In this document: one piece after another, positions 1 through 64,000 of the stretch
Layout: each line of letters begins with the position of its first letter
How positions within the stretch are numbered: the stretch's first letter is position 1
Source of the DNA: Escherichia coli
GTDB taxonomy: Bacteria > Pseudomonadota > Gammaproteobacteria > Enterobacterales > Enterobacteriaceae
Length of the DNA: 64,000 bases
Reading direction: 5' to 3' (one strand)
Assembly: GCF_003018255.1 (NCBI RefSeq)
Contig: NZ_CP027440.1
The notes under the pieces: model-generated
What the model was told of the DNA's origin: nothing
The model's database searches: none
What the model saw: only the letters and a program-made list of their open reading frames with translations
Made by a program: the position numbers and the translations under genes

Positions 1-165
1 CTCATCAAGCGAACATAATTAATACTGACTTGTTTTGCGTGATAAATAATAGATGTTCTCACGCTCTTAATTATTTAGCAGGTTATCTGAACGCGAAACA
101 TTATTGCCACATGGATAATAAAGCGGGAAATAATTTTCCATTAATAAGACAGAGTAATGTAAACG

Positions 166-196
166 AAGCCGGATGATATTAACGATCATCCGGCTT
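166..196. terminator. Perfect 10-bp inverted repeat (gccggatgat / atcatccggc) just downstream of the glcA stop; candidate terminator
   Basis: Inverted repeat read directly from sequence, flanked by T/A-rich runs on both strands. Confidence 0.45.
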
Positions 197-203
197 TATT
201 GAC

Positions 204-1886
204 TTACGAAACTAACATCCCGGTAAACACATACGCCTGCAACAGCGTGATAATGCCGATAACGCTGGCAAAAATCAGACTGTGCTTCACGGTGTAGCGG
301 AACAGTTCAGATTCCCGGCCCACCATGCCCGTCGCGGCGCAGGCCACGGCGATAGATTGCGGGGAGATCATCTTGCCAGTTACGCCGCCGCTGGTATTTG
401 CTGCCACCAGCAGGGTGTCAGAGACGTTGATTTGCTGCGCCGTGGTCGATTGCAGTGAACCAAACAGGGCGTTAGAGGAGGTGTCCGAGCCGGTAAGGAA
501 TACGCCCAGCCAGCCGAGAAACGGTGAGAAAAACGGGAACATTACGCCTGTACCAGCCAGTACCAGCGCCAGCGTGGTGGACATGCCGGAATAGTTGGTC
601 ACGAAGGCAAATGCCAGCACCATGCCAATCGACAGTATCGGCCACTTCAGACTAATTAGCGTTTCGGCAAAGACACCAATACCTTTCTTGATCCCCACGC
701 CGAGGATGAAGATCGAGATAATCGCCGCAATAAAAATAGCGGTGCCACCAGCAGAGAGGGGGTCGAATTTAAACACCGCGTCCATTGGCGTCGGCTGGGC
801 GACAATGGGGGCCGCTTTCAACACTTGTTGATGCAAATGAGGGATCTGGAAATTAATCACCAGCGAATAAAACGCGCCGCCCGGAGCAAATAACGCTTTA
901 AACGGCTTCATGGTCCAGATGGTGACCAACACCGTTAAGATTAAAAACGGTGACCACGCACGAATGATTTGCCCCAGACGATATTCTGAAGGCACGGGAC
1001 CGCCAGAAGACGGTTTATTCACCACCATCGCACCTGCGGATTGTCCCATACTGATTGCCGTTTCGGTATTTTTTGGCCGCCAGACTTTAAGAAATAAAGA
1101 AAGTGAGACGATACTCACCAGCGCCGAAGTAATATCCGGCAGTTCCGGACCAATATAGTTAGAGGTAAAGAACTGAGTGACAGCGAAGCTTCCCCCTGCA
1201 ACCAGCGCCGCTGGCCACGTCTCTTTCACCCCTTTCCAGCCGTCCATCATTGCTACCAGCCAGAACGGCACAAGAACCGACAGGAACGGTAACTGACGTC
1301 CCGCCATTGCGCCAATGTCGAACGGATCGATTCCCGTTACCTGACCGGCGACCAGAATTGGCACACCCAACGCACCAAACGCCACCGGCGCAGTGTTGGC
1401 AATCAGACACAGCCCCGCCGCGTATAGCGGTTTGAAGCCCAGGCCCACCAGTAGAGCACCGGTAATCGCCACCGGTGCGCCAAAGCCAGCCGCCCCTTCC
1501 AGCAGCGCACCAAAGGAGAAACCAATCAGTAACACCTGCAAACGCTGATCGTCGGTGATGGAGATAACCGAGCTGCGGATAATATCGAACTGGCCGCTGG
1601 CAACGGTTAATTTATACAGGAATACCGCCGCGACAATAATCCACGCAATAGGCCATAAACCATAAATAAAGCCATAGCCTGCAGCAGCAAATGCCATATC
1701 AATCGGCATTTTAAAGGCGAATATCGCAATCAGAATAGATAATATAAGGGTTATTGCTCCAGCGACATGTCCTTTCAGACGTAATACCGCGAGTGCAACG
1801 AAGAAGAATATTATTGGGATCAGGGCGACCAGAGCGGATAGCCCCAGTCCTCCCATCGGCATATACATTTGGGTCCAGGTAACCAT
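204..1886 (-). CDS. glcA: Glycolate/lactate permease (LctP family), 560 aa
   Basis: Full-length ORF; protein recognised as GlcA; length matches K-12 (560 aa); position downstream of glcB. Confidence 0.93.
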
Positions 1887-2200
1887 ATTGTTCAGTCTCT
1901 TATTATCTTTATATGCTTGATATACTTAAGGTTGTAATAAGCAAAAGAGGACTGAACTGTAAAATATAGGCGTTATACTTTACAGCAACAGTACGCCGCT
2001 AACGCAATTGCTACCTCTGGCATAACAAGTATATCGGGTAAGGGTTTCTGTTCCGCACACGCAGGCGCAGAGTATCGTTAAGATGTCCATATTGTTGTTT
2101 TAATCCCGCTAGTGATGCGCTACGGGTATTTAATATTGTTAACCCCTGATAATCGCTCCGGTTATTTCCGGGATAAATGTACTACCGCAGTTACTATCAT

Positions 2201-2234
2201 AGCCCCGACAATAAATCTTGCCGGGGCTTTTTTT
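2201..2234 (+). terminator. Hairpin (gccccg...cggggc) followed by a 7-T run on the plus strand, 8 nt beyond the glcB stop
   Basis: GC stem plus T-tract read from sequence; canonical intrinsic-terminator geometry only on the plus strand. Confidence 0.4.
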
Positions 2235-2241
2235 GACGCTA

Positions 2242-4413
2242 TTAATGATTTTCTTTTTCGCGTAAACGCCATGCGTGTAATAACGGTTCGGTATAGCCGT
2301 TTGGCTGTTTCACTCCGAGGAAGATCAAATCGCAGGCAGCTTTAAAAGCACACGAGTTAGCGAAATTCTCCACCATTGGACGATAAGCCGGATCGCCAGC
2401 GTTTTGCTGATCAACCACTTTCGCCATATTCTCCAGCGACGCCTGCACCTGATCTTTGGTCAGAATACCGTGACGTAACCAGTTGGCGATATGCTGGCTG
2501 GAAATACGCAGCGTTGCGCGGTCTTCCATCAACGCCACGTTGTGAATATCCGGCACTTTTGAACAACCAATCCCCTGCTCCACCCAACGCACCACGTACC
2601 CCAGAATCCCCTGCACGTTGTTATCCAGCTCTTGTTGGATCTCTTGCGCCGACCAATTAGCGTTTTCAGCAACCGGAATAGTCAGCAGATCGTCCAGCAG
2701 CGGTTCAAATTCAGCATTGAACTCGGTCTGGGCAATGTTGGCTTGCACGCTCTGTACGTTGGTTTGGTGGTAGTGCAGCGCATGGAGCGTAGCGGCAGTT
2801 GGCGACGGAACCCAGGCCGTGTTTGCCCCGGCACGCAATTGGTCGCCCTTCTGGCTGTACATGTCTGCCATCAGGTCCGGCATTGCCCACATGCCTTTAC
2901 CGATTTGCGCTTTTCCACGTAGCCCACAGAACAGACCGGAAAGCACGTTATTACGTTCGTAGGCTTTGATCCACGGCGTCGATTTCATCTGGTTTTTACG
3001 CAGCATCGGGCCCGCTTCCATCACCGAATGCATTTCATCGCCGGTACGGTCGAGGAAACCGGTATTGATGAACGCCACGCGGTTGCGCGCCTGAGCGATA
3101 CAGCTACGCAAGTTCAGCGAGGTCCGGCGTTCTTCATCCATAATGCCCATTTTCAGGGTATTCGGTGCCATACCGAGCATTGTCTCAACGCGGGAAAACA
3201 GTTTGTTGGCGAACGCCACTTCCTGCGGACCGTGCATTTTCGGTTTCACAATATAGACGCTGCCAGTGCGCGAGTTTTTCTGCACTTTTAAATCATAGAG
3301 GGCAATCGCGCCAGTCATGACGCCATCAAGAATGCCTTCCGGGATTTCATTGCCTTCGCTGTCCCAAATCACAGGAATGGTCATCAAATGACCCACGTTG
3401 CGGATAAACAGCAACGAGCGTCCGTGCAGAGAAATTTCAGATCCATCGGCGGCAGTGTACTGACGATCGTCATTCAGTTTACGCACGATTTGCCGACCGT
3501 TCTTCTCCATTTTCTCTTGCAGAGTCCCCTGCATCAGGCCCAGCAGGTTGCGGTACAGCAGGATTTTATCTTCCGCATCAACCGCCGCAACCGAATCTTC
3601 GCAGTCGAGAATGGTACTGATGGCCGCTTCGACGATAACATCGTTGATGTGCGCCGAATCGTCTTTGCCAATCCGCCCGTTGGCATCGATTTGTAGCTCA
3701 ATATGCAGGCCGTTATTTTTCAGCAAAATGCAGGTCAGCGCAGCAGTATCGCCACGGTAACCGACAAACTGTGCTGGAGTACGTAACGTGGTTTCTTTAC
3801 CATTTTTCAACTGGATGCGTAATTGTTTATCGACCACCTTAAACGCCACCACATCCTGATAGCTGCCGTTTTCCAGCGGTAGTGATTCATCGAGGAAACG
3901 CCGAACCCAGGCGATAACCTGCTCACCACGCTGCGGATCGTAGCCGCTGACCATCGCCCCTTCCTGCGGGATGATGTCACTGCCGTATAACGCATCGTAC
4001 AGTGAGCCCCAGCGAGCGTTCGCCGCGTTCAGCGCGTAGCGGGCGTTCATCGCCGGAACCACCAGCTGTGGCCCCGCCTGACTGGTGATTTCGCTGTCGA
4101 TGCCCGTGGTTTCCACCGTAACGTGGTCAGGCTGTGGCACCAGGTAGCCCAGTTCACGCAGGAAAGATTTATAGGCCGCTTTATCTTTTACCGGCCCCGG
4201 ATTGCTGCGATGCCACTCATCAAGCGCCGCCTGAATGCGATCACGCTCTGCCAGCAACTGACGATTCTCTGGCGCCAGATCGTGAACGATCTCATCAACA
4301 TTGCGCCAGAACGCGGCAGCGTCCAGTTCCACGCCCGGCAAAACTTCTTCATCCACAAAACGTTTAAAATTGGCGTCAATGCGTAAACGGCCCTGGGTTA
4401 TGGTTTGACTCAT
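2242..4413 (-). CDS. glcB: Malate synthase G, 723 aa
   Basis: ORF length and N-terminus ([13 protein letters not shown]...) match malate synthase G. Confidence 0.95.
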
Positions 4414-4434
4414 TGTTTCTCTCCTCGTTTTCGC

Positions 4435-4839
4435 TTATTTCGCCAACACCGCTGCTGCCGCTTTCGCGACCTGCGCATCCTGTGCTCCGGTTAAACCAGA
4501 AACGCCCACGGCACCAATAATTTGCCCATCAACAACAACCGGTACGCCGCCTTCCAGCGACGTCAGTAACGGCGCAGTCACGAACGCGGTACGTCCGTTG
4601 TTCACCATCTCTTCATAGCCCTTAGTTTCACGACGCCCCAGCGCGGCGGTACGCGCTTTCTCCTGGGAGATGTAAGCCGCAATCGGCGCGCAATCGTCCA
4701 TGCGACTTAACGCCAGCAGATGACCGCCGTCATCGGCAACAGCAATGGAAACAGACCAGTTGTTTTTCTGCGCCTCTTCCTGACCTGCGGCAATAATTGC
4801 ACTCGCCATTTGCTGGCTAAGAATGACTTTAGTTTTCAT
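4435..4839 (-). CDS. glcG: GlcG (heme-binding GlcG/HbpS family), 134 aa
   Basis: Track ORF trimmed to internal ATG (MKTKVILSQQ...) giving the K-12 length; glc operon context. Confidence 0.88.
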   Translation of the reverse strand: MKTKVILSQQMASAIIAAGQEEAQKNNWSVSIAVADDGGHLLALSRMDDCAPIAAYISQEKARTAALGRRETKGYEEMVNNGRTAFVTAPLLTSLEGGVPVVVDGQIIGAVGVSGLTGAQDAQVAKAAAAVLAK

Positions 4840-4843
4840 TTTG

Positions 4844-6067
4844 TTATTCCTTTTCAAGGGCTTGTTCTACAATTTCAATCCAGTGACGCACAGAGGTACG
4901 ACCGGCGCTCGCCAGATGCGTCTGGCAACCAATGTTGGCGGTGACGATCATTTCCGGTTTGCCGCTTTCCAGCGCATTCATTTTGTTATCCCGCAGCTGG
5001 CGTGCCAGATCGGGATGCGTTAACGCATATGTTCCCGCTGAACCGCAGCACAGATGGCTGTCGGGAACGTCCGTTAAGGTAAATCCAAGACGAAATAACA
5101 CTTTTTCCACTTCGCCGTTCAGCTTTTGCGCATGTTGTAGGGTACACGGGCAGTGGAAGGCCAGTTTTTTATCGCCGCGAATTGCCAGTTTTTCCAGTGG
5201 TTCCTTGCGCAGAAGTTCGACTAAATCGACCGCCAGCTCACTGACCTGACGCGCTTTATCGGCATACAACGCATCGTTTTTCAGCATCTGCCCATACTCT
5301 TTAACGAACGCGCCGCAACCGCTGGCGGTTTGCAAAATTGCCTCGGCACCTGCTTCAATCGCGGGCCACCAGGCATCAATATTATTGCGCGCCCGCGCTA
5401 ACCCTTTCTCTTGCGCATTAAGATGATAGTCCACCGCGCCACAACAGCCTGCTTCGTTAGCTGGCATGACGCTGATCCCCAGACGATCCAGCACTCGCGC
5501 AGTTGCCGCGTTGGTGTTGGGCGAAAGCGTAGGCTGGGCGCAGCCTTCCAGCATTAAAACCCGACGCTTATGGCGCAGCGGTGGACGCGGTTTAGCTTTC
5601 ACGGTTTCAGCAGGCAGTTTTGCTCTGACCTGTTCCGGTAAAAACGGTCGCAGCACCAGCCCTACCTGCGTCAGCGCACGGAAGACCGCCGGACGCGGCA
5701 CTACCTGGCGCAATCCTTCGCGCAGCATTCGCTCCGGCAGTGGGCGTTTCACTTTCTGCTCGACAATATCACGCCCGATATCCAGCAAATTGTGATAACG
5801 CACACCAGAAGGACAGGTGGTTTCACAATTGCGGCAAGTGAGACAGCGATCGAGATGCTCCTGTGTTTTAAGCGTGACTTCGTTGCCTTCCAGTACCTGT
5901 TTAATCAGATAGATGCGCCCGCGCGGCCCGTCCAGTTCATCGCCCAGAAGCTGATAGGTTGGGCAGGTTGCGGTACAAAATCCGCAGTGAACACAGGCGC
6001 GCAGGATGCTGTCGGCTTCCAGCGCGCGCGCGTTCTGCCGCATCTCTTCTGTTAATCGGGTTTGCAT
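4844..6067 (-). CDS. glcF: Glycolate oxidase iron-sulfur subunit, 407 aa
   Basis: Track ORF has 63-codon N-terminal extension; internal start MQTRLTEEMRQNARAL gives 407 aa; CxxCxxCxxxCP ferredoxin motifs present. Confidence 0.9.
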   Translation of the reverse strand: MQTRLTEEMRQNARALEADSILRACVHCGFCTATCPTYQLLGDELDGPRGRIYLIKQVLEGNEVTLKTQEHLDRCLTCRNCETTCPSGVRYHNLLDIGRDIVEQKVKRPLPERMLREGLRQVVPRPAVFRALTQVGLVLRPFLPEQVRAKLPAETVKAKPRPPLRHKRRVLMLEGCAQPTLSPNTNAATARVLDRLGISVMPANEAGCCGAVDYHLNAQEKGLARARNNIDAWWPAIEAGAEAILQTASGCGAFVKEYGQMLKNDALYADKARQVSELAVDLVELLRKEPLEKLAIRGDKKLAFHCPCTLQHAQKLNGEVEKVLFRLGFTLTDVPDSHLCCGSAGTYALTHPDLARQLRDNKMNALESGKPEMIVTANIGCQTHLASAGRTSVRHWIEIVEQALEKE

Positions 6068-6077
6068 AGCCTGCTCC

Positions 6078-7130
6078 TCAAAGTTCCGCGTACATGCGAC
6101 CGGGGTTAAACACGCCGCAAGGGTCGAGCTGCTGTTTAAGCTGCTGGTGATAGCGGAATAAAGGAGCCGGTAGCGGGGCAAAGCCACCATCTCCGGCACT
6201 AAAGCGGGTCGCATGACCGCCAGCGTTGCGGGCGATGCGATGGATTTGATTGTCATCGGCTGTCGATTTCAGCCAGCGTAACGCCCCGCCCCAGTCGATC
6301 AGTTGCTCGCCGGGTAAATCCATCATCGGCGCATCGCTGGGTAATGAAATGCGCCATAAGGTACCTGGTAACGAGAAGAACGGCAGTTGTTGTTCACGCA
6401 ATTGCTGCCAGAACTGACCCGCAACCTCTTCGCCCCCCAGCAGTTCACGCGCTGCTTTTACCGATCCTTCGCCGCCCTCAAGGCGGATCCACAACGCATT
6501 GTCGAAGTAACATAAGCCACTAATGGGTAATGGCTGAAGTTGCCACTGGGCGATTTCATTCATGGCTTCTTGCAGGCTGATTTCCCGACGCAGACTCAGG
6601 GTGGCGCGTGGTCGCGGTAACACTTTCATCGAGATTTCAGTGAGCACACCCAGACAACCGTAGCTTCCGGCCATTAACCGTGAGAGATCGTATCCGGCAA
6701 CGTTTTTCATCACTTCGCCACCAAAACGCAGATGTTTTCCAGTGCCGGTAATGATGCGCGTGCCGAGGACAAAATCGCGGACCGAACCGCTCCACGGGCG
6801 ACGCGGCCCCGCCAGCCCGCAGGCGACCATCCCGCCCCAGGTGGCTTCTTCACCATAATGCGGCGGCTCGCAGGGGAGCATTTGCCCGGCGCTCTCCAGC
6901 GCCGCTTCAATGGCTACCAGCGGCGTTCCGGCACGCGCGGTTATCACCAGCTCGGTCGGGTCGTAATTAACAATGCCTCGATGACAACGCACATCCAGCG
7001 TTTGCCCGGTGACAGGGCGGCCTAAAAAGGCTTTGCTATTGCTTCCCTGAATCACCAGCGGCGTTTTATCGCTAATCGCCTGATTCACCTGCTCCAGCAG
7101 CGCCTGACTGTAATCACACTCGCGTAGCAT
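6078..7130 (-). CDS. glcE: Glycolate oxidase FAD-binding subunit, 350 aa
   Basis: ORF length and context between glcF and glcD. Confidence 0.9.
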   Translation of the reverse strand: MLRECDYSQALLEQVNQAISDKTPLVIQGSNSKAFLGRPVTGQTLDVRCHRGIVNYDPTELVITARAGTPLVAIEAALESAGQMLPCEPPHYGEEATWGGMVACGLAGPRRPWSGSVRDFVLGTRIITGTGKHLRFGGEVMKNVAGYDLSRLMAGSYGCLGVLTEISMKVLPRPRATLSLRREISLQEAMNEIAQWQLQPLPISGLCYFDNALWIRLEGGEGSVKAARELLGGEEVAGQFWQQLREQQLPFFSLPGTLWRISLPSDAPMMDLPGEQLIDWGGALRWLKSTADDNQIHRIARNAGGHATRFSAGDGGFAPLPAPLFRYHQQLKQQLDPCGVFNPGRMYAEL

Positions 7131-8629
7131 CAGAAACGCTCCAGTTCAGGGAAAGGTAAATGACCGTGATGCACATGCATGGCACCAAATTCAGCACAGC
7201 GGTGTAGCGTGGGAATGTTTTTCCCAGGGTTCAGCAAACCATCGGGATCAAACGCCGCCTTGACCGCATGGAAGGTCGTGATTTCATCGCTGTTGAACTG
7301 GGCGCACATTTGATTGATTTTTTCGCGCCCGATGCCATGTTCCCCACTGATGCTGCCGCCAACTTCAACGCAGAGTTCGAGGATCTTCCCGCCCAGCTCT
7401 TCCGCGCGGGCAAATTCACCGGGTTCGTTGGCATCGAAAAGGATTAACGGGTGCATGTTGCCGTCTCCGGCATGAAAGACGTTGGCAACGCGTAAATCAT
7501 ATTGCTGCGATAAACGGGCAATGCCTTCCAGTACGCCAGGCAGGGCGCGGCGCGGGATGGTGCCATCCATGCAGTAGTAATCCGGGGAGATACGTCCTAC
7601 CGCCGGGAACGCATTTTTGCGACCGGCCCAGAAACGTACGCGCTCTGCTTCGTCCTGTGCCAGACGGACGTCAGTCGCGCCCGCTTTCAACAAGATGTCG
7701 TTAACCCGCTCGCAGTCTTCCTGTACGTCAGACTCCACGCCGTCCAGCTCGCATAACAAAATCGCTTCGGCGTCGACGGGATAACCGGCATGAATAAAAT
7801 CTTCCGCTGCGCGGATCGACAGGTTATCCATCATCTCCAGCCCGCCGGGGATAATGCCATTGGCGATGATGTCACCAACCGCAAGTCCGGCTTTTTCTAC
7901 CGAGTCAAAGCTGGCTAACAGAACCCGCGCCACGGGCGGCTTCGGCAGCAGTTTTACCGTCACTTCGGTGGTCACGCCGAGCATACCTTCCGATCCGGTG
8001 AACAGCGCCAGCAGGTCAAAACCAGGCGAATCCAGCGCATCCGATCCCAGCGTCAGCGCCTCGCCGTCCAGCGTTTGCACTTCAATTTTCAGCAGGTTAT
8101 GTACGGTCAGACCATATTTCAGGCAGTGAACGCCACCGGCATTTTCCGCCACATTGCCGCCAATTGAACAGGCGATTTGTGAGGAAGGATCCGGCGCGTA
8201 ATAGAGATTATGCGGCGCAACGGCCTGGGAGATCGCCAGATTACGCACGCCCGGCTGCACGCGCGCGCGGCGACCAACGGGGTTAATGTCGAGGATCTCT
8301 TTAAAGCGCGCCATCACCAACAACACACCTTTTTCCAGTGGCAGCGCGCCACCAGAAAGCCCGGTGCCTGCACCACGGGTCACCACCGGTACACGCAGGC
8401 GGTGGCAGACAGCCAGAATCGCCGTCACCTGTTCCATCTGCTTTGGCAAAACAACCAGTAATGGACGCGTGCGATACGCGCTCAACCCGTCACACTCGTA
8501 AGGAATGATCTCCTCATCGGTATGCAGGATCTCAAGTCCAGGGACATGCTCACGCAGTGCCATCAGTACCGATGTGCGGTCGACATCGGGTAAAGCGCCA
8601 TCAAGACGCTCTTCGTACAAGATGCTCAT
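7130..8629 (-). CDS. glcD: Glycolate oxidase subunit GlcD (FAD-linked oxidase), 499 aa
   Basis: ORF length 499 aa; first gene of glcDEFGBA; 1-nt overlap with glcE. Confidence 0.93.
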   Translation of the reverse strand: MSILYEERLDGALPDVDRTSVLMALREHVPGLEILHTDEEIIPYECDGLSAYRTRPLLVVLPKQMEQVTAILAVCHRLRVPVVTRGAGTGLSGGALPLEKGVLLVMARFKEILDINPVGRRARVQPGVRNLAISQAVAPHNLYYAPDPSSQIACSIGGNVAENAGGVHCLKYGLTVHNLLKIEVQTLDGEALTLGSDALDSPGFDLLALFTGSEGMLGVTTEVTVKLLPKPPVARVLLASFDSVEKAGLAVGDIIANGIIPGGLEMMDNLSIRAAEDFIHAGYPVDAEAILLCELDGVESDVQEDCERVNDILLKAGATDVRLAQDEAERVRFWAGRKNAFPAVGRISPDYYCMDGTIPRRALPGVLEGIARLSQQYDLRVANVFHAGDGNMHPLILFDANEPGEFARAEELGGKILELCVEVGGSISGEHGIGREKINQMCAQFNSDEITTFHAVKAAFDPDGLLNPGKNIPTLHRCAEFGAMHVHHGHLPFPELERF

Positions 8630-8879
8630 GAATAGGCTTCGCTTTGTTGTGTTGTGTGGCAGCTGATTTTTGCGCGCTGCTTCTGTGAACAGTTATTAAG
8701 CGGGCTTTTCGTTTTCGTCTATCTCTTTAGCTACCGGTCAGACCATTTTTTTTCCAGCTCTGTGACCTTGCCTTGGTTAACTTAATGTTAAATTGATGTA
8801 ACATAATCACTTGCGTGATGTGCGTGTTTTGCGAGTTAAGAACAGAAAAATTGGTCCTACCTGTGCACGAGGTCCGGGA
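8630..8879. promoter_or_regulatory. Divergent glcC / glcDEFGBA control region
   Basis: 250-bp non-coding interval between divergently oriented glcD and glcC starts; regulatory role known from K-12 biology, no motifs verified here. Confidence 0.5.
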
Positions 8880-9644
8880 ATGAAAGATGAACGTCGCCCT
8901 ATTTGCGAAGTGGTTGCAGAGAGTATCGAACGGTTAATTATCGACGGCGTGTTGAAGGTCGGTCAGCCGCTTCCCTCGGAACGTCGACTGTGTGAAAAGC
9001 TCGGCTTCTCACGCTCCGCACTGCGTGAAGGGCTGACCGTGCTGCGCGGGCGCGGGATTATTGAAACGGCGCAGGGTCGCGATTCTCGTGTCGCACGGCT
9101 TAATCGGGTGCAGGACGCCAGCCCGCTGATCCATCTGTTCAGTACGCAGCCGCGAACGCTGTACGATCTGCTCGACGTTCGCGCATTACTGGAGGGCGAA
9201 TCGGCAAGGCTGGCGGCAACGCTGGGAACCCAGGCTGATTTTGTTGTGATAACCCGCTGTTATGAAAAAATGCTCGCCGCCAGTGAGAACAACAAAGAGA
9301 TTTCGCTGATCGAACATGCGCAGTTGGATCACGCTTTCCATCTCGCCATTTGTCAGGCTTCTCACAATCAGGTGCTGGTGTTTACGCTGCAATCATTGAC
9401 CGATCTGATGTTTAATTCAGTGTTTGCCAGCGTAAATAATCTCTACCATCGACCACAGCAAAAAAAGCAGATCGATCGCCAGCATGCGCGGATCTACAAC
9501 GCGGTGTTGCAGCGGCTGCCGCACGTCGCCCAGCGCGCAGCACGTGATCATGTGCGGACCGTGAAAAAGAATCTCCACGATATCGAGCTGGAAGGCCACC
9601 ATTTGATTCGCTCGGCGGTGCCGCTGGAGATGAAGCAGGGGTGA
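8880..9644 (+). CDS. glcC: GntR/FadR-family glc operon activator, 254 aa
   Basis: Track ORF trimmed to ATG at 8880 (MKDERRPICEV...) giving 254 aa. Confidence 0.92.
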   Translation: MKDERRPICEVVAESIERLIIDGVLKVGQPLPSERRLCEKLGFSRSALREGLTVLRGRGIIETAQGRDSRVARLNRVQDASPLIHLFSTQPRTLYDLLDVRALLEGESARLAATLGTQADFVVITRCYEKMLAASENNKEISLIEHAQLDHAFHLAICQASHNQVLVFTLQSLTDLMFNSVFASVNNLYHRPQQKKQIDRQHARIYNAVLQRLPHVAQRAARDHVRTVKKNLHDIELEGHHLIRSAVPLEMKQG

Positions 9645-9650
9645 CTGCCA

Positions 9651-10793
9651 TCAAATCTGCTTTTCATACAATCGGTAACGCTTGTACGGCTCCGCCCCAA
9701 TGCGTTCCAGCATGTTATTCATGCCTGTATTGGTTTCGAGGATCCATGACATCTCCAGCGCATCGATCTTCCGACGGGCAAACGGATCGCGTAAGGCTTC
9801 AATCAATAACAGCGCAATTACCGGGCCGATGCGGCTGAACTGATACTCGTCCCGCACGCCCATCAGCGGCACTCGCGCAGTTCGCACACCGCTGACTTTC
9901 AAACGCCACAGCAATTTTGCCCAGCCGAAGGGAAAGAGCGATCCGTTCAGATCGGCAATCGCCTCGTTGATGTTCGGCAAGCCAACAATAAACGCGCAGG
10001 GTGCAGAATCAATCTCAGCGATGTAGATCATATCGTCCGGCACCAGATATTTAAGTTGATCGCCCATGGTCGCGAATTCATGTTCGGTAAACGGCACAAA
10101 TCCCCAGTTGTGCTGCCAGCCAGAATTGAAAATCTCACGCAGGATCTGCATCTCTTCGGCAAACCGCTGGCGATTGATGCAGCGAATGGTCACTTTTTTG
10201 CGCACCTGATCCATCAGTTTTTTTAGCGCCGGAGAGAACGTGAGATCGGTTCGCTGCATCCACCACGCCAGTAAATCAATGCCTTTGTGATAACCCAGTT
10301 GTTCAATATGCGCGGCATACCACGGTTTGCCGTGTGGCATCATCGCACAGGGCGGAGTGTCAAAACCTTCAATCAGTAATCCGCTTTCCTGATTGATATT
10401 CAGGCTGAAAGGCCCGCTGATCTTATTTGCACCTTGTGACTTTAACCACGCTTCCGCTGCGCCAAACAACGCGGCAAAAACCTGCGGATCATCAATGGCA
10501 TCAATCATTCCGTAATGACCGGTATCTTCACCGTAACGCTCACGGTGCAAGGTATCGATTTGCGCGGTAATACGCCCAACTATCTGCCCCGCTTTTTTTG
10601 CCACCCACGCCTGCCAGATGATATGGTCCGTCCCCGGATTCTTCGCAGACAAATGCTCGCTGCGTTCAATGAATAAAGGGGGTATCCAGTTTGGATCATC
10701 GGGATAAAGTGATGACGGAAAAGCGATAAATGCCTTAAGGTCATTTTTATTAATTACTTTTTCAATTTTAATCATCAGCAGATCGCATTCCAT
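9651..10793 (-). CDS. yghO: Large GNAT-like acyltransferase (YghO), 380 aa; candidate N-acyltransferase of the adjacent lipid module
   Basis: Full-length ORF convergent with glcC and divergent from the acyl-AMP ligase operon; position matches yghO in K-12; GNAT-like assignment from sequence recognition only. Confidence 0.7.
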   Translation of the reverse strand: MECDLLMIKIEKVINKNDLKAFIAFPSSLYPDDPNWIPPLFIERSEHLSAKNPGTDHIIWQAWVAKKAGQIVGRITAQIDTLHRERYGEDTGHYGMIDAIDDPQVFAALFGAAEAWLKSQGANKISGPFSLNINQESGLLIEGFDTPPCAMMPHGKPWYAAHIEQLGYHKGIDLLAWWMQRTDLTFSPALKKLMDQVRKKVTIRCINRQRFAEEMQILREIFNSGWQHNWGFVPFTEHEFATMGDQLKYLVPDDMIYIAEIDSAPCAFIVGLPNINEAIADLNGSLFPFGWAKLLWRLKVSGVRTARVPLMGVRDEYQFSRIGPVIALLLIEALRDPFARRKIDALEMSWILETNTGMNNMLERIGAEPYKRYRLYEKQI

Positions 10794-11164
10794 ATCTCTG
10801 TGGATAACAAATAATTAACGGTGAAAAACAGGTTGCAACAGCAACGAACGGCATCTTAATAATCAACCCAATGAATACAAACAAAGAATAAATAGTATTT
10901 ATTAATGATTACGATAAGGTCAGAGACTACACAGAAGCGCCACAATGCCTCTTGTCGATTTAAGGCGACCGGACAAGGCTCCTTCTTAATATATTCATAA
11001 ATTAAATATCATTCACAATAAAAACAAAAAAACTCAAACATATTATTTAAATCAATGTTCATTTTCACACCGATGAAAATACTATCTCATTTATCTTTTA
11101 TGCCTATATAATCCACCGCATTATTGTCATTTTATTTTGGATATCCAATTTTTTCGTGGTGTAT

Positions 11165-12889
11165 ATGTCTAATAAAATCTTTACGCATTCCCTACCTATG
11201 CGCTATGCCGATTTTCCAACGCTGGTTGATGCTTTGGACTACGCCGCTCTGAGTAGCGCCGGAATGAATTTTTATGACAGACGTTGCCAACTTGAAGATC
11301 AACTGGAATATCAGACGTTAAAAGCGCGTTCCGAAGCTGGTGCGAAAAGGTTGTTATCGCTGAACCTGAAAAAAGGCGATCGCGTGGCGCTGATTGCCGA
11401 AACGAGTAGCGGGTTTGTAGAGGCTTTTTTTGCCTGCCAGTATGCCGGCTTAGTCGCCGTCCCGTTGGCGATTCCAATGGGCGTCGGTCAGCGGGATTCC
11501 TGGAGCGCCAAACTGCAGGGTTTACTGGCAAGTTGCCAGCCCGCAGCCATTATCACTGGTGATGAGTGGTTGCCACTGGTCAATGCCGCGACGCATAACA
11601 ACAACCCCGAATTACATGTTTTAAGCCACGCCTGGTTTAAGGCATTACCGGAAGCCGATGTTGCGCTCCAGCGTCCAGTTCCAAACGATATCGCCTACCT
11701 CCAGTACACCTCCGGCAGCACCCGTTTTCCCCGTGGCGTCATTATCACCCATCACGAAGTGATGGCTAATCTACGTGCTATAAGCCACGATGGCATTAAA
11801 TTACGCCCTGGCGACCGCTGCGTCTCCTGGCTGCCTTTCTACCATGATATGGGACTGGTCGGCTTTCTCCTGACCCCCGTCGCCACGCAGCTTTCAGTAG
11901 ATTATTTGCGCACTCAGGATTTTGCCATGCGTCCTCTGCAATGGCTTAAATTGATCAGTAAAAATCGCGGCACCGTTTCCGTTGCACCGCCGTTTGGCTA
12001 TGAATTGTGCCAGCGCCGCGTGAATGAAAAAGATCTCGCTGAACTGGATCTTTCCTGCTGGCGCGTCGCTGGTATTGGAGCAGAACCGATCTCCGCAGAA
12101 CAACTCCATCAATTCGCTGAATGTTTTCGTCAGGTTAACTTTGACGATAAAACTTTCATGCCGTGCTACGGACTGGCAGAAAATGCGCTGGCTGTCAGCT
12201 TCTCTGATGAAGCCTGCGGGGTTGTGGTTAACGAAGTGGATCGCGACATCCTCGAATACCAGGGTAAAGCCGTCGCGCCGGGTGCTGAAACACGCGCCGT
12301 ATCGACTTTCGTCAACTGCGGTAAAGCGTTGCCGGAACATGGCATTGAAATCCGCAATGAAGCAGATATACCTGTCGCGGAACGTGTGGTAGGCCATATT
12401 TGCATCTCCGGCCCCAGCCTGATGAGCGGGTACTTTGGCGACCAGGTTTCGCAAGACGAGATTGCCGCGACGGGCTGGTTAGACACCGGCGACCTTGGTT
12501 ATCTGCTGGACGGTTATCTGTATGTCACCGGACGCATTAAAGATCTGATTATTATTCGTGGCCGTAATATCTGGCCGCAGGATATTGAATACATTGCGGA
12601 ACAGGAACCGGAAATTCATTCTGGCGATGCGATTGCTTTTGTTACCGCCCAGGAAAAAATCATTTTGCAGATCCAGTGTCGGATCAGCGACGAAGAACGT
12701 CGCGGGCAGCTTATCCACGCGCTGGCAGCTCGGATCCAAAGCGAATTTGGCGTTACCGCGGATATCGATCTGTTGCCGCCCCACAGTATTCCCCGAACAT
12801 CCTCCGGCAAGCCTGCCCGTGCGGAAGCGAAAAAACGTTATCAGAAGGCTTATGCTGCCAGTCTTCATGTGCAGGAATCCCTGGCATGA
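11165..12889 (+). CDS. Adenylate-forming fatty acyl-AMP ligase / acyl-ACP synthetase-like enzyme, about 574 aa
   Basis: AMP-binding signature (YTSGSTRFPRGV), size typical of acyl-AMP ligases; start uncertain (track GTG at 11156, first ATG at 11165); stop overlaps next gene start (ATGA). Confidence 0.8.
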   Translation: MSNKIFTHSLPMRYADFPTLVDALDYAALSSAGMNFYDRRCQLEDQLEYQTLKARSEAGAKRLLSLNLKKGDRVALIAETSSGFVEAFFACQYAGLVAVPLAIPMGVGQRDSWSAKLQGLLASCQPAAIITGDEWLPLVNAATHNNNPELHVLSHAWFKALPEADVALQRPVPNDIAYLQYTSGSTRFPRGVIITHHEVMANLRAISHDGIKLRPGDRCVSWLPFYHDMGLVGFLLTPVATQLSVDYLRTQDFAMRPLQWLKLISKNRGTVSVAPPFGYELCQRRVNEKDLAELDLSCWRVAGIGAEPISAEQLHQFAECFRQVNFDDKTFMPCYGLAENALAVSFSDEACGVVVNEVDRDILEYQGKAVAPGAETRAVSTFVNCGKALPEHGIEIRNEADIPVAERVVGHICISGPSLMSGYFGDQVSQDEIAATGWLDTGDLGYLLDGYLYVTGRIKDLIIIRGRNIWPQDIEYIAEQEPEIHSGDAIAFVTAQEKIILQIQCRISDEERRGQLIHALAARIQSEFGVTADIDLLPPHSIPRTSSGKPARAEAKKRYQKAYAASLHVQESLA

Positions 12890-13800
12890 ATCAAACTGTC
12901 GCGGTGACGGGCGCTACCGGGTTTATCGGTAAATATATTATTGATAACCTGCTCGCCCGCGGCTTTCACGTTCGCGCATTAACGCGTACTGCCCGCGCTC
13001 ACGTCAATGATAATCTCATCTGGGTGCGCGGTTCGCTGGAAGATACACATTCGCTTAGCGAACTGGTTGCCGGAGCCAGCGCGGTGGTCCATTGCGCCGG
13101 ACAAGTGCGCGGACACAAAGAAGAGATTTTTACCCGCTGTAACGTTGACGGCAGCCTGCGCCTGATGCAAGCGGCAAAAGAGAGCGGCTTTTGCCAACGT
13201 TTTCTGTTTATCTCTTCGCTGGCGGCGCGCCATCCCGAACTCTCCTGGTACGCAAATTCCAAACACGTCGCCGAACAACGACTGATCGCAATGGCTGACG
13301 AAATTACGCTGGGCATTTTTCGCCCGACAGCCGTGTATGGTCCCGGCGATAAAGAGTTAAAACCGCTGTTTGACTGGATGCTGCGCGGCCTGCTGCCACG
13401 ACTTGGTGCGCCAGATACACAACTCTCTTTCCTGCACGTCACCGATTTTGCGCAAGCAGTGGGTCAGTGGTTAAACGCCGAAACTGTACAGACGCAAACC
13501 TATGAATTATGCGATGGCGTCGCTGGCGGCTATGACTGGCAACGCGTACGACAGCTTGCCGCCGAAGCCCGTTGTGGTTCTGTGCGGATGGTTGGCATTC
13601 CTCTGCCGCTACTCACCTGCCTTGCGGATATCAGTACTGCGTTGAGTCGCCTGGCAGGTAAAGAACCTATGCTGACCCGCTCGAAAATTCGTGAATTAAC
13701 CCACGCCGACTGGTCGGCAAATAATAACCGTATTTCTGAAGATATTAATTGGTTTCCCGGGATTAGCCTGGAACACGCATTACGCAACGGGCTATTTTGA
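12886..13800 (+). CDS. NAD(P)-dependent epimerase/dehydratase-family reductase, 304 aa
   Basis: N-terminal Rossmann motif VTGATGFIGKYI; start at ATG 12886 overlapping upstream stop (ATGA); track ORF from 12676 is an out-of-operon extension. Confidence 0.8.
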   Translation: MNQTVAVTGATGFIGKYIIDNLLARGFHVRALTRTARAHVNDNLIWVRGSLEDTHSLSELVAGASAVVHCAGQVRGHKEEIFTRCNVDGSLRLMQAAKESGFCQRFLFISSLAARHPELSWYANSKHVAEQRLIAMADEITLGIFRPTAVYGPGDKELKPLFDWMLRGLLPRLGAPDTQLSFLHVTDFAQAVGQWLNAETVQTQTYELCDGVAGGYDWQRVRQLAAEARCGSVRMVGIPLPLLTCLADISTALSRLAGKEPMLTRSKIRELTHADWSANNNRISEDINWFPGISLEHALRNGLF

Positions 13801-13831
13801 TTGTCTTGTTTAAAGGTGTGTTAACGTTTCT

Positions 13832-14080
13832 ATGGTAAATCGTGAAATAGTAATGGATTACATCCTTTCCTGTTTACAGGATTTGGTCGAAAACGGTGTG
13901 GAAATTAAGCCCGACAGCGATCTCGTCAACGATCTTGGCCTGGAGTCGATCAAAGTGATGGATCTCTTAATGATGCTGGAAGACAGATTCGATATTTCCA
14001 TTCCTATTAATATTCTGCTGGATGTCAAAACCCCTGCGCAATTAATGGAAACTCTACTTCCATGGCTGGAGAATAAATAA
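13832..14080 (+). CDS. Dedicated acyl carrier protein, 82 aa
   Basis: Small acidic protein with phosphopantetheine-attachment-like motif DLGLESIKVMDL; stop overlaps next start (TAATG). Confidence 0.75.
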   Translation: MVNREIVMDYILSCLQDLVENGVEIKPDSDLVNDLGLESIKVMDLLMMLEDRFDISIPINILLDVKTPAQLMETLLPWLENK

Positions 14081-15252
14081 TGGGGCTATACGATAAATAT
14101 GCGCGCCTTGCTGGCGAGCGCCTGCAATTTAGTGACAACGGGTTAACACCATTTGGCACCTGTATTGATGAAGTGTATTCCGCCACCGAAGGCCGGATCG
14201 GCAATAAAAAAGTGATTCTGGCCGGGACCAATAATTATCTCGGTTTAACCTTTAATCATGATGCTATCCGCGAAGGTCAGGCAGCGTTAGCGGCCCAAGG
14301 CACTGGCACCACCGGTTCTCGTATGGCAAACGGCAGTTATGCGCCGCATCTGGCGTTAGAGAAAGAGATTGCCGAGTTTTTCAATCGCCCTACCGCTATC
14401 GTTTTTTCAACCGGTTATACCGCTAATTTAGGTGTCATCAGCGCACTTGCCGACCATAACGCCGTGGTGTTACTGGATGCCGACAGCCACGCCAGTATTT
14501 ATGACGCCTGTTCTCTCGGCGGCGCAGAGATTATTCGTTTCCGCCATAATGACGTCAACGATCTGGAACGGCGCATGGTCCGCCTCGGTGAACGGGCGAA
14601 AGAGGCGATTATTATCGTTGAAGGCATCTACAGTATGCTCGGTGACGTTGCGCCGCTGGCAGAAATTGTTGATATCAAACGTCGTCTCGGTGGTTATTTG
14701 ATTGTCGATGAAGCACATTCGTTTGGCGTGTTAGGCGCAACAGGCCGCGGACTGGTTGAAGCCGTTGGCGTTGAAGACGACGTGGATATTATCGTCGGCA
14801 CCTTCAGTAAAAGTTTGGCTTCCATTGGTGGTTTTGCCGTGGGTTCAGAAGCGATGGAAGTGCTGCGCTACGGCAGCCGCCCGTATATTTTTACCGCCTC
14901 TCCTTCTCCGTCCTGCATTGCGACCGTGCGCTCGTCGTTAAGAACCATTTCCACACAACCAGAGCTGCGGCAAAAACTGATGGATAACGCCAACAATCTG
15001 TATGACGGTCTGCAAAAACTGGGTTATGAGTTAAGTTCACATATTAGCCCGGTAGTGCCAGTAATAATCGGTTCGAAAGAGGAAGGTTTACGCATCTGGC
15101 GCGAGCTTATTTCGCTGGGCGTTTATGTGAATCTTATCCTGCCACCTGCCGCGCCTGCAGGCATCACGCTGCTGCGCTGTAGCGTAAACGCTGCCCACAG
15201 TCGTGAGCAAATCGATGCCATCATTCAGGCATTTGCTACTCTGAAGCAGTAA
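14080..15252 (+). CDS. PLP-dependent alpha-oxoamine synthase, serine-palmitoyltransferase-like, 390 aa
   Basis: Class-II aminotransferase fold with PLP-lysine motif GTFSKSLASIGG; distinct from BioF and Kbl; translationally coupled to the ACP gene. Confidence 0.8.
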   Translation: MGLYDKYARLAGERLQFSDNGLTPFGTCIDEVYSATEGRIGNKKVILAGTNNYLGLTFNHDAIREGQAALAAQGTGTTGSRMANGSYAPHLALEKEIAEFFNRPTAIVFSTGYTANLGVISALADHNAVVLLDADSHASIYDACSLGGAEIIRFRHNDVNDLERRMVRLGERAKEAIIIVEGIYSMLGDVAPLAEIVDIKRRLGGYLIVDEAHSFGVLGATGRGLVEAVGVEDDVDIIVGTFSKSLASIGGFAVGSEAMEVLRYGSRPYIFTASPSPSCIATVRSSLRTISTQPELRQKLMDNANNLYDGLQKLGYELSSHISPVVPVIIGSKEEGLRIWRELISLGVYVNLILPPAAPAGITLLRCSVNAAHSREQIDAIIQAFATLKQ

Positions 15253-15257
15253 TGTGA

Positions 15258-15292
15258 GCCCGCTGTGGTGTTGCGCCACGGCGGGTTTAATG
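15258..15292. terminator. Convergent hairpin (cccgctgtgg...ccacggcggg) with T-rich tail between the synthase gene and the LptG-like gene
   Basis: About 10-bp stem read from sequence, followed by tttaatg. Confidence 0.4.
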
Positions 15293-16366
15293 TTGTCTGT
15301 CATACCAATACACCAGGCTCAACGCCACCAGCACAAACGCTACCGGTAAACCGAGCGCGGTAACAGGTGCGCTCAACGCAAATAACAATCCCAGATTGAC
15401 CATGATTTGATAGCTGATCCAGGTGAGTAAGCCAACGATGACGCCTACAGCGAGACGGCTACCCATCCCAGGCGAACGCGGGGCGCTAAAGGTAAACGGC
15501 ACAGCCAGCAAAATCATCGCCAGGGTCAAGATGGGTTGTCCCAGTTTTTCCCACAGTGCAAGGCGGTATTCGCTGCTGGGTTGCCCGGTTTCCTGCAAAT
15601 AATGGATGTAATGATTAAGTTGACGGACAGAAAAAGTATTTCCCGGCATCGATAACTCTTCAAGATTCATACTGGTGAAGGCCGATTGCCAGGGAAGATT
15701 ATCAGATGTTTCCTGCGTTTCTTTGCCATTCAGCCATTTTTTATGATTCACACCATGCAGGATCCACGTTTTGTCGTCTTCAATGGTAGCACTGCGCGCA
15801 TAAATGTAGGATTCGAGCGAGAGATCATCGCGGTAATGAAATATCTCCACGTCCACCGGCTGGCCCTGCTCGTTCAGCGATTTCACCGTCACAAATTCAT
15901 TACCACGCCTGGCCCACAGCATATTGCCGGTAATGTCATCGTCCTCCCCCAACGCAGTGGCAGTCGATTTGATTTGCAGCGCCTGTTGCTGCAATGGCGA
16001 CGCCACCCACTCATCTATCGCGCCTAATGAAACAGTCCACAATATCCCGGCAACCAGCGCCACCAGTGCAATACGGAAGATAGAAAACCCCGTGCTGCGA
16101 ATGGCGGTAAGCTCACTGTTTTTCGATAACTGCCCCAGGCCGACAATCCCTCCCAATAAGGCGATAAACGGCGAAAGTTCGACCAGTGTGCGCGGTAAGG
16201 TCATCAGCACCACCAGCACCGCCTGAGTCCAGCGATAACCACCCGGGCTGACATCATCCAGTTCGTTAATCAGGTTGAAGGTGGTAAAAAGCGGCAGCAA
16301 TAGCCCTGCGGCGGCGGCAAAACCGAGAAAGAGATGACGGATTAAATAGCGACTGAAAACATTCAT
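15287..16366 (-). CDS. LptG/LptF-family (YjgP/YjgQ) permease paralog, about 359 aa
   Basis: N-terminus MNVFSRYLIRHLF typical of LptF/G permeases; trimmed to ATG at 16366 overlapping upstream stop (ATGA). Confidence 0.75.
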   Translation of the reverse strand: MNVFSRYLIRHLFLGFAAAAGLLLPLFTTFNLINELDDVSPGGYRWTQAVLVVLMTLPRTLVELSPFIALLGGIVGLGQLSKNSELTAIRSTGFSIFRIALVALVAGILWTVSLGAIDEWVASPLQQQALQIKSTATALGEDDDITGNMLWARRGNEFVTVKSLNEQGQPVDVEIFHYRDDLSLESYIYARSATIEDDKTWILHGVNHKKWLNGKETQETSDNLPWQSAFTSMNLEELSMPGNTFSVRQLNHYIHYLQETGQPSSEYRLALWEKLGQPILTLAMILLAVPFTFSAPRSPGMGSRLAVGVIVGLLTWISYQIMVNLGLLFALSAPVTALGLPVAFVLVALSLVYWYDRQH

Positions 16367-17433
16367 CGGGAAAATTTCTGCAGCAAAGAGAAGTCGCGTG
16401 CGACCAACATCAGCAGGCCCATTAGCATGAGTCCGGGTACTAACCACAAACCAGGAATGAGGGGAATCGCGCCGTTAGCCACCAGCGTACGGCAGACGTC
16501 GCCGCCATAAAAAATGGCAACAAACAGCAACGTCAGTGGCAATAACGTTGAAAATCGCCCTTGCCGCGGTTTTACCCGACTTAATGAAATGGCCAGCAGC
16601 GCCATCAACAATGCTGTCAGGCCACGGCTTTGTCGCCATTGCAGTTCGGCATGATCGGCAGGAAAGGCGGAGCGCGCCAGCTCCGTGACCGATTTTGCTT
16701 TGCGTTTGACGTTAGGGCTTTGATCCAGCGGATTCAGATGTAATTGCAGATTACGGTAGATCTGTTCGTTGTCGTCACGCCCCTGATGATCGAGAAGATA
16801 GGCGGTCCCGTTATGCAACATAACGGTCGGTTTCTCAGGTGATGGGTCAACCACATCAACCGAACGGGCGCGGAAAATGCGGGTTCGATTAGCAGTAGAA
16901 GTATAAATCAGCGCATCAGTCAGGCGATTATTATCCTGATCAACCGTCTGCGAAAGGATCATTCGTCCGTTATCGTTAGTGTTAAATTTCTTTGCCCGCA
17001 ACTGGCGAACATCCAGCTCCGACTGTGACTGTTGCTCCAGTTGATAAATCTGCGCATAAGCCCACGGACGACCATACATCGACAGAAGGGTGACAAAAAT
17101 ACTTAGCGGTATCGCCAGATAAAGAACGGCTTTGTACAAGCGTCCCGGACTGCCCCCCGCCGCAGAGATAGCGGTAATTTCCGAGTCGGTATACATCTGC
17201 CCTAGCGTCACGCCAACTGACACATACAGTCCAACAGGTAACAACATCTCCAGTGCAATCAGCACTTTGTAGAAAACGATATCCAGCACAACATCAAGAG
17301 CTAATGTCCCATTTGCCGCTTCGGTCAGATAACGCTGTGCGGAGTAGCTGGCGAAAATAAAGATCAGAAAACCGACGATAATCAGCACCAGACGGCGCGT
17401 ACCACGCATGATGTAGTGTTCAACCAGCTTCAT
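16363..17433 (-). CDS. LptF/LptG-family (YjgP/YjgQ) permease paralog, 356 aa
   Basis: Polytopic membrane protein with LptF/G-like N-terminus; operon partner of 15287-16366. Confidence 0.75.
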   Translation of the reverse strand: MKLVEHYIMRGTRRLVLIIVGFLIFIFASYSAQRYLTEAANGTLALDVVLDIVFYKVLIALEMLLPVGLYVSVGVTLGQMYTDSEITAISAAGGSPGRLYKAVLYLAIPLSIFVTLLSMYGRPWAYAQIYQLEQQSQSELDVRQLRAKKFNTNDNGRMILSQTVDQDNNRLTDALIYTSTANRTRIFRARSVDVVDPSPEKPTVMLHNGTAYLLDHQGRDDNEQIYRNLQLHLNPLDQSPNVKRKAKSVTELARSAFPADHAELQWRQSRGLTALLMALLAISLSRVKPRQGRFSTLLPLTLLFVAIFYGGDVCRTLVANGAIPLIPGLWLVPGLMLMGLLMLVARDFSLLQKFSR

Positions 17434-17462
17434 CTCACTAACGCCCTCAATCCTTTGAATTT

Positions 17463-18026
17463 TTATTCATTGATCAGCTTCTGCGCCAGCGCAATGACAT
17501 GATCTACCTCTTCCGGCGTCAGGCTGCCGTCCTTTGCCCACTGAATTTGCCCGGTTTTATTCAGCACCAGAATGGTTGAACTCTGCTCCTGCAAGTGCCA
17601 GGCAACGCGTCCCTGTCCATTGCCGTCAATAACGAATTGCGCCCATGGATAGCGGCGTTTATTTTTTTCGATTTTGCCAACGACAAAATAGCCGGTACCA
17701 AAGATGGCATCATCAGTGTTCACAATGGTGGTGGGCTGAAAACGATCCTGCGGAAAGTTTGCCGCTTCAACTGCTTTAATTAACAGTGAGTTCTTTTTCT
17801 TCGCCGACTTACGCCCGGCGATATACTGAATAATGCGAACTTTTCCCGCCAATTGGGTGCTGTTCCACTTTTGGTAGTGAATTTCGTCGTCGCTATTCCG
17901 AAGCAGCTCGCCGCCTTCCTGGATATAAACGGGGGTAACCGTTTTGCCAGTGACGAAATTGTGTGCCTGCACACCCGGGGCTAAGAGCATGATAATCAGC
18001 GCAATAATCAAACGAGATGACATCAT
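17463..18026 (-). CDS. Secreted/periplasmic protein with cleavable signal peptide, possibly YtfJ-like, 187 aa
   Basis: N-terminal signal peptide (...LLAPGVQA/HN); family assignment tentative. Confidence 0.55.
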   Translation of the reverse strand: MMSSRLIIALIIMLLAPGVQAHNFVTGKTVTPVYIQEGGELLRNSDDEIHYQKWNSTQLAGKVRIIQYIAGRKSAKKKNSLLIKAVEAANFPQDRFQPTTIVNTDDAIFGTGYFVVGKIEKNKRRYPWAQFVIDGNGQGRVAWHLQEQSSTILVLNKTGQIQWAKDGSLTPEEVDHVIALAQKLINE

Positions 18027-18034
18027 TGCTCCGG

Positions 18035-18859
18035 TTATAGCGGAAAACGCGAAATCAGCAGTTCTAAGCGCTGGCGAATATCGCTATCCAGCGCCATCGG
18101 TGCATCATACGACTGGCGGTTTTCCATATCATCCGCCACCATGTCGTCGTGTTTATCCCCCATCAGGCCATTAATGGCGGCGAGGAAGCGGGAAATCTGT
18201 AACGCTTCTTTATTTTCAGGATCAAGCGATCTTAGGGTGTCGTAATAAGAAACCTGCTGGCTGATGATTTTTCGCACATCATGAAATTCCCTGCCGGTTA
18301 GTCGCGGTTTGGCAATTATCTCTTTCAGGGTATGCATTTGCTTTTGCCGATAGGCAATAAAACCGCTTACGCTTTCTAACTGGCTATGGCGTAATGAATA
18401 GTTCACCAACGACCAGACCGGAGAGCTTAAATAAACCCGTAACAGGTTGCCGTAATACGACACAATATTTTTCTTACCGTTACGAAAGCCGTCCTGAAAA
18501 CGCCCCAAAAAAACGGTCGTTTTGCCGAATAAAAATCCGGCCTGATGCTTCTTTAAATACAGCCGTTGCGCAAAACGCAGGTGCTTGTAGCGCGCTCGCA
18601 TGTATTTAAATTGTTTGCGCTCATCAGCAGTCAGCTCATCGCCTTTGGCCTGTTTGCATATTAAACGCAGTAACTCCTGGCGATTGACGCCATTGAGCCA
18701 GAATTGCAGGCATAACGCGTAATTATCATGGATGATTTCGGTGGTACAACTTAGTGCGATAGTCGGCGGCAAACTGACCTGTGCATCAACGACATCATCT
18801 TCTTCAATCGCAACAAATAGACGCTCGCTCGCCTCTAGCGGGAAATATTTTCTCATCAT
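18035..18859 (-). CDS. Hypothetical protein, 274 aa
   Basis: Full-length ORF in operon; start overlaps the stop of yghQ by 1 nt; no domain recognised. Confidence 0.6.
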   Translation of the reverse strand: MMRKYFPLEASERLFVAIEEDDVVDAQVSLPPTIALSCTTEIIHDNYALCLQFWLNGVNRQELLRLICKQAKGDELTADERKQFKYMRARYKHLRFAQRLYLKKHQAGFLFGKTTVFLGRFQDGFRNGKKNIVSYYGNLLRVYLSSPVWSLVNYSLRHSQLESVSGFIAYRQKQMHTLKEIIAKPRLTGREFHDVRKIISQQVSYYDTLRSLDPENKEALQISRFLAAINGLMGDKHDDMVADDMENRQSYDAPMALDSDIRQRLELLISRFPL

Positions 18860-20208
18860 CAGGATTTCTCTCCGGCTGCGTTATAAAGCAAGGAATGGCG
18901 CTGAAAAAATGCCTTTAAGGTCGGAATTAGCGAAAGCACCACATCCAGACATTGACCACCGAAATAAGCAAACGCTGCTCCCAGCACGCCAAACAGATGA
19001 CAGAACATGAACAGCAATACGATGTAGCCGATTGAGGCGATGGTTTGCGCCACGAGAAAAGCGCGCTGTTTTCCCGCCATCAATAGCAATGACTCCTGAG
19101 GGAAGCCCAGCATCGAGATCACAATTGCGCCCAGCATCACCTGAATCAGGTCATACGCTTCGAGATACTTAACGCCAAACACCAGCGAAATGAGCGGCTT
19201 GCCGACAATCAACACCGCGAGCGCCACCAGAATACCGATTCCGCCCGCCAGTAAACCTGACTTCACGCCTAACAACCACGGTCTGGTGGTACGCGGATCT
19301 AAACGCATCACCTCTGGGTAAAAACTTTTGCCCAGTAAACCCGCTGGCGTTCCGGCGGCGTCGAAGAATGTCATGGCGATTTTAAATAACCCGGCGGCAG
19401 CGGGTCCTAACACGATCCCCACCAACACTGTGCTGCACGAATTACGCGCCGACCAGATGGAATGGGCAATGTTGGTTGACCAGACAAAACTCCACGCGCC
19501 TTTGATGTGTCGGGCAGACTCAAACAGATTCAATTTGAACGCGTTATGGATATTTCTGCGGCGTAATTCACGTGCGGCAAACCACCAGTACATGGTGCCG
19601 CCAACAAGATTCGAGGCGTACCAGGCAATAACAAAACCCGCAAAACCAAAGTCAAAATACCAGGCAACGACGCTCCCCGCTGCGCGCAGAAAAGGTTTCG
19701 TCGCTTGCTGTACAGCAATTAGATCGAAGCGATCTACCGCACGCAGAATGCCGGTCGGCGTGGAGGAAGCCATTGAAGGAATGAGCGTGCAATACAGCGC
19801 TGCCAGCCAAAAGCTTTGGTCATCCAGACCTAATGAATGGGAAAGAAAAGGGAGTAAGGCAATGCCGCCGACAATCGCCACCGCGCCGCTGACGATATCC
19901 AGCGAGAAGGAAAATGAGACGACATTGCGGAATTGCTGCGGATTATTGTTGGTTAATGCTGGTGTTCCGTACTGAACCACCAGCTGCCATGTCTGAAACT
20001 TAATAAAATCGCTGATCGACTTGGCGTACGATTGTACAATCACCAGTACGCCAAACATGGCGGGCGTCATCCCTTTACCGGCACACGAGAGCGCCAACAG
20101 ACCCAGCAAAGCGCTCACGACATTACTGGAGCCTAACCAGGCGCTATTGCGAATAATGGTGCGAAACGCGCCATCTGCAAACCAATGTTTGATGTTAAAA
20201 CCCGCCAA
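18859..20208 (-). CDS. yghQ: MOP-superfamily flippase/exporter, full-length 449 aa
   Basis: Polytopic membrane ORF at the K-12 yghQ position; K-12 YghQ recalled as 355 aa, suggesting a 3'-truncated K-12 copy. Confidence 0.75.
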   Translation of the reverse strand: MAGFNIKHWFADGAFRTIIRNSAWLGSSNVVSALLGLLALSCAGKGMTPAMFGVLVIVQSYAKSISDFIKFQTWQLVVQYGTPALTNNNPQQFRNVVSFSFSLDIVSGAVAIVGGIALLPFLSHSLGLDDQSFWLAALYCTLIPSMASSTPTGILRAVDRFDLIAVQQATKPFLRAAGSVVAWYFDFGFAGFVIAWYASNLVGGTMYWWFAARELRRRNIHNAFKLNLFESARHIKGAWSFVWSTNIAHSIWSARNSCSTVLVGIVLGPAAAGLFKIAMTFFDAAGTPAGLLGKSFYPEVMRLDPRTTRPWLLGVKSGLLAGGIGILVALAVLIVGKPLISLVFGVKYLEAYDLIQVMLGAIVISMLGFPQESLLLMAGKQRAFLVAQTIASIGYIVLLFMFCHLFGVLGAAFAYFGGQCLDVVLSLIPTLKAFFQRHSLLYNAAGEKS

Positions 20209-20253
20209 TTCAGCCTGACCTTATCGTTGATAGTAAAAAGTATCCCGCCAGCC

Positions 20254-21012
20254 TTAAGTTAAACTTCGGCGGTCAGAAACGATGGCAACCAGAGAAACCG
20301 CCTTCTGTGCCTGTTCCAGCACTTCGCTGTAGGGCGCTCTGGAATCAATCTCAAGAATTTTTGTGCCGTTATAGCCAATCGTCGACATGACGCCGATTTT
20401 GTCCTGCAGCTCGGCATAGTCATGGTCAGGCTTGCGGGAGATGGCAGTATCAATATCAATCCCCAAACGAATGATTAATTCAGGACGGTATTGCGCCATT
20501 TGTTGGTATAAACGCCGTTCGCGCTGCGCCAGAAACATGCTGATTTTCCCGGTCGCACGTTCGACGCCGATCCCCGGTCCGTCATAATAAAAGCCCGAAA
20601 TTTCAGCCTGCGGGAAGCGATCGCTGACCACCAGAACGCCACTTTGCGCCAGTCGCTGAACCTTGCGTAGATTCGCCATTCTTCGCAGCGAGAAGCAGTA
20701 CATAATCACCGCCGCCCATAGCGCTGGAGATTTGGTTTTCATGCTTTGGGTTTTCGAGGATTTGGCCGCCAGTCGCCGTTCGAGCCAGACGCCAACCAAC
20801 GGCAATCGTTTGATTTTGTCGCCGTCTTCGCCCGAGAGCAGCCCCAGATAGCGCCGCTCGGTTTGCCAGTGTTGTTGCAGCGATTTCACCAGGTCGGTGG
20901 TCAGTGTGGATTTACCGGTGCCATCACACCCGACCACCGCAATCAGCCCCGGAATGTAGTTGGGCTGCGGCGCGGTTGTACTATTAACAGTTTGTGTTTG
21001 TAGTGCGTCCAT
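20254..21012 (-). CDS. yghR: P-loop kinase, thymidylate/deoxynucleoside-kinase-like, 252 aa
   Basis: Walker A GCDGTGKST and downstream SDRFPQ motif; length matches K-12 YghR. Confidence 0.85.
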   Translation of the reverse strand: MDALQTQTVNSTTAPQPNYIPGLIAVVGCDGTGKSTLTTDLVKSLQQHWQTERRYLGLLSGEDGDKIKRLPLVGVWLERRLAAKSSKTQSMKTKSPALWAAVIMYCFSLRRMANLRKVQRLAQSGVLVVSDRFPQAEISGFYYDGPGIGVERATGKISMFLAQRERRLYQQMAQYRPELIIRLGIDIDTAISRKPDHDYAELQDKIGVMSTIGYNGTKILEIDSRAPYSEVLEQAQKAVSLVAIVSDRRSLT

Positions 21013-21043
21013 TCGTTAAATCATCCCCTATCCATTTTGGTGA

Positions 21044-21757
21044 TCAGGAAAGCGCGGCGTGAATTGCGCGTAGTGACGCTTGCAGAATTTCATCGGCGGG
21101 TTGCCGACCATCCAGTTCAAGGATCTTTGCACCATTAAATGTCAGTTGCGGCGTAACGGCGATTTTTTCCTGTAACGCCGCCAGTTGGTGGTCAGGTTTA
21201 CGCGCAAACGCGGTTTGTTCATCAATGCCAAGACGAATCAACAATACGGGCAAATAAGACGCCATCCATTGGTACAGCTTCAGCTCGCGCTGCCTTAACA
21301 TTTTTATCCAACCGTTACCGCCCGTGGTTTTTGCCAATTGCGGGCCATCAAAGCGAAAACCCGGCACTTCAACCTGCGGGTAGCGGTCGGTGATGAGCAG
21401 ATAGCCTTGCTGGCTTTTACACAACATTTTGCGAAACTTGTACGCCCGCCAGCAGGAAAGCAGATAGATAACCAGCGCAGTAATATTGCCAGGTGGTGTG
21501 GAGGGCTTTTCGTGCACATGTGCCGCTTTACTTCGCAGATAACGCCCAAAAGGTGCGCCAATAACAGGGAGCTGTGAAATCCATTCGCCAATTCGCCCGG
21601 ACGATTGCCCGAGATAAATGTGTTCTGTTGGCATTGTTGCTGCCAGTTCATTTACCAGGCTTGCCGTGAGGGTCGATTTACCTGAACCATCACATCCTAC
21701 AATGGCAATAACACGCACTGGCGTGGAATTAATTATTGACATATTACGTTGATTCAC
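21044..21757 (-). CDS. yghS: P-loop kinase paralog, 237 aa
   Basis: Walker A GCDGSGKST and TDRYPQ motif; paralog of yghR; length matches K-12. Confidence 0.85.
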   Translation of the reverse strand: MNQRNMSIINSTPVRVIAIVGCDGSGKSTLTASLVNELAATMPTEHIYLGQSSGRIGEWISQLPVIGAPFGRYLRSKAAHVHEKPSTPPGNITALVIYLLSCWRAYKFRKMLCKSQQGYLLITDRYPQVEVPGFRFDGPQLAKTTGGNGWIKMLRQRELKLYQWMASYLPVLLIRLGIDEQTAFARKPDHQLAALQEKIAVTPQLTFNGAKILELDGRQPADEILQASLRAIHAALS

Positions 21758-21931
21758 GAAAAACCCGGCAGCAAATAATGTATTGAATATTACGTGGTCC
21801 GTGCTCAGAATATCCGTTCAACCTTATTGTGACAATGGTTAATTGTGACATTGACCTGAATTACGCTTTCATCAAAAACATATTAACCAAATAAATATTT
21901 TGGATGGATATTTAAATTTAAGGATATATTC

Positions 21932-22624
21932 ATGCAGTCAATAATACCTCCATTAATTGCCGTTATTGGTAGCGATGGTTCAGGCAAGTCAACGGTGTGT
22001 GAACATCTTATTACCGTTGTCGAAAAATATGGTGCTGCCGAAAGAGTTCATTTAGGAAAACAGGCCGGAAATGTCGGTCGTGCAGTGACAAAATTACCGT
22101 TGATGGGAAAGTCTCTGCACAAGACTATTGAAAAAAATGAAGTGAAAACGGCAAAAAAATTGCCGGGTCCGGTTCCGGCCCTGGTGATCACCGCTTTCGT
22201 CGCCCGCCGACTGTTACGCTTTCGTCATATGCTCGCCTGTCGTCGTCGCGGGCTGATTGTCTTAACCGATCGTTATCCTCAGGACCAAATTCCTGGCGCT
22301 TACGATGGTACGGTGTTCCCACCTAACGTTGAAGGCGGCCGGTTTGTCTCATGGCTGGCAAGCCAGGAACGTAAAGCATTTCACTGGATGGCGAGCCATA
22401 AGCCTGATCTGGTCATCAAACTCAATGTTGACCTTGAAGTTGCCTGCGCGCGTAAACCCGACCATAAACGGGAATCGCTGGCGAGGAAGATTGCCATAAC
22501 GCCACAGTTAACCTTTGGCGGTGCACAACTGGTTGATATCGATGCTAATCAGCCACTGGAAAAGGTGCTGGTTGATGCAGAAAAAGCGATTACGGATTTT
22601 ATGACCGCGCGTGGTTATCACTAG
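21932..22624 (+). CDS. yghT: P-loop kinase paralog, 230 aa
   Basis: Walker [10 protein letters not shown] and TDRYPQ motif; divergent from yghS; length matches K-12. Confidence 0.85.
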
Positions 22625-22636
22625 TCAAAAATGGAA

Positions 22637-22668
22637 ATGCCCGATCGCCAGGACCGGGCATTTTCAGG
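22637..22668. terminator. Bidirectional hairpin terminator between yghT and pitB
   Basis: Stem atgcccg...cgggcat with T-runs on both strands. Confidence 0.5.
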
Positions 22669-22672
22669 AAGG

Positions 22673-24172
22673 TTAAATCAACTGCAATGCTATCCAGTAC
22701 AACCCACCAGAAAGAAAAATCGCCGCCGGTAAAGTAAATACCCACGCCATCAGGATGCTGGTTACCGTTTTACGCTGTAACCCACCGCCGTCCACCACCA
22801 TCGTTCCTGCTACGGCAGATGAGAGTACGTGTGTTGTGGAGACGGGCATCCCAATATAACTGGCAAGGCCGATAGACACTGCCGCCGTCATTTGTGCCGC
22901 CATGCCTTGCGCATACGTCATGCCGCGCTTACCAATCTTCTCACCGATGGTCATCGCTACACGACGCCAGCCAATCATGGTGCCAATGCCGAGCGCCAGT
23001 GCTACCGCCATGATGATCCATACCGGTGCGTACTCAATGGTGCTTAACATATCGCTGCGCAGTTTTTTCAGCAGGTTCTGGTCTTCTTTACTGACGCCTG
23101 GCAGTTTCGCCAGCTTCGCGGAGGTATCAGAGATGCACAGCATAATGCGGCGCAGCTGGCTGCGCTGACTCACGCTTAACGGCTCGTAACTTTCCATATT
23201 GCCTGGCAGCATCGTTTTAACGCGCGCAATCGCATCAAAGGTATTTGCCGGATGACAGTGAAACTCCGTTACTTGCGTGCCATCAGTCGATGCCGCAGGC
23301 AATGGAGGTTCCATCGCAATCAACTTCTGCGGCAGTTCAGGATGCTGTTGCAGGTAGTGTTCGAAGTTGGTGACGGCATCGCGGGTACGGGTAATTTCAT
23401 AGCCGGACGCGTTCATATTGACGACGAAGCCAGCAGGGGCAATCCCCACCAGTACCAGCATCACCAGGCCGATCCCTTTCTGCCCGTCGTTAGCGCCGTG
23501 CGAAAACGCCACGCCCGCAGCGGAAACAATCAGCGCAATACGCGTCCAGAATGGTGGCTTACGTTTGCCTTTTTTCTTTTTGCGATCTTCCGGAATGCGG
23601 TGAATACGGTCACGCTTTTTCGTCCCGCTCCAGAAACGGCGCAGCAGGAAAATCAGACCACCCGCAATGACCAGGCCGACGATAGGGGAAACAATCAGCG
23701 AGGAGAAAATTTTGGTCACTTCACGCAGGTTTAACGCATCCATCACCGATGAGCCGGTTAACAGCGCGTTGGTTAAACCGATGCCGATAATCGCACCAAT
23801 CAAGGTGTGCGAACTGGAGGCCGGTAAACCAAAGAACCACGTTCCCAGGTTCCAGATAATCGCGGCCAGCAGCATGGAAAAGACCATCGCCAGGCCGTGA
23901 GTTGACCCCATATTCAGCAACAAATCGGTTGGTAACATATGGACAATGGCATAGGCAACGCTAAGTCCGCCTAGCAATACGCCAAAAAAGTTAAAAAATG
24001 CCGCCATCACCACGGCAAGCTGTGGCTGCATGGCTCGAGTATAAATAACGGTTGCCACCGCATTCGCCGTGTCATGAAAACCATTGATTGCTTCGTAGAA
24101 CAACACAAATGCCAGAGCAAGTAATAACAAAAGCCCTGTGTATATATCAAGGCCAACAAATAAATTTAGCAT
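22673..24172 (-). CDS. pitB: Low-affinity inorganic phosphate transporter, 499 aa
   Basis: PiT-family membrane protein; length and position match K-12 pitB. Confidence 0.9.
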
Positions 24173-24413
24173 ATATTAGATTACGCCATTTTGAATTTAC
24201 GAACGGAGGCATTATCAGTGACTTTCACGGCGTGGGCAAAGTGAAATATCATTTTTTAACGATAAAAAGCGTGTTATTTCTTGTGTATCAGACAATAAGC
24301 CTTCATTCAAAACCTTTAAAAATAATCAAAACACAGGTATTCCACTTGTTAATATATTCATATATGAAATGAATAAATATTGAAATATATAAATATTGAA
24401 TATTTTGATTAAT

Positions 24414-24448
24414 CCCCGTACTGATTATTCTTCATAATCAGTACGGGG
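24414..24448 (-). terminator. Perfect 15-bp palindrome hairpin downstream of gss
   Basis: ccccgtactgattat / ataatcagtacgggg read from sequence, 16 nt beyond the gss stop in an AT-rich spacer. Confidence 0.5.
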
Positions 24449-24463
24449 TTGCTACAACATGTA

Positions 24464-26323
24464 TTACTCTTTCACCACAATTAACGGTTCAATATCACTC
24501 TCTTTTTTGATGACCAGTGATTCATCACCGCGCAAACACGTCCCACCGTAGTTGCCGCCAACGGTGAAAGTACATACCTGAATGTATTTACCGTCCACTT
24601 TCGGCAAACACCACAGTTGCTGATAGATGTTTTTCTGCTCGGCAAATTTACCGCTGGTTTTGTCCAGCACCTCTTCATGATGGCTGACGAGGTCGATGTT
24701 ACTGCCACAGCGACCGGCGATCGGTTTAACGGCATAACCGGTTTTCACCAGCTCATCATTCACGGTGAAGTCAGTATCCAACAGATAACGATGGTGCGGG
24801 AACAGAGACCAGAGGATCGGCAGAATCGCTTTGTTACCGGGGATCACCGTCCATAGCGGCTCAAAAACCAACACTTCCGGGCGTAACAGAACGTCTATCA
24901 GACGAACTTCATTTTGTGGATGCCCGGTACGGATCGGCACTGCGGCAAATTCACGGTCGCTCACTTCGCGGATTTGATCAAATGCCGTTTCCCACGCCCA
25001 GGTTTTCCATACGCAGTTAACCAGTCGCCCTTCCCCATCAATCAGTTGCCCGGCAGCATCCCAGCCCAGTTCATCCAACCCACGCAAGATACGCGTTTCA
25101 AAGCCCGCCTGGTGCAGCGCCTGCTCCATAAACTGCGCGTGATAGTTTTCCTCGATATCTTTGTCCTGCATGATATGGACAAACGGACGTGCACGACTGT
25201 GTTTCCACGCGCCAGCCAGTTCGTTAATCAGTCCTTCCGCAGGATTGAAGCCGTTGCCTTTATAGCCCTGCTCCGCCCAACGTTCGAGGATCAAGCCCGC
25301 TTCGGTATGACAGGAGGCAGAATCGGCGTTGTATTCGTAGACTTTCAGGCCACGTTCATCCATGCAGAAATCCATACGACCAGTGATCATATGATGACGG
25401 CGACGCTGCCAGGAGAGACGCAAACGTGGCCAGAGGATTTTCGGAATGTCAAACAGCGCCAGCAGGTTGTCATCTTTCAGCACCTTGTCGGTGGCGTGAA
25501 GATACATCAGGTGCAGCTCGTTGGTGGCTTTAATCAGCTCCTGCTCGGCACTCTCGGTAATGGTGTAGTAATGATACGGATCCTGATTGATCACCTGGCC
25601 GTTGGCCTGTACATAGGCGTTTTGCAGCGGATCTTTTTCATCCAGCCATTTACCGTCAAACTGGCCTTTGTTTTCCAGACGCGCCCCGCTGATTTTCAGC
25701 AGTTCGCCTGCAATTTCCGGCTGTGGCAAGCTGTATTCGGTATCTTCCGTCTGGATCATCCAGCCCAGAATAGTGGTGTCATCGAAGGTGTCTTTCAGGG
25801 TATAGCCGCCGTTTTCGACCACCATCTCCAGCTCGCGTGTCCACTGTTGCCCTTGCGGCAACGGGGTATGAATCACGTTCTGTTCCGCAATACGGACTTT
25901 GTTGCCATGCAATTGGGTAATGATGGCGACATGGCCAGTGTCTTTAAATTCACCGCCTTTATCCCAGATAAGAAGCGCCCCCGCTACCGGTGCACGCGGC
26001 GAACCGTTAGGAAATGCCTGCAATGGCAGGATGTTGTCATTGACCACTTCACGCAGGAAGCGCAGTGAGAAAATCTCCCATGCCATACCCACGTCAGTGA
26101 AGACTACACCGTAGTTCAGAAAGAGAAAACGGCGAGCAAATTCAACGCATTGCCATTTGTGGCCCATATATTCATCGTCGATATAGCTACGGAATACGGC
26201 GTCATCTTCGTATTCCTGCGGATCGAGAGAACTGTAATCTGAAGAGTAGATTGCTACCCCACCTGGGGCGTAGCCCAATAATGTCCCGAACGGGGCATCC
26301 TGGCTGGTCGTTCCTTTGCTCAT
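24464..26323 (-). CDS. gss: Bifunctional glutathionylspermidine synthetase/amidase, 619 aa
   Basis: Protein recognised (MSKGTTSQDAPFGTLLGYAPGG...); start taken at second Met of track ORF. Confidence 0.93.
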   Translation of the reverse strand: MSKGTTSQDAPFGTLLGYAPGGVAIYSSDYSSLDPQEYEDDAVFRSYIDDEYMGHKWQCVEFARRFLFLNYGVVFTDVGMAWEIFSLRFLREVVNDNILPLQAFPNGSPRAPVAGALLIWDKGGEFKDTGHVAIITQLHGNKVRIAEQNVIHTPLPQGQQWTRELEMVVENGGYTLKDTFDDTTILGWMIQTEDTEYSLPQPEIAGELLKISGARLENKGQFDGKWLDEKDPLQNAYVQANGQVINQDPYHYYTITESAEQELIKATNELHLMYLHATDKVLKDDNLLALFDIPKILWPRLRLSWQRRRHHMITGRMDFCMDERGLKVYEYNADSASCHTEAGLILERWAEQGYKGNGFNPAEGLINELAGAWKHSRARPFVHIMQDKDIEENYHAQFMEQALHQAGFETRILRGLDELGWDAAGQLIDGEGRLVNCVWKTWAWETAFDQIREVSDREFAAVPIRTGHPQNEVRLIDVLLRPEVLVFEPLWTVIPGNKAILPILWSLFPHHRYLLDTDFTVNDELVKTGYAVKPIAGRCGSNIDLVSHHEEVLDKTSGKFAEQKNIYQQLWCLPKVDGKYIQVCTFTVGGNYGGTCLRGDESLVIKKESDIEPLIVVKE

Positions 26324-26527
26324 CACTTTACCTTTAACAATACAACCTAAGCAGTTGGCGTAATTGTTGTGCTCTGATTACCTGCTCAGCGACATTAACC
26401 GGACAGAGGTCAGACTAATCATACACCTCATCGCAGCGGCTGGCGCAAAGGGTTAAAAAATTCACATTCTGTACAGCAAGTGACCTGCTACACTGCTTCA
26501 ACACTACCACTCAGAAGGCAACTCACT

Positions 26528-27394
26528 ATGACAGACAATACTTATCAGCCCGCGAAAGTCTGGACGTGGGATAAATCCGCTGGCGGCGCGTTCGCCAGTA
26601 TCAATCGCCCGGTTTCTGGTCCGACGCATGAAAAAACGCTGCCGGTGGGCAAACATCCATTGCAACTTTATTCGCTGGGAACGCCGAACGGTCAGAAAGT
26701 AACGATTATGCTTGAGGAGCTGCTGGCACTGGGCGTTACTGGTGCAGAGTACGACGCCTGGCTGATTCGCATTGGCGATGGCGATCAATTCTCCAGCGGC
26801 TTTGTCGAAGTGAACCCAAATTCGAAGATCCCGGCATTGCGCGATCATACCCATAATCCGCCGATCCGCGTGTTTGAGTCTGGATCGATTCTGCTTTATC
26901 TGGCAGAGAAATTTGGCTACTTCTTGCCGCAGGATCTGGCGAAACGTACTGAAGCAATGAGCTGGCTGTTCTGGTTACAGGGCGCGGCACCGTTCCTCGG
27001 CGGTGGTTTTGGTCACTTTTACCATTACGCACCGGTGAAAATTGAGTACGCCATCAACCGCTTTACTATGGAAGCCAAGCGCCTTCTCGACGTGCTGGAT
27101 AAGCAACTGGCGCAGCATAAGTTTGTTGCGGGCGATGAGTACACCATTGCGGATATGGCGATTTGGCCATGGTTTGGCAATGTGGTGTTAGGCGGCGTAT
27201 ATGATGCCGCAGAGTTTCTTGATGCGGGCAGTTATAAGCATGTACAACGCTGGGCGAAAGAAGTGGGCGAACGTCCGGCAGTGAAGCGTGGGCGTATTGT
27301 TAACCGCATCAACGGACCGCTGAACGAGCAGTTGCATGAACGCCATGACGCCAGTGATTTCGAGACGAATACGGAAGATAAGCGTCAGGGGTAA
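26528..27394 (+). CDS. yghU: Glutathione S-transferase-like protein, 288 aa
   Basis: Track ORF trimmed to ATG at 26528 (MTDNTYQPAKVW...). Confidence 0.9.
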   Translation: MTDNTYQPAKVWTWDKSAGGAFASINRPVSGPTHEKTLPVGKHPLQLYSLGTPNGQKVTIMLEELLALGVTGAEYDAWLIRIGDGDQFSSGFVEVNPNSKIPALRDHTHNPPIRVFESGSILLYLAEKFGYFLPQDLAKRTEAMSWLFWLQGAAPFLGGGFGHFYHYAPVKIEYAINRFTMEAKRLLDVLDKQLAQHKFVAGDEYTIADMAIWPWFGNVVLGGVYDAAEFLDAGSYKHVQRWAKEVGERPAVKRGRIVNRINGPLNEQLHERHDASDFETNTEDKRQG

Positions 27395-27430
27395 TGGTTA
27401 GCGTTCGTCGCAGCAAGCCATCCAGACCAA

Positions 27431-27517
27431 TGTAGGCCGGATAAGGCGTTCACGCCGCATCCGGCAATCGAGCACAATGCCTGATGCGACGCTGCCGCGT
27501 CTTATCAGGCCTACAAA
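27431..27517. repeat. Two inverted REP units (BIME-like)
   Basis: Units ...taggccggataaggcgttcacgccgcatccggca... and ...gcctgatgcgacgctgccgcgtcttatcaggcctaca... between yghU and hybG. Confidence 0.8.
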
Positions 27518-27526
27518 AGCTAATCA

Positions 27527-27775
27527 TCACGCGCTGGTAATGTCGTAATCCATTTGGCGCAGTGCGTCTAATGTGGCTTTGGCTTCGTCTTCATCGATAA
27601 TGCTCATGGCAAATCCGACGTGTACCAGTACCCACTGGCCCAGCAGATCGGCAGGGTTACCTTCACAAATCAGGGCGATATTCACGTCGCGCTTGATACC
27701 ACATACTTCAACCTGCGCAAGCTGGTGAATATCTTCACCGACAGCCAGCACCTGGCCTGGAACGCCAATACACAT
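27527..27775 (-). CDS. hybG: Hydrogenase maturation factor (HypC family), 82 aa
   Basis: N-terminal MCIGVPGQV motif characteristic of HypC/HybG. Confidence 0.93.
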
Positions 27776-27787
27776 TGTTAACTCCGG

Positions 27788-28129
27788 TTATTCAACTTCA
27801 ATACTTTTGACGATTAGCGAATCGCCGGTATCGACACGCAACCGCTCGCCATGACAGATCGGACACTGCGCATCGTGCTGATGAATCTCCACCACCTGGC
27901 TGCAATCCCAACACCAGGCCTGGGCGGGTTTATAGACGATATGTAAATCGCACCCTTGCGCTACCGTTCCGTGGCAGACAATTTCAAAACTAAAACGGAC
28001 GGCGCTCTCCTCAACGCAGGAGAGTGCACCAATTTCCAGCCACACGGCGGTGACGCGCTTAACATCGTGCTGCTCCGCCTGCCGTTGGATAATTTCAACG
28101 GCGCTCTGGCAAAGCGACAACTCATGCAT
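27788..28129 (-). CDS. hybF: Hydrogenase nickel incorporation protein (HypA family), 113 aa
   Basis: Track ORF trimmed to MHELSLCQSAV...; CxxC zinc motifs. Confidence 0.92.
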   Translation of the reverse strand: MHELSLCQSAVEIIQRQAEQHDVKRVTAVWLEIGALSCVEESAVRFSFEIVCHGTVAQGCDLHIVYKPAQAWCWDCSQVVEIHQHDAQCPICHGERLRVDTGDSLIVKSIEVE

Positions 28130-28610
28130 TTTCGCCACTCCTGCGGCCAAATAGCAGGGCACGACGCCCTGCGTGTGGTACATCCGGATTGGTGACTGGC
28201 AGCGAAAGGATCATTCGGGCGCAGTCATCCGTCAGCCGTTGGCCCTCTTCAATCGACATGCTGTGCGAAAGCGGCGACATCAGCGAGCAGGAGAGGTATT
28301 GCGAAACACCATCCAGTTCACCAACAGTAAAGGTCATAGTGCCATACGGCAGTTGCAGACCAATTTTTTCACTCACTTTGCGCAGCGGCCAGAGTTGATC
28401 CGGGCCGGGGAAGATAACTGCACTCAGCATCCACGGGGTGATCACACACCCCGTCCACTGACCTTCGAACAGCGTAAAGTCAGAAACATACACCGGCATT
28501 GAAGGATGCAGAAAAGAGAGATCATGCATCGAACGCCGGGCAATTTCTTCAAAAGCTGCCTGTACTTGCACCTTCGGGGAGGTCTGGAAACCTGCTATCT
28601 CTTCAGTCAT
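28122..28610 (-). CDS. hybE: Hydrogenase-2 operon chaperone, 162 aa
   Basis: Trimmed to MTEEIAGFQTSPK...; 8-nt overlap with hybF. Confidence 0.9.
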   Translation of the reverse strand: MTEEIAGFQTSPKVQVQAAFEEIARRSMHDLSFLHPSMPVYVSDFTLFEGQWTGCVITPWMLSAVIFPGPDQLWPLRKVSEKIGLQLPYGTMTFTVGELDGVSQYLSCSLMSPLSHSMSIEEGQRLTDDCARMILSLPVTNPDVPHAGRRALLFGRRSGENA

Positions 28611-29097
28611 GAGTCGCCTCCCGTGGGATAGCTTCCACGCCTGATTCGCGCAGCGCAGCCAGAACCTGCTCAAGCGCAGGTTCAATCATCGCTTCGACCG
28701 TCGGCGTCAAACCGATGTGCGGCTCCAGTGATTCCGGGATCACGCCGACCAGGGTCAGCTTTTTCGGAAACTCGCCGGTGAAGCGCAGGGCCGACAATAC
28801 GTCGGCCAGGCCAAGCTGATGCGGAGAGATTTTGTTGGTAAACAACGCCGGAACTTCTTCATCCCGCAGGATCATCATCGTTCCCGGCGCGTTCTTTTTC
28901 GAGACAATGGCATCCGCAATAATCAGATGATCGCGATTTGCCATGTCGCCAAGCAGCTCCATTCCCGCCGTGCCGCCATCGAGGATCTCAACATAATCCG
29001 GCAGAATGTATCGTTGCTCTAACGCTTCAACAATCCGCACACCGATGGCTTCATCGGTCAGCAAAATATTGCCGACCCCTAAGACTAAAATACGCAT
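28603..29097 (-). CDS. hybD: Hydrogenase-2 maturation endopeptidase, 164 aa
   Basis: Trimmed to MRILVLGVGNILLTDEAIG...; overlaps hybC stop. Confidence 0.92.
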   Translation of the reverse strand: MRILVLGVGNILLTDEAIGVRIVEALEQRYILPDYVEILDGGTAGMELLGDMANRDHLIIADAIVSKKNAPGTMMILRDEEVPALFTNKISPHQLGLADVLSALRFTGEFPKKLTLVGVIPESLEPHIGLTPTVEAMIEPALEQVLAALRESGVEAIPREATHD

Positions 29098-30800
29098 TAC
29101 AGAACCTTCACTGAAACCACTTCGTTGCCGTCGGCATCCACTACGTGTACCGCACAGGCCATGCACGGGTCGAAGGAGTGAATGGTACGCACCACTTCCA
29201 GCGGTTTATTCGGATCGGCAACCGGTGTACCCACCAGCGACTGCTCGTAAGGACCGACGTCATCATTGAAGTTACGCGGGCCAGAGTTCCAGGTTGATGG
29301 AACAACCGCCTGGTAGTTACTGATAATACCGTCTTTGATCACCATCCAGTGAGAGAGCATACCGCGCGGTGCTTCGAGGAAGCCTACGCCTTTGAACTCA
29401 CCCGTTGCCGGAATGTTCGGCTTCACAAAGGTGGTGTGATCGCCTTTGCCGATATTGGTGATCAGTGCACTGTATTGATTTTGCAGGATATCCTGCAATT
29501 CACAGCAGTGAACGGTACGACCAATAATACGGCCCAGCGTGGAGTGCAACTGCGCCACTTCCAGCGTGTTGCCAGTCAGTTTCTGATAAATCGCAACGAT
29601 TTCATTCAGTTTGTTCTGGGTAGACTCGCGTCCTGCCGCCAGTTTCACCAGCATATTAGCCAGCGGACCCACTTCTACCGTTTTGCCGTAGAAAGTCGGT
29701 GATTTCACCCAGGAATATTTACCGTCGTCAGACCAACCATCATAAGCCGGAATGGTGGTACCTTCCCACGGTGCCTGCGGCGCTTCGTCTTTATACCAGG
29801 AGTGCTTCGCGCTTTCCTGAATCCCTTTGATCAGGTATTCATCGGAATGAGAAGTGATCGGACGATACGAGGACAGATCCGCATTCTCAATGTAGCCGCC
29901 CGGGAACAGGAAGCTGCCATTTTTACTGTCGGTCGGGAATTCCGGCACGCTCAGGTAGTTCACCGCACCTTTACCGCGCGTCAGCCATTCCGGGTAGAAC
30001 GCAGCGATAACTGCAGTATCAACCTTGTAAACCTGCTCAACAAAGTCGCTCAGCTTGTCGATGAAGGACTTGATGTACATCAGGCGCTCAAGGTTCAGCA
30101 CACCCAGACCGTCGAGGTTGATCGGGTTCGCGACACCACCTACCGCCAGGTTCTGAATATGCGGCGTTTTACCGCCCAGCAGCGCCACAACGCGGTTAGC
30201 GTCACGCTGGCACTCCAGCGCCTGCAGGTAGTGCGCTACCGCAATCAGGTTCACTTCCGGCGGCAGTTTCATTGCCGGGTGACCCCAGTAGCCATTGGCG
30301 AAAATACCCAACTGACCGCTGGCAACCAGATCTTTGATCTTGTTCTGAACTTTGGTGAACTCTTCCGGGCTGTTCAGATGCCAGGTCGAAACGCCTTTCA
30401 GCATTTCGGAGGCTTTGGCTGGATCAGCTTGCAGTGCAGAAGTGATGTCCACCCAGTCCAGCGCCGAAAGCTGATAGAAATGAACAATATGGTCATGCGT
30501 GGTGTGCGCAGCCAGAATGATGTTACGGATGTATTGCGCGTTAACCGGAACGTCGATATTCAGCGCACTTTCTGCCGCACGAACGGAAGACAGCGCGTGA
30601 GTGGTAGTACATACGCCACAGATACGTTGCACAATCATCCATGCATCGCGCGGATCGCGGTTTTTCACGATCTCTTCCATGCCGCGCCACATGGTACCGG
30701 AAGCCCATGCTTTCGAAACGACGCCATTTTCGATTTCGCAATCGATGCGTAAATGCCCTTCAATACGGGTTACCGGATCAATAGTAATTCTCTGGCTCAT
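29097..30800 (-). CDS. hybC: [NiFe] hydrogenase-2 large subunit, 567 aa
   Basis: Length and N-terminal RIEGH motif. Confidence 0.95.
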   Translation of the reverse strand: MSQRITIDPVTRIEGHLRIDCEIENGVVSKAWASGTMWRGMEEIVKNRDPRDAWMIVQRICGVCTTTHALSSVRAAESALNIDVPVNAQYIRNIILAAHTTHDHIVHFYQLSALDWVDITSALQADPAKASEMLKGVSTWHLNSPEEFTKVQNKIKDLVASGQLGIFANGYWGHPAMKLPPEVNLIAVAHYLQALECQRDANRVVALLGGKTPHIQNLAVGGVANPINLDGLGVLNLERLMYIKSFIDKLSDFVEQVYKVDTAVIAAFYPEWLTRGKGAVNYLSVPEFPTDSKNGSFLFPGGYIENADLSSYRPITSHSDEYLIKGIQESAKHSWYKDEAPQAPWEGTTIPAYDGWSDDGKYSWVKSPTFYGKTVEVGPLANMLVKLAAGRESTQNKLNEIVAIYQKLTGNTLEVAQLHSTLGRIIGRTVHCCELQDILQNQYSALITNIGKGDHTTFVKPNIPATGEFKGVGFLEAPRGMLSHWMVIKDGIISNYQAVVPSTWNSGPRNFNDDVGPYEQSLVGTPVADPNKPLEVVRTIHSFDPCMACAVHVVDADGNEVVSVKVL

Positions 30801-31975
30801 GCTTTGCTCGCCTCATGACGATTATGATCGTTTTGTTTTAAAGGAGGAAGTATCGGCAGTAGACGAATGAGTACGATATAAGCGCAAATCTCAATAGCCA
30901 CAAAACCAATAGAAATCAACAGTTCTTCCCAGGTCGGGAAGTAGGCGTAACCGCCACCCGGGTTGAATGCCACCAGCGAATAGGTCAGACGCCAGGTTGC
31001 ACAACCTAACAGTGCACTCAGTGCTGACAGGAACAGCATGCGGGAATCATTACGCAACTTCGCCACACGCAGAACGACCAGCGGGAAGAGCATCAGCAGG
31101 ACTTCAATCCAGAACATCACGGAGTAGAAGTCACCGGCAAACGCTAACGACAGCTTGTCGCGATAGATAAGCTCGCCAAAGCGCAGCACGATGAAAATCG
31201 CCAGCAACACACTGATGGTGTTGGTCAGCTTAACGAACAGACTCTTTTCATCCGGACCGTTGCCACGCAGACCCGCCTGCACCAACGAACCTTCAAAGAT
31301 GACAATCGAGAAGCCCATGATGAACGCCGTCAGCAGCGAGAACAGCGGCAACATTTCATAGCTTTGCCACAGCGGATGCACCTTGTAGCCCGCCGAGATC
31401 ATCAGCGACCCCATTGAAGACTGGTGCATAGTTGGCAGCAGCGCACCAAGCGCGATGATGAAGAACATCACCTTGTTCAGACGTTTGAGTGACACCTTCC
31501 AGCCCAGACGTTCAAACAATGCCGGAGCAAACTCCAGTGCCATCACACCGATGTAGATGGTCATACAGACCGCCGTCTCGAACAGTACCGAGTTCACGTT
31601 GAAGTGACCCGGAATGTAGAAGTACGGCAGGTTCCAGTAGCGACCCACGTCGATAGTGATCGACAAGCCACCCAGTGAATAACCAAACAGACTCGCCAAC
31701 AGCGCCGGACGCACCAGCGGATGGTATTGCCCACGGTTAAAGACGTATACTGCCCACGCCAGCGCCCAGCCGCCACAGGCAAAGCCGGTACCGATCAGCA
31801 GGTCAAACGCGATCCACACGCCCCACGGGAAGCCGCCGTTCAGGTCGGAGACAGAGCCCAGACCGAACACCAGACGCTTCACAATCAGGAGCATACAGAT
31901 GACGATTAACGGTCCAAAAATCATGACCGGTTTACTGATGATTTTGCCGCCCAGCGGTTGTGGATCATGACTCAT
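30797..31975 (-). CDS. hybB: Hydrogenase-2 membrane subunit (NrfD-like), 392 aa
   Basis: Polytopic membrane ORF in hyb operon; length matches. Confidence 0.93.
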
Positions 31976-32951
31976 GATCGTCTCCTCCGTCGTGATGGTC
32001 GTTTTTAGTGTTGCGACGAACCAGCACGGTTAAGCCCGCCAGCACAGCCAGTGGTAGCATCATGCCTTTATACAGGGTGTGTTGGACATGTTCGGAACGC
32101 GCACCAGTAGAAAGATCGTCCAGTTTCGGCAGGTCGAGATTTTCATAAGGCACACCCGTCAGTACCAGAACCTGAGTACCGCCGCCCTCTTTCTCGCCGT
32201 ACAGATGCGGATAATATTTCGGCACCGTATGCAGGTAAGTGTCGCCAGATTTCAGCGTCTGACGCGGATAGTGGTATTCGCTGCCCGGCTTCAGCGCCAG
32301 ACGTTTTTTCGCCTCCGCCATCAGCTCTTCACGCGTACCAAAAATCACCGCGCCCGCCGGGCACACTTCTACGCAGCCAGGCAGACCGCCTTTATCGAGA
32401 CGTTCCACACCTTTCTGGTTGCACAACTCGCACTTATGCAGCGCACCAAACGGGTTGTTGTAGTCGTACTTCGGCACGTTGTATGGGCAGGCGACCATGC
32501 AGTAACGGCAGCCGGTGCACACATCTTTGTCGTAATGGACAATGCCGGTTTTCGGATCTTTTTTCAGCGCAGAGACCGGGCACACAGAGACACAGTTCGG
32601 ATCGACGCAGTGCATACACTGTTTCTTAATGTACGCGTAGCCATTCTCCTCCTGGTCTTTGTTGACCCCTGTGCCGCTGGTCCACACCTGAATGATGTTA
32701 TTGGTATACGGCGACAGTTTGTCGTTGTTCGACCAGGTCTGTTCCCCTTGCGGGTTACGTTCAGGGAAGTTGATATCCTGACACTTGGTGACGCAAGCCT
32801 GGCAGCCTACGCACAAGGTCGAGTCGTACAACATCCCCAGCGATCCCGGAATTGGCGGGCGGTTTTCAGCAGCCGCATGACTGACAGACGGCAGCGCGCC
32901 CGTCAGCAATGCCCCGCAGGAGGCTGCTTTAATAAAATTACGTCTGTTCAC
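31965..32951 (-). CDS. hybA: Hydrogenase-2 4Fe-4S ferredoxin-type subunit, 328 aa
   Basis: Multiple CxxCxxCxxxCP motifs; Tat-type signal (RRNFIK). Confidence 0.93.
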
Positions 32952-32953
32952 GG

Positions 32954-34072
32954 TTATTCTCCCCGTGAGTCAGCGTTATCTTTCTTTTGCTGACGACCCA
33001 GTTCACGCACCGCCATCACGCTGACACCGGCAACCAGCCCAACCACACCGCCGAGCAAACCAATAGCGCCCGCAGAGACGTTGCCGCCTTCTTTAGCGTT
33101 AACGTCCGGTTTCTGTGAACGCGGAGTCTGGTTTTCGACGTTGGCAAGCTGATGGATGCCTTTATGGAAGCCGATACCTTCTTCGTTACAGCCATAGCAC
33201 GGGTGACCAATCGCTACCGGCCACACGCCGCCAACATCGCAGAATTGCAGCGTTGAGCAGTTGCCGTAAGTTTCTGGCCCTTTACAGCCGAGGTGGTACA
33301 GGCACCAGCCTTCGCGGTGACCTTCATCACCGAACTCTTTGGCAAAACGACCAGCATCGAAGTGCGGGCGACGTTCACAGTGTTCGTGAATCAGACGACC
33401 ATAGGCGAAAGTCGGACGGTTTTTGTCATCCAGTTTCGGCGGTTTGCCGTAAGTGATGATGTGCGCAACGGTCGCGAGGAAGTTGTGCGGGTTCGGCGGG
33501 CAGCCAGGAATATTGATAACGGTTTTGCCCGGTAGAACTTCTTGCAGGCTGACTGCGCCAGTTAGGTTAACTCCAGCTGCGGCAACACCGCCCCACGCAG
33601 AGCAGGAACCGATAGCGATAATGGCTGCTGCGCCTTCCGCCGCTTTGCGGATGTGATCCACAATCGGCTCACCGGCAACCATGCAATAAATACCGTTATC
33701 TTTTAATGGGATGGAACCATCCACCACTAACACATACTGCCCTTTGTACTTCTCGAGAGCGTTATGTTTGTTCTCTTCGACCTGATGACCGAAGGCGGCG
33801 GAAAGCACTTCGTGATACTCCAGAGAGATAGTCTCCAGCACGAGGTTTTCTACCGTTGGATGCGTTGCACGAAGCAGAGATTCCGTACAACCGGTGCACT
33901 CCTGCGCGCCAATCCAGATAACTGGCGGACGCTGCGGGTTAGTAACCGATTCGGCCATCTCTGCAGCGGCTTTGCTACTTAACCCCATGGTGGCGGCTAA
34001 TGCTGCACAAAGCTTCATGAAATCACGACGGTTAATGCCGTGAGAATGGATGAGGGTGTTATCTCCAGTCAT
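32954..34072 (-). CDS. hybO: [NiFe] hydrogenase-2 small subunit, 372 aa
   Basis: Tat signal (RRDFMK); length matches HybO. Confidence 0.95.
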
Positions 34073-34260
34073 TTATAGTTATTCCGTTGCGAAGACCTGG
34101 CATATATTTTGCCTCAATCGCAAAATCAATAATGCGATCGATGCGCCATTTACCACACATTTATTATGGTTATCGATATCATGATACTGCGGCGGGGCGC
34201 TAAAACGAAGGGAAGAAGCATTAGTGTAATTAATTAAAGCAAGATAATACGTATGTTTGA
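34073..34260 (-). promoter_or_regulatory. hyb operon upstream control region
   Basis: AT-rich non-coding interval upstream of hybO; regulatory role inferred from position only. Confidence 0.35.
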
Positions 34261-34548
34261 TCAATTTTCGAGGCGATAACCGGCCATAAAAAAGCGCAAC
34301 GTAGAACAGGAATTATTCTCACGAAAGAAATCCATTACCATCTCTTTATCCAGTCCATAGCGGCGCGTCAGAATACCCGCTTCCCAGGCGCTAAGCTGGC
34401 GATCTCCGGTCTTTTCGTACATCCGGTGTGAGTAGCCTAATACAAAACCGCGTTTATAATCGGCACAGTATTTTGTCACATTAACCGCACTGTCGGCATG
34501 CGTTGCTTTTAATCCCGCCATTAAGCCTTTACCAAAATGGTTATTCAT
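34261..34548 (-). CDS. yghW: Uncharacterised protein YghW, 95 aa
   Basis: Length and position upstream of hybO match K-12. Confidence 0.85.
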
Positions 34549-34666
34549 CGTTCACCTCATTCGCTATATATTGCCGTATATAGCGATATTTTAGGCAAAG
34601 AACGACATTTGCGCACGCTATTTTTTCATGCTTGTTTAAGACGTAATCCTGTAAGAGATAAACCCA

Positions 34667-35554
34667 TCAGGAGAGATATTTATCGAACCATTTCAGCGTC
34701 CTTTGCCAGGCAAGATCGGCGGCAGATTTGTCATAACGGGGCGTGGAATCATTATGGAATCCGTGATTAACCCCCGGATATATATACGCCTCATAGACCT
34801 TATTATTGGCTTTCAACGCCGCCTCGTAAGCAGGCCAGCCCTCGTTGATTCGGGTGTCCAGTTCCGCGTAGTGCAACAGTAAAGGCGCTTCAATCTTCGC
34901 CACATCGGCAGTGGGTGCCTGACGACCATAAAACGGCACCGCGCAGGCCAGTTCCGGGTAAGCGACCGCTGCCGCGTTCGATACGCCACCGCCATAGCAA
35001 AATCCAGTAATACCCACTTTGCCTGTCGCTTGCGGATAGCTTTGCATAAACTCAATCGCGGCAAAGAAATCATTCATCAGTTTGGTTGGATCAACCTGCT
35101 GTTGCAGCTCACGACCTTTATCATCATTACCCGGATAACCTCCAACGGAACTTAAGCCGTCAGGTGCCAGGGCGATATACCCCGCCTTCGCCACTCGCCG
35201 CGTCACATCTTCGATATACGGATTCAGTCCACGATTCTCATGCACCACCACCACGGCTGGCGTTTTGCCGCTCATTTTTGCGGGCTTCACCAGATAACCC
35301 CGTACCTCGCCGTGACCATTTGGCGAGGGATACGTGATGTACTCTGCAACAATTTCCGGGTCGGTAAACTCTACCTGAGTCGCCAGCGCATAATTTGGCT
35401 TGAGCAAATCAAACAGCGCTAATGCCGTCATCCCGCCCACCGCATACTTCGCCGCAAGGTTGAGGAACTCACGTTTCGAGATTTTCCCGTGAGCGTAATA
35501 GTCGTAGTAATCCAGCAACTCTTGTGGGAAATCTTTGGCGGTTAAACGCGGCAT
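34667..35554 (-). CDS. yghX: Dienelactone hydrolase-family protein, intact, about 295 aa
   Basis: Continuous ORF (track 308 aa, likely start MPRLTAKDF); alpha/beta hydrolase with GFCYGG nucleophile motif; the K-12 gene at this position is recalled as frameshifted. Confidence 0.8.
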   Translation of the reverse strand: MPRLTAKDFPQELLDYYDYYAHGKISKREFLNLAAKYAVGGMTALALFDLLKPNYALATQVEFTDPEIVAEYITYPSPNGHGEVRGYLVKPAKMSGKTPAVVVVHENRGLNPYIEDVTRRVAKAGYIALAPDGLSSVGGYPGNDDKGRELQQQVDPTKLMNDFFAAIEFMQSYPQATGKVGITGFCYGGGVSNAAAVAYPELACAVPFYGRQAPTADVAKIEAPLLLHYAELDTRINEGWPAYEAALKANNKVYEAYIYPGVNHGFHNDSTPRYDKSAADLAWQRTLKWFDKYLS

Positions 35555-35710
35555 CGTTGCACTCCTCAACTGGTGTTTTTTTAAGCAAAGCATAAGCGCG
35601 TGTTTTTGCCCAGTTTTTCGTCACTCTGTGAGCCAGACTACGGGATACGCGCTGGCGAATCGCTAAACTAGAAACATTGTTTCGAAATTGAACGATGGAA
35701 AGGAGAGGTC

Positions 35711-36751
35711 ATGGTCTGGTTAGCGAATCCCGAACGTTACGGGCAGATGCAGTACCGCTATTGCGGAAAAAGTGGTTTACGCCTGCCCGCGTTATCGCTC
35801 GGTTTATGGCACAATTTCGGTCACGTTAACGCGCTGGAATCACAGCGTGCGATCCTGCGTAAAGCGTTTGATTTAGGCATTACGCACTTTGATTTAGCCA
35901 ACAATTACGGGCCGCCTCCAGGAAGCGCAGAAGAAAACTTTGGTCGCCTGCTGCGCGAGGATTTTGCCGCTTATCGCGATGAACTGATTATCTCTACCAA
36001 AGCCGGATACGATATGTGGCCCGGTCCATACGGCTCTGGCGGCTCACGTAAATACCTGCTCGCCAGCCTCGACCAAAGCCTGAAGCGTATGGGGCTTGAG
36101 TATGTCGATATCTTTTACTCTCATCGCGTCGATGAAAATACGCCGATGGAAGAAACCGCCTCTGCGCTGGCTCATGCTGTACAAAGCGGTAAGGCGCTGT
36201 ATGTCGGGATCTCCTCTTACTCGCCAGAGCGGACGCAAAAAATGGTCGAGTTGCTGCGCGAGTGGAAAATTCCGCTGTTAATTCATCAACCTTCGTACAA
36301 TTTACTGAACCGCTGGGTGGATAAAAGCGGCCTGCTGGATACCTTGCAAAATAACGGCGTGGGCTGCATTGCCTTTACTCCACTGGCTCAGGGATTGCTG
36401 ACCGGAAAATATCTCAACGGTATTCCGCAAGATTCACGGATGCATCGTGAAGGGAATAAAGTTCGTGGTCTGACGCCGAAAATGCTCACCGAAGCCAACC
36501 TCAACAGCCTGCGCTTATTGCATGAAATGGCACAGCAGCGTGGACAATCAATGGCGCAAATGGCGTTAAGCTGGTTGCTGAAAGATGAGCGAGTGACGTC
36601 GGTATTGATTGGAGCCAGCCGCGCGGAGCAACTTGAGGAGAACGTGCAGGCGCTGAATAATCTGACATTTAGCACCGAGGAGCTGGCGCAGATTGATCAG
36701 CATATCGCCGATGGAGAGCTGAATCTGTGGCAGGCGTCTTCCGATAAATGA
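35711..36751 (+). CDS. gpr: L-glyceraldehyde 3-phosphate reductase (aldo-keto reductase), 346 aa
   Basis: Length and position; aldo-keto reductase fold. Confidence 0.92.
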   Translation: MVWLANPERYGQMQYRYCGKSGLRLPALSLGLWHNFGHVNALESQRAILRKAFDLGITHFDLANNYGPPPGSAEENFGRLLREDFAAYRDELIISTKAGYDMWPGPYGSGGSRKYLLASLDQSLKRMGLEYVDIFYSHRVDENTPMEETASALAHAVQSGKALYVGISSYSPERTQKMVELLREWKIPLLIHQPSYNLLNRWVDKSGLLDTLQNNGVGCIAFTPLAQGLLTGKYLNGIPQDSRMHREGNKVRGLTPKMLTEANLNSLRLLHEMAQQRGQSMAQMALSWLLKDERVTSVLIGASRAEQLEENVQALNNLTFSTEELAQIDQHIADGELNLWQASSDK

Positions 36752-36790
36752 CCTGTTAATAACGGGCGCGAGAACCGCGCCCGAATCAGA

Positions 36791-37354
<564 letters not shown>

Positions 37355-37475
37355 TCAACATATACGTTAAACCTTTGTCGCATAATTCTGAGGGTTAGGG
37401 ATCTTCCTGGTTCCCTTATCAACGCATCGAGAGCGTCTACCCTTAAAGGACGTTGAACCTGAAGGGAGAAAAACG

Positions 37476-38360
37476 ATGTCTCATTTAAAAGACCCGACCA
37501 CGCAGTATTACACTGGTGAATATCCCAAACAGAAACAACCGACGCCAGGCATCCAGGCGAAGATGACACCGGTACCGGATTGCGGCGAGAAAACCTATGT
37601 TGGTAGCGGTTGCCTGAAAGATCGTAAAGCACTGGTGACAGGGGGCGATTCCGGAATCGGTCGCGCTGCCGCCATTGCTTACGCGCGTGAAGGGGCTGAC
37701 GTGGCGATCAGTTATCTTCCCGTGGAAGAAGAAGACGCTCAGGATGTGAAAAAGATCATTGAAGAATGCGGACGCAAAGCCGTTCTGCTGCCAGGCGATT
37801 TAAGCGATGAGAAATTCGCCCGTTCGCTGGTTCACGAAGCACACAAGGCGTTAGGCGGGCTGGATATTATGGCGCTGGTAGCCGGGAAACAGGTTGCCAT
37901 TCCTGATATTGCAGACCTCACCAGCGAACAGTTTCAAAAGACCTTTGCCATTAACGTTTTCGCGTTATTCTGGCTAACCCAGGAAGCGATCCCCCTGCTA
38001 CCGAAAGGTGCAAGTATCATCACCACTTCCTCAATCCAGGCATACCAGCCAAGCCCGCATTTACTGGACTATGCGGCTACGAAGGCGGCAATTCTGAACT
38101 ACAGCCGTAGCCTGGCAAAACAGGTCGCGGAGAAAGGTATTCGGGTGAATATTGTCGCGCCAGGCCCGATCTGGACAGCACTGCAAATTTCTGGCGGACA
38201 AACGCAGGATAAGATCCCGCAGTTTGGTCAGAAAACGCCGATGAAGCGTGCGGGGCAACCGGCGGAGCTGGCCCCTGTATATGTTTACCTGGCAAGTCAG
38301 GAGTCGAGCTACGTCACCGCAGAAGTGCACGGTGTCTGCGGCGGCGAGCATTTAGGTTAA
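37476..38360 (+). CDS. yghA: Short-chain dehydrogenase/reductase (NADP-dependent), 294 aa
   Basis: SDR glycine motif [10 protein letters not shown]; length matches. Confidence 0.92.
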
Positions 38361-38365
38361 AAAAA

Positions 38366-38404
38366 TGCCCGGTTGTGAAAAGCAACCGGGCATCATTTTT
38401 ATTT
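38366..38404. terminator. Bidirectional intrinsic terminator between yghA and exbD
   Basis: Stem gcccggttg...caaccgggc flanked by A-run and T-run. Confidence 0.7.
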
Positions 38405-38824
38405 CGCTTTCGCAGTTTCTTCGCCGACCAGACCTATTTTCAGGTAACCCGCCTGATGCAGCGTATCCATTACCTTCATCAACGTCTCGTAATCGACAGT
38501 TTTATCCGCACGGAAGAAGATGGTGGTGTCTTTCTTGCCTTCGGTTAACGCATTCAACGCCGTAATCATTGTTTCATCGGTGACCGGATCGTTACCAATA
38601 AACATCGAGTTGTCTGCTTTCACCGACAGATAAACCGGTTTTTCCGGGCGCGGCTGCGGCGTGCTGGTAGAAGCAGGCAAATTCACCTTCACATCTACCG
38701 TCGCTAACGGTGCCGCCACCATAAAGATAATCAGCAAAACCAACATCACGTCGATAAACGGCGTCACGTTGATATCATGCATTTCGCCGTTATCGTCGAG
38801 GTTTTCGTTAAGATGCATCGCCAT
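38399..38824 (-). CDS. exbD: TonB-system energiser ExbD, 141 aa
   Basis: Length and position. Confidence 0.95.
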   Translation of the reverse strand: MAMHLNENLDDNGEMHDINVTPFIDVMLVLLIIFMVAAPLATVDVKVNLPASTSTPQPRPEKPVYLSVKADNSMFIGNDPVTDETMITALNALTEGKKDTTIFFRADKTVDYETLMKVMDTLHQAGYLKIGLVGEETAKAK

Positions 38825-38830
38825 CGGACA

Positions 38831-39565
38831 TTATCCTGCACGTAATTTTTGTGCGACACGAACCGGATGCGCAGCGGCGCTGGCTTCCAGATCCAGGTCA
38901 CGGCTTTGCAGCAACAATACCTGCGCTGCAACATCACCCAGCATCGCTTTAAAGCCGCCAATCTGGCGTGCAAATACGTTATAGATAACGACCGCAGGAA
39001 TCGCTGCCACGAGGCCGATTGCCGTTGCTAACAGAGCTTCTGCAATACCCGGCGCAACGACTGCCAGGTTAGTGGTCTGCGTTTGCGCGATACCAATAAA
39101 GCTGTTCATGATGCCCCAGACCGTACCAAACAGACCAACGAACGGCGAAATCGCGCCGATGGTTGCCAGATAGCCGTTACCACGGCCCATTTGACGACCT
39201 ACTGCGGCGACCCGACGCTCCAGACGGAAGCTGGTACGTTCTTTAATACCTTCGTTATCGTCGCTGCCTTCTGACAGTTCCAGCTCATTCTGCGCTTCAT
39301 TGAGCAAATGCAGGCTCAAGCTTTTGCTACCAAAATCAGCGGCGATATCGTTGGCCTGGTTTAAGGAACGCGCTTCAGCCAGCAGTTGCTGCTCGCGCTT
39401 AAGACGACGCTTCTGATTGAAGAACTCCACGCTCTTACTGAAGAAGATTGCCCAGGTGACTACGGAGGCCAAAATAAGCCCAATCATCACGCACTTAACG
39501 ACAATATCGGCGTGCTGATACATACCCCAGACGGAGAGGTCCGTCTGCATTAAATTATTACCCAC
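38831..39565 (-). CDS. exbB: TonB-system energiser ExbB, 244 aa
   Basis: Length and position; MotA/TolQ/ExbB family. Confidence 0.95.
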   Translation of the reverse strand: MGNNLMQTDLSVWGMYQHADIVVKCVMIGLILASVVTWAIFFSKSVEFFNQKRRLKREQQLLAEARSLNQANDIAADFGSKSLSLHLLNEAQNELELSEGSDDNEGIKERTSFRLERRVAAVGRQMGRGNGYLATIGAISPFVGLFGTVWGIMNSFIGIAQTQTTNLAVVAPGIAEALLATAIGLVAAIPAVVIYNVFARQIGGFKAMLGDVAAQVLLLQSRDLDLEASAAAHPVRVAQKLRAG

Positions 39566-39816
39566 TGTGTATCTCCAGGACGCAAGTCACAAAATCTGTG
39601 CATAATAATATCAAAACGACGTCGAATTGATAGTCGTTCTCATTACTATTTGCATACTGCCGTACCTTTGCTTTCTTTTCCTTGCGTTTACGCAGTAAAA
39701 AAGTAACCAGCACGCCATTTGCGAAAATTTTCTGCTTTATGCCAATTCTTCAGGATGCGCCCGCGAATATTCATGCTAGTTTAGACATCCAGACGTATAA
39801 AAACAGGAATCCCGAC

Positions 39817-41004
39817 ATGGCGGACAAAAAGCTTGATACTCAACTGGTGAATGCAGGACGCAGCAAAAAATACACGCTCGGTGCGGTAAATAGCGTGATT
39901 CAGCGCGCGTCTTCGCTGGTCTTTGACAGTGTAGAAGCCAAAAAACACGCGACACGTAATCGCGCCAATGGCGAGTTGTTCTATGGACGGCGTGGAACGT
40001 TAACCCATTTCTCCTTACAACAAGCGATGTGTGAACTGGAAGGTGGCGCAGGCTGTGTGCTATTTCCCTGCGGGGCGGCAGCGGTTGCTAATTCCATTCT
40101 TGCTTTTGTCGAACAGGGCGATCATGTGTTGATGACCAACACCGCCTATGAACCGAGTCAGGATTTCTGTAGCAAAATCCTCAGCAAACTGGGCGTAACG
40201 ACATCGTGGTTTGATCCGCTGATTGGTGCCGATATCGTTAAGCATCTGCAGCCAAACACTAAAATCGTGTTTCTGGAATCGCCAGGTTCCATCACCATGG
40301 AAGTCCACGATGTTCCGGCGATTGTTGCCGCCGTACGCAGTGTGGTCCCGGATGCCATCATTATGATCGACAACACCTGGGCAGCCGGTGTGCTGTTTAA
40401 GGCGCTGGATTTTGGCATCGATGTTTCTATTCAGGCCGCCACCAAATATCTGGTTGGGCATTCAGATGCGATGATTGGCACTGCGGTGTGCAATGCCCGT
40501 TGCTGGGAGCAGCTGCGAGAGAATGCCTATCTGATGGGCCAGATGGTCGATGCCGATACCGCCTATATAACCAGCCGTGGCCTGCGCACATTAGGTGTGC
40601 GTTTGCGCCAACATCATGAAAGCAGTCTGAAAGTGGCTGAATGGCTGGCAGAACATCCCCAAGTAGCGCGAGTTAACCACCCTGCTCTGCCTGGCAGTAA
40701 AGGCCACGAATTCTGGAAACGAGACTTTACAGGCAGCAGCGGGCTATTTTCCTTTGTGCTTAAGAAAAAACTCAATGATGAAGAGCTGGCGAACTATCTG
40801 GATAACTTCAGTTTATTCAGCATGGCCTACTCGTGGGGCGGGTATGAATCGTTGATCCTGGCAAATCAACCAGAACATATCGCCGCCATTCGCCCACAAG
40901 GCAAGATCGATTTTAGCGGGACCTTGATTCGCCTGCATATTGGTCTGGAAGATGTCGACGATCTGATTGCCGATCTGGACGCCGGTTTTGCGCGAATTGT
41001 ATAA
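39817..41004 (+). CDS. metC: Cystathionine beta-lyase, 395 aa
   Basis: Track ORF trimmed to ATG at 39817 ([15 protein letters not shown]...). Confidence 0.93.
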
Positions 41005-41143
41005 CATTGCCACTTTTGGACAATTTTGCAGACATTTTATTGTGAAAAGTCTTAAATTGTTGCGTCCGGGATCAAGGCGTCCCGGACGATTCAGGAGTAC
41101 AATAGGCAGATAAAGGCTTAAACGCTGTTCCACAGGAAAGTCC

Positions 41144-41803
41144 ATGGCTGTTATTCAAGATATCATCGCTGCGCTCTGGCAACACGACTTTGCCGCGCTG
41201 GCGGACCCTCATATTGTTAGCGTTGTTTACTTTGTTATGTTTGCCACGCTGTTTTTAGAAAACGGCTTGCTGCCCGCCTCATTTTTGCCAGGCGACAGCT
41301 TGTTGATACTGGCAGGCGCATTGATTGCCCAGGGGGTTATGGATTTTCTGCCTACGATTGCGATTCTGACCGCCGCAGCAAGTCTGGGCTGCTGGCTAAG
41401 TTATATTCAGGGGCGCTGGTTAGGGAATACCAAAACGGTGAAAGGCTGGCTGGCACAGCTTCCTGCTAAATATCACCAGCGCGCCACCTGCATGTTTGAC
41501 CGCCACGGTCTGCTGGCGCTGCTGGCTGGACGTTTTCTTGCATTTGTCCGTACGCTGCTGCCAACCATGGCGGGAATTTCCGGTCTGCCAAACCGCCGCT
41601 TCCAGTTTTTCAACTGGTTAAGCGGATTGCTGTGGGTCAGCGTGGTAACCAGTTTCGGCTATGCCTTAAGTATGATTCCGTTCGTTAAACGCCATGAAGA
41701 TCAGGTAATGACGTTCCTGATGATCCTGCCAATTGCCTTGTTAACCGCTGGCTTGTTGGGCACGCTGTTTGTGGTGATTAAAAAAAAATACTGTAACGCC
41801 TGA
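41144..41803 (+). CDS. yghB: DedA-family inner membrane protein, 219 aa
   Basis: Length and position. Confidence 0.92.
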
Positions 41804-41814
41804 CGATTTTCCCC

Positions 41815-41848
41815 GTTCCCGGTTGCTGTACCGGGAACGTATTTAATT
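41815..41848 (+). terminator. Hairpin downstream of yghB
   Basis: Stem gttcccgg...ccgggaac followed by gtatttaatt. Confidence 0.45.
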
Positions 41849-42799
41849 CCCCTGCATCGCCCGCATTCTTGCCGCATCTTCCCCCGGCGTCACACCGAAG
41901 TAACGTTTAAACTCACGGCTAAATTGCGATGCGCTTTCATAGCCGACGCGCATCGCCGCCGCGCTGGCCTTCATGCCGTCGTGGATGATCATCATCCGCG
42001 CCTTATGCAGACGGTAATTCTTCAAATACTGCAACGGCGAGGTGCTGGTGACAGACTTAAAATTATGGTGGAACGCCGATACGCTCATGTTGGCTTCTGC
42101 CGCCAGTTGCTCGACGCTCAGGTTTTCGGTGTATTTATTCTCAATCCGTTTCAGCACGCGACTAATCAGGCTGAAGTGAGTCTGGCGGCTGACCAGTGCC
42201 AGTAACGCGCCGCCGCAAGGTCCGGTCAGCACGTAGTACAGAATTTCGCGGATGATCTGTTTGCCGAGAATACGCGCATCCAGCGGTCGCTCCATCACAT
42301 CCAGTAACCGCTCTGCCGCGCATAAAATCTCTTCTGATAACGTGGCGGAGTTAATACCGCTGGCTGCCATTGACGGCTGAAAATGTTCATCTTCGCCAAT
42401 GTCCATCAACAGTTCCTGTAACTGCAAAATATCGACATTGAGACGCAACCCTGCCAGCGGCACCTCTGACGTGGCATAGGTTTCGCACTCAAACGGCAAC
42501 GGCACCGTCAGCAGGAGATATTCATTAGCGTCATAACGAAACACGCGTTCATTGATATAACCGATTTTATGTCCGGAAAAGAGAATTATGATGCCAGGCT
42601 CGTACATCACCGGTGTGCGTGCGAAAGGCGTCTCGCCATACAACAAACGCACATCGGGCAACAGCTCTGACAAACTATTTTCTTTATTTTTCAGTTTATT
42701 AACTTTATCCGCCAGCAAGCGGCAAATCTCTTCACGTTTCATATCGCGTAATTTCTTAGGAATAATGCGGCAATTTGATTGTGCGCAATTTTGTAGCAT
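41843..42799 (-). CDS. yqhC: AraC-family transcriptional activator, 318 aa
   Basis: Track ORF trimmed to [13 protein letters not shown]...; C-terminal AraC HTH. Confidence 0.9.
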
Positions 42800-42935
42800 T
42801 TCTCCAGCACTCTGGAGAAATAGGCAAGACATTGGCAGAAATGAGCATTGAGAGGTACGGCGCTGGCGACCACAATGAAAAACATCAGGCAGACCGATCT
42901 CTGCCCTCATATTGACCCAGCAAAGGGAGCAAGTA
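42800..42935. promoter_or_regulatory. Divergent yqhC / yqhD-dkgA control region
   Basis: Intergenic interval between divergent starts; YqhC control of yqhD is established K-12 biology. Confidence 0.4.
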
Positions 42936-44099
42936 ATGAACAACTTTAATCTGCACACCCCAACCCGCATTCTGTTTGGTAAAGGCGCAATCGCTGGTTT
43001 ACGCGAACAAATTCCTCACGATGCTCGCGTATTGATTACCTACGGCGGCGGCAGCGTGAAAAAAACCGGCGTTCTCGATCAAGTTCTGGATACCCTGAAA
43101 GGCATGGACGTGCTGGAATTTGGCGGTATTGAACCAAACCCGGCTTATGAAACGCTGATGAACGCCGTGAAACTGGTTCGCGAACAAAAAGTGACTTTTC
43201 TGCTGGCGGTTGGCGGCGGTTCTGTACTGGACGGCACCAAATTTATCGCCGCAGCGGCTAACTATCCGGAAAATATCGATCCGTGGCACATTCTGCAAAC
43301 GGGCGGCAAAGAGATTAAAAGCGCCATCCCGATGGGCTGTGTGCTGACGCTGCCAGCAACCGGTTCAGAATCCAACGCAGGCGCGGTGATCTCCCGTAAA
43401 ACCACAGGCGACAAGCAGGCGTTCCATTCTGCCCATGTTCAGCCCGTATTTGCCGTGCTCGATCCGGTTTATACCTACACCCTGCCGTCGCGTCAGGTGG
43501 CTAACGGCGTAGTGGACGCCTTTGTACACACCGTGGAACAGTATGTTACCAAACCGGTTGATGCCAAAATTCAGGACCGTTTCGCAGAAGGCATTTTGCT
43601 GACGCTGATCGAAGATGGTCCGAAAGCCCTGAAAGAGCCAGAAAACTACGATGTGCGCGCCAACGTCATGTGGGCGGCGACTCAGGCGCTGAACGGTTTG
43701 ATCGGCGCTGGCGTACCGCAGGACTGGGCAACGCATATGCTGGGCCACGAACTGACTGCGATGCACGGTCTGGATCACGCGCAAACACTGGCTATCGTCC
43801 TGCCTGCACTGTGGAATGAAAAACGCGATACCAAGCGCGCTAAGCTGCTGCAATATGCTGAACGCGTCTGGAACATCACTGAAGGTTCAGACGATGAGCG
43901 TATTGACGCCGCGATTGCCGCAACCCGCAATTTCTTTGAGCAATTAGGCGTGCCGACCCACCTCTCCGACTACGGTCTGGACGGCAGCTCCATCCCGGCT
44001 TTGCTGAAAAAACTGGAAGAGCACGGCATGACCCAACTGGGCGAAAATCATGACATTACGCTGGATGTCAGCCGCCGTATATACGAAGCCGCCCGCTAA
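42936..44099 (+). CDS. yqhD: NADPH-dependent aldehyde reductase (iron-containing alcohol dehydrogenase family), 387 aa
   Basis: Trimmed to [17 protein letters not shown]... Confidence 0.95.
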
Positions 44100-44203
44100 G
44101 CTTTTTACGCCTCAAACTTTCGTTTTCGGGCATTTCGTCCAGACTTAAGTTCACAACACCTCACCGGAGCCTGCTCCGGTGAGTTCATATAAAGGAGGAA
44201 CGT

Positions 44204-45031
44204 ATGGCTAATCCAACCGTTATTAAGCTACAGGATGGCAATGTCATGCCCCAGCTGGGACTGGGCGTCTGGCAAGCAAGTAATGAGGAAGTAATCACCG
44301 CCATTCAAAAAGCGTTAGAAGTGGGTTATCGCTCGATTGATACCGCCGCGGCCTACAAGAACGAAGAAGGTGTCGGCAAAGCCCTGAAAAATGCCTCAGT
44401 CAACAGAGAAGAGCTGTTCATCACCACTAAGCTGTGGAACGACGACCACAAGCGCCCCCGCGAAGCCCTGCTCGACAGCCTGAAAAAACTCCAGCTTGAT
44501 TATATCGACCTCTATTTAATGCACTGGCCCGTTCCCGCTATCGACCATTATGTCGAAGCATGGAAAGGCATGATCGAATTGCAAAAAGAGGGATTAATCA
44601 AAAGCATCGGCGTGTGCAACTTCCAGATCCATCACCTGCAACGCCTGATTGATGAAACTGGCGTGACGCCTGTTATTAATCAGATCGAACTTCACCCGCT
44701 GATGCAACAACGCCAGCTACATGCCTGGAACGCGACACACAAAATCCAGACCGAATCCTGGAGTCCATTAGCGCAAGGTGGGAAAGGTGTTTTCGATCAG
44801 AAAGTCATTCGCGATCTGGCAGATAAATACGGCAAAACACCTGCGCAGATTGTTATCCGCTGGCATCTGGATAGCGGCCTGGTGGTGATCCCAAAATCGG
44901 TCACACCTTCACGCATTGTCGAAAACTTTGATGTCTGGGATTTCCGTCTCGACAAAGACGAACTTGGCGAAATTGCAAAACTCGATCAGGGCAAGCGTCT
45001 CGGCCCCGATCCTGACCAGTTCGGCGGCTAA
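44204..45031 (+). CDS. dkgA: 2,5-diketo-D-gluconate / methylglyoxal reductase (aldo-keto reductase), 275 aa
   Basis: Length and position after yqhD. Confidence 0.95.
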   Translation: MANPTVIKLQDGNVMPQLGLGVWQASNEEVITAIQKALEVGYRSIDTAAAYKNEEGVGKALKNASVNREELFITTKLWNDDHKRPREALLDSLKKLQLDYIDLYLMHWPVPAIDHYVEAWKGMIELQKEGLIKSIGVCNFQIHHLQRLIDETGVTPVINQIELHPLMQQRQLHAWNATHKIQTESWSPLAQGGKGVFDQKVIRDLADKYGKTPAQIVIRWHLDSGLVVIPKSVTPSRIVENFDVWDFRLDKDELGEIAKLDQGKRLGPDPDQFGG

Positions 45032-45043
45032 CGTGCAAATTCT

Positions 45044-45080
45044 CCCGGTGGCGGTAATGTTCCGCTACCGGACTTTTCAG
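45044..45080 (+). terminator. Hairpin downstream of dkgA
   Basis: Stem ccggtggcgg...ccgctaccgg followed by acttttcag. Confidence 0.45.
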
Positions 45081-45230
45081 AAATCATTTATTCCCCTCGC
45101 GTCCTGCCCATTGTTACTCTTCCTTGTTCAGGAATGCCAAATATAAGGACATCATCATGCAGAGCCGGAAGCTCTTAAAGGAACAACTCATCTACACCCG
45201 GGATAAACGCAACGGAGAGGTGAAAAACAG

Positions 45231-46157
45231 ATGAAAATAATACTTCTGTTTTTAGCAGCCCTGGCAAGTTTTACCGTACACGCGCAGCCTCCTTCACAGA
45301 CCGTAGAACAAACAGTCCGGCAGATTTATCAGAACTATAAATCAGATGCCAGTACGCCTTATTTTGGTGAAACCGGAGAGCGAGCGATAACTTCTGCGCG
45401 TATTCAACAGGCGCTTACCCTGAACGACAATCTTACGCTGCCGGGCAATATTGGCTGGCTGGATTATGATCCGGTTTGTGATTGTCAGGATTTTGGCGAT
45501 CTGGTGTTAGAAAGCGTAGCGATAACCCAACCTGACGCCGATCATGCCGATGCCGTTGTGCGCTTTCGTATCTTTAAAGACGATAAAGAAAAGACCACGC
45601 AGACACTGAAAATGGTGGCGGAAAATGGTCGTTGGGTCATTGACGATATTGTCAGCAATCATGGCAGCGTCTTACAAGCAGTTAATAGCGAGAATGAAAA
45701 AACGCTGGCCGCTATAGCTTCGTTGCAAAAAGAACAGCCGGAAGCCTTTGTTGCCGAACTCTTTGAACATATTGCTGATTATAGCTGGCCGTGGACGTGG
45801 GTGGTTTCCGACTCTTACCGCCAGGCGGTCAATGCCTTCTATAAAACCACCTTCAAGACTACCAACAATCCCGATGAAGATATGCGAATAGAACGGCAAT
45901 TTATTTACGACAATCCGATCTGTTTTGGCGAAGAGTCGCTATTTTCACGCGTTGATGAAATTCGAGTCCTGGAGAAAACCGCCGATTCCGCCCGCATTCA
46001 TGTTCGTTTTACGCTGACCAATGGCAACAATGAAGAGCAAGAACTGGTTTTACAGCGGCGCGAAGGTAAGTGGGAAATCGCTGATTTTATCCGCCCGAAT
46101 AGCGGTAGCCTACTTAAGCAGATTGAGGCAAAAACCGCCGCCAGATTAAAGCAATGA
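45231..46157 (+). CDS. yqhG: Periplasmic protein YqhG (signal peptide), 308 aa
   Basis: Length, N-terminal signal peptide, position. Confidence 0.88.
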   Translation: MKIILLFLAALASFTVHAQPPSQTVEQTVRQIYQNYKSDASTPYFGETGERAITSARIQQALTLNDNLTLPGNIGWLDYDPVCDCQDFGDLVLESVAITQPDADHADAVVRFRIFKDDKEKTTQTLKMVAENGRWVIDDIVSNHGSVLQAVNSENEKTLAAIASLQKEQPEAFVAELFEHIADYSWPWTWVVSDSYRQAVNAFYKTTFKTTNNPDEDMRIERQFIYDNPICFGEESLFSRVDEIRVLEKTADSARIHVRFTLTNGNNEEQELVLQRREGKWEIADFIRPNSGSLLKQIEAKTAARLKQ

Positions 46158-46207
46158 GCTGAGTTAAATAACAATTAGCCGGAACAATAAATAAAAGGGA
46201 ACACTAT

Positions 46208-46465
46208 ATGAAAACGATTTTCACCGTGGGAGCTGTTGTTCTGGCAACCTGCTTGCTCAGTGGCTGCGTCAATGAGCAAAAGGTCAATCAGCTGGCGAGC
46301 AATGTGCAAACATTAAATGCCAAAATCGCCCGGCTTGAGCAGGATATGAAAGCATTACGCCCACAAATCTATGCTGCCAAATCCGACGCTAACAGAGCCA
46401 ATACGCGTCTTGATGCTCAGGACTATTTTGATTGCCTGCGCTGCTTGCGTATGTACGCAGAATGA
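46208..46465 (+). CDS. yqhH: Lipoprotein YqhH (Lpp-like), 85 aa
   Basis: Lipobox LLSGC; length and position. Confidence 0.88.
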
Positions 46466-46469
46466 TAAA

Positions 46470-46508
46470 AAAATTCCCGGCAGCATTCTGTTACCGGGGA
46501 TATTTTTT
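46470..46508. terminator. Hairpin with T-run between yqhH and ygiQ
   Basis: Stem cccggcag...taccgggg followed by atatttttt. Confidence 0.5.
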
Positions 46509-48726
46509 AACGTCCAACCGCCGCTTTAGGGCGTTTCTTCGCACCAGCATTCTGCAGGCGAGATTGCGTAGACGACGCTTTTTTTGCCGTAGCAGGCGTC
46601 TGACGCTGGGTCGCCATCGGCGTATGTTTAGTCAACGCCGGACGGGTATTGCGGTTCTGGCGACGAGCCTCACGCATCTCTTCAATGGTTGGCGCAGGCA
46701 CTAAGCAATCGCGACGGCTGCCAATCAGATGCTTTTTGCCCATCGCTTCCAGCGCCTGGCGGATTAACGGCCAGTTTGCCGGATCGTGGTAACGCAACAA
46801 CGCTTTATGCAGGCGACGCTGCTTGTCGCCCTTCGGTACAAAGACGTCTTCACTTTTATAACCAATCTTCGCCAGCGGGTTTTTGCCGGTGTAATACATA
46901 GTGGTCGAGTTAGCCAGCGGCGACGGGTAGAAGTTCTGTACCTGGTCGAGGCGGAAGCGGTGCTTTTTCAGCCACAGCGCCAGATTCACCATATCTTCAT
47001 CGCGCGTACCCGGGTGCGCGGAGATGAAATACGGGATCAGATACTGTTCTTTACCTGCCTGTTTCGAGTAAGTATCGAACAGCTCTTTAAAGCGGTCATA
47101 GCTGCCCATGCCCGGCTTCATCATCTTCGATAACGGCCCTTCTTCGGTATGTTCCGGGGCAATCTTCAGATAACCGCCAACGTGATGGGTCGCCAGCTCT
47201 TTGATATAGCGCGGATCTTCTACGGCGATGTCATAACGCACACCAGAGGCAATCAGGATCTTTTTAATGCCTTTCAGATCGCGCGCACGGCGATAGAGGT
47301 TAATCGTCGGTTCGTGGTTAGTGTCCATATGCGGACAAATATCCGGATAAACGCACGACAAACGACGGCAGGTTTGCTCAGCGCGTGGCGATTTGCAACG
47401 CAACATATACATGTTGGCAGTAGGCCCACCGAGATCGGAAATCACACCCGTAAAACCTGGAACAGTGTCGCGGATCGCTTCGATCTCATTAATAATCGAA
47501 TCTTCGGAACGGCTCTGAATAATGCGCCCTTCGTGCTCGGTAATAGAACAGAAAGAGCAGCCGCCAAAGCAGCCACGCATAATGTTGACCGAGAAACGAA
47601 TCATTTCGTAAGCCGGAATTCGGGCATTACCGTAAGCCGGATGCGGCACGCGCTTGTACGGCAGCGCAAAGACGCTATCCATCTCTTCGGTAGAAAGCGG
47701 AATAGCAGGCGGGTTGATCCATACATAGCGGTCGCCATGTTTTTGCATCAATGCGCGGGCGCAGCCTGGGTTAGTTTCGTGGTGAAGAATGCGCGAAGCA
47801 TGGGCGTACAGCACTTTATCGCCCTTCACTTTCTCGAAAGAAGGCAGCAACACGTAGGTTTTTTCCCACGGTTTCGGGCGCGGCGGCTGCACGGTTACGG
47901 CTTTCGCTTCCTGCTTTTTCGGCGCAACAGGTTTGTTATCCGCGCACGGCAGATCTTCGCCATACGGATGCGGGATCGGGTCGATTTTCCCAGGAGTATC
48001 AAGACGGGTGGAATCCACGCCGCTCCAGCCTGGCAACGCCTCTTTTACGATAATCGCGGTATTACGCACATCGCGGATTTCACTAATCGGCTCGCCCATC
48101 GCCAGACGATGCGCCACTTCCACCAGCGGACGCTCACCGTTACCGAACATCAGCATGTCGGCTTTCGAATCCACCAGCACGGAACGGCGCACGGTATCGG
48201 ACCAGTAATCATAATGCGCGGTACGGCGCAGACTTGCCTCAATACCGCCGAGGATCACCGGTACATCTTTCCACGCCTCTTTACAACGCTGGGTATAAAC
48301 CAGTGTGGCGCGATCCGGTCGCTTACCCGCGACGTTATCCGGCGTGTAGGCATCGTCATGACGTAAACGGCGATCGGCGGTATAGCGGTTGATCATCGAG
48401 TCCATGTTGCCAGCAGTAACACCGAAAAACAGATTCGGTTTACCCAGACGCATAAAGTCGTCTTTGCTGCTCCAGTCCGGTTGGGCAATGATCCCGACAC
48501 GAAAGCCCTGCGCTTCCAGCATACGACCGCAAATCGCCATCCCGAAGCTTGGGTGATCGACATACGCGTCGCCAGTAACCAAAATGATGTCGCAGCTATC
48601 CCAGCCAAGTTGATCCATCTCTTCACGAGACATCGGCAAAAACGGTGCCGGTCCAAAACAGGCGGCCCAGTACTGCGGCCAGGAGAACAGGTCGCGATCC
48701 GGTTGGATCAGGGAGATAGAGCTCAT
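46507..48726 (-). CDS. ygiQ: Radical SAM superfamily protein, 739 aa
   Basis: CxxxCxxC motif (CFGGCSFC); length matches. Confidence 0.92.
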
Positions 48727-48807
48727 TTTGCTTCCAGAAATGATAAAAAAATAATCAAAGGCCGGGGATTATAAGCCGGAACGAAAGAGAAATCGAAAGG
48801 TATTCCA

Positions 48808-48830
48808 TACTCGCCCTCCTCGGGCGAGTA
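48808..48830 (-). terminator. Hairpin immediately downstream of ftsP
   Basis: Stem tactcgccc / gggcgagta with tcct loop. Confidence 0.5.
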
Positions 48831-48836
48831 TGAAGA

Positions 48837-50249
48837 TTACGGTACCGGATTGACCAACAGTTGCCCTATCGAGCCACGGTCCGCCATTTCCAGCGTCTGA
48901 CTGTTGAAGTAGAACGGGAAGTGCGCCCAGGAAGGCTGACCGAAATAAACCAGCAGCTCCACTTGTCCGTCAACCCAAACGGTATCTTTCCAGCCTCTGT
49001 CTTCCGGGAACGGCATCGCGCCATTCACGTTACGGATCTGGAACATCACGCCTTCAATATGGAACGCTTGCGGCTCGTCCGCGCGTACCGTCCAGCGTTC
49101 CCACGTTCCTTGCTGCGCGGTGACATCAATACGGTTGACGTCCCACAGTTGTCCATTAATACCCGGGTCATCACCCAGACTGATATCGCGACTGCGAATC
49201 GGCGAACCGGCCATGATTTCAGTTGGCAGCAGGCGCATCGGAAGACTGTCTGTGACCAGCGGCAGAAGGCCGGTTGGGCGCAGCGTTAGCACCAGGGTAG
49301 AAACCAGAATGCTGGATGGCTCAAAGAAGCCGCGAATACGATCAACAATGCTCGCCGCTTCACCACAGGTGATCGACACTTCATCACCGTTGCTCATATC
49401 CACCAGAATCTCGCGGCGCTCGCCCGGTGCCAGCGAAAGTTGCTTCACCGATACAGGAGCGGGCAGGAATCCCTGATCGCCAGAAATCACATGTAACGGG
49501 CGACCATCGCTCATCTGTAGTTGATAGCGACGAGAGTTCGACGCGTTCAACAGACGCAAGCGCACCCAGCCACGCGAGACTTCAACGTACGGGCTTTGTA
49601 CACCGTTAACCAGCAGCGTATCACCAACAAAGCCGCCGCTTCCCGGTTCGTTATATTCCGGCGTACCAAAGTTATCCAGCCGTTTATCCTGAATAATGAC
49701 CGGAAAATCATCCACACCATAATGGTTGGGGATAGGCAGCGATTTGCTGACTTCATCTTCCACCAGCCACATTCCGGCAAGGCCGTTATAGACCTGCTGA
49801 GCCGTGCGGTTGGGAGTATTGGCGTGATACCACAGAGTAGCTGCGTTCTGGCGAATGGGCAGTACGGGTGCCCAGTCAGCGTTTGGCGACATCATCCGTG
49901 CCGGACCGCCCATCAGCGGGCCAGGTACCTGTAGCCCGGCCACCGTCATTGAGACATTTTCTGTCAGGCGATTGCTGTAAATAAGCTTAACATCGTCGCC
50001 CTTCCAGACGCGGATAGTCGGCCCCAGGTAACGACCATTGATTCCCCAAACCGATGCGCGTGTCCCTGGCGTAAATGACCAGTGCGCACGTTGTACAGTC
50101 ATAAACAGCGGTTGCCCACGGCGAGATTCAAGCAGCGGCGGAACGGGTAGCGGTTGCTGTTGCCCGGCTGCGCTGGCCTTCAGGGGAACAGCGCCTGCAC
50201 AAAGTGCAATCCCCGATGCCTGAATGAACTGACGCCGACTGAGTGACAT
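48837..50249 (-). CDS. ftsP: Cell-division multicopper-oxidase-like protein FtsP (SufI), 470 aa
   Basis: Tat signal (RRQFIQASG); length matches. Confidence 0.95.
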   Translation of the reverse strand: MSLSRRQFIQASGIALCAGAVPLKASAAGQQQPLPVPPLLESRRGQPLFMTVQRAHWSFTPGTRASVWGINGRYLGPTIRVWKGDDVKLIYSNRLTENVSMTVAGLQVPGPLMGGPARMMSPNADWAPVLPIRQNAATLWYHANTPNRTAQQVYNGLAGMWLVEDEVSKSLPIPNHYGVDDFPVIIQDKRLDNFGTPEYNEPGSGGFVGDTLLVNGVQSPYVEVSRGWVRLRLLNASNSRRYQLQMSDGRPLHVISGDQGFLPAPVSVKQLSLAPGERREILVDMSNGDEVSITCGEAASIVDRIRGFFEPSSILVSTLVLTLRPTGLLPLVTDSLPMRLLPTEIMAGSPIRSRDISLGDDPGINGQLWDVNRIDVTAQQGTWERWTVRADEPQAFHIEGVMFQIRNVNGAMPFPEDRGWKDTVWVDGQVELLVYFGQPSWAHFPFYFNSQTLEMADRGSIGQLLVNPVP

Positions 50250-50323
50250 ATTTGCTCCATGTAAAACTGGCTAAAGTAATACCGTGCAGGAAAGTGTTCC
50301 CCGCAAAAATACAGATTGCCGAC

Positions 50324-51061
50324 TTAAACTTTTCCGGCGGCTTCGCGCTCTGCGACTTCTTTATCGAGCTCAGCGATTTTTTGTTCCATTATCGAACGAC
50401 AATGGGCAGCCAACTCGCGAACCTGATCTTTGCCATACTGACTGACGTCAATTGGCGGCAGCATTTCGACAATCACCAGACCGTTGTGTAGCCGATTAAG
50501 ATTAATCTTATTCGAAGTTGTAGAGACGCACACGGGAATAATCGGGACGCCCGCCGCAATTGCCGCGTGAAATGCCCCGGTCTTGAACGGCAGCAGGCCG
50601 CGACCACGGCTGCGGGTTCCTTCCGGGAACATCCAGATGGAAATACGGCGTTTTTTGAAGTGATTCACGACTTCCGCAATAGTGCCGTGAGCTTTAGTGC
50701 GATTGTTTCTGTCGATCAATAAGTTGCCGGTTAACCAGTACAACTGCCCGAAGAAGGGGATCCACAGCAAGCTCTTTTTCCCTACCGTCACTGTCGGCGG
50801 CTGCACAATGTTCGATGCCGTCACCATGTCATAATTGTTCTGGTGGTTAGCAATATAGATAGCATTTCCGTAGCTTTCAGCATCCGCAGGTTTGCGGCAC
50901 TCAACTTTCAGGCCGAACAGCGGTGCAAGACGGCCAAACATATGCCCAAAGGTGGCCACATGTTTCGGGTTACGCGGGCTGAAAAGGCAGTAAATGGAGC
51001 CGAATACACAGACTAAGATGCTGTAAATCACGGTAATAATAAGACGAAAGATATATAGCAT
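50324..51061 (-). CDS. plsC: 1-acyl-sn-glycerol-3-phosphate acyltransferase, 245 aa
   Basis: HxxxxD acyltransferase motif (NHQNNYD); length matches. Confidence 0.95.
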   Translation of the reverse strand: MLYIFRLIITVIYSILVCVFGSIYCLFSPRNPKHVATFGHMFGRLAPLFGLKVECRKPADAESYGNAIYIANHQNNYDMVTASNIVQPPTVTVGKKSLLWIPFFGQLYWLTGNLLIDRNNRTKAHGTIAEVVNHFKKRRISIWMFPEGTRSRGRGLLPFKTGAFHAAIAAGVPIIPVCVSTTSNKINLNRLHNGLVIVEMLPPIDVSQYGKDQVRELAAHCRSIMEQKIAELDKEVAEREAAGKV

Positions 51062-51294
51062 AACACCCTCTGAAGGTCTGAGAGACTGGCATTGTACGTC
51101 ACCTGAAATCAGGTTAGGGCATTGTTAAAAGCCGCTCTCTGGAAAAGCGTATTGTTAATCGCAACGCATGAATAAACAACGGTTTCAAGGGAATTTTTAT
51201 CGTTTCCGGGGGTTGAATACGCTGCCGGATGACGACTTAACGTTTCATCCGGCGTTCCTTGCAAGCGGGAGGAAACAGCGCCCTCCCCGGCATA

Positions 51295-53553
51295 TTACTC
51301 TTCGCTATCACCGCTGCTGGCACGGCGAGGAGAGTCGATCTCAACACGATCGATACGCTGCAAACCGCGCATCAACGTACCGCGGCGTCCACGTTCGCCA
51401 GCGACTTTCTGTAGCTCTTCCGGACGCAGTTTAATTTTGCGTTTCCCAACATGAATGGTCAGCGTGCTTTGCGGCGGCAGAACGTACAGTTGCGCAAGAC
51501 CATCCTCGCCACGCGCGGCTTCTGCCGATGGAATGTTGATAATCTTGTTGCCTTTGCCCTTCGACAGCTGCGGCAGATCGCTTACCGGGAACATCAACAT
51601 ACGGCCTGCCTGAGTGATTGCCAGCAGCATATCGGAAGCATCTTCAATCACCACCGGCGGCATAACATGGGCATTTTCCGGTAAGGTGATCAAAGCCTTA
51701 CCTGCACGGTTACGCGCCACCAGATCGTTAAAGGTGCAGACGAAACCGTAACCCGCATCGGAAGCCATCAGCAGTTTCTGATCGTCGCTTTCCATCAGCA
51801 TATGGTCAACGGTCGCTCCAGGCGGCAACGTTAATTTGCCGGTGAGCGGCTCACCCTGACCACGCGCCGACGGCAGCGTAATCGGGTCGATGGCATAGCT
51901 ACGACCGGTGGAATCAACAAACACTACCGGTTGGTTGCTCTTACCTTTCACCGCCGCTTTGAAGCTATCGCCCGCTTTATAATTCAGGCCCGGCGCGTCA
52001 ATATCATGGCCTTTAGCGCTGCGCACCCAGCCCATCTGCGACAGCACAATGGTGACAGGTTCAGACGGCAGCATGTCGTGCTCGCTCATTGCTTTCGCTT
52101 CTTCGCGTTCCTGCAACGGCGAACGACGTTCGTCACCGTAGGCTTGCGCGTCTGCCTGCAGTTCTTTCTTCAGCAGGTTATTCATTTTACGCTCGGAAGC
52201 CAAAATGCCCTGCAACTGGTCGCGCTCTTTTTCCAGCTCACTCTGCTCACCGCGAATCTTCATCTCTTCCAGTTTGGCAAGATGACGCAGTTTCAGTTCG
52301 AGGATCGCTTCCGCCTGGGTTTCAGTAAGGCCAAACCGCGACATCAGCGCCGGTTTCGGTTCATCTTCATTACGAATGATCTCAATCACTTCGTCGATAT
52401 TGAGAAACGCCACCAGCAAACCTTCGAGGATATGCAGGCGCTTGAGGACTTTCTCCAGACGATAGTTCAGTCGGCGGCGCACGGTATCGCGGCGGAACAC
52501 CAGCCATTCGGAGAGGATTTCCAGCAGGTTTTTCACCGCCGGACGACCATCCAGACCGATCATATTGAGGTTAATGCGATAGCTCTTTTCCAGATCGGTG
52601 GTAGCAAAGAGGTGGTTCATCACCTGATCCATATCCACGCGGTTGGAACGCGGCACAATCACCAGACGGGTCGGGTTCTCGTGGTCAGATTCATCGCGCA
52701 GATCGTCAACCATCGGCAGCTTTTTGTTGCGCATTTGCGCAGCAATTTGCTCCAGTACGCGCGCACCTGAAACCTGATGCGGCAATGCGCTGATAACCAC
52801 CGCGCCATCTTCTTTCTTCCAAACCGCGCGCATACGCACTGAACCACGTCCGTTCTCGTAGATTTTACGAATCTCGGCGCGCGAAGTGATAATTTCCGCT
52901 TCAGTCGGATAATCCGGCCCCTGCACGATATCCAGCAGCTGATCGAGCGTGGTTTTCGGCTGGTCGATTAATGCGATTGCCGCCTGAGCCACTTCACGCA
53001 GGTTATGCGGTGGAATATCGGTCGCCATGCCGACGGCAATACCGGTGGTGCCGTTAAGCAAAATGTTTGGCAGACGGGCAGGCAGCATTTTCGGCTCCTG
53101 CAAAGTGCCGTCGAAGTTTGGCACCCAGTCAGCCGTCCCCTGCCCCAGCTCGCTCAATAGCAGCTCGGAATATTTCGACAACCGGGATTCGGTGTAACGC
53201 ATTGCCGCGAACGATTTCGGATCGTCCGGCGCGCCCCAGTTCCCCTGACCATCAACCAGCGGATAACGGTAAGAGAACGGCTGCGCCATCAGGACCATCG
53301 CTTCATAACAGGCACTATCGCCGTGCGGATGGTATTTACCCAGTACGTCACCGACGGTACGGGCCGATTTTTTAAATTTGGCGCTGGCATTCAGGCCCAG
53401 CTCAGACATCGCATACACAATGCGGCGCTGAACAGGTTTCAGACCATCACCAATAAACGGCAACGCACGGTCCATGATCACGTACATGGAGTAGTTTAAG
53501 TAGGCGTTTTCCGTAAATTCATGTAGCGCAAGGCGCTCTGCCATATCGCTCAT
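51295..53553 (-). CDS. parC: DNA topoisomerase IV subunit A, 752 aa
   Basis: Length and sequence recognition. Confidence 0.96.
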
Positions 53554-53690
53554 TAATTCTGATTCCTCAACTTATTCGCCAGCCTTCAAAGGGGCAATAT
53601 TGCCGGAGATACTACATTATCTGCCGCGTCGAGTCACAGGAGATCAGCGTGAATAGCGCCGCCGGACGTGCTCCGGCGGCGATAAAGGCA

Positions 53691-55298
53691 TCAATGTGCC
53701 TTGATATACAACTCTTTGCTGTAGACATAATCCTGGGGATTATGCAGCGGAAAACCGCCAACGTAGGGTTTAAGCAGTTTGATTAACGGCTGATAGTAGA
53801 TGGGAATCAGCGGTGCCTGCTGGTTGATGATCACTTCTGCCTGCTGATACAACGCATTACGCTTTGTCGCATCAGTGATCTGCGTGGCCTGGTTTAGTAA
53901 GGCGTCATACTGCGCATTTTTCCAGTGACCGACGTTTTCTTCACTATCGCTTTTGAGCGTGTTCAGGAAGCTGGAGGCATCATTGTACGTCGCATCCCAC
54001 GACTGCCGAGACAGCATAAAATCACCGGCTCGTCGGGCATCAAGATAGGTTTTCCACTCCATTGTGCGCAGCGTCACCTGTGCACCCAGCCATTTTTTCC
54101 ATTCGGAAGACAACGCTATCGCGGTCTTTTCATGCAGATCGTACTTGTTGTAGAACAGCTCAAAGCGTAGCGGATGAGAGGCGTCGTATCCCGCCTGTTT
54201 CAGCAAGGCTTTTGCCATCGCGACACGCTCACTCATTGGCTTTTGCAGTTCATCGAACGTCGTCGCGCTAAAGCCTTTTACCTCTGGCGGCGTCAGCGTG
54301 GTTGCGGGCGTTCTCAACCCCAGTACCTTTTGCGCAATAAGCTGTCGATCAACCGTAAGATATAGCGCCCGACGCACCCGCACATCGTTAAATGGCGGTT
54401 TCTCAAGGTTAAAGTTGTAATATTCGCTGTTCAGACGCGGGATAATTCGTAGCTCGCCAGGCAGTGATTTTTCAATGGCGGGAATTTGCTGCGCCGGAAC
54501 CCAGGTGAGATCGACCTCTCCCGCGCGATAGCGGTTATAGCCGGTGACCGAATTATCCAGCGCCAGATACTCAACCTGTTGCAATACCGTATGTTGCGCA
54601 TCGCGGTACTTTGGATTTTTGCGTGCGGTAATCTTTTCGTTAACTACCCATTTATCAAGCACAAAGGCACCGTTGTAAACCATGTTCTCTGGCTTACTCC
54701 AGCTATCGCCATGTTTAGCGATGACATGATGAGGAACCGGGAACAACGTCGGCCAGGCGAGCATCGTCGTAAACCAAGGAACTGGCTGCTCAAGCGTAAC
54801 TTCAAGAGTACGATCATCCGTCGCTTTGATCCCCAGCGATGTAACATCTGCTTTACCCGCAACAATAGCCGCGGCATTGTTAATGTGCGCCTGTGCCAGA
54901 TAGCCAGCAAAAGGGCTTGCCGTTTTCGGGTCAACCGCACGTTGCCAGCCGAGGACAAAATCCTCTGCCGTCAGAGGCTGACCGTCTGACCACTGCAAAC
55001 CGCTACGCAGATGGAAAATATAGCGCTTGCCGCCGTCAAGTATCTCCCAGCGTTCAGCCTGAGCGGGCTGCACCTGGCCTTCACCGTCCATCCATACCAG
55101 ACCTTCAAACAGATCCAGCACAATCTGCGCGGCAGTATTCTCCTCTACCTTTTGCGGGTCGAGCGTGCCTGGGTCGCTATGATTGTTGTAACGAAAGACT
55201 TGTTGCGGGGCGAGCGGTGTGTTGGCGGGAACGTCAGCAGCGTAGAGAGGAGCCGCACTTACCAGGCTGACCAGCCATAATAAATTTCGCGTATACAT
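53691..55298 (-). CDS. ygiS: Periplasmic solute-binding protein (family 5, oligopeptide-type), 535 aa
   Basis: Trimmed to MYTRNLLWLVSLVSAAPLYA...; AGGA ribosome-binding site upstream. Confidence 0.9.
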   Translation of the reverse strand: MYTRNLLWLVSLVSAAPLYAADVPANTPLAPQQVFRYNNHSDPGTLDPQKVEENTAAQIVLDLFEGLVWMDGEGQVQPAQAERWEILDGGKRYIFHLRSGLQWSDGQPLTAEDFVLGWQRAVDPKTASPFAGYLAQAHINNAAAIVAGKADVTSLGIKATDDRTLEVTLEQPVPWFTTMLAWPTLFPVPHHVIAKHGDSWSKPENMVYNGAFVLDKWVVNEKITARKNPKYRDAQHTVLQQVEYLALDNSVTGYNRYRAGEVDLTWVPAQQIPAIEKSLPGELRIIPRLNSEYYNFNLEKPPFNDVRVRRALYLTVDRQLIAQKVLGLRTPATTLTPPEVKGFSATTFDELQKPMSERVAMAKALLKQAGYDASHPLRFELFYNKYDLHEKTAIALSSEWKKWLGAQVTLRTMEWKTYLDARRAGDFMLSRQSWDATYNDASSFLNTLKSDSEENVGHWKNAQYDALLNQATQITDATKRNALYQQAEVIINQQAPLIPIYYQPLIKLLKPYVGGFPLHNPQDYVYSKELYIKAH

Positions 55299-55406
55299 GG
55301 TATTCCTTACCGGAGAAATTATAAGCCCGACAACAATACGCCTGTGGCATTGTTTGCTCAAACTTATCGCGAGTGATTTGGCTCACACTCCGGTAAAGAT
55401 TCCCCA

Positions 55407-55889
55407 TCACGCCAACGGCACATAAATATCCGTTTCCAGTCGCCGCTCTGTCATCCCTTCGGCAAGATTGGTGTAGTGAAACAGGATCGGGGCTTTGCGC
55501 ATTTTTTCGCCGCTTGCAGGTAGCCAGTGGCGAATGATGCCCCATATCGTGTGTGAAATATCGTCCAGCTCGCCAACATGGCGGGCAACAGCATAACGCC
55601 CACCGGTAAGTTCGCCATTACTCACGCCATAACGATTATCGGGGATCGGTTCGCTAACGCTGCCGCAGATATCAAAGCGAAACGCTTCTGGTGCGGTGGT
55701 GGCTGGGTCGTCCCAGGCGACGCCAAAAGTCTGGCTTTGGTTAACAGGAGAAAGCCCCGTCTCTTTACGCCACATGATAAATTTCGCCACGCTGTAGTTG
55801 AGCAACTCAGGGCTACAGCGGTGCGGCAACATCGCCACAGGGATTGATGGGAAATCGATAATATTTACATCCAGTGTCAGGTTTGTCAT
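55407..55889 (-). CDS. ygiV: GyrI-like domain regulator, 160 aa
   Basis: Length and position; lies 108 bp from the ygiS start with no gene between. Confidence 0.88.
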   Translation of the reverse strand: MTNLTLDVNIIDFPSIPVAMLPHRCSPELLNYSVAKFIMWRKETGLSPVNQSQTFGVAWDDPATTAPEAFRFDICGSVSEPIPDNRYGVSNGELTGGRYAVARHVGELDDISHTIWGIIRHWLPASGEKMRKAPILFHYTNLAEGMTERRLETDIYVPLA

Positions 55890-55941
55890 TTTGCCTCCCT
55901 GCGAAATTATTCCCGGGAACGCGTCCCGGGAGCGGTAACAA

Positions 55942-56334
55942 TTACGGATTTACTTTGCGGATCTGTTTGACGTCAATTTCAACAGAGTTCCAGTCTTTAT
56001 CGACTTCACCCTGAATCTCAACTGTATCTTTCGGCGTCACCGTCACGCCGTTCCAGCGTTTGTGGTCGATATCAACATTGATAGTACCGCTGGCATCTTT
56101 GAACACGTAGAGATCGTCAGAGATGCGTTCAACGATATTGCCGCGCAGGGTTACCCAGGTGTCGTCACGCAGGGATTTTGCGCTTTCTACGGTCGTTACG
56201 CTGCCGTTCGGCCCCTGGAATCCTCCGGCCTGACTTTGCGTTGCCGATGGGCCAGAAAAACCGCCCTGCTCTGCTGCCATCACCGGTGCGCTGCACAGGG
56301 CCATTACTGCGATTACTGCTGCGAATTTTTTCAT
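55942..56334 (-). CDS. ygiW: OB-fold periplasmic stress protein (BOF family), 130 aa
   Basis: Trimmed to MKKFAAVIAVMALCSAPVMA... Confidence 0.9.
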   Translation of the reverse strand: MKKFAAVIAVMALCSAPVMAAEQGGFSGPSATQSQAGGFQGPNGSVTTVESAKSLRDDTWVTLRGNIVERISDDLYVFKDASGTINVDIDHKRWNGVTVTPKDTVEIQGEVDKDWNSVEIDVKQIRKVNP

Positions 56335-56485
56335 GTTTATTACTCCCTTTAATGTCTGTTTCCGAGCATTTAACAAGATAGTCCTTAACAACTTCTTAAG
56401 GGAAAAAAATAAAATTTAATGCTGTACAGAGCGCGTTACAACACGGTTTACTGGCAGCAAATACGGTTATCGCAGGGATGAAAAA

Positions 56486-57145
56486 ATGCGAATTTTACTG
56501 ATAGAAGATGACATGCTGATTGGCGACGGCATCAAAACGGGCCTTAGTAAAATGGGTTTTAGCATCGACTGGTTTACACAAGGTCGTCAGGGAAAAGAGG
56601 CGCTATATAGCGCGCCTTATGATGCGGTGATCCTGGATTTAACCTTACCAGGCATGGATGGTCGCGATATTTTGCGCGAATGGCGAGAAAAAGGTCAGCG
56701 TGAGCCGGTACTGATCCTGACCGCGCGCGATGCGCTGGCGGAACGTGTAGAAGGGCTGCGTCTGGGAGCTGACGATTATCTGTGTAAACCTTTTGCGTTG
56801 ATAGAAGTCGCCGCCAGGCTGGAAGCTCTGATGCGCCGAACCAACGGCCAGGCCAGCAACGAGCTGCGCCACGGCAACGTCATGCTCGACCCCGGCAAAC
56901 GTATCGCCACGCTGGCTGGCGAACCCTTAACGCTGAAACCAAAAGAATTTGCCCTGCTGGAATTACTGATGCGTAACGCTGGTCGGGTACTGCCGCGCAA
57001 ACTGATTGAAGAGAAACTGTATACCTGGGACGAAGAGGTCACCAGTAATGCCGTTGAAGTGCATGTGCATCATCTGCGACGCAAACTCGGCAGTGATTTT
57101 ATTCGTACCGTTCATGGTATTGGCTACACATTAGGTGAGAAATGA
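56486..57145 (+). CDS. qseB: Two-component response regulator (OmpR family), 219 aa
   Basis: Receiver domain plus winged-helix output; stop overlaps qseC start (ATGA). Confidence 0.95.
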
Positions 57146-58491
57146 AATTTACCCAACGTCTTAGTCTGCGAGTCAGGCTGACGCTAATCTTTTTAATTCT
57201 GGCCTCAGTGACCTGGCTGCTTTCCAGCTTTGTCGCCTGGAAACAAACAACGGATAACGTCGATGAGTTGTTCGACACCCAACTGATGCTGTTTGCCAAA
57301 CGGTTAAGTACGCTCGATCTCAACGAAATCAACGCGGCAGATCGCATGGCACAGACGCCAAATAAATTAAAACACGGTCATGTTGATGACGATGCGCTGA
57401 CCTTTGCCATCTTTACCCACGACGGCAGAATGGTCCTTAACGATGGCGATAACGGAGAAGATATTCCCTATAGCTATCAACGGGAAGGTTTTGCTAACGG
57501 GCAACTGGTCGGTGAAGACGATCCCTGGCGTTTTGTCTGGATGACCTCACCTGATGGCAAATATCGCATCGTTGTTGGTCAGGAATGGGAATACCGCGAA
57601 GACATGGCGCTGGCGATTGTTGCCGGGCAATTGATCCCGTGGCTTGTCGCACTGCCGATTATGTTAATCATCATGATGGTACTACTGGGTCGTGAACTCG
57701 CGCCGCTGAACAAACTGGCGCTGGCACTACGTATGCGTGACCCTGACTCGGAAAAACCACTAAACGCGACGGGCGTACCCAGCGAAGTGCGTCCACTGGT
57801 TGAGTCGTTGAATCAACTGTTCGCCCGCACACATGCGATGATGGTTCGTGAACGACGCTTTACCTCCGACGCAGCTCACGAACTTCGTAGCCCGTTAACG
57901 GCGCTGAAAGTGCAAACCGAAGTTGCGCAGCTCTCTGACGATGATCCGCAGGCGCGGAAAAAAGCGCTGCTTCAATTACATTCCGGAATCGATCGTGCTA
58001 CTCGTCTGGTTGATCAACTGCTCACGCTATCGCGGCTGGACTCACTGGATAACCTTCAGGACGTCGCGGAGATCCCGCTTGAAGATCTCCTGCAATCGTC
58101 GGTGATGGATATTTACCACACGGCGCAGCAGGCGAAAATTGACGTGCGACTGACACTCAAAGCCAACGGCATCAAACGCACCGGACAACCGCTATTGCTA
58201 AGTTTGTTGGTGCGAAATTTGCTGGATAACGCCGTGCGCTACAGTCCACAAGGTAGCGTGGTAGACGTCACGCTGAATGCCGATAATTTCATCGTGAGGG
58301 ATAACGGCCCCGGTGTGACACCAGAGGCATTGGCGCGAATTGGCGAACGCTTCTATCGCCCACCCGGACAAACCGCTACCGGCAGTGGACTTGGGCTATC
58401 GATTGTCCAGCGAATCGCCAAGCTGCATGACATGAATGTTGAATTTGGGAATGCGGAACAAGGTGGATTTGAGGCGAAGGTAAGCTGGTAA
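57142..58491 (+). CDS. qseC: Sensor histidine kinase, 449 aa
   Basis: H-box ([12 protein letters not shown]) and ATPase motifs; length matches. Confidence 0.95.
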
Positions 58492-58499
58492 CTTCTCTG

Positions 58500-58536
58500 T
58501 CTATGAGAGCCGTTAAAACGACTCTCATAGACTTTA
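58500..58536. terminator. Convergent terminator hairpin between qseC and ygiZ
   Basis: Perfect 10-bp stem tctatgagag / ctctcataga followed by tttact. Confidence 0.6.
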
Positions 58537-58869
58537 CTAATAGCAAAATATAAACCGTCCCCAAAAAAGCCACCAACCACAACCCAGACAAATAACGAGC
58601 GAGAATACATATAGCCAAAACTCGAACATTTCCCGCATAAAGAGTTTTCTTAAGATAAGAATAATAAGTGGTGTCAGAAGAAAAAATGCTGCAATCATTG
58701 CTTGCAATATACGATCTTCGCCTGAAACAGAAGGTATACTGCAAATATTGTCTCCCGACTCAAGCATCCAGTCATACTTATTGAAAGCAAAAAAAGAATC
58801 TATTAACCAATAAGTAAGCATTATATATAATAGTGCTTCAAATATTGATAGTAGTTGTTTTTTTAACAT
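58537..58869 (-). CDS. ygiZ: Small inner-membrane protein (three predicted TM helices), 110 aa; candidate immunity protein
   Basis: Length and position match K-12 ygiZ; start lies 6 bp after the stop of the upstream SLT-like gene; AT-rich. Confidence 0.85.
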   Translation of the reverse strand: MLKKQLLSIFEALLYIMLTYWLIDSFFAFNKYDWMLESGDNICSIPSVSGEDRILQAMIAAFFLLTPLIILILRKLFMREMFEFWLYVFSLVICLGCGWWLFWGRFIFCY

Positions 58870-58875
58870 ATCTGA

Positions 58876-59586
58876 TTACTCATTAATCAATTTTTTGATA
58901 TGTTCTCTAATCTCTAACAACCTCATACCATAAGAGATGAATTTATAATCATCTGTATCACGCGCAGGCAAATTATTAATTAAACAAATAAAAAAGCCCA
59001 AATCTCGTTCAACACCACGATTATATCTAATACCAGCCATAATATACTGCTCATTCGTCATATACAGTGTTGCCGAAGAGGGATAATCAAAAAGGACAAG
59101 ATCTCTTAAATAAGTAGCAGCAATTTGAAAGGTAAAATCATCCTCCATTAGGCATGTCGCTAACTCTAACTGATTTCTGGTAGTTAATTCTGAAGGGTCT
59201 AGACCTAGAGTAATCGCTGCGGTTCGTATTTGTATACCCATTGAGCCAAATGATGTTTTATTTTCAGGCATATCTAACAATCCCATCATTCTTTTTGTTT
59301 CATATATCTGAAACTTATAATTTTCAGGCATACCTCCTGACTCAATCCAGGCCACGCCGCCCAGTAACTCTGGACGAATTCCAGCGGCGTATGCATGTTT
59401 AATTATTTTGTCTCTATTATATTGTACATATGCATCTTTATAAGCATTTAAATAATATACTCCTGAACGGCGACGCGAATCATTTTTTCCTAACTTCCAG
59501 AGTAAAACGTCCATTTCATCCCATTTACGGAACTTCGCTTGTGGAATTGTACAATATCTATTTTTTATAGTGAGATCGCTTTTCAT
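58876..59586 (-). CDS. Lysozyme-like / SLT-domain protein, about 236 aa; putative Hcp-associated type VI effector
   Basis: Motifs in order: catalytic-type WIESGG, then GSMGIQI, then YNRG; ATG at 59586 lies 2 nt after the hcp stop with an AAGGA ribosome-binding site inside the hcp 3' end; track start (TTG, 59613) rejected. Confidence 0.55.
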   Translation of the reverse strand: MKSDLTIKNRYCTIPQAKFRKWDEMDVLLWKLGKNDSRRRSGVYYLNAYKDAYVQYNRDKIIKHAYAAGIRPELLGGVAWIESGGMPENYKFQIYETKRMMGLLDMPENKTSFGSMGIQIRTAAITLGLDPSELTTRNQLELATCLMEDDFTFQIAATYLRDLVLFDYPSSATLYMTNEQYIMAGIRYNRGVERDLGFFICLINNLPARDTDDYKFISYGMRLLEIREHIKKLINE

Positions 59587-59588
59587 AT

Positions 59589-60068
59589 TTAAAAAATCCT
59601 TTCTTCCCAACAACTATATGATTCCGTACTCGCGATATGGTGCTTCCATGTTATATTTTTATAATTAAGAACAATGACCTCTTCCGGCTGATTACCCGCA
59701 TGTGTAATTGAGTGTGGATAACATGTCAGAATATTCGATAAATGTGCTCCTTGCAATTCAATTGTGTAAAACCTTTCAATACAACCGCCAGAATTAACTC
59801 TATAAAAATTAAATACAGCTGATAACTCTTCATTTTCAGAAAGAGCGGCATTTAATAAAGGGGAGGATTTATCTATTGGCTTGTAAAATTTTATGGGGTG
59901 ATGCACTACATTATACTCTCGACTTAAAGAATGGTCGAACTGTAAAACAAAAATTTCATCCACATGATTTATTTGATATTTATTACCAATAGATGCATAC
60001 GAACCACAACCCTCAGAGATCAAACCTTGTATTTTCCCTTTAATTGATAAGTATATGATATTTGACAT
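59589..60068 (-). CDS. hcp: Type VI secretion tube protein Hcp (Hcp1 family), 159 aa, orphan copy
   Basis: Conserved Hcp blocks (H-P-F-K-ID-SSP-L, NITW, C-terminal WEER); no other type VI genes in the window. Confidence 0.85.
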   Translation of the reverse strand: MSNIIYLSIKGKIQGLISEGCGSYASIGNKYQINHVDEIFVLQFDHSLSREYNVVHHPIKFYKPIDKSSPLLNAALSENEELSAVFNFYRVNSGGCIERFYTIELQGAHLSNILTCYPHSITHAGNQPEEVIVLNYKNITWKHHIASTESYSCWEERIF

Positions 60069-60216
60069 ATATATTCTCCATAATCATTTTTTCCGAAAAA
60101 CTCCTGTATCATTTGCATAATACATCTCTCCTGTGGGAGCTTATGGGAAGTTGATTTAAGTATTGTCATTTTCAGAAAATATTTATCCCGCATCGGTGAA
60201 TCAGAGAAAGATCAGA

Positions 60217-60263
60217 CTTTTGCTAAATTCGCAAAAGACTTTGCACATTTTGCTAATTTCACC
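60217..60263 (+). promoter_or_regulatory. mdaB upstream element: 7-bp inverted repeat plus marbox-like sequence
   Basis: Palindrome cttttgc-N7-gcaaaag, a direct repeat of ttttgctaa(a)ttc, and tttGCACattttgctaattt resembling the MarA/SoxS/Rob box; a -10-like tactat lies about 20 bp downstream. Confidence 0.35.
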
Positions 60264-60317
60264 GTACCGCTCTGTGACGTACTATAGTCGGCAAACGTCT
60301 CACCTTGAGGTTAAAAA

Positions 60318-60899
60318 ATGAGCAACATCCTGATTATCAACGGCGCGAAAAAATTCGCCCACTCCAATGGTCAACTGAACGACACCCTGACCGAAGTCGC
60401 GGATGGCACACTGCGCGACCTCGGGCATGATGTCCGCATTGTTCGCGCCGACAGCGACTACGATGTCAAAGCGGAAGTACAAAACTTTCTCTGGGCTGAT
60501 GTGGTGATCTGGCAGATGCCTGGCTGGTGGATGGGCGCGCCGTGGACAGTGAAAAAATATATTGATGATGTATTCACCGAAGGTCACGGGACTCTGTATG
60601 CCAGCGATGGTCGTACCCGCAAAGATCCATCAAAAAAATACGGTTCCGGCGGCCTGGTACAGGGCAAAAAATATATGCTTTCTCTGACCTGGAACGCACC
60701 AATGGAAGCCTTCACCGAAAAAGATCAGTTCTTCCACGGCGTTGGTGTTGACGGTGTGTACCTGCCGTTCCATAAAGCAAACCAGTTCCTTGGCATGGAA
60801 CCGCTGCCGACATTTATCGCTAATGACGTGATAAAAATGCCTGATGTTCCCCGCTATACTGAAGAATATCGCAAGCATCTTGTGGAAATTTTTGGTTAA
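60318..60899 (+). CDS. mdaB: NADPH:quinone oxidoreductase MdaB, 193 aa
   Basis: Length and sequence recognition. Confidence 0.95.
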   Translation: MSNILIINGAKKFAHSNGQLNDTLTEVADGTLRDLGHDVRIVRADSDYDVKAEVQNFLWADVVIWQMPGWWMGAPWTVKKYIDDVFTEGHGTLYASDGRTRKDPSKKYGSGGLVQGKKYMLSLTWNAPMEAFTEKDQFFHGVGVDGVYLPFHKANQFLGMEPLPTFIANDVIKMPDVPRYTEEYRKHLVEIFG

Positions 60900-60929
60900 C
60901 TAGAGCTCTGGCTTTAGAAGGAGTTAACC

Positions 60930-61244
60930 ATGATTACAGTAATCGCAGAAATCCGTACTCGTCCTGGTCAACATCACCGTCAGGCAGTGTTGGATCAGTT
61001 TGCTAAAATCGTTCCAACCGTACTGAAAGAAGAAGGTTGCCACGGCTATGCGCCAATGGTGGATTGCGCTGCTGGCGTGAGTTTCCAGTCTATGGCACCG
61101 GATTCTATCGTGATGATTGAGCAGTGGGAAAGCATCGCGCATCTTGAAGCGCATCTGCAAACCCCGCACATGAAAGCATATAGCGAAGCCGTAAAAGGTG
61201 ACGTGCTGGAGATGAATATTCGTATCCTGCAGCCGGGGCTTTGA
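60930..61244 (+). CDS. ygiN: Quinol monooxygenase (ActVA-Orf6/ABM family), 104 aa
   Basis: Length and position after mdaB. Confidence 0.93.
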   Translation: MITVIAEIRTRPGQHHRQAVLDQFAKIVPTVLKEEGCHGYAPMVDCAAGVSFQSMAPDSIVMIEQWESIAHLEAHLQTPHMKAYSEAVKGDVLEMNIRILQPGL

Positions 61245-61288
61245 CATTTCTAAAAAGAGGCCGGTGCTGCTACCGGTCTCAGCCCAGA

Positions 61289-62176
61289 TTAGCCATTCTT
61301 TCTTCCCGTTTTCAGTCCTCGATGGAAATCGTTAATTCGCTTAATGGTTTTAACCGCACGCTGCGGCACTGCGGAAGCTACCGACCAGACAATCATTTCC
61401 AGACACAACAATACCGTACCATGTAGCGGCGTTTTCCCTTTTTCATCCCCGCGCGGAACATGAATCACGATACTGGCGTCTTTGCTAAAACGTGAATCCA
61501 GCGCGTTTGTCAGCAAAATAACAGGGATCCCTAGCCGCCTCGCCTCACGAAGCGTTGTCAGCCCTTCCCGGTGCGCTGATTTTTGCGCCATCATGATCAG
61601 AACATCGCCACGTTGAAGCGCGATCAGTTGCTCGGCAAGGCCAATACCCGTACGGTTTAGTGCCGTGGCAGGCAAACCTATGCGGTTGAATAGTCGTGCG
61701 GTATAGTCCGCCAGAATACCCGAAGCGCCAATGCCAAAAATTGCGACTTGCCGTGCCTGCACCAACAACGCTACAGCTTGCGCAAGCGCGTGGCGGTTTT
61801 CAGGCTCTGACAGGACATTACAGGTATACAAATGCCCTTCAAGAACAAAGTCGATTGCGGTGTTAACATCGCTCGTCAAGTTACTCACCGTCGTAGACAT
61901 CTTTTCGCTGGAACTAAGGGCTGGACCAAGCCACTGTTCCAGAGTGCGTTTCAGATCACGCAGCCCGGCAAACCCCAGGGCCTGTATAGCCCTGATAACT
62001 GTGGCATCGGAAGTGTTCAACGTGGCCGCAATTTCCATCGCCGTTTGCTCGAGTACCACTTCACGATGCTCATTAATGTAGCTGGCGACAACTCTTAACC
62101 CAGGCGTTAACTGACTCGCGCGAGTGCGAAAACGCTCACCAAAAATATCAACCCGCACTTTATCTTTCTGGATCAT
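61289..62176 (-). CDS. RpiR/MurR-family regulator (HTH plus SIS domain), 295 aa
   Basis: N-terminal HTH region and C-terminal SIS-like region; start overlaps stop of the upstream binding-protein gene (ATGA). Confidence 0.75.
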   Translation of the reverse strand: MIQKDKVRVDIFGERFRTRASQLTPGLRVVASYINEHREVVLEQTAMEIAATLNTSDATVIRAIQALGFAGLRDLKRTLEQWLGPALSSSEKMSTTVSNLTSDVNTAIDFVLEGHLYTCNVLSEPENRHALAQAVALLVQARQVAIFGIGASGILADYTARLFNRIGLPATALNRTGIGLAEQLIALQRGDVLIMMAQKSAHREGLTTLREARRLGIPVILLTNALDSRFSKDASIVIHVPRGDEKGKTPLHGTVLLCLEMIVWSVASAVPQRAVKTIKRINDFHRGLKTGRKNG

Positions 62177-63120
62177 TTAGCCTCCGGTAGAGGTCGCCCT
62201 GCAATTTGTGATTGTATCTGCGCAGCCATCAGCCCCAGAGATGCAAAGGAGTTAGAAATTGCCTCTTCACGAGAAATCAGCACATAACGCCCGGAACGAC
62301 AGGCAGTCAGAAACTGACACCATCCCGGCATGACTTTTTCCATTGCTGCCAGCTCATCCTGAGGTTTACCACCGGTGTCACCGCGCCAGGTTGCAAAAAC
62401 AAAATCGGCATCCAGTTCAGGTAAACGCTCCGCGCTCACATCCATTCGCCCACCTTCAGGAATGCTCTCAATCAGCGGCGGAAAACGAAAACCCGCATCG
62501 CGTAATACCCGCCCCAGCGAATGATAGCTATGCATCACATTAATTTTTCCCTGGTTTGCCTGAATCACCGATACCGTTATTTTTTGGCTGTCCAGCGTCG
62601 CCTTCAGCGCATTGATTTGTGCCTGATAGCGGCGTTCAAGTATCGCCAGCTGCGACTGCGTTCCTGTAAGTCCTGCCAGCTTGCGATAGATTTCTGGCGC
62701 ACCCCCTTTGAGATGATCAATGCTCACCGTGGGCGCAATTTTTTCAAGTTGTTCAATGGGCGTATTACGGGTCGGTTCTGTGATGATCAGGTCAGGCTTT
62801 GCCGCCACAATCGCTTCAATATCAATATCAGCGGTACCAATAAAGGCGATCGATGAATTATCAAAGTCGACACCTGTCAATAACGCGCCAGATCGAATGA
62901 AATGGCTACCGTCAGGCCGAGTTCGCCCGTGGCTGGCGACAGGAGGTACACCGAGCTCAATCAGAGGAATAGTGATATCAAGATCGTGTAAAGAGACAAT
63001 TCTCTTTGGATGAGCAGGAACAGTGACTTTGCGCCCTAAATCATCAGTAAATACCTGAACAGGTTCTGTTGCACGGGAAAAAAATGACAACAGTATCAGC
63101 AGAGAAAAAAATAAACGCAT
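62173..63120 (-). CDS. ABC-transporter periplasmic substrate-binding protein (siderophore/cobalamin/heme class), about 315 aa
   Basis: Signal peptide (MRLFFSLLILLSFFSRA) then FecB/BtuF-like sequence; track ORF extends 21 codons further upstream. Confidence 0.7.
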   Translation of the reverse strand: MRLFFSLLILLSFFSRATEPVQVFTDDLGRKVTVPAHPKRIVSLHDLDITIPLIELGVPPVASHGRTRPDGSHFIRSGALLTGVDFDNSSIAFIGTADIDIEAIVAAKPDLIITEPTRNTPIEQLEKIAPTVSIDHLKGGAPEIYRKLAGLTGTQSQLAILERRYQAQINALKATLDSQKITVSVIQANQGKINVMHSYHSLGRVLRDAGFRFPPLIESIPEGGRMDVSAERLPELDADFVFATWRGDTGGKPQDELAAMEKVMPGWCQFLTACRSGRYVLISREEAISNSFASLGLMAAQIQSQIAGRPLPEAK

Positions 63121-63130
63121 ATAACTCCCG

Positions 63131-64000
63131 TTAAAAACTGTTCCTGCGCTGCCAGAGCAGTAGCAAAAAAAATGGTCCACCAATCAGTGAGATAATGATT
63201 CCGGCAGGCAGTTGCAAAGGCAAAAAAGCCAAACGACCAATGCTATCCGCCAGAATAACTAACAACGCCCCCGATACCGCGCTCCCCAGCAGTAATGTCG
63301 TCTGCCCGCCACGTAGAATAAAACGTGATATATGGGGTGCTATCAATCCGACAAAACCGATGTTACCAACACACGAAACGCAGACGGCTGTCAGGATTAT
63401 TGGTGCGGCGACACGTAACAACGCCAGACGAGAACTATTCACCCCTAACCCGGTTGCAACCTGATGACCAAGCAGAGCGATATCCGCCGTCCTGGCGGTG
63501 AACAGCAATAAAAGAGCGGCTGGCAACATCCAACAGGCTGAAATACCGACTAACATCCAGTTAGCTGCATGCAGGCTTCCCGATAACCACATCAATGCAG
63601 TTTGTACATCTCGAACATCTGCAGTGGTCATAAATACACCGATACCGGCGGCGAAAAACCAGGAAACACCAATACCAATCAGAACAAATCGCGGGCGGGA
63701 AATATCGCGCGCACAAAAAATCACGATTAAAGCCACCAACAAGCCACCAGCAAGACCAGCCACTGGACGCCAGAACATTCCCAGCATTGGAAACTGGAAA
63801 ATCAGCCACAGCACCGCCACGCTACATCCTTCTTTGACGCCGATTAAACCAGGATCGGCAAGGCCGTTACGCGCAATGGATTGCATCGCGGCCCCCGCCA
63901 TACCTAACATGGCTCCGCATAGCAATGCCATGATGACTCTCGGCAAGCGAATATCCTGCACAATATAACGTGCGTCTGTGCTTACGTTTTCTGGAGCAAA
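63131..64000 (-). CDS. FecCD-family ABC permease, N-terminus beyond the window edge
   Basis: Polytopic membrane ORF; coding frame continues to position 64000. Confidence 0.7.
   Translation of the reverse strand, partial: FAPENVSTDARYIVQDIRLPRVIMALLCGAMLGMAGAAMQSIARNGLADPGLIGVKEGCSVAVLWLIFQFPMLGMFWRPVAGLAGGLLVALIVIFCARDISRPRFVLIGIGVSWFFAAGIGVFMTTADVRDVQTALMWLSGSLHAANWMLVGISACWMLPAALLLLFTARTADIALLGHQVATGLGVNSSRLALLRVAAPIILTAVCVSCVGNIGFVGLIAPHISRFILRGGQTTLLLGSAVSGALLVILADSIGRLAFLPLQLPAGIIISLIGGPFFLLLLWQRRNSF

Follow-up and report, generated by a model that had tools for sequence, protein, structure and literature searches.

An unoccupied mqsRA insertion site between ygiS and ygiV in an Escherichia coli chromosome

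The closest described system is mqsRA of E. coli K-12 (ygiU-ygiT, b3022-b3021), a type II toxin-antitoxin (TA) locus that in the annotated MG1655 record lies in the order parC-ygiS-mqsA-mqsR-ygiV-ygiW-qseB, with parC to ygiW on one strand and qseB the exception. The chromosomal type II TA systems of E. coli have an uneven, phylogroup-linked distribution and a horizontal origin according to Fiedoruk et al. 2015 and Ramisetty & Santhosh 2016, as these are cited in PMC7167474 and PMC5120126. MG1655, W, EDL933 and UTI89 share no conserved TA system (PMC7167474, Fig. 1B with references 32 and 33 therein), the B2 strain NRG857c is reported to have no MqsRA homologue (PMC7232551), and mqsA, mqsR and ygiS are accessory genes whose frequencies differ between mastitis and commensal strains (PMC11390585). 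The physiological weight of MqsRA in persistence and biofilm formation is contested (PMC6918082, PMC7167474). The functional meaning of an absence of mqsRA is uncertain, because biofilm, stress-response and deoxycholate phenotypes earlier ascribed to MqsRA were not reproduced (PMC6918082).

Here we describe the corresponding locus in a 64-kb stretch of an E. coli chromosome (the window, 64,000 nucleotides). The window shares the K-12 neighbourhood, parC-ygiS-[site]-ygiV-ygiW-qseBC, and the identical ygiV stop codon, and it lacks the whole 927-bp module, that is mqsR, mqsA, the palindromic operators and both flanking hairpins, in place of which it carries TTCCC. Set beside the phylogroup-dependent type II TA systems of E. 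coli, the locus presents the same polymorphism, a small cassette of foreign G+C content between core genes with the empty site intact. It differs from them in no substantive way, the window being one more non-carrier. The patchy distribution of mqsRA is already known and the site in the window is an ordinary one; what we add are base-level boundaries, the polarity given by outgroups, and counts over 5,426 genomes.

The ygiS-ygiV junction and its K-12 counterpart

The features of the junction are as follows.

53691-55298, minus strand: ygiS, intact, 535 aa, an ABC-transporter periplasmic substrate-binding protein (ORF list and RefSeq annotation of equivalent loci)
55299-55406, no strand: ygiS-ygiV spacer, exactly 108 non-coding bp, the unoccupied mqsRA insertion site
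55304-55308, minus strand: ygiS Shine-Dalgarno sequence AAGGA, 5 nt upstream of the ATG (read from the sequence)
55400-55404, no strand: TTCCC, the five bases swapped for the 927-bp cassette in K-12-type genomes (pairwise and BLAST boundaries)
55407-55889, minus strand: ygiV, intact, 160 aa, a GyrI-like/AraC-family regulator (ORF list and RefSeq annotation of equivalent loci)

On the minus strand, the ygiS start codon is the ATG at 55298-55296 (sequence and six-frame ORF list) and the ygiV stop codon is the TGA at 55409-55407 (sequence and ORF list). The N-terminus of YgiS translated from the ATG at 55298, MYTRNLLWLVSLVSAAPLYA, is typical of a signal peptide. Gene names and boundaries in the window (parC, ygiS, ygiV, ygiW, qseB and qseC) are those of the RefSeq annotation of strain 200164, which is 100% identical to the window over 54700-56000, and of strain JNE112863, which is 99.8% identical over 39001-64000. 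A preliminary description of this DNA had reported a 108-bp non-coding gap that contains the ygiS ribosome-binding site, and its coordinates agree exactly with the sequence, the ORF list and the RefSeq annotation.

The K-12-type partner for the alignment was the strain E2 locus (L002). The window is collinear with L002 up to position 55399 (L002 2700) and again from 55405 (L002 3628). At the K-12 position of the module strain E2 has 927 bp (L002 2701-3627) where the window has the five bases TTCCC, giving a net difference of 922 bp, which is also the length difference returned by the population search (2223 versus 1301). Positions 55299-55399 of the window correspond, with 2 SNPs, to the ygiS-proximal 101 bp of the 132-bp spacer that separates mqsA from ygiS in K-12, and the last two bases of the window spacer (55405-55406), which follow the ygiV stop codon, are common to the window and K-12. 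The preliminary description had also placed mqsA-mqsR between ygiS and ygiV in K-12 and had stated that the pair is missing here; the MG1655 record bears out the gene order and, together with the alignment to the K-12-type locus, confirms the absence.

Read on the minus strand, the cassette consists of a terminator-like hairpin immediately after ygiV, the mqsR promoter, mqsR, mqsA, and a second hairpin with a T-run. The mqsR promoter holds two ACCT-N3-AGGT palindromes, which are MqsA-binding sequences, and the hairpin at the 3' end is G+C-rich and followed by the T-run, forming a rho-independent terminator. The L002 spacers of 204 bp (ygiV-mqsR) and 132 bp (mqsA-ygiS) match the values tabulated in PMC5120126. 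The G+C content of the cassette is 40.9%, compared with 52-53% for ygiS, ygiV and ygiW. Its ends show no terminal inverted repeats of at least 7 nt, no direct repeats of at least 6 nt and no target-site duplication, and no recombinase was found.

Outgroup state and distribution among complete genomes

One YgiV scan of species-representative genomes yielded five non-coli Escherichia loci, from E. albertii, E. whittamii, Escherichia sp. MOD1-EC7003, Escherichia sp. E1V33 and 'E. coli' SCPM-O-B-8794, the last of which is a separate species representative and is counted among the non-coli lineages. A match to MqsR or MqsA was found in none of these loci (0/5). In E. albertii, E. whittamii and SCPM-O-B-8794, ygiV is followed by about 110 bp and an intact ygiS, while in MOD1-EC7003 and E1V33 a decayed ygiS comes straight after ygiV. 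The aligned spacers of the three outgroups with intact ygiS keep ...GGTAAAGA(T)TCCC..TCA at the insertion point, the window reading GGTAAAGA-TTCCC-CATCA against (T)TCCC(C/G)(T/A)TCA in the outgroups, and the TCCC motif found at the empty site of E. albertii, E. whittamii and SCPM-O-B-8794 is present at that of the O111:H8 strain as well. This conservation of the outgroup spacers shows that the genus originally had an empty site here and that the K-12 arrangement arose by insertion. The window has the arrangement of the ancestral site, with ygiS and ygiV both intact, codirectional and about 108-111 bp apart.

The population sample comprised 5,426 complete E. coli genomes. A near-identity search found the cassette in 2,299 of them (42%), so that absence of mqsRA is the majority state, at approximately 58% of complete E. 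coli genomes. The ygiS-mqsA junction is present in 2,293 genomes, and essentially all copies of the cassette are at this one locus. A further 1,357 genomes (25%) have no mqsRA and have also lost ygiS, which is replaced by a 242-bp filler; by difference, about 1,720-1,770 genomes (32%) have the ygiS-ygiV arrangement of the window, which is also that of Nissle 1917, ST131, O157:H7 and O55:H7. The same junction thus recurs in roughly 1,700 independent complete assemblies and in other Escherichia species, which leaves almost no credit for the idea that the short spacer is an artefact of mis-assembly or of a collapsed region.

The genomes without ygiS carry a third allele of the parC-ygiV region. 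In B1-type strains, as represented by O111:H8 02-3334, the TTCCC site and the ygiV-ygiW-qseBC side are the same as in the window, whereas ygiS, intact in the window, is gone except for 22 bases at its start and 36 at its end. B1-type genomes carry the TTCCC empty site on a spacer haplotype identical to that which flanks the cassette, so occupied and unoccupied alleles coexist on one background. The filler is a single-copy sequence (L003 4759-5000 in O111:H8 02-3334) in place of the equivalent of window positions 53728-55276. It has no Rfam match at E<=1, and its most distant relative falls within a gene whose annotation is group II intron maturase domain protein; this suggests that the filler is an intron remnant. 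ygiS is independently fragmented in MOD1-EC7003 (L006 5553-5922) and in E1V33 (L008 3713-4140). These two outgroup fragmentations and the B1-type loss indicate that ygiS has been repeatedly dispensable.

We consider it very probable that the spacer in the window is the ancestral, never-occupied junction, that the 927-bp module was inserted in one E. coli sublineage, and that the lineage of the window never received it. A self-contained module of foreign composition would have entered 2 bp downstream of the ygiV stop codon, replacing 5 bp, and its receivers would be one sublineage that includes K-12 and about 42% of complete genomes. The window would come from a lineage related to phylogroup B2 in which ygiV and ygiS stayed direct neighbours on the same strand and the proximal upstream region of ygiS was left unchanged. 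We infer a single insertion event from the uniform identity of the cassette and of its flanks in the sampled rows.

An ancestor of the window strain could instead have had mqsRA between ygiS and ygiV and lost it by a precise deletion. TA modules are known to decay and disappear, and the repeated loss of ygiS demonstrates that the region does undergo deletions. Such a deletion, however, must recreate TTCCC exactly as it stands in E. albertii, E. whittamii and the other outgroups, and neither the alignment nor tblastn revealed any remnant of the cassette at the empty site of the window. Moreover, cassette copies are at least 99% identical in all 2,299 carriers, with flanks that differ by 1-5% between lineages, and this identity combined with the foreign G+C content points to a recent gain. 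Secondary loss is accordingly a very improbable account of the window, and we retain the reading that its junction was never occupied.

Coding capacity for MqsR and MqsA in the source genome

No MqsR-family toxin ORF was found in the 64-kb window by tblastn with the K-12-type MqsR (98 aa), and no MqsA antitoxin ORF with the K-12-type MqsA (131 aa), in six frames at E<=1e-3 in both cases. MqsA is an antitoxin of approximately 131 aa with a zinc-binding N-terminal domain and an HTH, and the 108-bp spacer is too short to hold its gene between ygiS and ygiV.

The window covers 64 kb of the source genome, and mqsRA or a close homologue might lie elsewhere in the chromosome or on a plasmid. MqsR-family toxins with 62-68% identity do occur on plasmids of Rahnella, Rouxiella, Pectobacterium, Burkholderia and others (PLSDB), so the family is mobile. 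Against a relocated copy, all 2,299 genomes with mqsRA carry it on the chromosome, all except a handful at the ygiS-mqsA junction counted above, and none of the 5,426 complete genomes has the cassette on a plasmid. PLSDB returned just two matches labelled as E. coli plasmids, which are 99-100% identical K-12-type copies in records of 4.9 Mb and 354 kb and are probably chromosomal DNA, and MqsR had no match in the phage collection. A low-stringency blastn search with the mqsRA coding DNA (about 65-70% identity) returned the same 2,299 genomes and none additional, and because this count equals that of the near-identity search, no diverged paralogue is hidden in the non-carriers.

The relatives of the window give the same picture. 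The nearest are two Japanese human isolates at 99.8% identity, followed by B2 strains at 99.1%, and no record reaches 100%. A chimeric query composed of 2 kb of the window glcA region and the cassette gave a single match in each of the 30 records most similar to the glcA segment, both nearest relatives included, and none of these records matched the cassette. The population counts and the cassette-free nearest relatives make absence from the whole chromosome, as stated in the preliminary description, very likely, and we consider a relocated copy to be hardly credible. Beyond the 64-kb window this is extrapolated from other genomes, and on that footing the source chromosome almost certainly encodes no MqsR or MqsA anywhere, although outside the window that genome may still have a homologue recognisable as protein whose DNA identity falls below about 65%.

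Because mqsRA is a recent accessory cassette that 58% of complete E. coli genomes and the other Escherichia lineages examined lack, global regulatory roles described for K-12 MqsA and MqsR cannot be species-wide. Strains like the source of the window are natural mqsRA null backgrounds, and the exact sequence of the empty site is useful for the design of clean deletions or insertions that spare the upstream region of ygiS.

Spacer content and strain-variable segments nearby

Three further features were located in the spacer.

55318-55323, minus strand: TATAAT, a perfect -10-like hexamer with no good -35, candidate proximal ygiS promoter (read from the sequence)
55299-55315, minus strand: proximal arm of an inverted repeat, containing the ygiS Shine-Dalgarno sequence (repeat search, 17 nt, 82% complementary)
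55388-55404, minus strand: distal arm of the same repeat; in K-12 the cassette takes the place of its outer 5 nt

A putative promoter upstream of ygiS is recorded in RegulonDB, as cited in PMC5120126. Our consensus scan of 55150-56000 for promoters and terminators returned nothing in the spacer above shuffle expectation, and TATAAT was not among the two-hexamer matches.

As RNA, the inverted repeat would pair the Shine-Dalgarno region with the bases right after the ygiV stop codon. The predicted fold of the spacer is more stable than 200/200 shuffles (z = -3.6). In a consensus fold of five Escherichia sequences, which are very similar to one another, the helix is kept by one-sided changes only, with 0 compensatory pairs, and the spacer has no Rfam match at E<=1. 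The K-12 mqsRA cassette adjoins and truncates the distal arm. We treat the inverted repeat as a lead rather than a finding. A conserved 12-17-bp helix might mask the ygiS Shine-Dalgarno sequence on read-through from ygiV, transcripts from the proximal TATAAT might escape this masking, and the cassette with its terminator might have rewired ygiS in K-12-type genomes; we regard this reading of the fold as unlikely. If true, it could bear on the disputed link between MqsR, YgiS and deoxycholate.

Several segments of the window vary among its relatives. Strain 200164 (Mali), identical to the window over the 1,301 bp around the junction, is 98.4% identical over the whole window and differs by a 1.7-kb indel; the local identity of 100% against this overall value indicates a local recombination mosaic around ygiS-ygiV. 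Between qseC and mdaB, a 1.7-kb segment (58492-60213) contains ygiZ, a hypothetical gene and an Hcp-family type VI secretion gene. This segment is wholly missing in strain 200164, and the O111:H8 strain has ygiZ there without the other two genes. Past ygiN, positions 61289-64000 encode a MurR/RpiR regulator and an iron-siderophore ABC transporter (a substrate-binding protein and FecCD permeases). The O111:H8 strain has parE immediately after ygiN, which identifies 61289-64000 as a strain-variable island. Finally, the region from yghR to yghO (approximately 11000-20200, by the annotation of strain 200164) includes spt (serine palmitoyltransferase), an acyl carrier protein and a fatty acyl-AMP ligase, together with genes annotated as an epimerase, LptF/LptG paralogues and an LPS-biosynthesis protein.

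Follow-up and report, generated by a model that had tools for sequence, protein, structure and literature searches.

In this study, we propose that ygiZ, a small gene of Escherichia coli that is also found in K-12, is probably the immunity gene of a new family of Hcp-linked, lysozyme-like type VI secretion system (T6SS) effectors, and that the K-12 copy is a retained orphan. The proposal comes from comparative analysis of sequences and predicted structures, centered on a 64,000-nucleotide stretch of E. coli DNA that is referred to as "the window". A sequence-only reading of the window had described ygiZ as starting 6 bp past the stop codon of a putative effector gene, on the same strand and with the same AT-rich composition, thereby completing a triplet of hcp, effector and small membrane protein genes. 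All of these details proved to be correct. The features concerned, in window coordinates, are:

58492-60213: AT-rich island of 1.7 kb, lying between the end of qseC and the core sequence upstream of mdaB, delimited by alignment of the three locus states
58500-58531: perfect hairpin (outer stem 10 bp, inner stem 4 bp) that separates the stop codons of qseC and ygiZ, two converging genes; read from the sequence
58537-58869, minus strand: ygiZ, 110 amino acids, the proposed immunity gene; Pfam DUF2645
58876-59586 (counted from the ATG), minus strand: putative Hcp-cargo T6SS effector gene, 236 amino acids; "hypothetical protein" in RefSeq
59589-60068, minus strand: orphan hcp (tssD), 159 amino acids; TIGR03344 over its full length (E 2.2e-58)
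60069-60213, minus strand: hcp 5' region, the presumed promoter of the cassette

The island genes sit between convergent qseC and divergent mdaB, and the GC content over approximately 58.5 to 60.2 kb is 0.29 to 0.39, compared to about 0.5 in the flanks. In O157-type genomes, alignment shows the qseC stop codon joined directly to the sequence beginning at window position 60214. The AT-rich island is horizontally acquired. Within it, the three genes are co-directional, with 2 nt separating the hcp stop codon from the effector ATG and 6 nt separating the effector stop codon from the ygiZ ATG. The hcp product carries no C-terminal extension and is annotated in RefSeq as "Hcp family type VI secretion system effector", and the YgiZ protein of the window is 100% identical to the UTI89 protein annotated as "ygiZ: DUF2645 family protein". 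The hairpin is probably a bidirectional terminator that belongs to the island, being kept in K-12-type loci and missing from O157-type empty sites. It was missed by a simple terminator scan because a T-run is lacking on the 3' side on both strands. At the other end, positions 60141 to 60213 form an island-specific stretch that is retained upstream of the orphan ygiZ in K-12.

All homologues of the effector that were examined, in at least 10 genera and down to 36% identity, have a small three-helix membrane protein encoded directly downstream, and with the exception of the most distant partner, all of the small proteins downstream of these homologues belong to DUF2645. Partner DUF2645 genes encoding 108 to 114 amino acids were found in Pectobacterium, Chania, Serratia (on plasmids and on the chromosome), Erwinia, Citrobacter, Pseudocitrobacter, Rahnella and one further assembly (L025), and DUF2645 is the next gene for effector homologues ranging from 97% down to 40% identity. 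At 54-74% identity, the DUF2645 gene directly downstream encodes 108 to 112 amino acids, hcp is immediately upstream in most loci and the flanks are unrelated to one another (pagP/eamA, plasmid replication genes, the ackA region, the interior of a flagellar operon, and uvrD). At one of these loci, the DUF2645 reading frame is present but was left uncalled in the annotation. At 40-42% identity, on a Rahnella megaplasmid and on a plasmid of Serratia JSRIV002, a DUF2645 gene again follows the effector gene; in the latter, the adjacent hcp is located downstream on the opposite strand, and the effector-DUF2645 pair is intact. On Cronobacter plasmids, the gene following a 36%-identical effector encodes a 98-residue protein with three hydrophobic segments, and no hcp annotation was found near the effector homologue. 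A scan of genome contigs with the DUF2645 alignment yielded only 7 loci, owing to a narrow back-translated pattern. As the same gene order recurs across genera and in unrelated contexts, the hcp-effector-ygiZ layout is not due to chance.

The two proteins also diverge together. Over 12 loci, pairwise divergences of YgiZ and the effector were correlated with r = 0.95 (Spearman 0.83), compared to r = 0.73 (Spearman 0.53) for YgiZ and Hcp and r = 0.74 (Spearman 0.49) for the effector and Hcp. YgiZ is the fastest evolving of the three, with a mean divergence of 0.59 versus 0.35 and 0.34 for the other two proteins, and its divergence is about 1.7-fold that of the effector. Faster divergence than the cognate effector is typical of immunity proteins. 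An exhaustive profile search of 1.84 billion proteins yielded 30 representatives of the YgiZ clade, which is as narrow as the effector family (34 clusters). The earlier suggestion that ygiZ is a candidate immunity gene therefore gains from two sides, the conservation of the unit across genera and the co-divergence of YgiZ with the protein encoded upstream.

The 236-residue protein has no N-terminal hydrophobic signal segment. It gave no Pfam match even at E <= 10, no NCBIfam match, and no significant match among PDB sequences (best E 0.29), and at the level of sequence profiles it belongs neither to Pfam SLT nor to a described Tge family. However, its predicted fold is lysozyme-like and alpha-helical, with MltE and Tse3 as the top Foldseek matches, and in a viral structure library the matches are led by phage LT_GEWL proteins and endolysins. 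The earlier guess of a muramidase-type protein is thus supported at the level of the fold (SLT/lysozyme-like), but the sequence does not place the protein in any of the described SLT or Tge families. Three elements are invariant across 27 effector homologues, namely E82 (in WIE[S/T/V/A], WIE-S-GG), Q119 and R187-Y-N-R-G191, and by inspection, rather than by structural superposition, they were equated with the SLT-family motifs E-S, Q and Y-N-x-G. The stretch from residue 85 to residue 116, which separates the catalytic Glu motif from the second SLT motif, is a 30-residue insertion of low confidence. At 24% identity, the domain recurs at the extreme C-terminus of a 1,491-residue protein encoded on a Nostoc plasmid, and the extreme C-terminus is the usual place of polymorphic-toxin modules. 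The size of the protein is compatible with an Hcp ring. Because a wall-cutting fold is combined with the absence of an export signal, a size that is compatible with the Hcp ring and a position directly after hcp, a cargo T6SS effector is the best reading of this protein.

YgiZ matches Pfam DUF2645 (PF10840) over residues 13 to 109 with an E value of 7.8e-11, and AlphaFold2 places helices at residues 2-27, 50-77 and 81-110 (pLDDT 72-90). The N-terminus and the loop at residues 74-82 are rich in Lys and Arg, and the loop at residues 30-56 is net acidic; from this positive-inside charge distribution, an N-in/C-out orientation is predicted. Within the family, conservation is highest in the 30-56 loop, of approximately 27 residues (NKYDWMLE.GDSICSIP), and Cys43 within it and Cys109 at the C-terminus are invariant. 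In the predicted topology, the loop, both cysteines and the hydrophobic C-terminus (...WLFWGRFIFCY) are periplasmic, and a disulfide between C43 and C109 probably staples the loop into a knob. Since the loop is predicted to be periplasmic, YgiZ would expose its functional surface to the compartment in which a toxin that cuts the wall would be active, although the exposed part amounts only to these approximately 27 residues and a short tail. When YgiZ was joined to the effector by a (GGGGS)6 linker and the fusion was modeled by AlphaFold2 with a 16-pair alignment, the pTM was 0.32, only the YgiZ helices were confident and the effector part came out unfolded (pLDDT 30-50), so that the model lends no support to an interface. 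The mirror-tree correlation of r = 0.95 supports binding only indirectly.

The earlier reading had cautioned that polytopic membrane immunity proteins are less typical of muramidases than of membrane-targeting toxins. As the effector is lysozyme-like at the fold level, this caveat stands and the pairing with a glycosidase-like toxin is unusual, but the predicted periplasmic loop softens it.

Comparison of the ygiZ-mdaB interval across strains, which had been put forward as a way of checking the proposal, resolved three locus states among 5,426 complete E. coli genomes. The whole triplet is present in 1,261 of them (23%) and ygiZ in 4,580 (84%), so that ygiZ stands alone, as in K-12, in about 3,300 (approximately 61%). 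Neither is present in about 830 (approximately 15%), O157-type genomes included, where qseC leads straight to mdaB. A query containing the effector matched one place per genome. The K-12-type genome has the order qseC, ygiZ, mdaB, with both hcp and the 236-codon reading frame missing, as the sequence-only reading had stated for K-12.

The K-12 locus retains both ends of the island, namely ygiZ and the 73 bp from upstream of hcp (60141-60213): intergenic positions 142 to 318 of K-12 match window positions 60141 to 60317 at 94%, and the O157-type sequence aligns with the window from 60214 onward only. Because both ends are kept, an internal deletion or replacement, and not a separate acquisition of ygiZ, is indicated. 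The 141 bp upstream of ygiZ in K-12 contain no significant remnant of hcp or of the effector gene (in 27 of 300 cases, a shuffled sequence aligned locally with as good a score), and upstream of ygiZ in Escherichia whittamii, a match to the profile of the effector C-terminus was not significant (E = 8.5). The K-12-type junction, an unannotated segment, occurs as a single copy in each of 3,030 E. coli genomes, and E. whittamii has it as well, at 89% identity, which argues for essentially one old event; the occurrence of the orphan state in more than 3,000 genomes therefore reflects inheritance and not repeated retention. The full triplet occupies the same qseC-mdaB site in Citrobacter werkmanii and in two Pseudocitrobacter genomes, so the island at this site is old. 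One E. coli strain, in which hcp is frameshifted and the effector gene and ygiZ are intact, shows an earlier stage of decay.

The orphan gene appears to have been maintained. The K-12 YgiZ protein shares 92% identity with that of the window, and its periplasmic loop differs by one residue from alleles adjoining intact effectors. The dN/dS ratios, which are rough for a gene of 333 nt, were 0.24-0.49 overall; comparing K-12 with paired E. coli alleles gave 0.26-0.31, and comparing K-12 with E. whittamii, both of which are orphans, gave 0.42. By these estimates, K-12 ygiZ is intact and under purifying selection, with no sign of relaxed selection in this short gene. In Serratia oryzae, all that is left of the effector gene ahead of an intact ygiZ homologue is its final 14 codons (QIRHHIRKLLGLNT-stop), and this orphan is independent of that in K-12. 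A reading frame resembling a ParE-family toxin lies upstream of the S. oryzae orphan. Together, the internal deletion of the island, the purifying selection and the 3' stump of the effector gene in S. oryzae favor the view that K-12 ygiZ is a retained orphan, derived through loss of the effector rather than by an independent origin.

We envision the following sequence of events. The effector, having no export signal, would stay in the cytoplasm of the producer, probably inside the ring of the Hcp protein encoded just upstream, until a T6SS encoded elsewhere in the genome fires it into the periplasm of neighboring cells. There, its SLT/goose-lysozyme-like domain, with the invariant Glu82, would cut the glycan strands of peptidoglycan, an activity suggested by the fold and the motifs. 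In a protected cell, the three-helix inner-membrane protein YgiZ, in its predicted N-in/C-out orientation, would show the acidic 27-residue loop and the C-terminal Cys to the periplasm, and this knob may bind the effector as it comes in, so that the toxin is blocked or sequestered at the surface of the membrane. One old deletion in the lineage leading to K-12 and most E. coli would have taken hcp and the effector gene, leaving ygiZ and the outer 73 bp. The orphan gene could then shield T6SS-less strains such as K-12 from the approximately one quarter of E. coli that carry the toxin.

The wider DUF2645 superfamily includes a second K-12 protein, YjeO, a core member (E 4.3e-41 against the Pfam profile). 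A direct BLASTP comparison of YjeO with YgiZ was insignificant, and their relationship is visible only via Pfam, via hhalign (probability 86% for the YgiZ clade against YjeO) and via Serratia and Rahnella intermediates: YjeO shares 34% identity (E 5e-14) with the DUF2645 partner of the effector homologue in Serratia JSRIV002 and 28% with the effector-paired DUF2645 protein of Rahnella. As YjeO resembles effector-paired proteins, and as the presence of yjeN-yjeO varies between E. coli strains, yjeO may be a second orphan. YjeN was considered as a fragment of an effector and ruled out, since no similarity was found. Among the more distant, YjeO-like DUF2645 genes from metagenomes and genomes, none of the four loci sampled had hcp or an effector gene within 4 kb; the superfamily is therefore not exclusively toxin-linked. 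It is a tentative and rather doubtful extension of our proposal that all DUF2645 proteins, YgiZ and YjeO included, are polytopic inner-membrane immunity proteins that act, through a disulfide-stapled loop, against an undescribed lysozyme-like domain of T6SS effectors or polymorphic toxins.

Three other explanations of the locus were weighed. The pairing may be real, with the toxin acting on a membrane-bound substrate (lipid II or the nascent lipid-linked glycan at the outer face of the inner membrane), in which case YgiZ would shield or compete at the membrane surface instead of plugging a soluble enzyme. This is a variant of the reading that we prefer, and it would account for an immunity protein that is polytopic, embedded in the membrane and equipped with only a short exposed loop, as polytopic membrane immunity proteins are more typical of membrane-acting toxins. 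The 85-116 insertion, which is missing from canonical lytic transglycosylases, and the absence of a sequence-level relationship to characterized Tge/SLT families also fit. However, the best structural matches of the effector are all enzymes that act on polymeric peptidoglycan, and no hydrophobic or amphipathic membrane-binding segment is evident in its sequence, so that we consider a membrane-bound substrate unlikely. YgiZ might alternatively be a general envelope or membrane-stress protein that hitch-hikes in the hcp cassette and has a housekeeping role in K-12. Consistent with this, K-12 ygiZ has its own promoter, which is activated by BglJ-RcsB (PMC3950696), its overexpression improved sabinene tolerance and cell shape (PMC7181518), and its deletion is cited as raising transformation efficiency (PMC12844161). 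These published findings on ygiZ are all envelope-related, the phenotypes being general ones, and they neither contradict nor establish an immunity role. Where BglJ-RcsB is inactive, K-12 ygiZ is poorly expressed. The distant DUF2645 genes with no effector nearby and the retention of effector-less ygiZ in 61% of E. coli genomes could be read in the same way. On the other hand, the pair stays together in at least 10 genera, at 36-42% effector identity, between unrelated flanks and where hcp is rearranged; the divergence of YgiZ tracks that of the effector more closely than either tracks the divergence of Hcp; and the YgiZ clade and the effector family are equally rare in sequence space. Moreover, since approximately 15% of E. 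coli lack ygiZ, the gene is dispensable, which also counts against a housekeeping role. We regard such a role as quite improbable.

It is also conceivable that the 236-residue protein is not a toxin but a peptidoglycan-remodeling helper or part of a holin-endolysin-like release module, with YgiZ as the membrane partner that gives the enzyme access to the periplasm of the producer, for example for T6SS assembly. Some T6SSs recruit wall-cutting enzymes for their assembly. The enzyme is lytic-transglycosylase-like and has no signal peptide, its neighbor is a three-helix membrane protein of about 100 residues, so that the two superficially resemble a phage lysis pair, and the enzyme matches the phage family phrog_11932 (E 3.7e-28). 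However, none of the phage records searched carries the enzyme, and YgiZ matched no PHROG family. A transport partner would also have no reason to remain under long purifying selection once its cargo had been deleted. As a phage holin, YgiZ was considered and rejected: its C-terminus is hydrophobic and predicted to be periplasmic, where a holin would have a charged cytoplasmic tail, its predicted orientation (N-in/C-out) is the opposite one, and its gene lies downstream, not upstream, of the enzyme gene. In addition, its overexpression from a T7 promoter was not lethal (PMC7181518), and this tolerance makes a holin-like function less favored. A helper or release module is thus a very remote prospect, and like the housekeeping role, it fits the comparative data poorly. 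Our preferred reading remains that of an immunity protein paired with a T6SS effector.

We found no paper that ties ygiZ or DUF2645 to type VI secretion, and the literature on "orphan hcp" genes concerns other loci (Hcp2B-XmtU/XmtV and Hcp-ET). Pairs of effector and immunity genes, like orphan immunity genes, are already known as a kind of system; what is new here are the two families and the fact that the proposed immunity protein is polytopic. Compared to Tse3/Tge1-Tsi3 of Pseudomonas aeruginosa and to the Tge-Tgi pairs, there is no detectable sequence homology, and the effector has 236 residues versus approximately 400 in the Tse3/Tge1 and Tge families. The known immunity proteins for T6SS peptidoglycan glycosidases, Tsi3 and Tgi, are soluble or lipoprotein inhibitors of the periplasm and are not polytopic, whereas the protein proposed here is a three-helix inner-membrane protein. 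In this respect, YgiZ resembles Tsi4, Tsi5, TsiV2 and Psi1/Psi2, which are likewise small, sit in the inner membrane with several helices and are encoded immediately downstream of their effectors. However, those proteins neutralize pore-forming or membrane-disrupting toxins, while the partner of YgiZ is peptidoglycan glycosidase-like in its predicted fold.

The arrangement also recalls the hcp islands of Salmonella (Tae4-Tai4 and Tlde1-Tldi1) and Pantoea (PMC9796082), in which an hcp gene, an effector of a size to fit the Hcp ring and an immunity gene form mobile, AT-rich cassettes that vary between strains. Unlike those islands, the present cassette is a stand-alone three-gene unit far from T6SS clusters, both plasmids and several sites in chromosomes carry it, and its toxin and immunity families differ. 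As in the auxiliary clusters of Vibrio cholerae, the acquired interbacterial defence islands of Bacteroidales and the Pantoea arrays (PMC9796082), the proposed immunity gene outlasts its effector, and as for known orphan immunity genes, it is predicted to protect from kin that retain the toxin. However, ygiZ differs from these in being a single gene, not an immunity array, at a fixed chromosomal site of K-12, which has no T6SS and belongs to the laboratory bacterium that has been studied best.

If our proposal is correct, it would give a function to the K-12 gene ygiZ, and possibly to its paralogue yjeO, and would add one toxin family and one immunity family to the T6SS repertoire. A three-helix membrane protein acting against a peptidoglycan glycosidase-like enzyme would represent an unusual mode of immunity. 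The qseC-mdaB locus would also serve as a marker with three states, armed in about 23% of complete E. coli genomes, immune only in about 61% and naive in about 15%, from which the result of killing between strains could be foretold, as among B2 extraintestinal pathogens, commensals and O157. Should the tentative reading of DUF2645 as a whole also be correct, the superfamily would embody a new way of inhibiting a cell-wall glycosidase, and K-12, which has no T6SS, would hold two "fossil" immunity genes that partly set which E. coli kill which.

In Serratia oryzae J11-6, the effector is reduced to its last 14 codons (QIRHHIRKLLGLNT-stop), which lie directly 5' of an intact ygiZ homologue, and an ORF with ParE-family toxin-like sequence is found upstream of this stump. 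This is an independent case in which the effector was lost and the immunity gene was kept. The loci considered here are as follows.

Loci related to the hcp-effector-ygiZ triplet (L-numbers denote extracted comparison loci with local coordinates)
L018:2940-3321, Serratia oryzae J11-6, ygiZ homologue and effector stump
L025:3020-4545, assembly GCA_965119215.1, hcp-effector-DUF2645 cassette within a flagellar gene cluster
NZ_MG591698.1:60214-60921, E. coli-type effector (97% identity) on a 354-kb E. coli record that is listed as a plasmid
L028:3609-4351, contig from a JGI metagenome, tandem pair of DUF2645 genes (117 and 116 aa)
L012:14468-15093, K-12-type genome NZ_CP042844.1, yjeN-yjeO
Window 60217-60237, core mdaB upstream region, 21-nt palindrome-like element CTTTTGCGAATTTAGCAAAAG

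The triplet of E. coli OkiPb01708, in which hcp is frameshifted according to the annotation (L021:1440-1918) while the effector and ygiZ are intact, looks like an intermediate step in cassette decay. YgiZ is shortened to 79 aa or lengthened to 164 aa in many entries from Shigella and in some from E. coli (proteins P0061, P0084 and P0094), suggesting that ygiZ has been disrupted or fused in those lineages. The palindrome-like element upstream of mdaB is kept in all three locus types (whole triplet, ygiZ alone and empty qseC-mdaB interval), and its conservation extends in part to Citrobacter and Pseudocitrobacter. On the minus strand, the element was scored as terminator-like; alternatively, it could be a regulator binding site for mdaB.

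The cassette also occurs elsewhere. In GCA_965119215.1 it is inserted between fliJ and fliI, and its DUF2645 ORF (L025:4219-4545) was missed by the gene finder. Among copies of the E. coli-type effector, the one in NZ_MG591698.1 is the sole "plasmid" copy; this may be either a true plasmid location or chromosomal sequence. Distant effector homologues are carried by Streptomyces and Nostoc plasmids; in plasmid2 of Nostoc sp. HK-01 (L033:1-3148), a 1,491-aa protein ends with the effector domain at its C-terminus, and a truncated "arginyl-tRNA synthetase" gene comes next. The effector (window 58876-59586) matched phrog_11932, a phage family of unknown function (E 3.7e-28), and tblastn against approximately 50,000 phage records returned no effector copy.

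DUF2645 genes are also present at other loci. On the metagenome contig, the tandem pair is preceded by an Mla-like ABC transporter operon, with neither hcp nor the effector within 4 kb; the tandem arrangement is reminiscent of immunity-gene arrays. The effector showed no similarity to K-12 YjeN. The presence of yjeN-yjeO varies among E. coli strains: both genes occur in about 40% of genomes, some genomes carry yjeO without yjeN, and BL21 and O157 lack both. K-12 YjeO is the core member of Pfam DUF2645 (E 4e-41), sharing 28% identity with the DUF2645 protein of a Rahnella megaplasmid (L031) and 34% identity (E 5e-14) with that of a Serratia plasmid (L030), where the DUF2645 gene is located 3' of a distant homologue of the effector. 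Thus, K-12 may have a second orphan immunity gene in yjeO.

Follow-up and report, generated by a model that had tools for sequence, protein, structure and literature searches.

The 64,000-nucleotide stretch of Escherichia coli DNA analysed here (RefSeq assembly GCF_003018255.1, contig NZ_CP027440.1; hereafter the window) carries, between qseC and mdaB, ygiZ, an uncharacterised gene that we call X and an orphan hcp, in DNA that is conspicuously AT-rich. Is this stretch an insertion, how long has it been there, and what might its three genes do together?

Composition and limits of the island

The interval 58492-60207 had a GC content of 34.3%, compared with a mean of 51.7% (sd 2.4, minimum 45.3%) in the other 1716-bp windows of the 64 kb (z = -7.2), and was the lowest-GC stretch within the window. 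GC ran at 0.30-0.40 from ~58500 to 60250 and at 0.50-0.55 on both sides. Third-position GC was 0.31 in ygiZ, 0.28 in X and 0.26 in hcp versus 0.55 in qseC and 0.56 in mdaB; overall, GC3 was 26-31% for the cassette genes and 49-57% for comparison genes. The AT-richness relative to qseC and mdaB that the initial annotation had noticed was confirmed by both measures.

Alignment to sites that lack the island placed its left end at 58492, the first base past the qseC stop codon, and its right end somewhere in 60202-60214 (Table 1). The island is real, and it is wider than the span first proposed for it, 58537-60110. The perfect hairpin that had been read as one of its boundaries, at ~58500-58531, exists as 58499-58532. 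It was also recovered in the inverted-repeat search, has a folding energy of -20.9 kcal/mol (z = -4.8 versus shuffles) and is probably a terminator. However, because it is missing from the empty sites, it lies inside the inserted DNA and does not bound it. It is missing in a Citrobacter werkmanii copy of the island as well, and another hairpin takes its place in a Pseudocitrobacter copy. The right-hand limit, which had been put at a conserved mdaB promoter, held: the island abuts a small ancestral hairpin and the conserved block AAAGACTTTGCACATTTTGCTAATTTCACC, which stood directly after the qseC stop codon in every empty site examined, and this hairpin-block segment scored terminator-like.

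Table 1. Positions in the window of the island, its genes and its flanks
Feature	Coordinates	Strand	Evidence or remark
qseC, left flank	57142..58491	+	ordinary composition
inserted AT-rich island, ~1.72 kb: three genes, its own probable terminator and an upstream region	58492..60214		missing from empty sites; low GC
hairpin between convergent qseC and ygiZ	58499..58532		11-bp stem and 3 inner pairs
ygiZ, 110-aa DUF2645 inner-membrane protein, proposed immunity protein	58537..58869	-	PF10840 6.3e-11
X, 236 aa, uncharacterised, lysozyme-like/lytic-transglycosylase-like predicted fold	58876..59586	-	start according to RefSeq and homologue alignment
orphan hcp, 159 aa, T6SS tube protein, proposed carrier of X	59589..60068	-	TIGR03344 2.2e-58; PF05638 8e-20
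hcp upstream (promoter) region	60069..60214	-	60141-60214 homologous to K-12
ancestral small hairpin (60217-60237) and conserved block AAAGACTTTGCACATTTTGCTAATTTCACC 5' of mdaB (60234-60263)	60217..60263		right flank, outside the insert
mdaB, right flank	60318..60899	+	ordinary composition

No integrase or transposase gene occurred within 6 kb of the island, and the repeat search found no direct or terminal inverted repeats bracketing it, in agreement with the earlier report of neither an integrase nor a direct-repeat boundary. The insertion point is not at a tRNA, and the island has the marks neither of an integrase- or tRNA-associated genomic island nor of an IS or transposon. An Rfam search of 56000-62000 gave no match.

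Distribution and age of the insertion

Of 80 species representatives from the Enterobacteriaceae, 75 had an empty site, in which qseC and mdaB are only 106-116 bp apart; they included E. albertii, Salmonella, most Citrobacter, Klebsiella and Enterobacter. Complete E. coli genomes (n = 5426) were divided at this locus: 825, O157:H7 among them, had the empty site, 1261 had the full hcp-X-ygiZ cassette and 3026 had ygiZ alone, as in K-12. In K-12 itself, homology to the window restarts at 60141 with 94.7% identity, and the segment 60141-60214 is common to K-12-type genomes, where it lies upstream of ygiZ. We regard the K-12 arrangement as a partly deleted island, because ygiZ belongs to the cassette. 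The deletion, with the same 140-bp filler, is common to K-12-type E. coli and E. whittamii. Neither tblastn nor short-word blastn found significant remnants of hcp or X in this filler, in which a weak resemblance of DNYKWI to DDYKFI (E = 0.3) was seen.

Diverged AT-rich copies (GC3 0.25-0.41) fill the identical gap in C. werkmanii and in one Pseudocitrobacter genome, with synonymous differences of 0.66-0.83, saturated like those of the flanking qseC (0.63-0.70). The hcp-X-DUF2645 unit was also found at unrelated locations: in a Chania chromosome beside an integrase and IS, in a Pectobacterium chromosome between pagP and eamA, on a Serratia conjugative plasmid, on a Rahnella megaplasmid (where X identity was only 39.6%) and at a polB-linked locus. 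An apparent E. coli plasmid match, MG591698, proved to be a chromosomal segment (parE-qseBC-mqsRA) and was rejected as a case of plasmid carriage. Beyond composition, the empty sites and these scattered locations confirm that the island is a genuine insertion, and they support the horizontal acquisition proposed for it in the initial annotation.

The contrast of 34% with 52% GC, the empty site in many E. coli and most relatives, and the related cassettes on conjugative plasmids would all fit a recent gain from a low-GC donor in the lineage of this strain, with the AT-richness reflecting too little time to ameliorate. We nevertheless consider a recent gain improbable. Between the window and other lineages of E. 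coli, full-length copies diverge by ~2.7%, the derived K-12-type deletion with its filler is also in E. whittamii, and the same-site copies in C. werkmanii and Pseudocitrobacter are saturated at synonymous sites yet still AT-rich; a closely related donor sequence was not found. Judged from these comparisons, the acquisition is old and not recent in this strain. The locus may have undergone either one ancient insertion followed by many losses or several gains in the same gap.

A candidate Hcp-linked effector and its membrane partner

The genes of the cassette are ordered hcp-X-ygiZ, with the hcp stop codon 2 nt ahead of the X start codon and a spacer of 6 nt before ygiZ. As a mobile unit, the cassette kept this order constant, with an Hcp of 159 aa, an X protein of 234-246 aa and a DUF2645-type protein of 109-113 aa, and hcp was immediately upstream of X in E. 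coli, Chania, Pectobacterium, Serratia, Rahnella, C. werkmanii, Pseudocitrobacter and the locus L014. In-frame hcp-X fusions were rare (P0002 and L011); they seem to have arisen by deletion, and one contains a stop codon. The dN/dS ratio was 0.05-0.14 for hcp, 0.06-0.09 for X and 0.13-0.33 for ygiZ, and reached 0.42 between two orphan ygiZ copies. The fastest-diverging gene was ygiZ, at 35-42% identity where X holds 56-62%.

The orphan Hcp scored well above the curated cut-offs of TIGR03344 (196.9 bits versus 58.9) and PF05638 (71.9 versus 23.5). In the one genome checked for secretion machinery, that of strain KC-Dl-1, which is 100% identical to the window over a 2.1-kb query, we found two complete T6SS clusters, linked to metV and aspV. 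The 159-aa Hcp of the aspV-linked system was 50% identical to the orphan Hcp over the full length. The other two of the host's three cluster Hcps were only 28-31% identical to it, which we count against a role of the cassette in effector delivery, as we do the occurrence of the cassette in a K-12-like backbone. The aspV-linked cluster has an hcp-vgrG-DUF2169-PAAR-like operon, organised like hcp2B-vgrG2-xmtU/V, and neither host cluster contains a copy of X. The Hcp2B paper (PMC5874247) was set aside as a description of the present locus, since its hcp2B-vgrG2-xmtU/V operon lies inside a T6SS cluster. Upstream of the orphan hcp, a sigma-70 consensus scan found no strong promoter and fewer sites than in shuffled sequence. 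The central BglJ-RcsB motif wwTTCykA occurs there at 60172-60179 on the minus strand, and in K-12 BglJ, when expressed constitutively, has been shown to activate the ygiZ promoter jointly with RcsB.

X fell below every threshold of Pfam and NCBIfam, with no Pfam hit at E <= 0.1; a longer TTG-initiated reading frame from 59613 was unsupported. Its predicted structure is a lysozyme-like alpha-helical fold that most closely resembles MltE, in an AF2 model of moderate quality (pLDDT 75.9; residues 1-27 and 85-113 poorly predicted). Lytic transglycosylases of the GH23/SLT type have one catalytic Glu at a helix end together with S/G...Q and YN.G motifs. Across the X family no variation was seen at E82, G85, S112, G114 and Q119, and very little at Y188, N189 and G191. 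In non-significant HMM matches, E82 aligned to the Glu of the MltE motif IESGGNP and to Glu250 of Tse3; a broad X profile matched MltE and Tse3 among PDB sequences at non-significant E values of about 0.3-0.5, and a profile of 24 close homologues gave a weak match to PHIKZ034 alone (E = 0.36). PF01464 weakly matched only 8 of 44 distant relatives (best 8e-6), and P0148 reached 22.6 bits versus a cut-off of 21.3; X itself did not reach the gathering score. An hhalign comparison of the X family with the host's own Slt70 was uninformative.

The N-terminus of X is hydrophilic, and the protein has neither a signal peptide nor a lipobox. Its domain was found C-terminal to PAAR (P0039), to RHS (P0166) and in at least eight eCIS_core proteins, some of which also have an OmpA peptidoglycan-binding domain. 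In this it appears to behave like a polymorphic toxin, fused to dedicated delivery domains. The linkage to hcp, these delivery-domain fusions and the accompanying DUF2645 gene lend support to the original naming of the middle gene as an effector. X also matched phrog_11932, a PHROG family of unassigned function, at 3.7e-28. In holin-endolysin cassettes the holin gene lies upstream of the endolysin gene, and the holin has a charged cytoplasmic C-terminal tail. Here no phage genes are nearby, and the membrane protein is encoded downstream and ends right after helix 3. A phage lysis cassette was dropped because tblastn of X against 50,697 phage records gave no match and a search of a viral structure library gave no significant one.

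YgiZ scored 43.2 bits against PF10840 (gathering cut-off 25), and its AF2 model (pLDDT 80.7) consists of helices 2-27, 50-77 and 81-109. A basic N-terminus, an acidic loop at 30-52 and a basic second loop are kept in nearly all partners. The loop residue Cys43 is conserved in all aligned sequences but one, and the C-terminal Cys109 is invariant. A DUF2645-type three-helix gene followed X in every Hcp-linked cassette examined and came directly after the PAAR-X gene; the eCIS-X fusion examined was followed by a CIS tube gene instead. From this gene order, the DUF2645 gene seems to travel with the toxin domain across delivery modules, as an immunity gene would.

We consider it probable, with clear room for doubt, that the island is a mobile T6SS auxiliary cassette, encoding an Hcp-carried, peptidoglycan-cleaving effector X and its membrane immunity protein YgiZ. 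The cassette would have entered long ago at the gap of a few bases that separates the qseC stop codon from the hairpin before the mdaB promoter, and its tightly coupled genes would be transcribed from the region upstream of hcp. X, having no signal peptide, would travel inside rings of the Hcp that the cassette itself encodes, which shares a subfamily with the tube protein of the aspV-linked T6SS in the host, and would be injected into the periplasm of nearby bacteria. Once there, the lysozyme-like (GH23/SLT-like) domain of X would cut peptidoglycan glycan strands, with invariant Glu82 as the putative catalytic acid. YgiZ, whose short acidic periplasmic loop is probably tied by a disulfide to the C-terminal cysteine, would block X on the periplasmic side of the inner membrane and in this way protect the producing cell and its kin. 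If X is a toxin and YgiZ its immunity protein, ygiZ in K-12 would be a leftover immunity gene, kept as an orphan after the loss of hcp and X in K-12-type strains and E. whittamii. O157:H7 and others have the ancestral empty site.

Other readings of the cassette and its relation to known systems

Immunity to T6SS peptidoglycan hydrolases is provided in the known cases, the Tgi proteins among them, by soluble proteins of the periplasm or by lipoproteins. A polytopic membrane protein in this role is atypical for a cell-wall toxin, and the target of X could instead be membrane-proximal. One such reading has X acting at the membrane surface, on lipid II, nascent lipid-anchored glycan or a glycosyltransferase step and not on the mature wall, which would account for an immunity protein that resides in the inner membrane; we think it unlikely. 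A related idea, which we hold with little confidence, makes DUF2645/YgiZ a new class of polytopic inner-membrane immunity, because X would strike not the mature sacculus but peptidoglycan that is still being made on the outer side of the inner membrane, as lipid II or nascent lipid-anchored glycan. If this idea were true, it would mean a new T6SS killing mode, and K-12 ygiZ would be a built-in resistance against E. coli with the full cassette.

X might also be a housekeeping wall-remodelling enzyme that helps a T6SS to assemble through the cell's own peptidoglycan, with YgiZ as an anchor or regulator. MltE serves this purpose in enteroaggregative E. coli, TagX has been reported in the same role in Acinetobacter, and the nearest fold and the linkage to hcp are both in keeping with it. 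X, however, lacks a signal peptide or lipobox that would take it into the periplasm of its own cell, its domain occurs, in the manner of toxins, fused to delivery modules of the PAAR, Rhs and eCIS kinds, neither host T6SS cluster has a copy, and ygiZ alone is retained in the 3026 genomes, T6SS-free K-12 included, so that we regard a housekeeping role as very improbable. Equally hard to credit is that the cassette in E. coli is a silenced, decaying relic, of which at most ygiZ has been co-opted outside T6SS. The DNA is of the AT-rich kind that H-NS silences, BglJ-RcsB turns on the K-12 ygiZ promoter, hcp and X are lost from most E. coli, and a Citrobacter-like copy carries a stop-bearing hcp-X fusion. 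Yet none of the three genes is disrupted, either in the window or in sampled RefSeq annotations, dN/dS values of 0.05-0.33 denote purifying selection, and gene order and tight spacing are kept across genera.

As a compositional island alone, the locus would be ordinary. If the mobile T6SS cassette that we favour is real, K-12 ygiZ gains a concrete function as an antidote that has outlived its T6SS toxin, a toxin still encoded by roughly one in four complete E. coli genomes. The T6SS repertoire would then grow by an uncharacterised effector family and by DUF2645 as its immunity family, the membrane-embedded immunity being unusual for a cell-wall toxin. The armed, immune-only and naive states of the locus would predict kills among gut E. 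coli lineages, with O157:H7 naive and K-12 immune.

Among known systems, Tse3-Tsi3 (Tge1-Tgi1) of P. aeruginosa and Tge2-Tgi2 of P. protegens are T6SS peptidoglycan glycoside-hydrolase effectors with immunity proteins. The similarity of X to Tse3 was non-significant (E = 0.37-0.44), which leaves X outside the Tge1-3 family, and in contrast to the Tge-Tgi pairs the cassette has a three-helix integral membrane DUF2645 partner and brings its own hcp. The family-1 lytic transglycosylases such as MltE (EmtA) and Slt70 (GH23, SLT PF01464) differ from X, which lacks a Pfam match, a signal peptide and a lipobox and has additional segments at 1-40 and 200-236 and a toxin-type gene context. The Hcp-linked cargo effectors and Hcp-ET of Enterobacteriaceae share with the cassette an orphan hcp outside the main cluster, followed by toxin and immunity genes. 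To our knowledge, the Hcp-ET toxin types (nucleases, lipase and peptidase) do not include the toxin domain of X. In the cassette, unlike in the 'evolved' Hcp toxins of Ma et al. 2017, cited in PMC11148199 and bioRxiv 10.1101/2024.03.05.583533, Hcp and toxin are normally separate proteins. We did not find the cassette in the supplements of PMC11148199, nor is it described in the literature on ygiZ, DUF2645, PF10840, orphan hcp and orphan immunity, searched mostly outside subscription journals.

Orphan T6SS immunity genes, as defined in the review PMC6730261 (citing Kirchberger et al. 2017), sit within T6SS clusters. Like them, ygiZ is kept without its effector, in E. coli and E. whittamii and under some purifying selection, whereas it is a lone chromosomal gene in strains possibly without a T6SS, such as K-12. 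The Acinetobacter baumannii proteins Tse4 and Tae17 are bifunctional T6SS effectors that combine a lytic transglycosylase with a peptidase or amidase (PMC11796386; bioRxiv 10.1101/2021.03.04.433973); Tae17 is modular, has two catalytic activities and needs its cognate delivery protein (PMC11796386). X would resemble both in using a lytic-transglycosylase-type domain for T6SS killing, and it differs from Tae17 in being a single-domain, Hcp-linked protein of 27 kDa.

The AT-rich insert between qseC and mdaB

As a compositional island, the hcp-X-ygiZ stretch, in which X is the middle gene, is ordinary. GC content in 300-bp windows was 0.30-0.40 at about 58500-60250 and 0.50-0.55 in both flanks. 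The segment absent from empty sites (58492-60207) was 34.3% GC (z = -7.2) and was the lowest stretch within the 64-kb window, whose remaining 1716-bp windows had a mean of 51.7% (sd 2.4, minimum 45.3%). GC3 was 0.31 in ygiZ, 0.28 in X and 0.26 in hcp, compared with 0.55-0.56 in qseC and mdaB. These values confirmed the AT-richness relative to the flanks that had been noticed in the initial annotation. Its remark that no integrase or direct-repeat boundary was apparent also held, as the gene content and a repeat search at the island revealed neither an integrase gene nor repeats bracketing the AT-rich stretch. X starts at the ATG given by RefSeq and all homologues; an upstream TTG is not supported as the start.

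A 2.1-kb query across the island was 100% identical to E. coli strain KC-Dl-1. When 5426 complete E. coli genomes were typed with three probes, 1261 carried the complete hcp-X-ygiZ cassette, 3026 had ygiZ only (the K-12-type allele), and 825, O157:H7 among them, had an empty site; about 314 fell outside these probe-defined states, one example being an IS1-associated deletion. In the three-state alignment, the sequence missing from empty sites extended from 58492, immediately past the qseC stop codon, to about 60202-60214. K-12-type genomes retained 58492 to about 58870 (the hairpin and ygiZ) and 60141 onward, with a 140-bp filler in place of hcp and X between the two retained segments. Because empty sites lack the entire interval, the hairpin next to qseC lies inside the insert. 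Thus, the hairpin reported near 58500 exists, but it is not the island boundary that it was proposed to be. Relative to empty sites, both occupied E. coli states had five additional bases, TCAGA (60211-60215), between GAGWAAGA and the ancestral hairpin; the empty-site sequences are GGGTAAGAC (O157) and CGGTAAGAC (E. albertii).

Features of the cassette, its copies and other blocks (window coordinates unless a locus is named)
Feature	Location	Strand	Remarks
ygiZ	58537-58869	minus	Pfam DUF2645
X	58876-59586	minus	236 aa, unannotated
hcp	59589-60068	minus	TIGR03344, 2e-58
Hairpin	58499-58532		-20.9 kcal/mol, z = -4.8
wwTTCykA match	60172-60179	minus	central BglJ-RcsB motif
qseC-site cassette, window	58537-60068
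qseC-site cassette, locus L031	2223-3754
qseC-site cassette, locus L090	2120-3646
Chania cassette			adjoins integrase fragment and IS
Pectobacterium cassette			between pagP and eamA
Serratia cassette			75.6-kb plasmid, close to traI and traX
Rahnella cassette			megaplasmid; X identity only 39.6%
Further cassette locus			between ABC transporter gene and polB
hcp-X fusion, metagenome locus L011	7605-8711
Pesticin-domain and LprI-like genes, Chania locus L005	12287-13314
X relative and partner, Cronobacter locus L103	3950-4919
yghS-yghO cluster	about 3472-13317		KC-Dl-1 record 3087982-3097827
ftsP-ygiQ block	about 41292-48765		record 3052534-3060007
Siderophore block	61289-64000 and beyond		right after ygiN

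Ancestral state, age and spread of the cassette

The mdaB locus was fetched for 80 Enterobacteriaceae species representatives. The qseC-mdaB spacing was 106-116 bp in 75 of them, including E. albertii, Salmonella and most Citrobacter, Klebsiella and Enterobacter, and all short-spacer species had, within a few bases of the qseC stop, a small hairpin together with the conserved block AAAGACTTTGCACATTTTGC. Therefore, the empty site represents the ancestral state and the island was inserted into it, in agreement with the horizontal acquisition suggested earlier. At the same site, E. whittamii had ygiZ alone, with the filler that is also present in K-12. The full cassette was present in Citrobacter werkmanii (76%, 73% and 63% identity to E. 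coli Hcp, X and YgiZ, respectively) and in one Pseudocitrobacter genome (68%, 66% and 44%); the site was empty in P. faecalis. In Escherichia, C. werkmanii and Pseudocitrobacter, the cassette occupies the identical few-base gap that separates the qseC stop from the small hairpin. This shared gap has neither a recombinase nor repeats, and sister species are empty there. The non-coding ends of the cassette vary by genus: C. werkmanii lacks the left hairpin, and the one in Pseudocitrobacter is unlike that of E. coli.

Synonymous differences among the three qseC-site copies were saturated (0.66-0.83), as were those of the flanking qseC (0.63-0.70), while GC3 of the copies was 0.25-0.41 compared with 0.55-0.68 in host genes. 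Synonymous divergence saturated like that of qseC therefore marks the acquisition as old despite the AT-richness, and a recent acquisition is less likely. The AT-richness of these copies looks maintained, and not simply a matter of amelioration still to come. The cassette may have entered in one ancient insertion followed by many replacements by the empty allele, or it may have been gained several times at one favoured gap.

Close relatives of X formed only 34 clusters among 5.8 billion proteins, all from Enterobacterales and all annotated as hypothetical. In every context examined, hcp (159 aa) was followed by X (234-246 aa) and a membrane protein of 109-113 aa. Across the Chania, Pectobacterium, Serratia, Rahnella and polB-linked hosts, cassette GC ranged from 33% to 51%, with about 50% in Chania and on the Serratia plasmid.

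In-frame hcp-X fusions were seen in two Citrobacter-like metagenome contigs (L011 and L012), where the end of hcp is joined to X residue 22 and a stop codon lies earlier in hcp, and in protein P0002, where Hcp residue about 100 is fused to X residue 12. These probably arose by deletion rather than as purpose-built Hcp-toxin fusions. Another protein, P0004 (314 aa, from a 3074-bp ENA contig), has a hydrophobic signal-like N-terminal segment and an unrelated 130-aa region, the remainder being X residues about 45-236 at 99% identity; either the assembly is chimeric, or recombination swapped its T6SS-type N-terminus for a Sec-type one. In Chania multitudinisentens, a pesticin-domain gene lies 3 kb from the cassette with an LprI-like gene after it, in a region that also holds the integrase fragment and IS genes; the pesticin-domain gene encodes another lysozyme-type toxin, and the LprI-like gene is possibly its immunity gene. 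Cronobacter dublinensis IncFIB plasmids encode a 223-aa X relative with 36% identity across residues 22-196, and the next gene encodes a 98-aa three-helix protein that has an acidic loop and no cysteines. An upstream hcp is not annotated there, and the pair may be a more distant version of X-YgiZ.

Protein X, its partner and their proposed function

X had zero matches in Pfam and NCBIfam, and 374 relatives were retrieved when a profile was run against 1.8 billion representative proteins. In many longer proteins the X domain is C-terminal, after PAAR (P0039), RHS repeats (P0166) or, most often, eCIS_core, and two X-bearing eCIS proteins additionally contain an OmpA-type domain, which is of the peptidoglycan-binding type. 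This fusion pattern is the behaviour of polymorphic toxin domains. Across 44 diverse relatives, E82, G85, S112, G114 and Q119 were invariant and R187, Y188, N189 and G191 nearly so, which we take to be reminiscent of the family-1 lytic transglycosylase signatures E-S, GLMQ and AYNAG. Among PDB sequences, the family profile matched MltE and Tse3 best, both non-significantly; these alignments put E82 at the Glu of MltE IESGGNP and at Tse3 Glu250, both catalytic residues. Weak Pfam SLT matches were found in 8 of the 44 relatives. The N-terminus of X is hydrophilic and has no signal peptide.

The AF2 model of YgiZ (pLDDT 80.7) has long helices at residues 2-27, 50-77 and 81-109 and one 22-residue loop. 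All X partners have a basic N-terminus, an acidic loop 1 of about 18-29 residues and a short basic loop 2, and all end in cysteine; most also have a conserved loop cysteine. By the positive-inside rule, we infer that the YgiZ loop and C-terminus are periplasmic, and a disulfide could link the two cysteines there. In a 31%-GC organism, a DUF2645 gene lies directly downstream of a PAAR-X fusion gene, indicating that the small gene tracks the toxin domain rather than the delivery module. This is the decisive point for an immunity role. YgiZ is also the faster-diverging protein, with 35-42% identity in comparisons where X has 56-62%. Its dN/dS of 0.13-0.33 still indicates purifying selection, with 0.42 between the orphan copies of K-12 and E. 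whittamii.

KC-Dl-1 has a complete T6SS adjoining the metV tRNA genes and a second adjoining aspV. The orphan Hcp was only 31% and 28% identical to two of the T6SS-cluster Hcps but 50% identical, along its full length, to a 159-aa Hcp encoded at the aspV cluster's end in this one genome, which places it in the subfamily that the aspV-linked apparatus uses. We propose that hcp-X-ygiZ, whose genes are 2 and 6 nt apart, would be a single operon whose Hcp carries X into the neighbours' periplasm by way of the aspV-type T6SS. There, X would cleave peptidoglycan glycan strands with Glu82, and YgiZ would neutralise it on the periplasmic side of the inner membrane. After loss of hcp and X, ygiZ of K-12-type strains would be an orphan immunity gene, and empty-site strains would be sensitive. 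We consider this scheme as a whole probable: gene linkage, the lysozyme-like fold of X, its conserved residues, the domain fusions and the T6SSs of KC-Dl-1 were observed, and secretion, substrate, immunity and regulation are inferred. In K-12, constitutively expressed BglJ has been shown to activate the ygiZ promoter together with RcsB. The wwTTCykA match lies in the hcp-upstream segment kept by K-12; thus, as a lead only, K-12 ygiZ may be driven from the former upstream control region of the cassette.

The main rival reading, an unlikely one, keeps the toxin-immunity logic and places the target of X at the membrane surface, which would account for a membrane-embedded immunity protein. A decaying relic, a housekeeping role in wall remodelling and a phage-type lysis pair are all less likely. 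In its proposed mode, X-YgiZ would work like Tse3-Tsi3 and Tge2-Tgi2 and X like Hcp-linked cargo effectors, although X is a sequence member of none of these, nor of Pfam SLT, and YgiZ is of a different kind. No description of the cassette was found in full-text literature largely outside subscription journals. The scheme gives the K-12 gene ygiZ a function that can be tested, and the three-state locus (armed, immune, naive) may predict antagonism between E. coli lineages.

Other gene blocks in the window

The siderophore block comprises a MurR/RpiR regulator, an iron-siderophore ABC transporter (binding protein, two FecCD permeases and ATPase) and a TonB-dependent receptor. K-12-type genomes have parE after ygiN instead, and O157:H7 also has the block, a second presence/absence polymorphism at a distance of 1 kb from the island. 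The yghS-yghO cluster is annotated as encoding a serine palmitoyltransferase (spt), acyl carrier protein, fatty acyl-AMP ligase, epimerase, LptF/LptG-like permeases and an LPS biosynthesis protein, and looks like a sphingolipid-type lipid pathway; the second-lowest GC of the window (about 45% near 9600-9950) falls within it. The ftsP-ygiQ block contains a TRAP transporter, an Ldh-family oxidoreductase, a zinc alcohol dehydrogenase, a mannitol dehydrogenase-family gene and a GntR regulator.

Follow-up and report, generated by a model that had tools for sequence, protein, structure and literature searches.

A probable mobile type VI effector cassette of Escherichia coli that combines an orphan Hcp, a lysozyme-fold protein and the DUF2645 protein YgiZ

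Introduction

What purpose does an hcp gene serve in a stretch of genome where no type VI machine is seen? The question is raised by a locus of Escherichia coli (contig NZ_CP027440.1) where hcp (tssD) is followed at its 3' end by a gene for a 236-aa protein, here named X, and by ygiZ, and where no type VI structural genes were seen in the examined 56-63 kb region of the window, the 64,000-nucleotide stretch of DNA that was analysed. In an initial annotation of this DNA the hcp-X pair was read as an Hcp-dependent cargo effector that likely targets peptidoglycan. In the light of the results described below, the three genes probably make up a compact type VI effector cassette that is mobile and consists of Hcp, the lysozyme-fold toxin X and YgiZ as a predicted inner-membrane immunity protein.

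Results

The features of the locus are listed in Table 1. The open reading frames and their spacing matched the initial annotation exactly: the stop codon of hcp occupied positions 59589-59591 and the ATG of X was located at 59586, leaving a gap of 2 nt, and the X reading frame ended at 58876. The start of ygiZ was found 6 nt past the X stop codon. The same hcp and X coding sequences were present in the RefSeq annotation of the identical strain KC-Dl-1. A TTG start of X at 59613 (245 aa) found no support, as orthologues in other genera aligned from the ATG and M1 was invariant. The AT-richness ascribed to the pair was also evident, with a GC content of 0.30-0.38 across the hcp-X block, ygiZ included, compared to ∼0.5-0.55 in the flanks. 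The island boundaries came from aligning the window with the K-12 type and with O157. In the initial annotation ygiZ had been taken for a flank of the insertion. It was instead assigned to the island as its third gene, because the empty site of O157:H7 also lacked ygiZ and because hcp-X and ygiZ move together in other genera, too.

Table 1. Coordinates of the five features of the locus in the window.
Feature	Position	Strand	Description
hcp (tssD)	59589..60068	-	159 aa; orphan type VI tube protein; presumed toxin carrier or chaperone
X	58876..59586	-	236 aa, 27.5 kDa; lysozyme/SLT-fold, no signal peptide; predicted peptidoglycan glycosidase toxin; candidate catalytic residue Glu82
ygiZ	58537..58869	-	110 aa; DUF2645; three predicted membrane helices; predicted cognate immunity protein
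AT-rich island, ∼1.7 kb	58492..60205		missing in the O157:H7 qseC-mdaB spacer; from three-way alignment, GC content and annotated loci
10-bp inverted repeat, TCTATGAGAG - 12 nt - CTCTCATAGA	58500..58531		between the convergent qseC and ygiZ; read from sequence and alignment

The inverted repeat was missing from O157 in the alignment and thus belongs to the island. It is a possible bidirectional terminator, which was missed by the terminator scan because its loop exceeds 8 nt. On the whole, the promoter and terminator scan of the island was uninformative: it returned 3 promoter-like sites, where 8.8 would arise by chance alone.

The product of the first gene was confirmed as an Hcp by full-length family HMM matches, to TIGR03344 (E 2e-58, 196.9 bits with a cut-off of 58.9, residues 1-157 matched) and to PF05638 (E 1.9e-19). 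The closest Hcps of solved structure were Hcp3 of P. aeruginosa (3he1) and Hcp of V. cholerae, both at E ∼1e-20.

All three ordered motifs that had been noticed in X were present, namely WIESGG at 80-85, GSMGIQI at 114-120 and YNRG at 188-191. In 137 X relatives with identities down to 24%, E82, G85, S112 and G191 were invariant and G114, Q119, R187, Y188 and N189 nearly so, while position 83 was occupied by S, V, T or A in the alignment. Comparison of the X family profile with the SLT domains of E. coli by hhalign gave a probability of 86% (P 5e-6; reversed-sequence control P 0.38). In this alignment Glu82-Ser83 of X, an E-S motif at a helix end, was placed on Glu64-Ser65 of EmtA, of which Glu64 is catalytic, and RYNRG (187-191) was aligned with the A-Y-N-x-G block. 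Of the equivalences to SLT enzymes that had been claimed, the E-S and A-Y-N-x-G blocks were therefore recovered; the G-L-M-Q block could not be confidently aligned. GSMGIQ was not placed on GLMQ, and a loop of ∼17-20 residues is inserted there in X. Its T-S-F-G-S-x-x-x-Q stretch (111-119) lies 37 residues past Glu82, whereas the SLT G-L-M-Q lies ∼15 residues past the Glu.

Structure prediction with AF2 returned a confident model (pLDDT 89.9; all five models at least 85) with a lysozyme-like, alpha-helical fold, and every one of the best structural matches was a peptidoglycan enzyme. Other sequence-based searches were negative: X gave no match to Pfam or NCBIfam, and none to Pfam SLT (PF01464) even at E <= 10, and phmmer and hmmsearch with its profiles A1 and A3 over the full set of PDB sequences returned noise and no match at E <= 1, Tse3 and the solved lytic transglycosylases included. 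Sequence and predicted fold do not separate a lytic transglycosylase from a muramidase chemistry for X.

An exhaustive HMM search yielded ∼374 cluster representatives of the X family. With these representatives and a dN/dS of ∼0.13-0.26 between E. coli alleles, on few substitutions, X is, on sequence grounds, a genuine gene and not a chance ORF. In many members the X domain was the C-terminal part of a longer protein of 300-935 aa. Among 58 distant relatives, the N-terminal delivery partners were the eCIS cargo domain PF13699 (12/58), PAAR (3-4) and RHS (1). Two distant relatives, one Rhs-type and one YD-shell-type, were located on short contigs, which were uninformative about immunity genes. 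Peptidoglycan-binding partners in the same set were OmpA (5) and PG_binding_1 (2-4), and PF01464 was matched by one relative at 4.6e-5 and by seven at E <= 0.1. Rare in-frame Hcp::X fusions were found as well. The same putative toxin domain occurs with different delivery modules, standing beside hcp or joined to PAAR, RHS or the eCIS domain PF13699.

YgiZ matched PF10840 (E 8e-11) and contained three hydrophobic segments as judged from hydropathy and charge distribution. Its conserved features were an NKYDWMxE loop and two Cys. A DUF2645 gene was located directly downstream of the X homologue in every locus with recorded context, at a spacing of 0-6 nt or with a 4-nt overlap in E. coli, a Citrobacter-like contig, Pectobacterium, Chania, Serratia, Rahnella and the contig with a PAAR-X fusion. 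In the latter, the DUF2645 gene followed with zero gap, and another N-terminal variant of X had a weak DUF2645 match next downstream. The pairing of X with DUF2645 survives a change of delivery module. Prior knowledge on ygiZ consisted of its being a BglJ-RcsB target and of a sabinene-tolerance screen. In a literature search of incomplete coverage, neither a mention of DUF2645 nor a link of ygiZ to type VI secretion was found, and an earlier description elsewhere is possible.

Beyond E. coli, the arrangement Hcp (159 aa)-X-DUF2645 was found with unrelated flanks in Pectobacterium, next to IS and integrase genes in Chania, on conjugative plasmids of Serratia and on a megaplasmid of Rahnella. 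A third Serratia plasmid carried the X-DUF2645 pair with hcp nearby on the opposite strand, and the Citrobacter-like contig held a decayed copy of the cassette at the same qseC-mdaB site. Identity between genera was 56-62% for Hcp and X and 35-40% for YgiZ, so that the putative immunity protein diverges fastest. Judged from these neighbourhoods, with flanking genes that differ each time, hcp-X-ygiZ is a three-gene unit that moves horizontally. Across genera, X always came with one and the same type of Hcp, an association which suggests that the two work together. The kept synteny and the fusions to PAAR, Rhs and eCIS domains strengthen in silico the reading of X as an effector, whose delivery would require Hcp and a type VI system.

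The distribution of the cassette was surveyed in 5,426 complete E. coli genomes. The hcp gene was present in 1,263 of them and the full hcp-X-ygiZ stretch in ∼1,261 (∼23%), while 4,598 genomes (∼85%) carried ygiZ. All of the genomes with hcp-X also had ygiZ, and ∼3,300 genomes had ygiZ alone; O157:H7 had neither hcp-X nor ygiZ. The predicted immunity gene was thus also found alone, and the toxin gene was not found without it. Values of dN/dS were 0.12-0.30 for hcp, X and ygiZ, the ygiZ of K-12 included. A clean deletion of hcp-X as the origin of the K-12 state was rejected, as the 146 nt that only the K-12 type has upstream of ygiZ showed no similarity to hcp-X. We propose that most E. coli, K-12 included, lost or never had hcp-X, and that purifying selection preserves their ygiZ as an orphan immunity gene.

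Discussion

X would be an Hcp-linked peptidoglycan-glycosidase toxin, a role in which we infer both its toxicity and its substrate, and YgiZ most likely protects against it. In the proposed mechanism, X would ride in or on the Hcp ring, and a type VI apparatus whose genes lie at another genomic location would shoot it into the periplasm of a Gram-negative neighbour. X would act there on peptidoglycan and cut its glycan strands by muramidase or lytic transglycosylase chemistry, with Glu82 as the candidate catalytic acid. The N-terminus of YgiZ is predicted to be cytoplasmic, in which case its acidic loop NKYDWMLE...C and C-terminal Cys would face the periplasm and could protect kin cells by neutralising X on its arrival.

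The immunity proteins known for type VI effectors that attack peptidoglycan are lipoproteins or soluble proteins of the periplasm. Polytopic membrane immunity is atypical in this setting and more usual against membrane-targeting toxins, and we know of no membrane-embedded immunity protein described against a cell-wall glycosidase. A bolder form of our reading, which we offer tentatively and consider rather unlikely as a whole, is that YgiZ provides the first case of polytopic inner-membrane immunity to a type VI toxin of the lysozyme fold and is a near species-wide shield, and that X does not simply digest the mature sacculus: it would attack lipid II or nascent glycan strands on the periplasmic side of the inner membrane, or be captured there.

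A related alternative keeps the lysozyme fold and moves the relevant target of X away from mature peptidoglycan altogether, either to the periplasmic surface of the inner membrane, with lipid II or nascent glycan chains as substrate, or to another polysaccharide. Such a target would explain a membrane-embedded immunity protein. Against it stand the best structural matches of X, the fusion of its distant relatives to PG_binding_1 and OmpA, and the agreement of its E-S and Y-N-x-G blocks with family-1 lytic transglycosylases, and we judge it improbable.

Similarly improbable in our view is that the cassette is an inert remnant in E. coli, with an unused orphan Hcp and an X that is never delivered, so that ygiZ alone would matter, either by protecting against attackers of other species or through an envelope function that has nothing to do with X. 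The machinery of one carrier genome that was examined (ST131) fits this alternative. Its type VI cluster at metV encodes an Hcp with ∼31% identity to the orphan Hcp over 107 aa, and at this low identity the orphan Hcp may not be compatible with the metV machine. The tssM gene of this genome is split by ISEc12, and therefore the cassette cannot be fired there. A type VI island was looked for at the aspV site of ST131 and none was found. An SLT-domain protein encoded after vgrG in the metV cluster was considered as a paralogue of X and rejected (hhalign P 0.34). Decay variants likewise favour a remnant, namely the Citrobacter-like Hcp::X fusion that lacks the Hcp N-terminus and in-frame deletion alleles, and so does the ygiZ of K-12, which has its own BglJ-RcsB-activated promoter (PMC3950696). 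On the other hand, undamaged copies of hcp and X are present in ST131, Nissle 1917, MS 115-1 and KC-Dl-1. The constant association of one Hcp type with X and a dN/dS of ∼0.12-0.26 for hcp and X, at small substitution counts, further argue against an inert state.

It is highly improbable that X and YgiZ form an endolysin-holin lysis module, or that X is a self-acting wall remodeller that helps a secretion machine across the sacculus of its producer, and not a toxin with its immunity protein. A signal-less lysozyme-fold enzyme next to a 110-aa, three-helix protein does resemble an endolysin with a class I holin, and X matches PHROG family 11932, a family without assigned function. There are also precedents for wall enzymes that serve a machine of the producer: type III and type IV secretion and flagella have dedicated lytic transglycosylases, and a type VI system is helped by MltE. 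Several observations speak against a lysis module: the enzyme gene comes first and the membrane protein second, with hcp upstream; tblastn of X against 50,697 phage genomes gave no match; and none of the flanking loci is a prophage lysis region. A holin is further disfavoured by the end of YgiZ, directly after the third helix and without a charged tail, by the harmless T7-driven overexpression of ygiZ in BL21(DE3) (PMC7181518), and by the ∼3,300 genomes with ygiZ alone, in which a lone holin would not stay under purifying selection. If X were a self-acting enzyme, its joining to PAAR, Rhs and eCIS cargo domains would make no sense.

As a predicted type VI effector, X can be compared with several known systems. 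The muramidase pair Tse3/Tsi3 (Tge1/Tgi1) of P. aeruginosa shares the fold alone, with 14% identity over the aligned residues. Tse3 is a protein of ∼400 aa, whereas X has 236 aa and is linked to an orphan hcp. The partners differ as well: Tsi3 is soluble and periplasmic, and the partner of X is a predicted three-helix inner-membrane DUF2645 protein. From the family-1 lytic transglycosylases (PF01464, GH23; MltE/EmtA, Slt70, MltC), X differs by the missing PF01464 match, an extra N-terminal region of ∼55 residues, the loop inserted behind the catalytic helix and additional helices at its C-terminus. It also lacks a signal peptide or lipobox and would be a mobile cargo domain, not a housekeeping enzyme.

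In gene order the locus resembles the Hcp-linked and Hcp-ET systems of Enterobacteriaceae (Ma et al. 2017, cited in PMC6730261) and the hcp islands of Pantoea (PMC9796082). In these systems, an orphan or island hcp is directly followed by a toxin and then an immunity gene, and orphan immunity genes are kept in related strains. The rare Hcp::X fusions are a further point of resemblance; in the window, in contrast, X is a separate gene. The Hcp-ET toxins of the review are DNases, a phospholipase and pyocin/colicin DNase, and the X domain and DUF2645 are not among them (PMC6730261). Killing through a lytic-transglycosylase-type domain that acts on prey peptidoglycan is described for the A. baumannii effectors Tse4 (bioRxiv 10.1101/2021.03.04.433973) and Tae17 (PMC11796386). 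Both are large bifunctional effectors, and the delivery of Tae17 is reportedly VgrG-dependent, which sets them apart from the small, single-domain X beside hcp. Two further candidates were discarded: Hcp2B of avian pathogenic E. coli belongs to a different locus, hcp2B-vgrG2-DUF2169-xmtU/V (PMC5874247), and the lysozyme-like effector of Pantoea is a VgrG glucosaminidase and not X (PMC9796082).

If the cassette functions as proposed, X represents an unannotated toxin family, whose domain would be common to type VI systems (Hcp-adjacent, PAAR, Rhs) and extracellular contractile injection systems, and ygiZ, an uncharacterised gene of K-12, would gain a first, testable function. YgiZ would also widen the known range of immunity mechanisms. 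Lineages of medical importance have the cassette in intact form, among them ST131, the probiotic strain Nissle 1917 and the asymptomatic-bacteriuria strain 83972, and the predicted immunity gene is much commoner than the toxin gene. If true, ygiZ, carried by ∼85% of E. coli, would be a shield against a weapon of ∼23% of strains, ST131 and Nissle 1917 included, and this pattern of toxin and immunity, with O157:H7 lacking both, could affect strain competition in the gut and colonisation resistance.

Structure of the hcp-X-ygiZ cassette

The part of the window that carries the cassette corresponds to the E. coli qseBC-ygiZ-mdaB-ygiN region. The Hcp gene and the closely following second gene, X, described in the initial annotation were recovered as open reading frames with 2 nt between the hcp stop codon and the ATG of X, and the Hcp product was matched over its full length by TIGR03344 (E 2e-58) and PF05638 (E 2e-19). 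Strain KC-Dl-1 was 100% identical over the hcp-X stretch and the identical pair of coding sequences is annotated there by RefSeq, hcp as 'Hcp family type VI secretion system effector' and X as 'hypothetical protein'. The AT-richness ascribed to the pair was confirmed, with a GC content of 0.30-0.38 at ~58500-60250 versus ~0.5-0.55 in the flanks, and the AT-rich block covers ygiZ as well as hcp and X. The orphan Hcp was nearer to P. aeruginosa Hcp3 and V. cholerae Hcp (E ~1e-20) than to enteroaggregative E. coli Hcp1 (E 1e-5).

Coordinates of the cassette genes and of features in compared sequences (L-numbers denote compared loci)
Feature	Location	Strand	Product
hcp	window 59589-60068	minus	159 aa
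X	window 58876-59586 (ATG at 59586)	minus	236 aa
Segment deleted in X allele P0005	window 59269-59319		
Siderophore-transporter block	window 61289-63183 and beyond		
Type VI cluster at metV, ST131 strain	L030:8844-14762 (NZ_CP103710.1 938843-944761)		
aspV site, ST131 genome	L029:841-32619		
Hcp::X fusion, Citrobacter-like contig	L016:4779-5711		
Pesticin-domain and LprI-like genes, Chania multitudinisentens	L011:10287-11314		204 aa, 138 aa
qseC-mdaB spacer, O157:H7 MB41-1	L003:3995-4105		
Stretch upstream of ygiZ, K-12-type genome	L002:1891-2036		
Plasmid copy of X (H71)	NZ_MG591698.1 60214-60921		

X is a predicted lysozyme-like toxin domain

X had no match in Pfam or NCBIfam, and its sole family match was PHROG family 11932, a family of unassigned function. 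Close homologues (54-74% identity) were 'hypothetical proteins' of Pectobacterium, Erwinia, Serratia, Chania and Citrobacter. When 1.84 billion representative proteins were searched exhaustively with an HMM, 374 relatives were obtained at E <= 1e-3, and in many of these the X domain was the C-terminal part of a 300-935-aa protein. Scanning 58 long relatives against Pfam for N-terminal partners revealed the eCIS cargo domain PF13699 (12 proteins), OmpA (5), PAAR (3-4), PG_binding_1 (2-4) and RHS repeats (1), together with weak SLT matches in 7 (best E 4.6e-5). Judged by these partners, X is predicted to be a polymorphic toxin domain serving contractile injection systems, and the recurrence of peptidoglycan-binding partners points to the cell wall as its substrate.

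The suspected resemblance to SLT and lysozyme folds was borne out by structural comparison, in which Tse3, the type VI muramidase of P. aeruginosa, scored highest (12.0, 169 residues aligned), followed by Slt (11.5), MltE (11.3), MltC (10.6), MltF (10.5), Slt70 (10.3), g-type lysozyme (9.5) and Tge2 (7.1); MltE and Tse3 were also ranked at the top by Foldseek. When the X family profile was aligned by hhalign to the SLT domains of EmtA, MltC, Slt70 and MltD from a K-12-type genome, a probability of 86% was obtained (P 5e-6; reversed-sequence control, P 0.38). Three motifs of X, WIESGG (residues 80-85), GSMGIQI (114-120) and YNRG (188-191), had been equated with the Glu-Ser, G-L-M-Q and A-Y-N-x-G blocks of these enzymes. 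The outer two equivalences held: Glu82-Ser83 fell on the catalytic Glu64-Ser65 of EmtA within near-identical segments (WIESGGMP in X, AIESGGNP in EmtA), and RYNRG fell on the A-Y-N-x-G block. The G-L-M-Q block was not matched up, because a loop is inserted in X at ~residues 89-110. Among 137 relatives, the most distant at 24% identity, E82, G85, S112 and G191 were invariant and K50, T111, G114, Q119, R187, Y188 and N189 nearly so. In its predicted action X resembles Tse3 and the other Tge effectors as well as SLT-type lytic transglycosylases; by sequence it could not be assigned to Tge1 or PF01464. No hydrophobic segment, and hence no Sec signal, was found in X, so that the periplasm would be reachable only by injection.

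One E. coli allele of X (P0005, 86 member sequences) lacks 17 aa, in frame, between two MPEN repeats (GGMPEN[YKFQIYETKRMIGLLDMPEN]KTSFG); this deletion takes out most of the loop inserted after the catalytic helix and leaves a Glu-to-Gln spacing nearer to that of canonical SLT domains. A protein from a 3-kb ENA contig (P0004) contains residues 45-236 of X at 99% identity, preceded by an unrelated N-terminus of ~120 aa with a signal-peptide-like beginning; it represents either a Sec-exported variant or an assembly chimera.

YgiZ as the candidate immunity protein

YgiZ, encoded directly downstream of X, matched PF10840 (DUF2645; E 8e-11) and contains three hydrophobic segments. Its charges (N-terminal MLKKQ, an acidic loop at residues 28-53, and KLFMREM between helices 2 and 3) fit a topology in which the N-terminus would lie inside and the acidic loop and C-terminus would face the periplasm. 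Within this loop lies the family-conserved motif N-K-Y-D-W-M-x-E with invariant Y32, W34 and E37, and most DUF2645 members keep two cysteines, Cys43 of the loop and the C-terminal Cys109, compatible with a periplasmic disulfide. To our knowledge, wall-targeting type VI effectors are countered by immunity proteins that are either lipoproteins or soluble in the periplasm, whereas YgiZ is a predicted polytopic membrane protein, which keeps a membrane-proximal target of X in play as a live alternative to the cell wall.

In the searchable literature ygiZ occurs in only two contexts: its promoter is activated by BglJ-RcsB (PMC3950696), and its T7-driven overexpression in BL21(DE3) improves sabinene tolerance and cell shape (PMC7181518), which argues against a holin-like function. 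A connection of ygiZ or DUF2645 with type VI secretion is made in none of the papers there. In E. coli, dN/dS was 0.12-0.30 on small counts for hcp, X and ygiZ, and all three genes are under purifying selection, including the orphan ygiZ of K-12. Across genera, YgiZ diverged fastest (35-40% identity versus 56-62% for Hcp and X), as is typical of immunity proteins.

The cassette outside E. coli

The arrangement Hcp(159 aa)-X-DUF2645, with gene gaps of 0-6 nt or 4-nt overlaps, recurred in unrelated contexts: between pagP and eamA in Pectobacterium, beside IS and integrase genes in Chania, beside traI, traX and repA on Serratia conjugative plasmids, and on a Rahnella megaplasmid (X 40% identical to that of the window). 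A third Serratia plasmid carried X-DUF2645 with hcp on the opposite strand, and a Citrobacter-like metagenome contig had the cassette at the same qseC-mdaB site. A DUF2645 gene also lay immediately after a PAAR-X fusion, and a weak DUF2645 match followed another N-terminal variant of X; the X-DUF2645 pairing therefore outlasts a swap of the delivery module.

Two in-frame Hcp::X fusions were found, which ties X physically to Hcp. One, in the Citrobacter-like contig, joins the C-terminus of Hcp to X at residue 23, with the first ~60 Hcp residues outside the ORF; the other, a metagenome sequence (P0002), joins Hcp residues 1-100 to X at residue 12. Both may represent Hcp-ET-like variants or intermediates of decay. 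In Chania multitudinisentens, ~3 kb from the cassette, a Pesticin-domain gene is followed by an LprI-like gene, and the two look like a further pairing of a muramidase toxin with a lysozyme inhibitor within this mobile region.

Proposed mechanism and type VI machinery

We propose that hcp-X-ygiZ is one operon-like cassette of carrier, toxin and immunity protein. X would be carried in or on Hcp hexamers and launched by a type VI apparatus whose genes lie elsewhere; as a hydrolase or lytic transglycosylase, it would cut glycan strands in the prey periplasm via Glu82, while kin cells would be protected by YgiZ. Hcp-linked cargo islands and Hcp-ET toxins are similar in arrangement, but an X domain with DUF2645 immunity was not described for them in the literature searched.

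One carrier genome, an ST131 strain, was checked for a type VI machine. A full cluster was present at metV, but its tssM (ImcF-related) is split by the IS21-family element ISEc12, and this machine is therefore probably inactive; its Hcp shared only ~31% identity with the orphan Hcp. Further products of the cluster include three VgrG proteins, an M23 peptidase, a Tle1-type phospholipase accompanied by a DUF4123 adaptor and, encoded after a vgrG, a 200-aa SLT-domain protein that proved unrelated to X. No type VI island was found at the aspV site of this genome, near which a second, lateral flagellar cluster (flg, fli, flhA, flhB) lies between rayT and a transcriptional regulator.

States of the qseC-mdaB spacer in E. 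coli

Three spacer states were found in E. coli: hcp-X-ygiZ, ygiZ alone (K-12) and empty (O157:H7). The pair had been described as inserted between ygiZ and mdaB; the cassette does lie in the qseC-mdaB spacer, but ygiZ belongs to the island rather than to its flank, because the empty state, in which the sequence picks up right after the qseC stop codon, lacks ygiZ too. O157:H7 genomes lack both hcp-X and ygiZ, and in MB41-1 qseC and mdaB are only ~110 nt apart. In the K-12-type genome, ~146 nt directly upstream of ygiZ, up to the shared mdaB-upstream sequence, showed no similarity to the hcp-X cassette, which rules out a clean hcp-X deletion; the BglJ-RcsB-activated promoter presumably lies within this stretch.

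Among 5,426 complete E. coli genomes, the full hcp-X-ygiZ stretch was present in 1,261 (23%), any hcp match in 1,263 and ygiZ in 4,598 (85%); ~3,300 had ygiZ without hcp-X and ~830 had neither. X was essentially never seen without ygiZ. The roughly 15% of complete genomes lacking ygiZ would be predicted to be sensitive to X. A copy of X (97% identity) is annotated on a 354-kb E. coli plasmid, and the cassette is thus not confined to the chromosome in this species. Between ygiN and the K-12 position of parE, a block comprising a MurR/RpiR regulator and an iron-siderophore transporter of the ABC type (substrate-binding protein, FecCD permeases) is a second presence/absence polymorphism near the cassette; the window has this block, as do O157:H7, ST131 and Nissle 1917, whereas the K-12-type and MS 115-1 genomes lack it.

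These results are of practical interest in three respects: they assign a predicted function to ygiZ, a K-12 gene of unknown function; ST131, Nissle 1917 and strain 83972 carry an intact cassette; and a clear immunity polymorphism across E. coli is predicted.

Follow-up and report, generated by a model that had tools for sequence, protein, structure and literature searches.

Candidate marbox and a separately conserved dyad upstream of the mdaB–ygiN operon in Escherichia coli

Upstream of mdaB in Escherichia coli, a 47-bp segment carries a palindrome followed by a sequence that resembles the binding site (marbox) of MarA, SoxS and Rob, close to an island that encodes hcp. Does this segment hold the site through which these regulators activate mdaB, and how do the palindrome and the island relate to it? 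We analyzed the segment (positions 60217–60263) within a 64,000-nt stretch of contig NZ_CP027440.1, hereafter referred to as the window. The MdaB and YgiN proteins detoxify quinones; mdaB originally came to light as a modulator of drug activity.

Position of the element relative to the hcp island

The downstream gene, named as mdaB in the initial annotation, is indeed this gene: the 193-aa open reading frame at 60318–60899 (plus strand, ATG at 60318) matches the Pfam family Flavodoxin_2 and is annotated as the NADPH:quinone oxidoreductase MdaB in the RefSeq record of an identical genome. It is followed on the same strand by ygiN (60930–61244), which encodes a quinol monooxygenase with an ABM domain; in Salmonella, ygiN and mdaB share one transcript (PMC2653508). 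Alignment with the K-12 mdaB promoter, the check proposed along with the initial annotation, gave complete agreement, the 47 bp of 60217–60263 being 100% identical to K-12 and the entire stretch from the palindrome to the ATG likewise. This palindrome-to-ATG segment (107 bp) was found in 5424 of 5426 complete E. coli genomes, with at least 99% identity in 5098; the element at 60217–60263 is therefore part of the core genome, with the hcp island inserted upstream of and outside it. A 49-bp block of the mdaB upstream region bears no RefSeq feature and is single copy in E. coli, which rules out a paralogous block elsewhere. The locus is the already known mdaB promoter of K-12, and in this respect little is new.

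What varies is the DNA on the left-hand side. In O157:H7, the qseC stop codon lies 5 bp before AGACTTTTGC, and K-12 carries a segment of ~590 bp with ygiZ, the latter located 318 bp upstream. In the window, a lineage-specific insertion on the minus strand (58537–60213) occupies the space between the qseC stop (58491) and the dyad formed by the palindrome. It contains ygiZ (DUF2645), a 236-aa gene, hcp and ~73 bp common to K-12 (60141–60213); the combination of ygiZ, the 236-aa gene and hcp is found in the same place in 1260 of the 5426 complete genomes searched. The 236-aa gene, which lies beside hcp, gave no Pfam or PDB match.

The initial annotation had placed the element directly abutting the hcp island. 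In O157:H7 and in other genera, homology begins at 60214, 3 bp left of the palindrome, and the description holds for this ancestral arrangement. It does not hold relative to K-12, to which homology begins at ~60141–60159, i.e., 60–75 bp left of the palindrome. The hcp insertion lies wholly upstream of the mdaB control module, which stays intact. The 3′ end of ygiZ (58528–58548) resembles the palindrome, but this candidate target-site duplication was not significant (p about 0.07) and was discarded.

A candidate marbox and the predicted core promoter

The 20-mer at 60240–60259 on the plus strand (TTTGCACATTTTGCTAATTT) is a candidate site for MarA, SoxS or Rob (or RamA), as judged by consensus and matrix matches. 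The initial annotation had described the sequence here, tttGCACattttGCTAAttt, as matching most positions of the marbox consensus. Compared with AYNGCACNNWNNRYYAAAYN, 12 of the 14 specified positions agree, the two mismatches falling at positions 1 and 18, and only 10 matches with two or fewer mismatches to this consensus occur in the 64-kb window when both strands are counted. The 15-mer core (GCACATTTTGCTAAT, 60243–60257, forward orientation) deviates at one position from the pattern gcannwwntgnnaaa. Using a weight matrix derived from 32 MarA ChIP-seq sites that bind MarA in vitro (Sharma et al, 2017; PMC5684230, Table 1), we obtained a score of 14.05 bits for this core, which ranks first among 127,972 window positions and lies in the middle of the scores given by the 32 real sites. 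The marbox match exceeds chance. A 2025 genome-wide computational screen from the Grainger lab (PMC12052159, S2 table) also predicts this 15-mer as an mdaB marbox, with its centre at U00096.2 3170484. Mapped via the mdaB ATG (3172530 in NC_000913.3), this centre corresponds to window position 60250. We take the coordinate shift between the U00096.2 and NC_000913.3 versions of K-12 to be 1978 bp.

For comparison across genera, we aligned the upstream regions of the mdaB loci of 80 Enterobacteriaceae species and made a further alignment of 54 species; the genera sampled include Escherichia, Citrobacter, Salmonella, Klebsiella, Enterobacter, Kluyvera, Leclercia, Raoultella and Kosakonia. The −10-like hexamer noted initially, TACTAT at 60280–60285 (plus strand), has a fixed position in these alignments: every aligned species has TAnnAT at the same distance from the marbox, with TAAAAT, TAGAAT, TAACAT, TATCAT and TATTAT as variants in other genera. 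Because both TAnnAT and its position are conserved across genera, we identify TACTAT as the probable genuine −10 hexamer and predict a plus-strand transcription start near 60292 (60291–60293, 6–8 nt past the −10). A weak −35-like hexamer read from the sequence, TTCACC (4/6 matches; 60258–60263, plus strand), would be separated from the −10 by 16 bp and shares 2 bp with the 3′ end of the marbox, in agreement with the overlap with a −35 region proposed at the outset. This core promoter has 8 of 12 matches, lies below the threshold of our promoter scan and was not called, which, together with the weak −35, is consistent with an activator-dependent promoter. From the predicted start, the marbox centre (60250) would be at about −42 to −43 and the dyad centre (60227) at about −65. 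The forward-oriented marbox precedes the −10 by 20 bp, and the 80 species all keep the −10 in this position.

Within the marbox, nearly all 54 aligned species share an unchanged GCAC and spacer. Position 13 of the 15-mer, an A here, is C in Klebsiella, Enterobacter and Raoultella, or C or T if Kluyvera is included. This change lowers the matrix score from 13.9 to 8.2 bits or lower, and none of the 32 ChIP-seq sites has C at this position.

Another reading of the marbox-like sequence takes it as mainly a core-promoter element. It contains an extended −10-like motif, TGcTAATTT (60251–60259, plus strand), which could drive a start at 60266; binding of a MarA-family protein would then occlude that promoter or switch transcription to the downstream one. 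A reported start, U00096.2 3170500 (window 60266), lies 7 nt past TAATTT, itself preceded by TGc, and PMC12052159 classes the mdaB site among marboxes that overlap the core promoter. The mlaFEDCB region provides a precedent, with mlaP1 overlapping both the marbox and mlaP2 and with removal of mlaP1 raising activation; mdaB likewise has a possible second promoter over its marbox. Unlike in mlaFEDCB, the overlapping mdaB promoter derives from one high-throughput start coordinate and is not conserved across genera. The key A at position 2 of the hexamer is conserved only in Escherichia, Citrobacter, Salmonella and Leclercia and is replaced by C or T in Klebsiella, Enterobacter and Kluyvera, whereas the downstream TAnnAT is universal.

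PMC12052159 S2 gives two mdaB starts, U00096.2 3170452 and 3170500, each nearest to a motif, and these map to window positions 60218 and 60266, not to ~60292. They derive from a very permissive list of 28,107 sites, from which the table reports only the motif-nearest start. In the same table, the distance printed for mdaB (−26) conflicts with the printed coordinates (−16). In Salmonella, primer extension did not find the mdaB start (PMC2653508). We consider it distinctly improbable that the marbox-like sequence functions mainly as a core-promoter element; TGcTAATTT is possibly a minor overlapping promoter.

The upstream dyad and its candidate binding proteins

The inverted repeat is perfect over 7 bp, as first stated: CTTTTGC (60217–60223), the spacer TAAATTC and GCAAAAG (60231–60237) together form CTTTTGC-N7-GCAAAAG, which extends imperfectly to 13-nt arms (60214–60226 and 60228–60240; 85% complementary). 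Chance is enough to account for this palindrome taken alone. There are 76 perfect 7-bp inverted repeats with spacers of 3–10 nt in the window (vs 31 ± 6 in shuffles), 15 of them with a 7-nt spacer, and TTGC-N7-GCAA occurs three times, which equals the chance expectation.

The alignments of 80 and 54 species delimit a conserved core dyad, TTGC-N7-GCAA (60220–60234, centred at 60227), in which TTGC and GCAA are invariant or nearly so, and the 7-nt spacer is free in sequence and constant in length. Only Escherichia and Salmonella show the repeat perfect over 7 bp, a form that two left-arm substitutions would have generated there; elsewhere the left arm is ATTATTGC, and the third (central) stem pair, T60219–A60235, is broken in 48 of the 54 species. 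The palindrome is not part of the marbox, being the lineage-sharpened form of a separately conserved dyad. Across genera, the layout follows the consensus ATTATTGC-N7-GCAAAAGACTTTGCACATTTTGCT[A/C/T]ATTT, then a variable G+C-rich stretch of fixed length and then TAnnAT, and nearly all species have TTTGCAC at 78 bp from the ATG. A near-invariant block, GCAAAAGACTTTGCACATTTTGC (60231–60253, plus strand), comprises the right arm of the dyad and the first two-thirds of the marbox. Its extent does not coincide with that of the marbox, implying that other constraints must act on the block.

In 76 of the 80 species, qseC ends 5–14 nt before the dyad, and in the four species where qseC is not the immediate upstream neighbour, the dyad is likewise found with mdaB. 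Rearranged loci that keep the dyad with mdaB comprise the K-12 type, the B2 type, E. whittamii, L074, C. werkmanii L019 and Pseudocitrobacter L078. Because the dyad accompanies mdaB in every rearranged locus, we regard it as the upstream boundary of the mdaB control module.

The short distance from the qseC stop to TTGC in these 76 species would also suit an RNA hairpin, serving either as an intrinsic terminator or 3′-end stabilizer of qseBC or as a 5′ stem-loop of an mdaB transcript initiated upstream. In Salmonella, preB (qseC) and mdaB are separately transcribed despite a gap of 106 bp (PMC2653508). Furthermore, a scan marks a terminator-like hairpin on the minus strand, G–C pairs lengthen the stem inward in some species, and the K-12 start reported at window position 60218 is the second base of the stem. 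The stem has 7 bp with three G–C pairs and a plus-strand tail of ACTTTGCAC; it folds at −7.1 kcal/mol here, but across species it is weak (mean −4.2 kcal/mol, most at about −3), has 4 bp in most species and has no plus-strand T-run. In the window, no gene ends at the hairpin, as transcription of hcp and ygiZ points away from it, and qseC has an 11-bp hairpin of its own at 58499–58532. On these grounds we rejected an intrinsic terminator, which the scan had flagged on the minus strand only.

A conserved structured RNA was also rejected. Besides the broken central pair, stem covariation gives a marginal signal (the observed score is reached in 9 of 500 shuffles), RNAalifold returned only an alternative helix (−3.7 kcal/mol) that is invariant and lacks covariation, and the Rfam search of the element gave no match. 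A fixed 7-nt loop would be unusual for a structure selected only for pairing. A role of the palindrome as an RNA hairpin appears improbable to us, and a DNA operator is likelier than a terminator because the hairpin is weak. A constant distance between two invariant 4-bp half-sites, combined with a spacer of free sequence, is the signature of a DNA-binding protein that acts as a dimer, and TTGC-N7-GCAA most likely acts as a double-stranded DNA operator of such a protein, not as an RNA hairpin. We know of no protein that binds TTGC-N7-GCAA.

Proteins of the MarA family themselves could occupy the palindrome if it were an auxiliary second marbox, read forward as GC-N7-GCAAAA (centre at about −63) or as the reverse complement (about −67). 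It would then aid the −42 site, as in two-marbox promoters or from class I or class I* positions. A sequence inside the palindrome, GCTAAATTCGCAAAA, is listed as a predicted mdaB marbox with two mismatches (PMC12052159, S2), and the palindrome and the marbox have TTTGC-N7-GC.AA in common, at a spacing of 21 bp. Scored as a forward marbox, the palindrome averages 8.9 bits over 54 species, compared with 5.4 ± 4.3 bits with a random spacer, and reaches 14–16 bits in some Enterobacter, Lelliottia and E. coli strains. In the window, however, its score of 9.5 bits ranks only about 40th among 127,972 positions, and the range of −1.2 to 15.9 bits between species indicates that the score is not maintained by selection. 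Positions 3–4 (the A and C of GCAC) vary freely between species, whereas 26 of the 32 real sites have A at position 3, and nothing in a marbox corresponds to the conserved left flank, ATTA/TTGC. An auxiliary marbox therefore seems rather unlikely, and we favour a separate operator.

QseB (PreA) is another protein that might bind the palindrome or the conserved block directly and activate mdaB–ygiN, as proposed for Salmonella. Overexpression of PreA in that species raised mdaB 7-fold by microarray and 32-fold by qRT-PCR, and direct binding was hypothesized (PMC2653508); the element, moreover, comes directly after qseC. The PreA effect on mdaB could nevertheless be indirect. A direct repeat of the QseB/PmrA type, CTTAAC-N5-CTTAAG, is present in the ygiW–qseB intergenic region (56384–56400), whereas no QseB/PmrA box (YTTAAK-N5-YTTAAK) was found within 3.6 kb of mdaB. 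OmpR-family regulators bind direct repeats, and an inverted repeat is ill-suited to a member of this family. Direct binding of QseB at this element is, in our assessment, highly improbable.

The dyad can also be written in the form recognized by LysR-type regulators. TGC-N7-GCA constitutes a T-N11-A dyad centred at about −65, and a degenerate copy, TTGC-N7-GCTA, lies 21 bp downstream, overlapping the −35 region. By geometry only, this layout is similar to that of LysR-type sites, with a T-N11-A recognition site near −65 and an activation site near −35 (PMC11739112). No cognate LysR-type gene was found among the neighbours qseC, ygiZ and hcp. YhaJ was considered as a binder of the dyad and rejected, given that its proposed motif (TCAAATTTTTTGAAGA) differs and that the literature does not mention YhaJ and mdaB together. 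We tentatively suggest, as a possibility well short of an even chance, that the dyad, which keeps its place at about −65 in every Enterobacteriaceae genus examined, and the linked invariant block form the operator of a dimeric or tetrameric regulator, perhaps of the LysR type with sites 21 bp apart, which would control MdaB/YgiN independently of or jointly with MarA/SoxS/Rob. If true, such a regulator would explain conservation that extends 12 bp beyond the marbox and across its normally free spacer. A σ54 promoter was discarded as well, the spacing of TTGCAC-N3-TTGC being 2 nt too short as read from the sequence; the published σ54 site of the region lies inside qseC, 964 bp upstream of mdaB.

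The regulon literature, the proposed module and known promoters

The initial annotation had assigned mdaB to the mar/sox regulon, and published work places it in the mar regulon. MdaB is called a mar regulon member in PMC2989944, which cites Martin & Rosner (2002) and Barbosa & Levy (2002), and mdaB is among the MarA-activated genes in a 2020 bioRxiv preprint. MdaB was up 8.4-fold with vanillin, and mdaB was down 3.2-fold in a Salmonella ramA mutant (PMC3139621). Site and peak lists speak against strong occupancy, as mdaB is absent from the EcoCyc high-quality MarA sites tabulated in PMC12052159, from the 33 MarA ChIP-seq peaks of E. coli H10407 (PMC5684230) and from the Salmonella MarA, SoxS, Rob and RamA ChIP-seq peaks, which include none between yggJ and nudF<>tolC. 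This absence from the ChIP sets is weak evidence, because they also miss fumC, zwf and inaA, accepted targets that are marked 'No' for ChIP-seq in the PMC12052159 table. In the literature accessible to us, which did not include Martin & Rosner (2002), we found no footprint, mutational study or experimental mapping of an mdaB marbox. The proposal of a probable activator site has the first matrix rank, the class II geometry and the regulon literature in its favour and the absence of mdaB from three MarA site sets against it. Among candidates for this site, the marbox has the best support when sequence, position, conservation and the regulon literature are considered together.

We estimate at about two in three the probability that 60214–60317 constitutes a compact conserved regulatory module of the mdaB–ygiN operon, composed of a core promoter, a marbox and a separate upstream palindrome. 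The sequence and its conservation suggest a weak σ70 core promoter made up of TTCACC, a 16-bp spacer and TACTAT, with a start near 60292. The core at 60243–60257 would be bound by one MarA, SoxS or Rob monomer (or, in other genera, RamA), which would recruit RNA polymerase in a class II manner and thereby raise mdaB–ygiN expression under salicylate, redox-cycling or drug stress; the sequence, position and conservation of the site and the regulon literature point to such binding and activation. The palindrome would act as a separate element, its core at about −65 providing an operator for a dimeric protein.

The wiring of this operon into the mar/sox/rob network bears on models of intrinsic drug and oxidant tolerance, although its practical value is modest. 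What our analysis adds is a footprint across genera, which pins down the likely activator site and core promoter, and a second conserved dyad at about −65. Regulation of mdaB in strains that carry the hcp island (B2-type) should match that of K-12, because the hcp insertion left the mdaB control region untouched. Compared with the K-12 mdaB–ygiN promoter (b3028–b3029), the downstream genes and the predicted marbox (GCACATTTTGCTAAT) are the same, and only the upstream context differs.

The mdaB site has a core similar to those of ypeC (gcattttttgctaaa) and marRAB (ccacgttttgctaaa), two high-affinity ChIP-seq sites, except that its last base is T instead of A. In class II promoters, the marbox is usually 18–19 bp from the −10. 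At micF, an accepted class II promoter, GCAC starts 35 bp before the −10 hexamer TAGAAT and the marbox-to-(−10) distance is 18 bp, compared with 37 and 20 bp at mdaB; the micF marbox is centred at −41 from the annotated RNA 5′ end, and that of mdaB would be centred at about −42. At xseA, a −36C change inactivates the marbox, which hence ends near −36. Class II sites are defined in PMC12052159 as forward sites centred between −36 and −55. Measured from the predicted start, the mdaB marbox fits class II geometry at the long end of the range, and mdaB, like micF and xseA, would have a forward marbox that adjoins or overlaps a weak −35 and is centred near −41 to −43.

The hcp unit and the hairpin after qseC

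Between qseC and the dyad upstream of mdaB (60217-60237), the window carries a compact unit on the minus strand (58537-60068) that comprises hcp, a 236-aa gene and ygiZ. The hcp product (159 aa) belongs to T6SS_HCP and ygiZ encodes a DUF2645 membrane protein, while searches of Pfam and PDB with the 236-aa product returned no match. Citrobacter werkmanii harbors both hcp and the 236-aa gene at the equivalent position between qseC and the mdaB dyad (L019:62-1254), this being the locus that extends far enough for comparison of the 236-aa gene; a Pseudocitrobacter genome has hcp at the equivalent position (L078:667-1161), in a retrieved locus that ends short of the 236-aa gene position. Of this unit, K-12 retains ygiZ alone. 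The gene layout suggests a putative Hcp-effector-immunity module, and suggests that K-12 ygiZ is a putative orphan immunity gene.

An 11-bp perfect inverted repeat with a 12-nt loop (GTCTATGAGAG ... CTCTCATAGAC, 58499-58532) starts 8 nt past the qseC stop codon, with the ygiZ stop codon adjoining its other side. This repeat is probably a bidirectional terminator brought in by the ygiZ insertion, and any role of the mdaB palindrome in terminating qseC is now probably filled by it.

Start sites and the marbox

In a published set of 28,107 start sites, two from K-12 correspond to window position 60218, which is base 2 of the palindrome, and to 60266, 7 nt 3' of the extended -10-like TGcTAATTT within the marbox (60240-60259); the source table (PMC12052159, S2) is inconsistent, printing a distance of -26 where its printed coordinates give -16. 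In E. coli EC05 (NZ_CM169495.1), an IS5-like element of the ISKpn26 family (L004:249-1432) splits the marbox core at the equivalent of window ~60253, with GCACATTTT on one side and the GCTAAT-side sequence on the other, and mdaB is annotated as frameshifted. EC05 is a natural knock-out of the marbox site and the mdaB gene alike.

A QseB-type repeat and ygiV

The sole PmrA/QseB-type direct repeat matched near the mdaB locus, CTTAAC-AACTT-CTTAAG (56384-56400), lies in the ygiW-qseB intergenic region. In Salmonella, PreA (the QseB of that genus) induces the ygiV counterpart STM3175 605-fold; STM3175 has been described as a regulator of the AraC family. If Rob-like, STM3175 could be a candidate mediator of the PreA effect on mdaB, acting via the marbox. 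The ygiV homologue in the window (55407-55889, minus strand) encodes 160 aa, the same short length as in K-12.

The segment downstream of ygiN

On the 3' side of ygiN, genes for a regulator of the MurR/RpiR family and for an iron-siderophore ABC transporter (61289-63961, minus strand) form a second variable segment bordering the mdaB-ygiN pair. The same regulator and transporter follow ygiN in O157:H7, whereas in K-12 ygiN is followed directly by parE.
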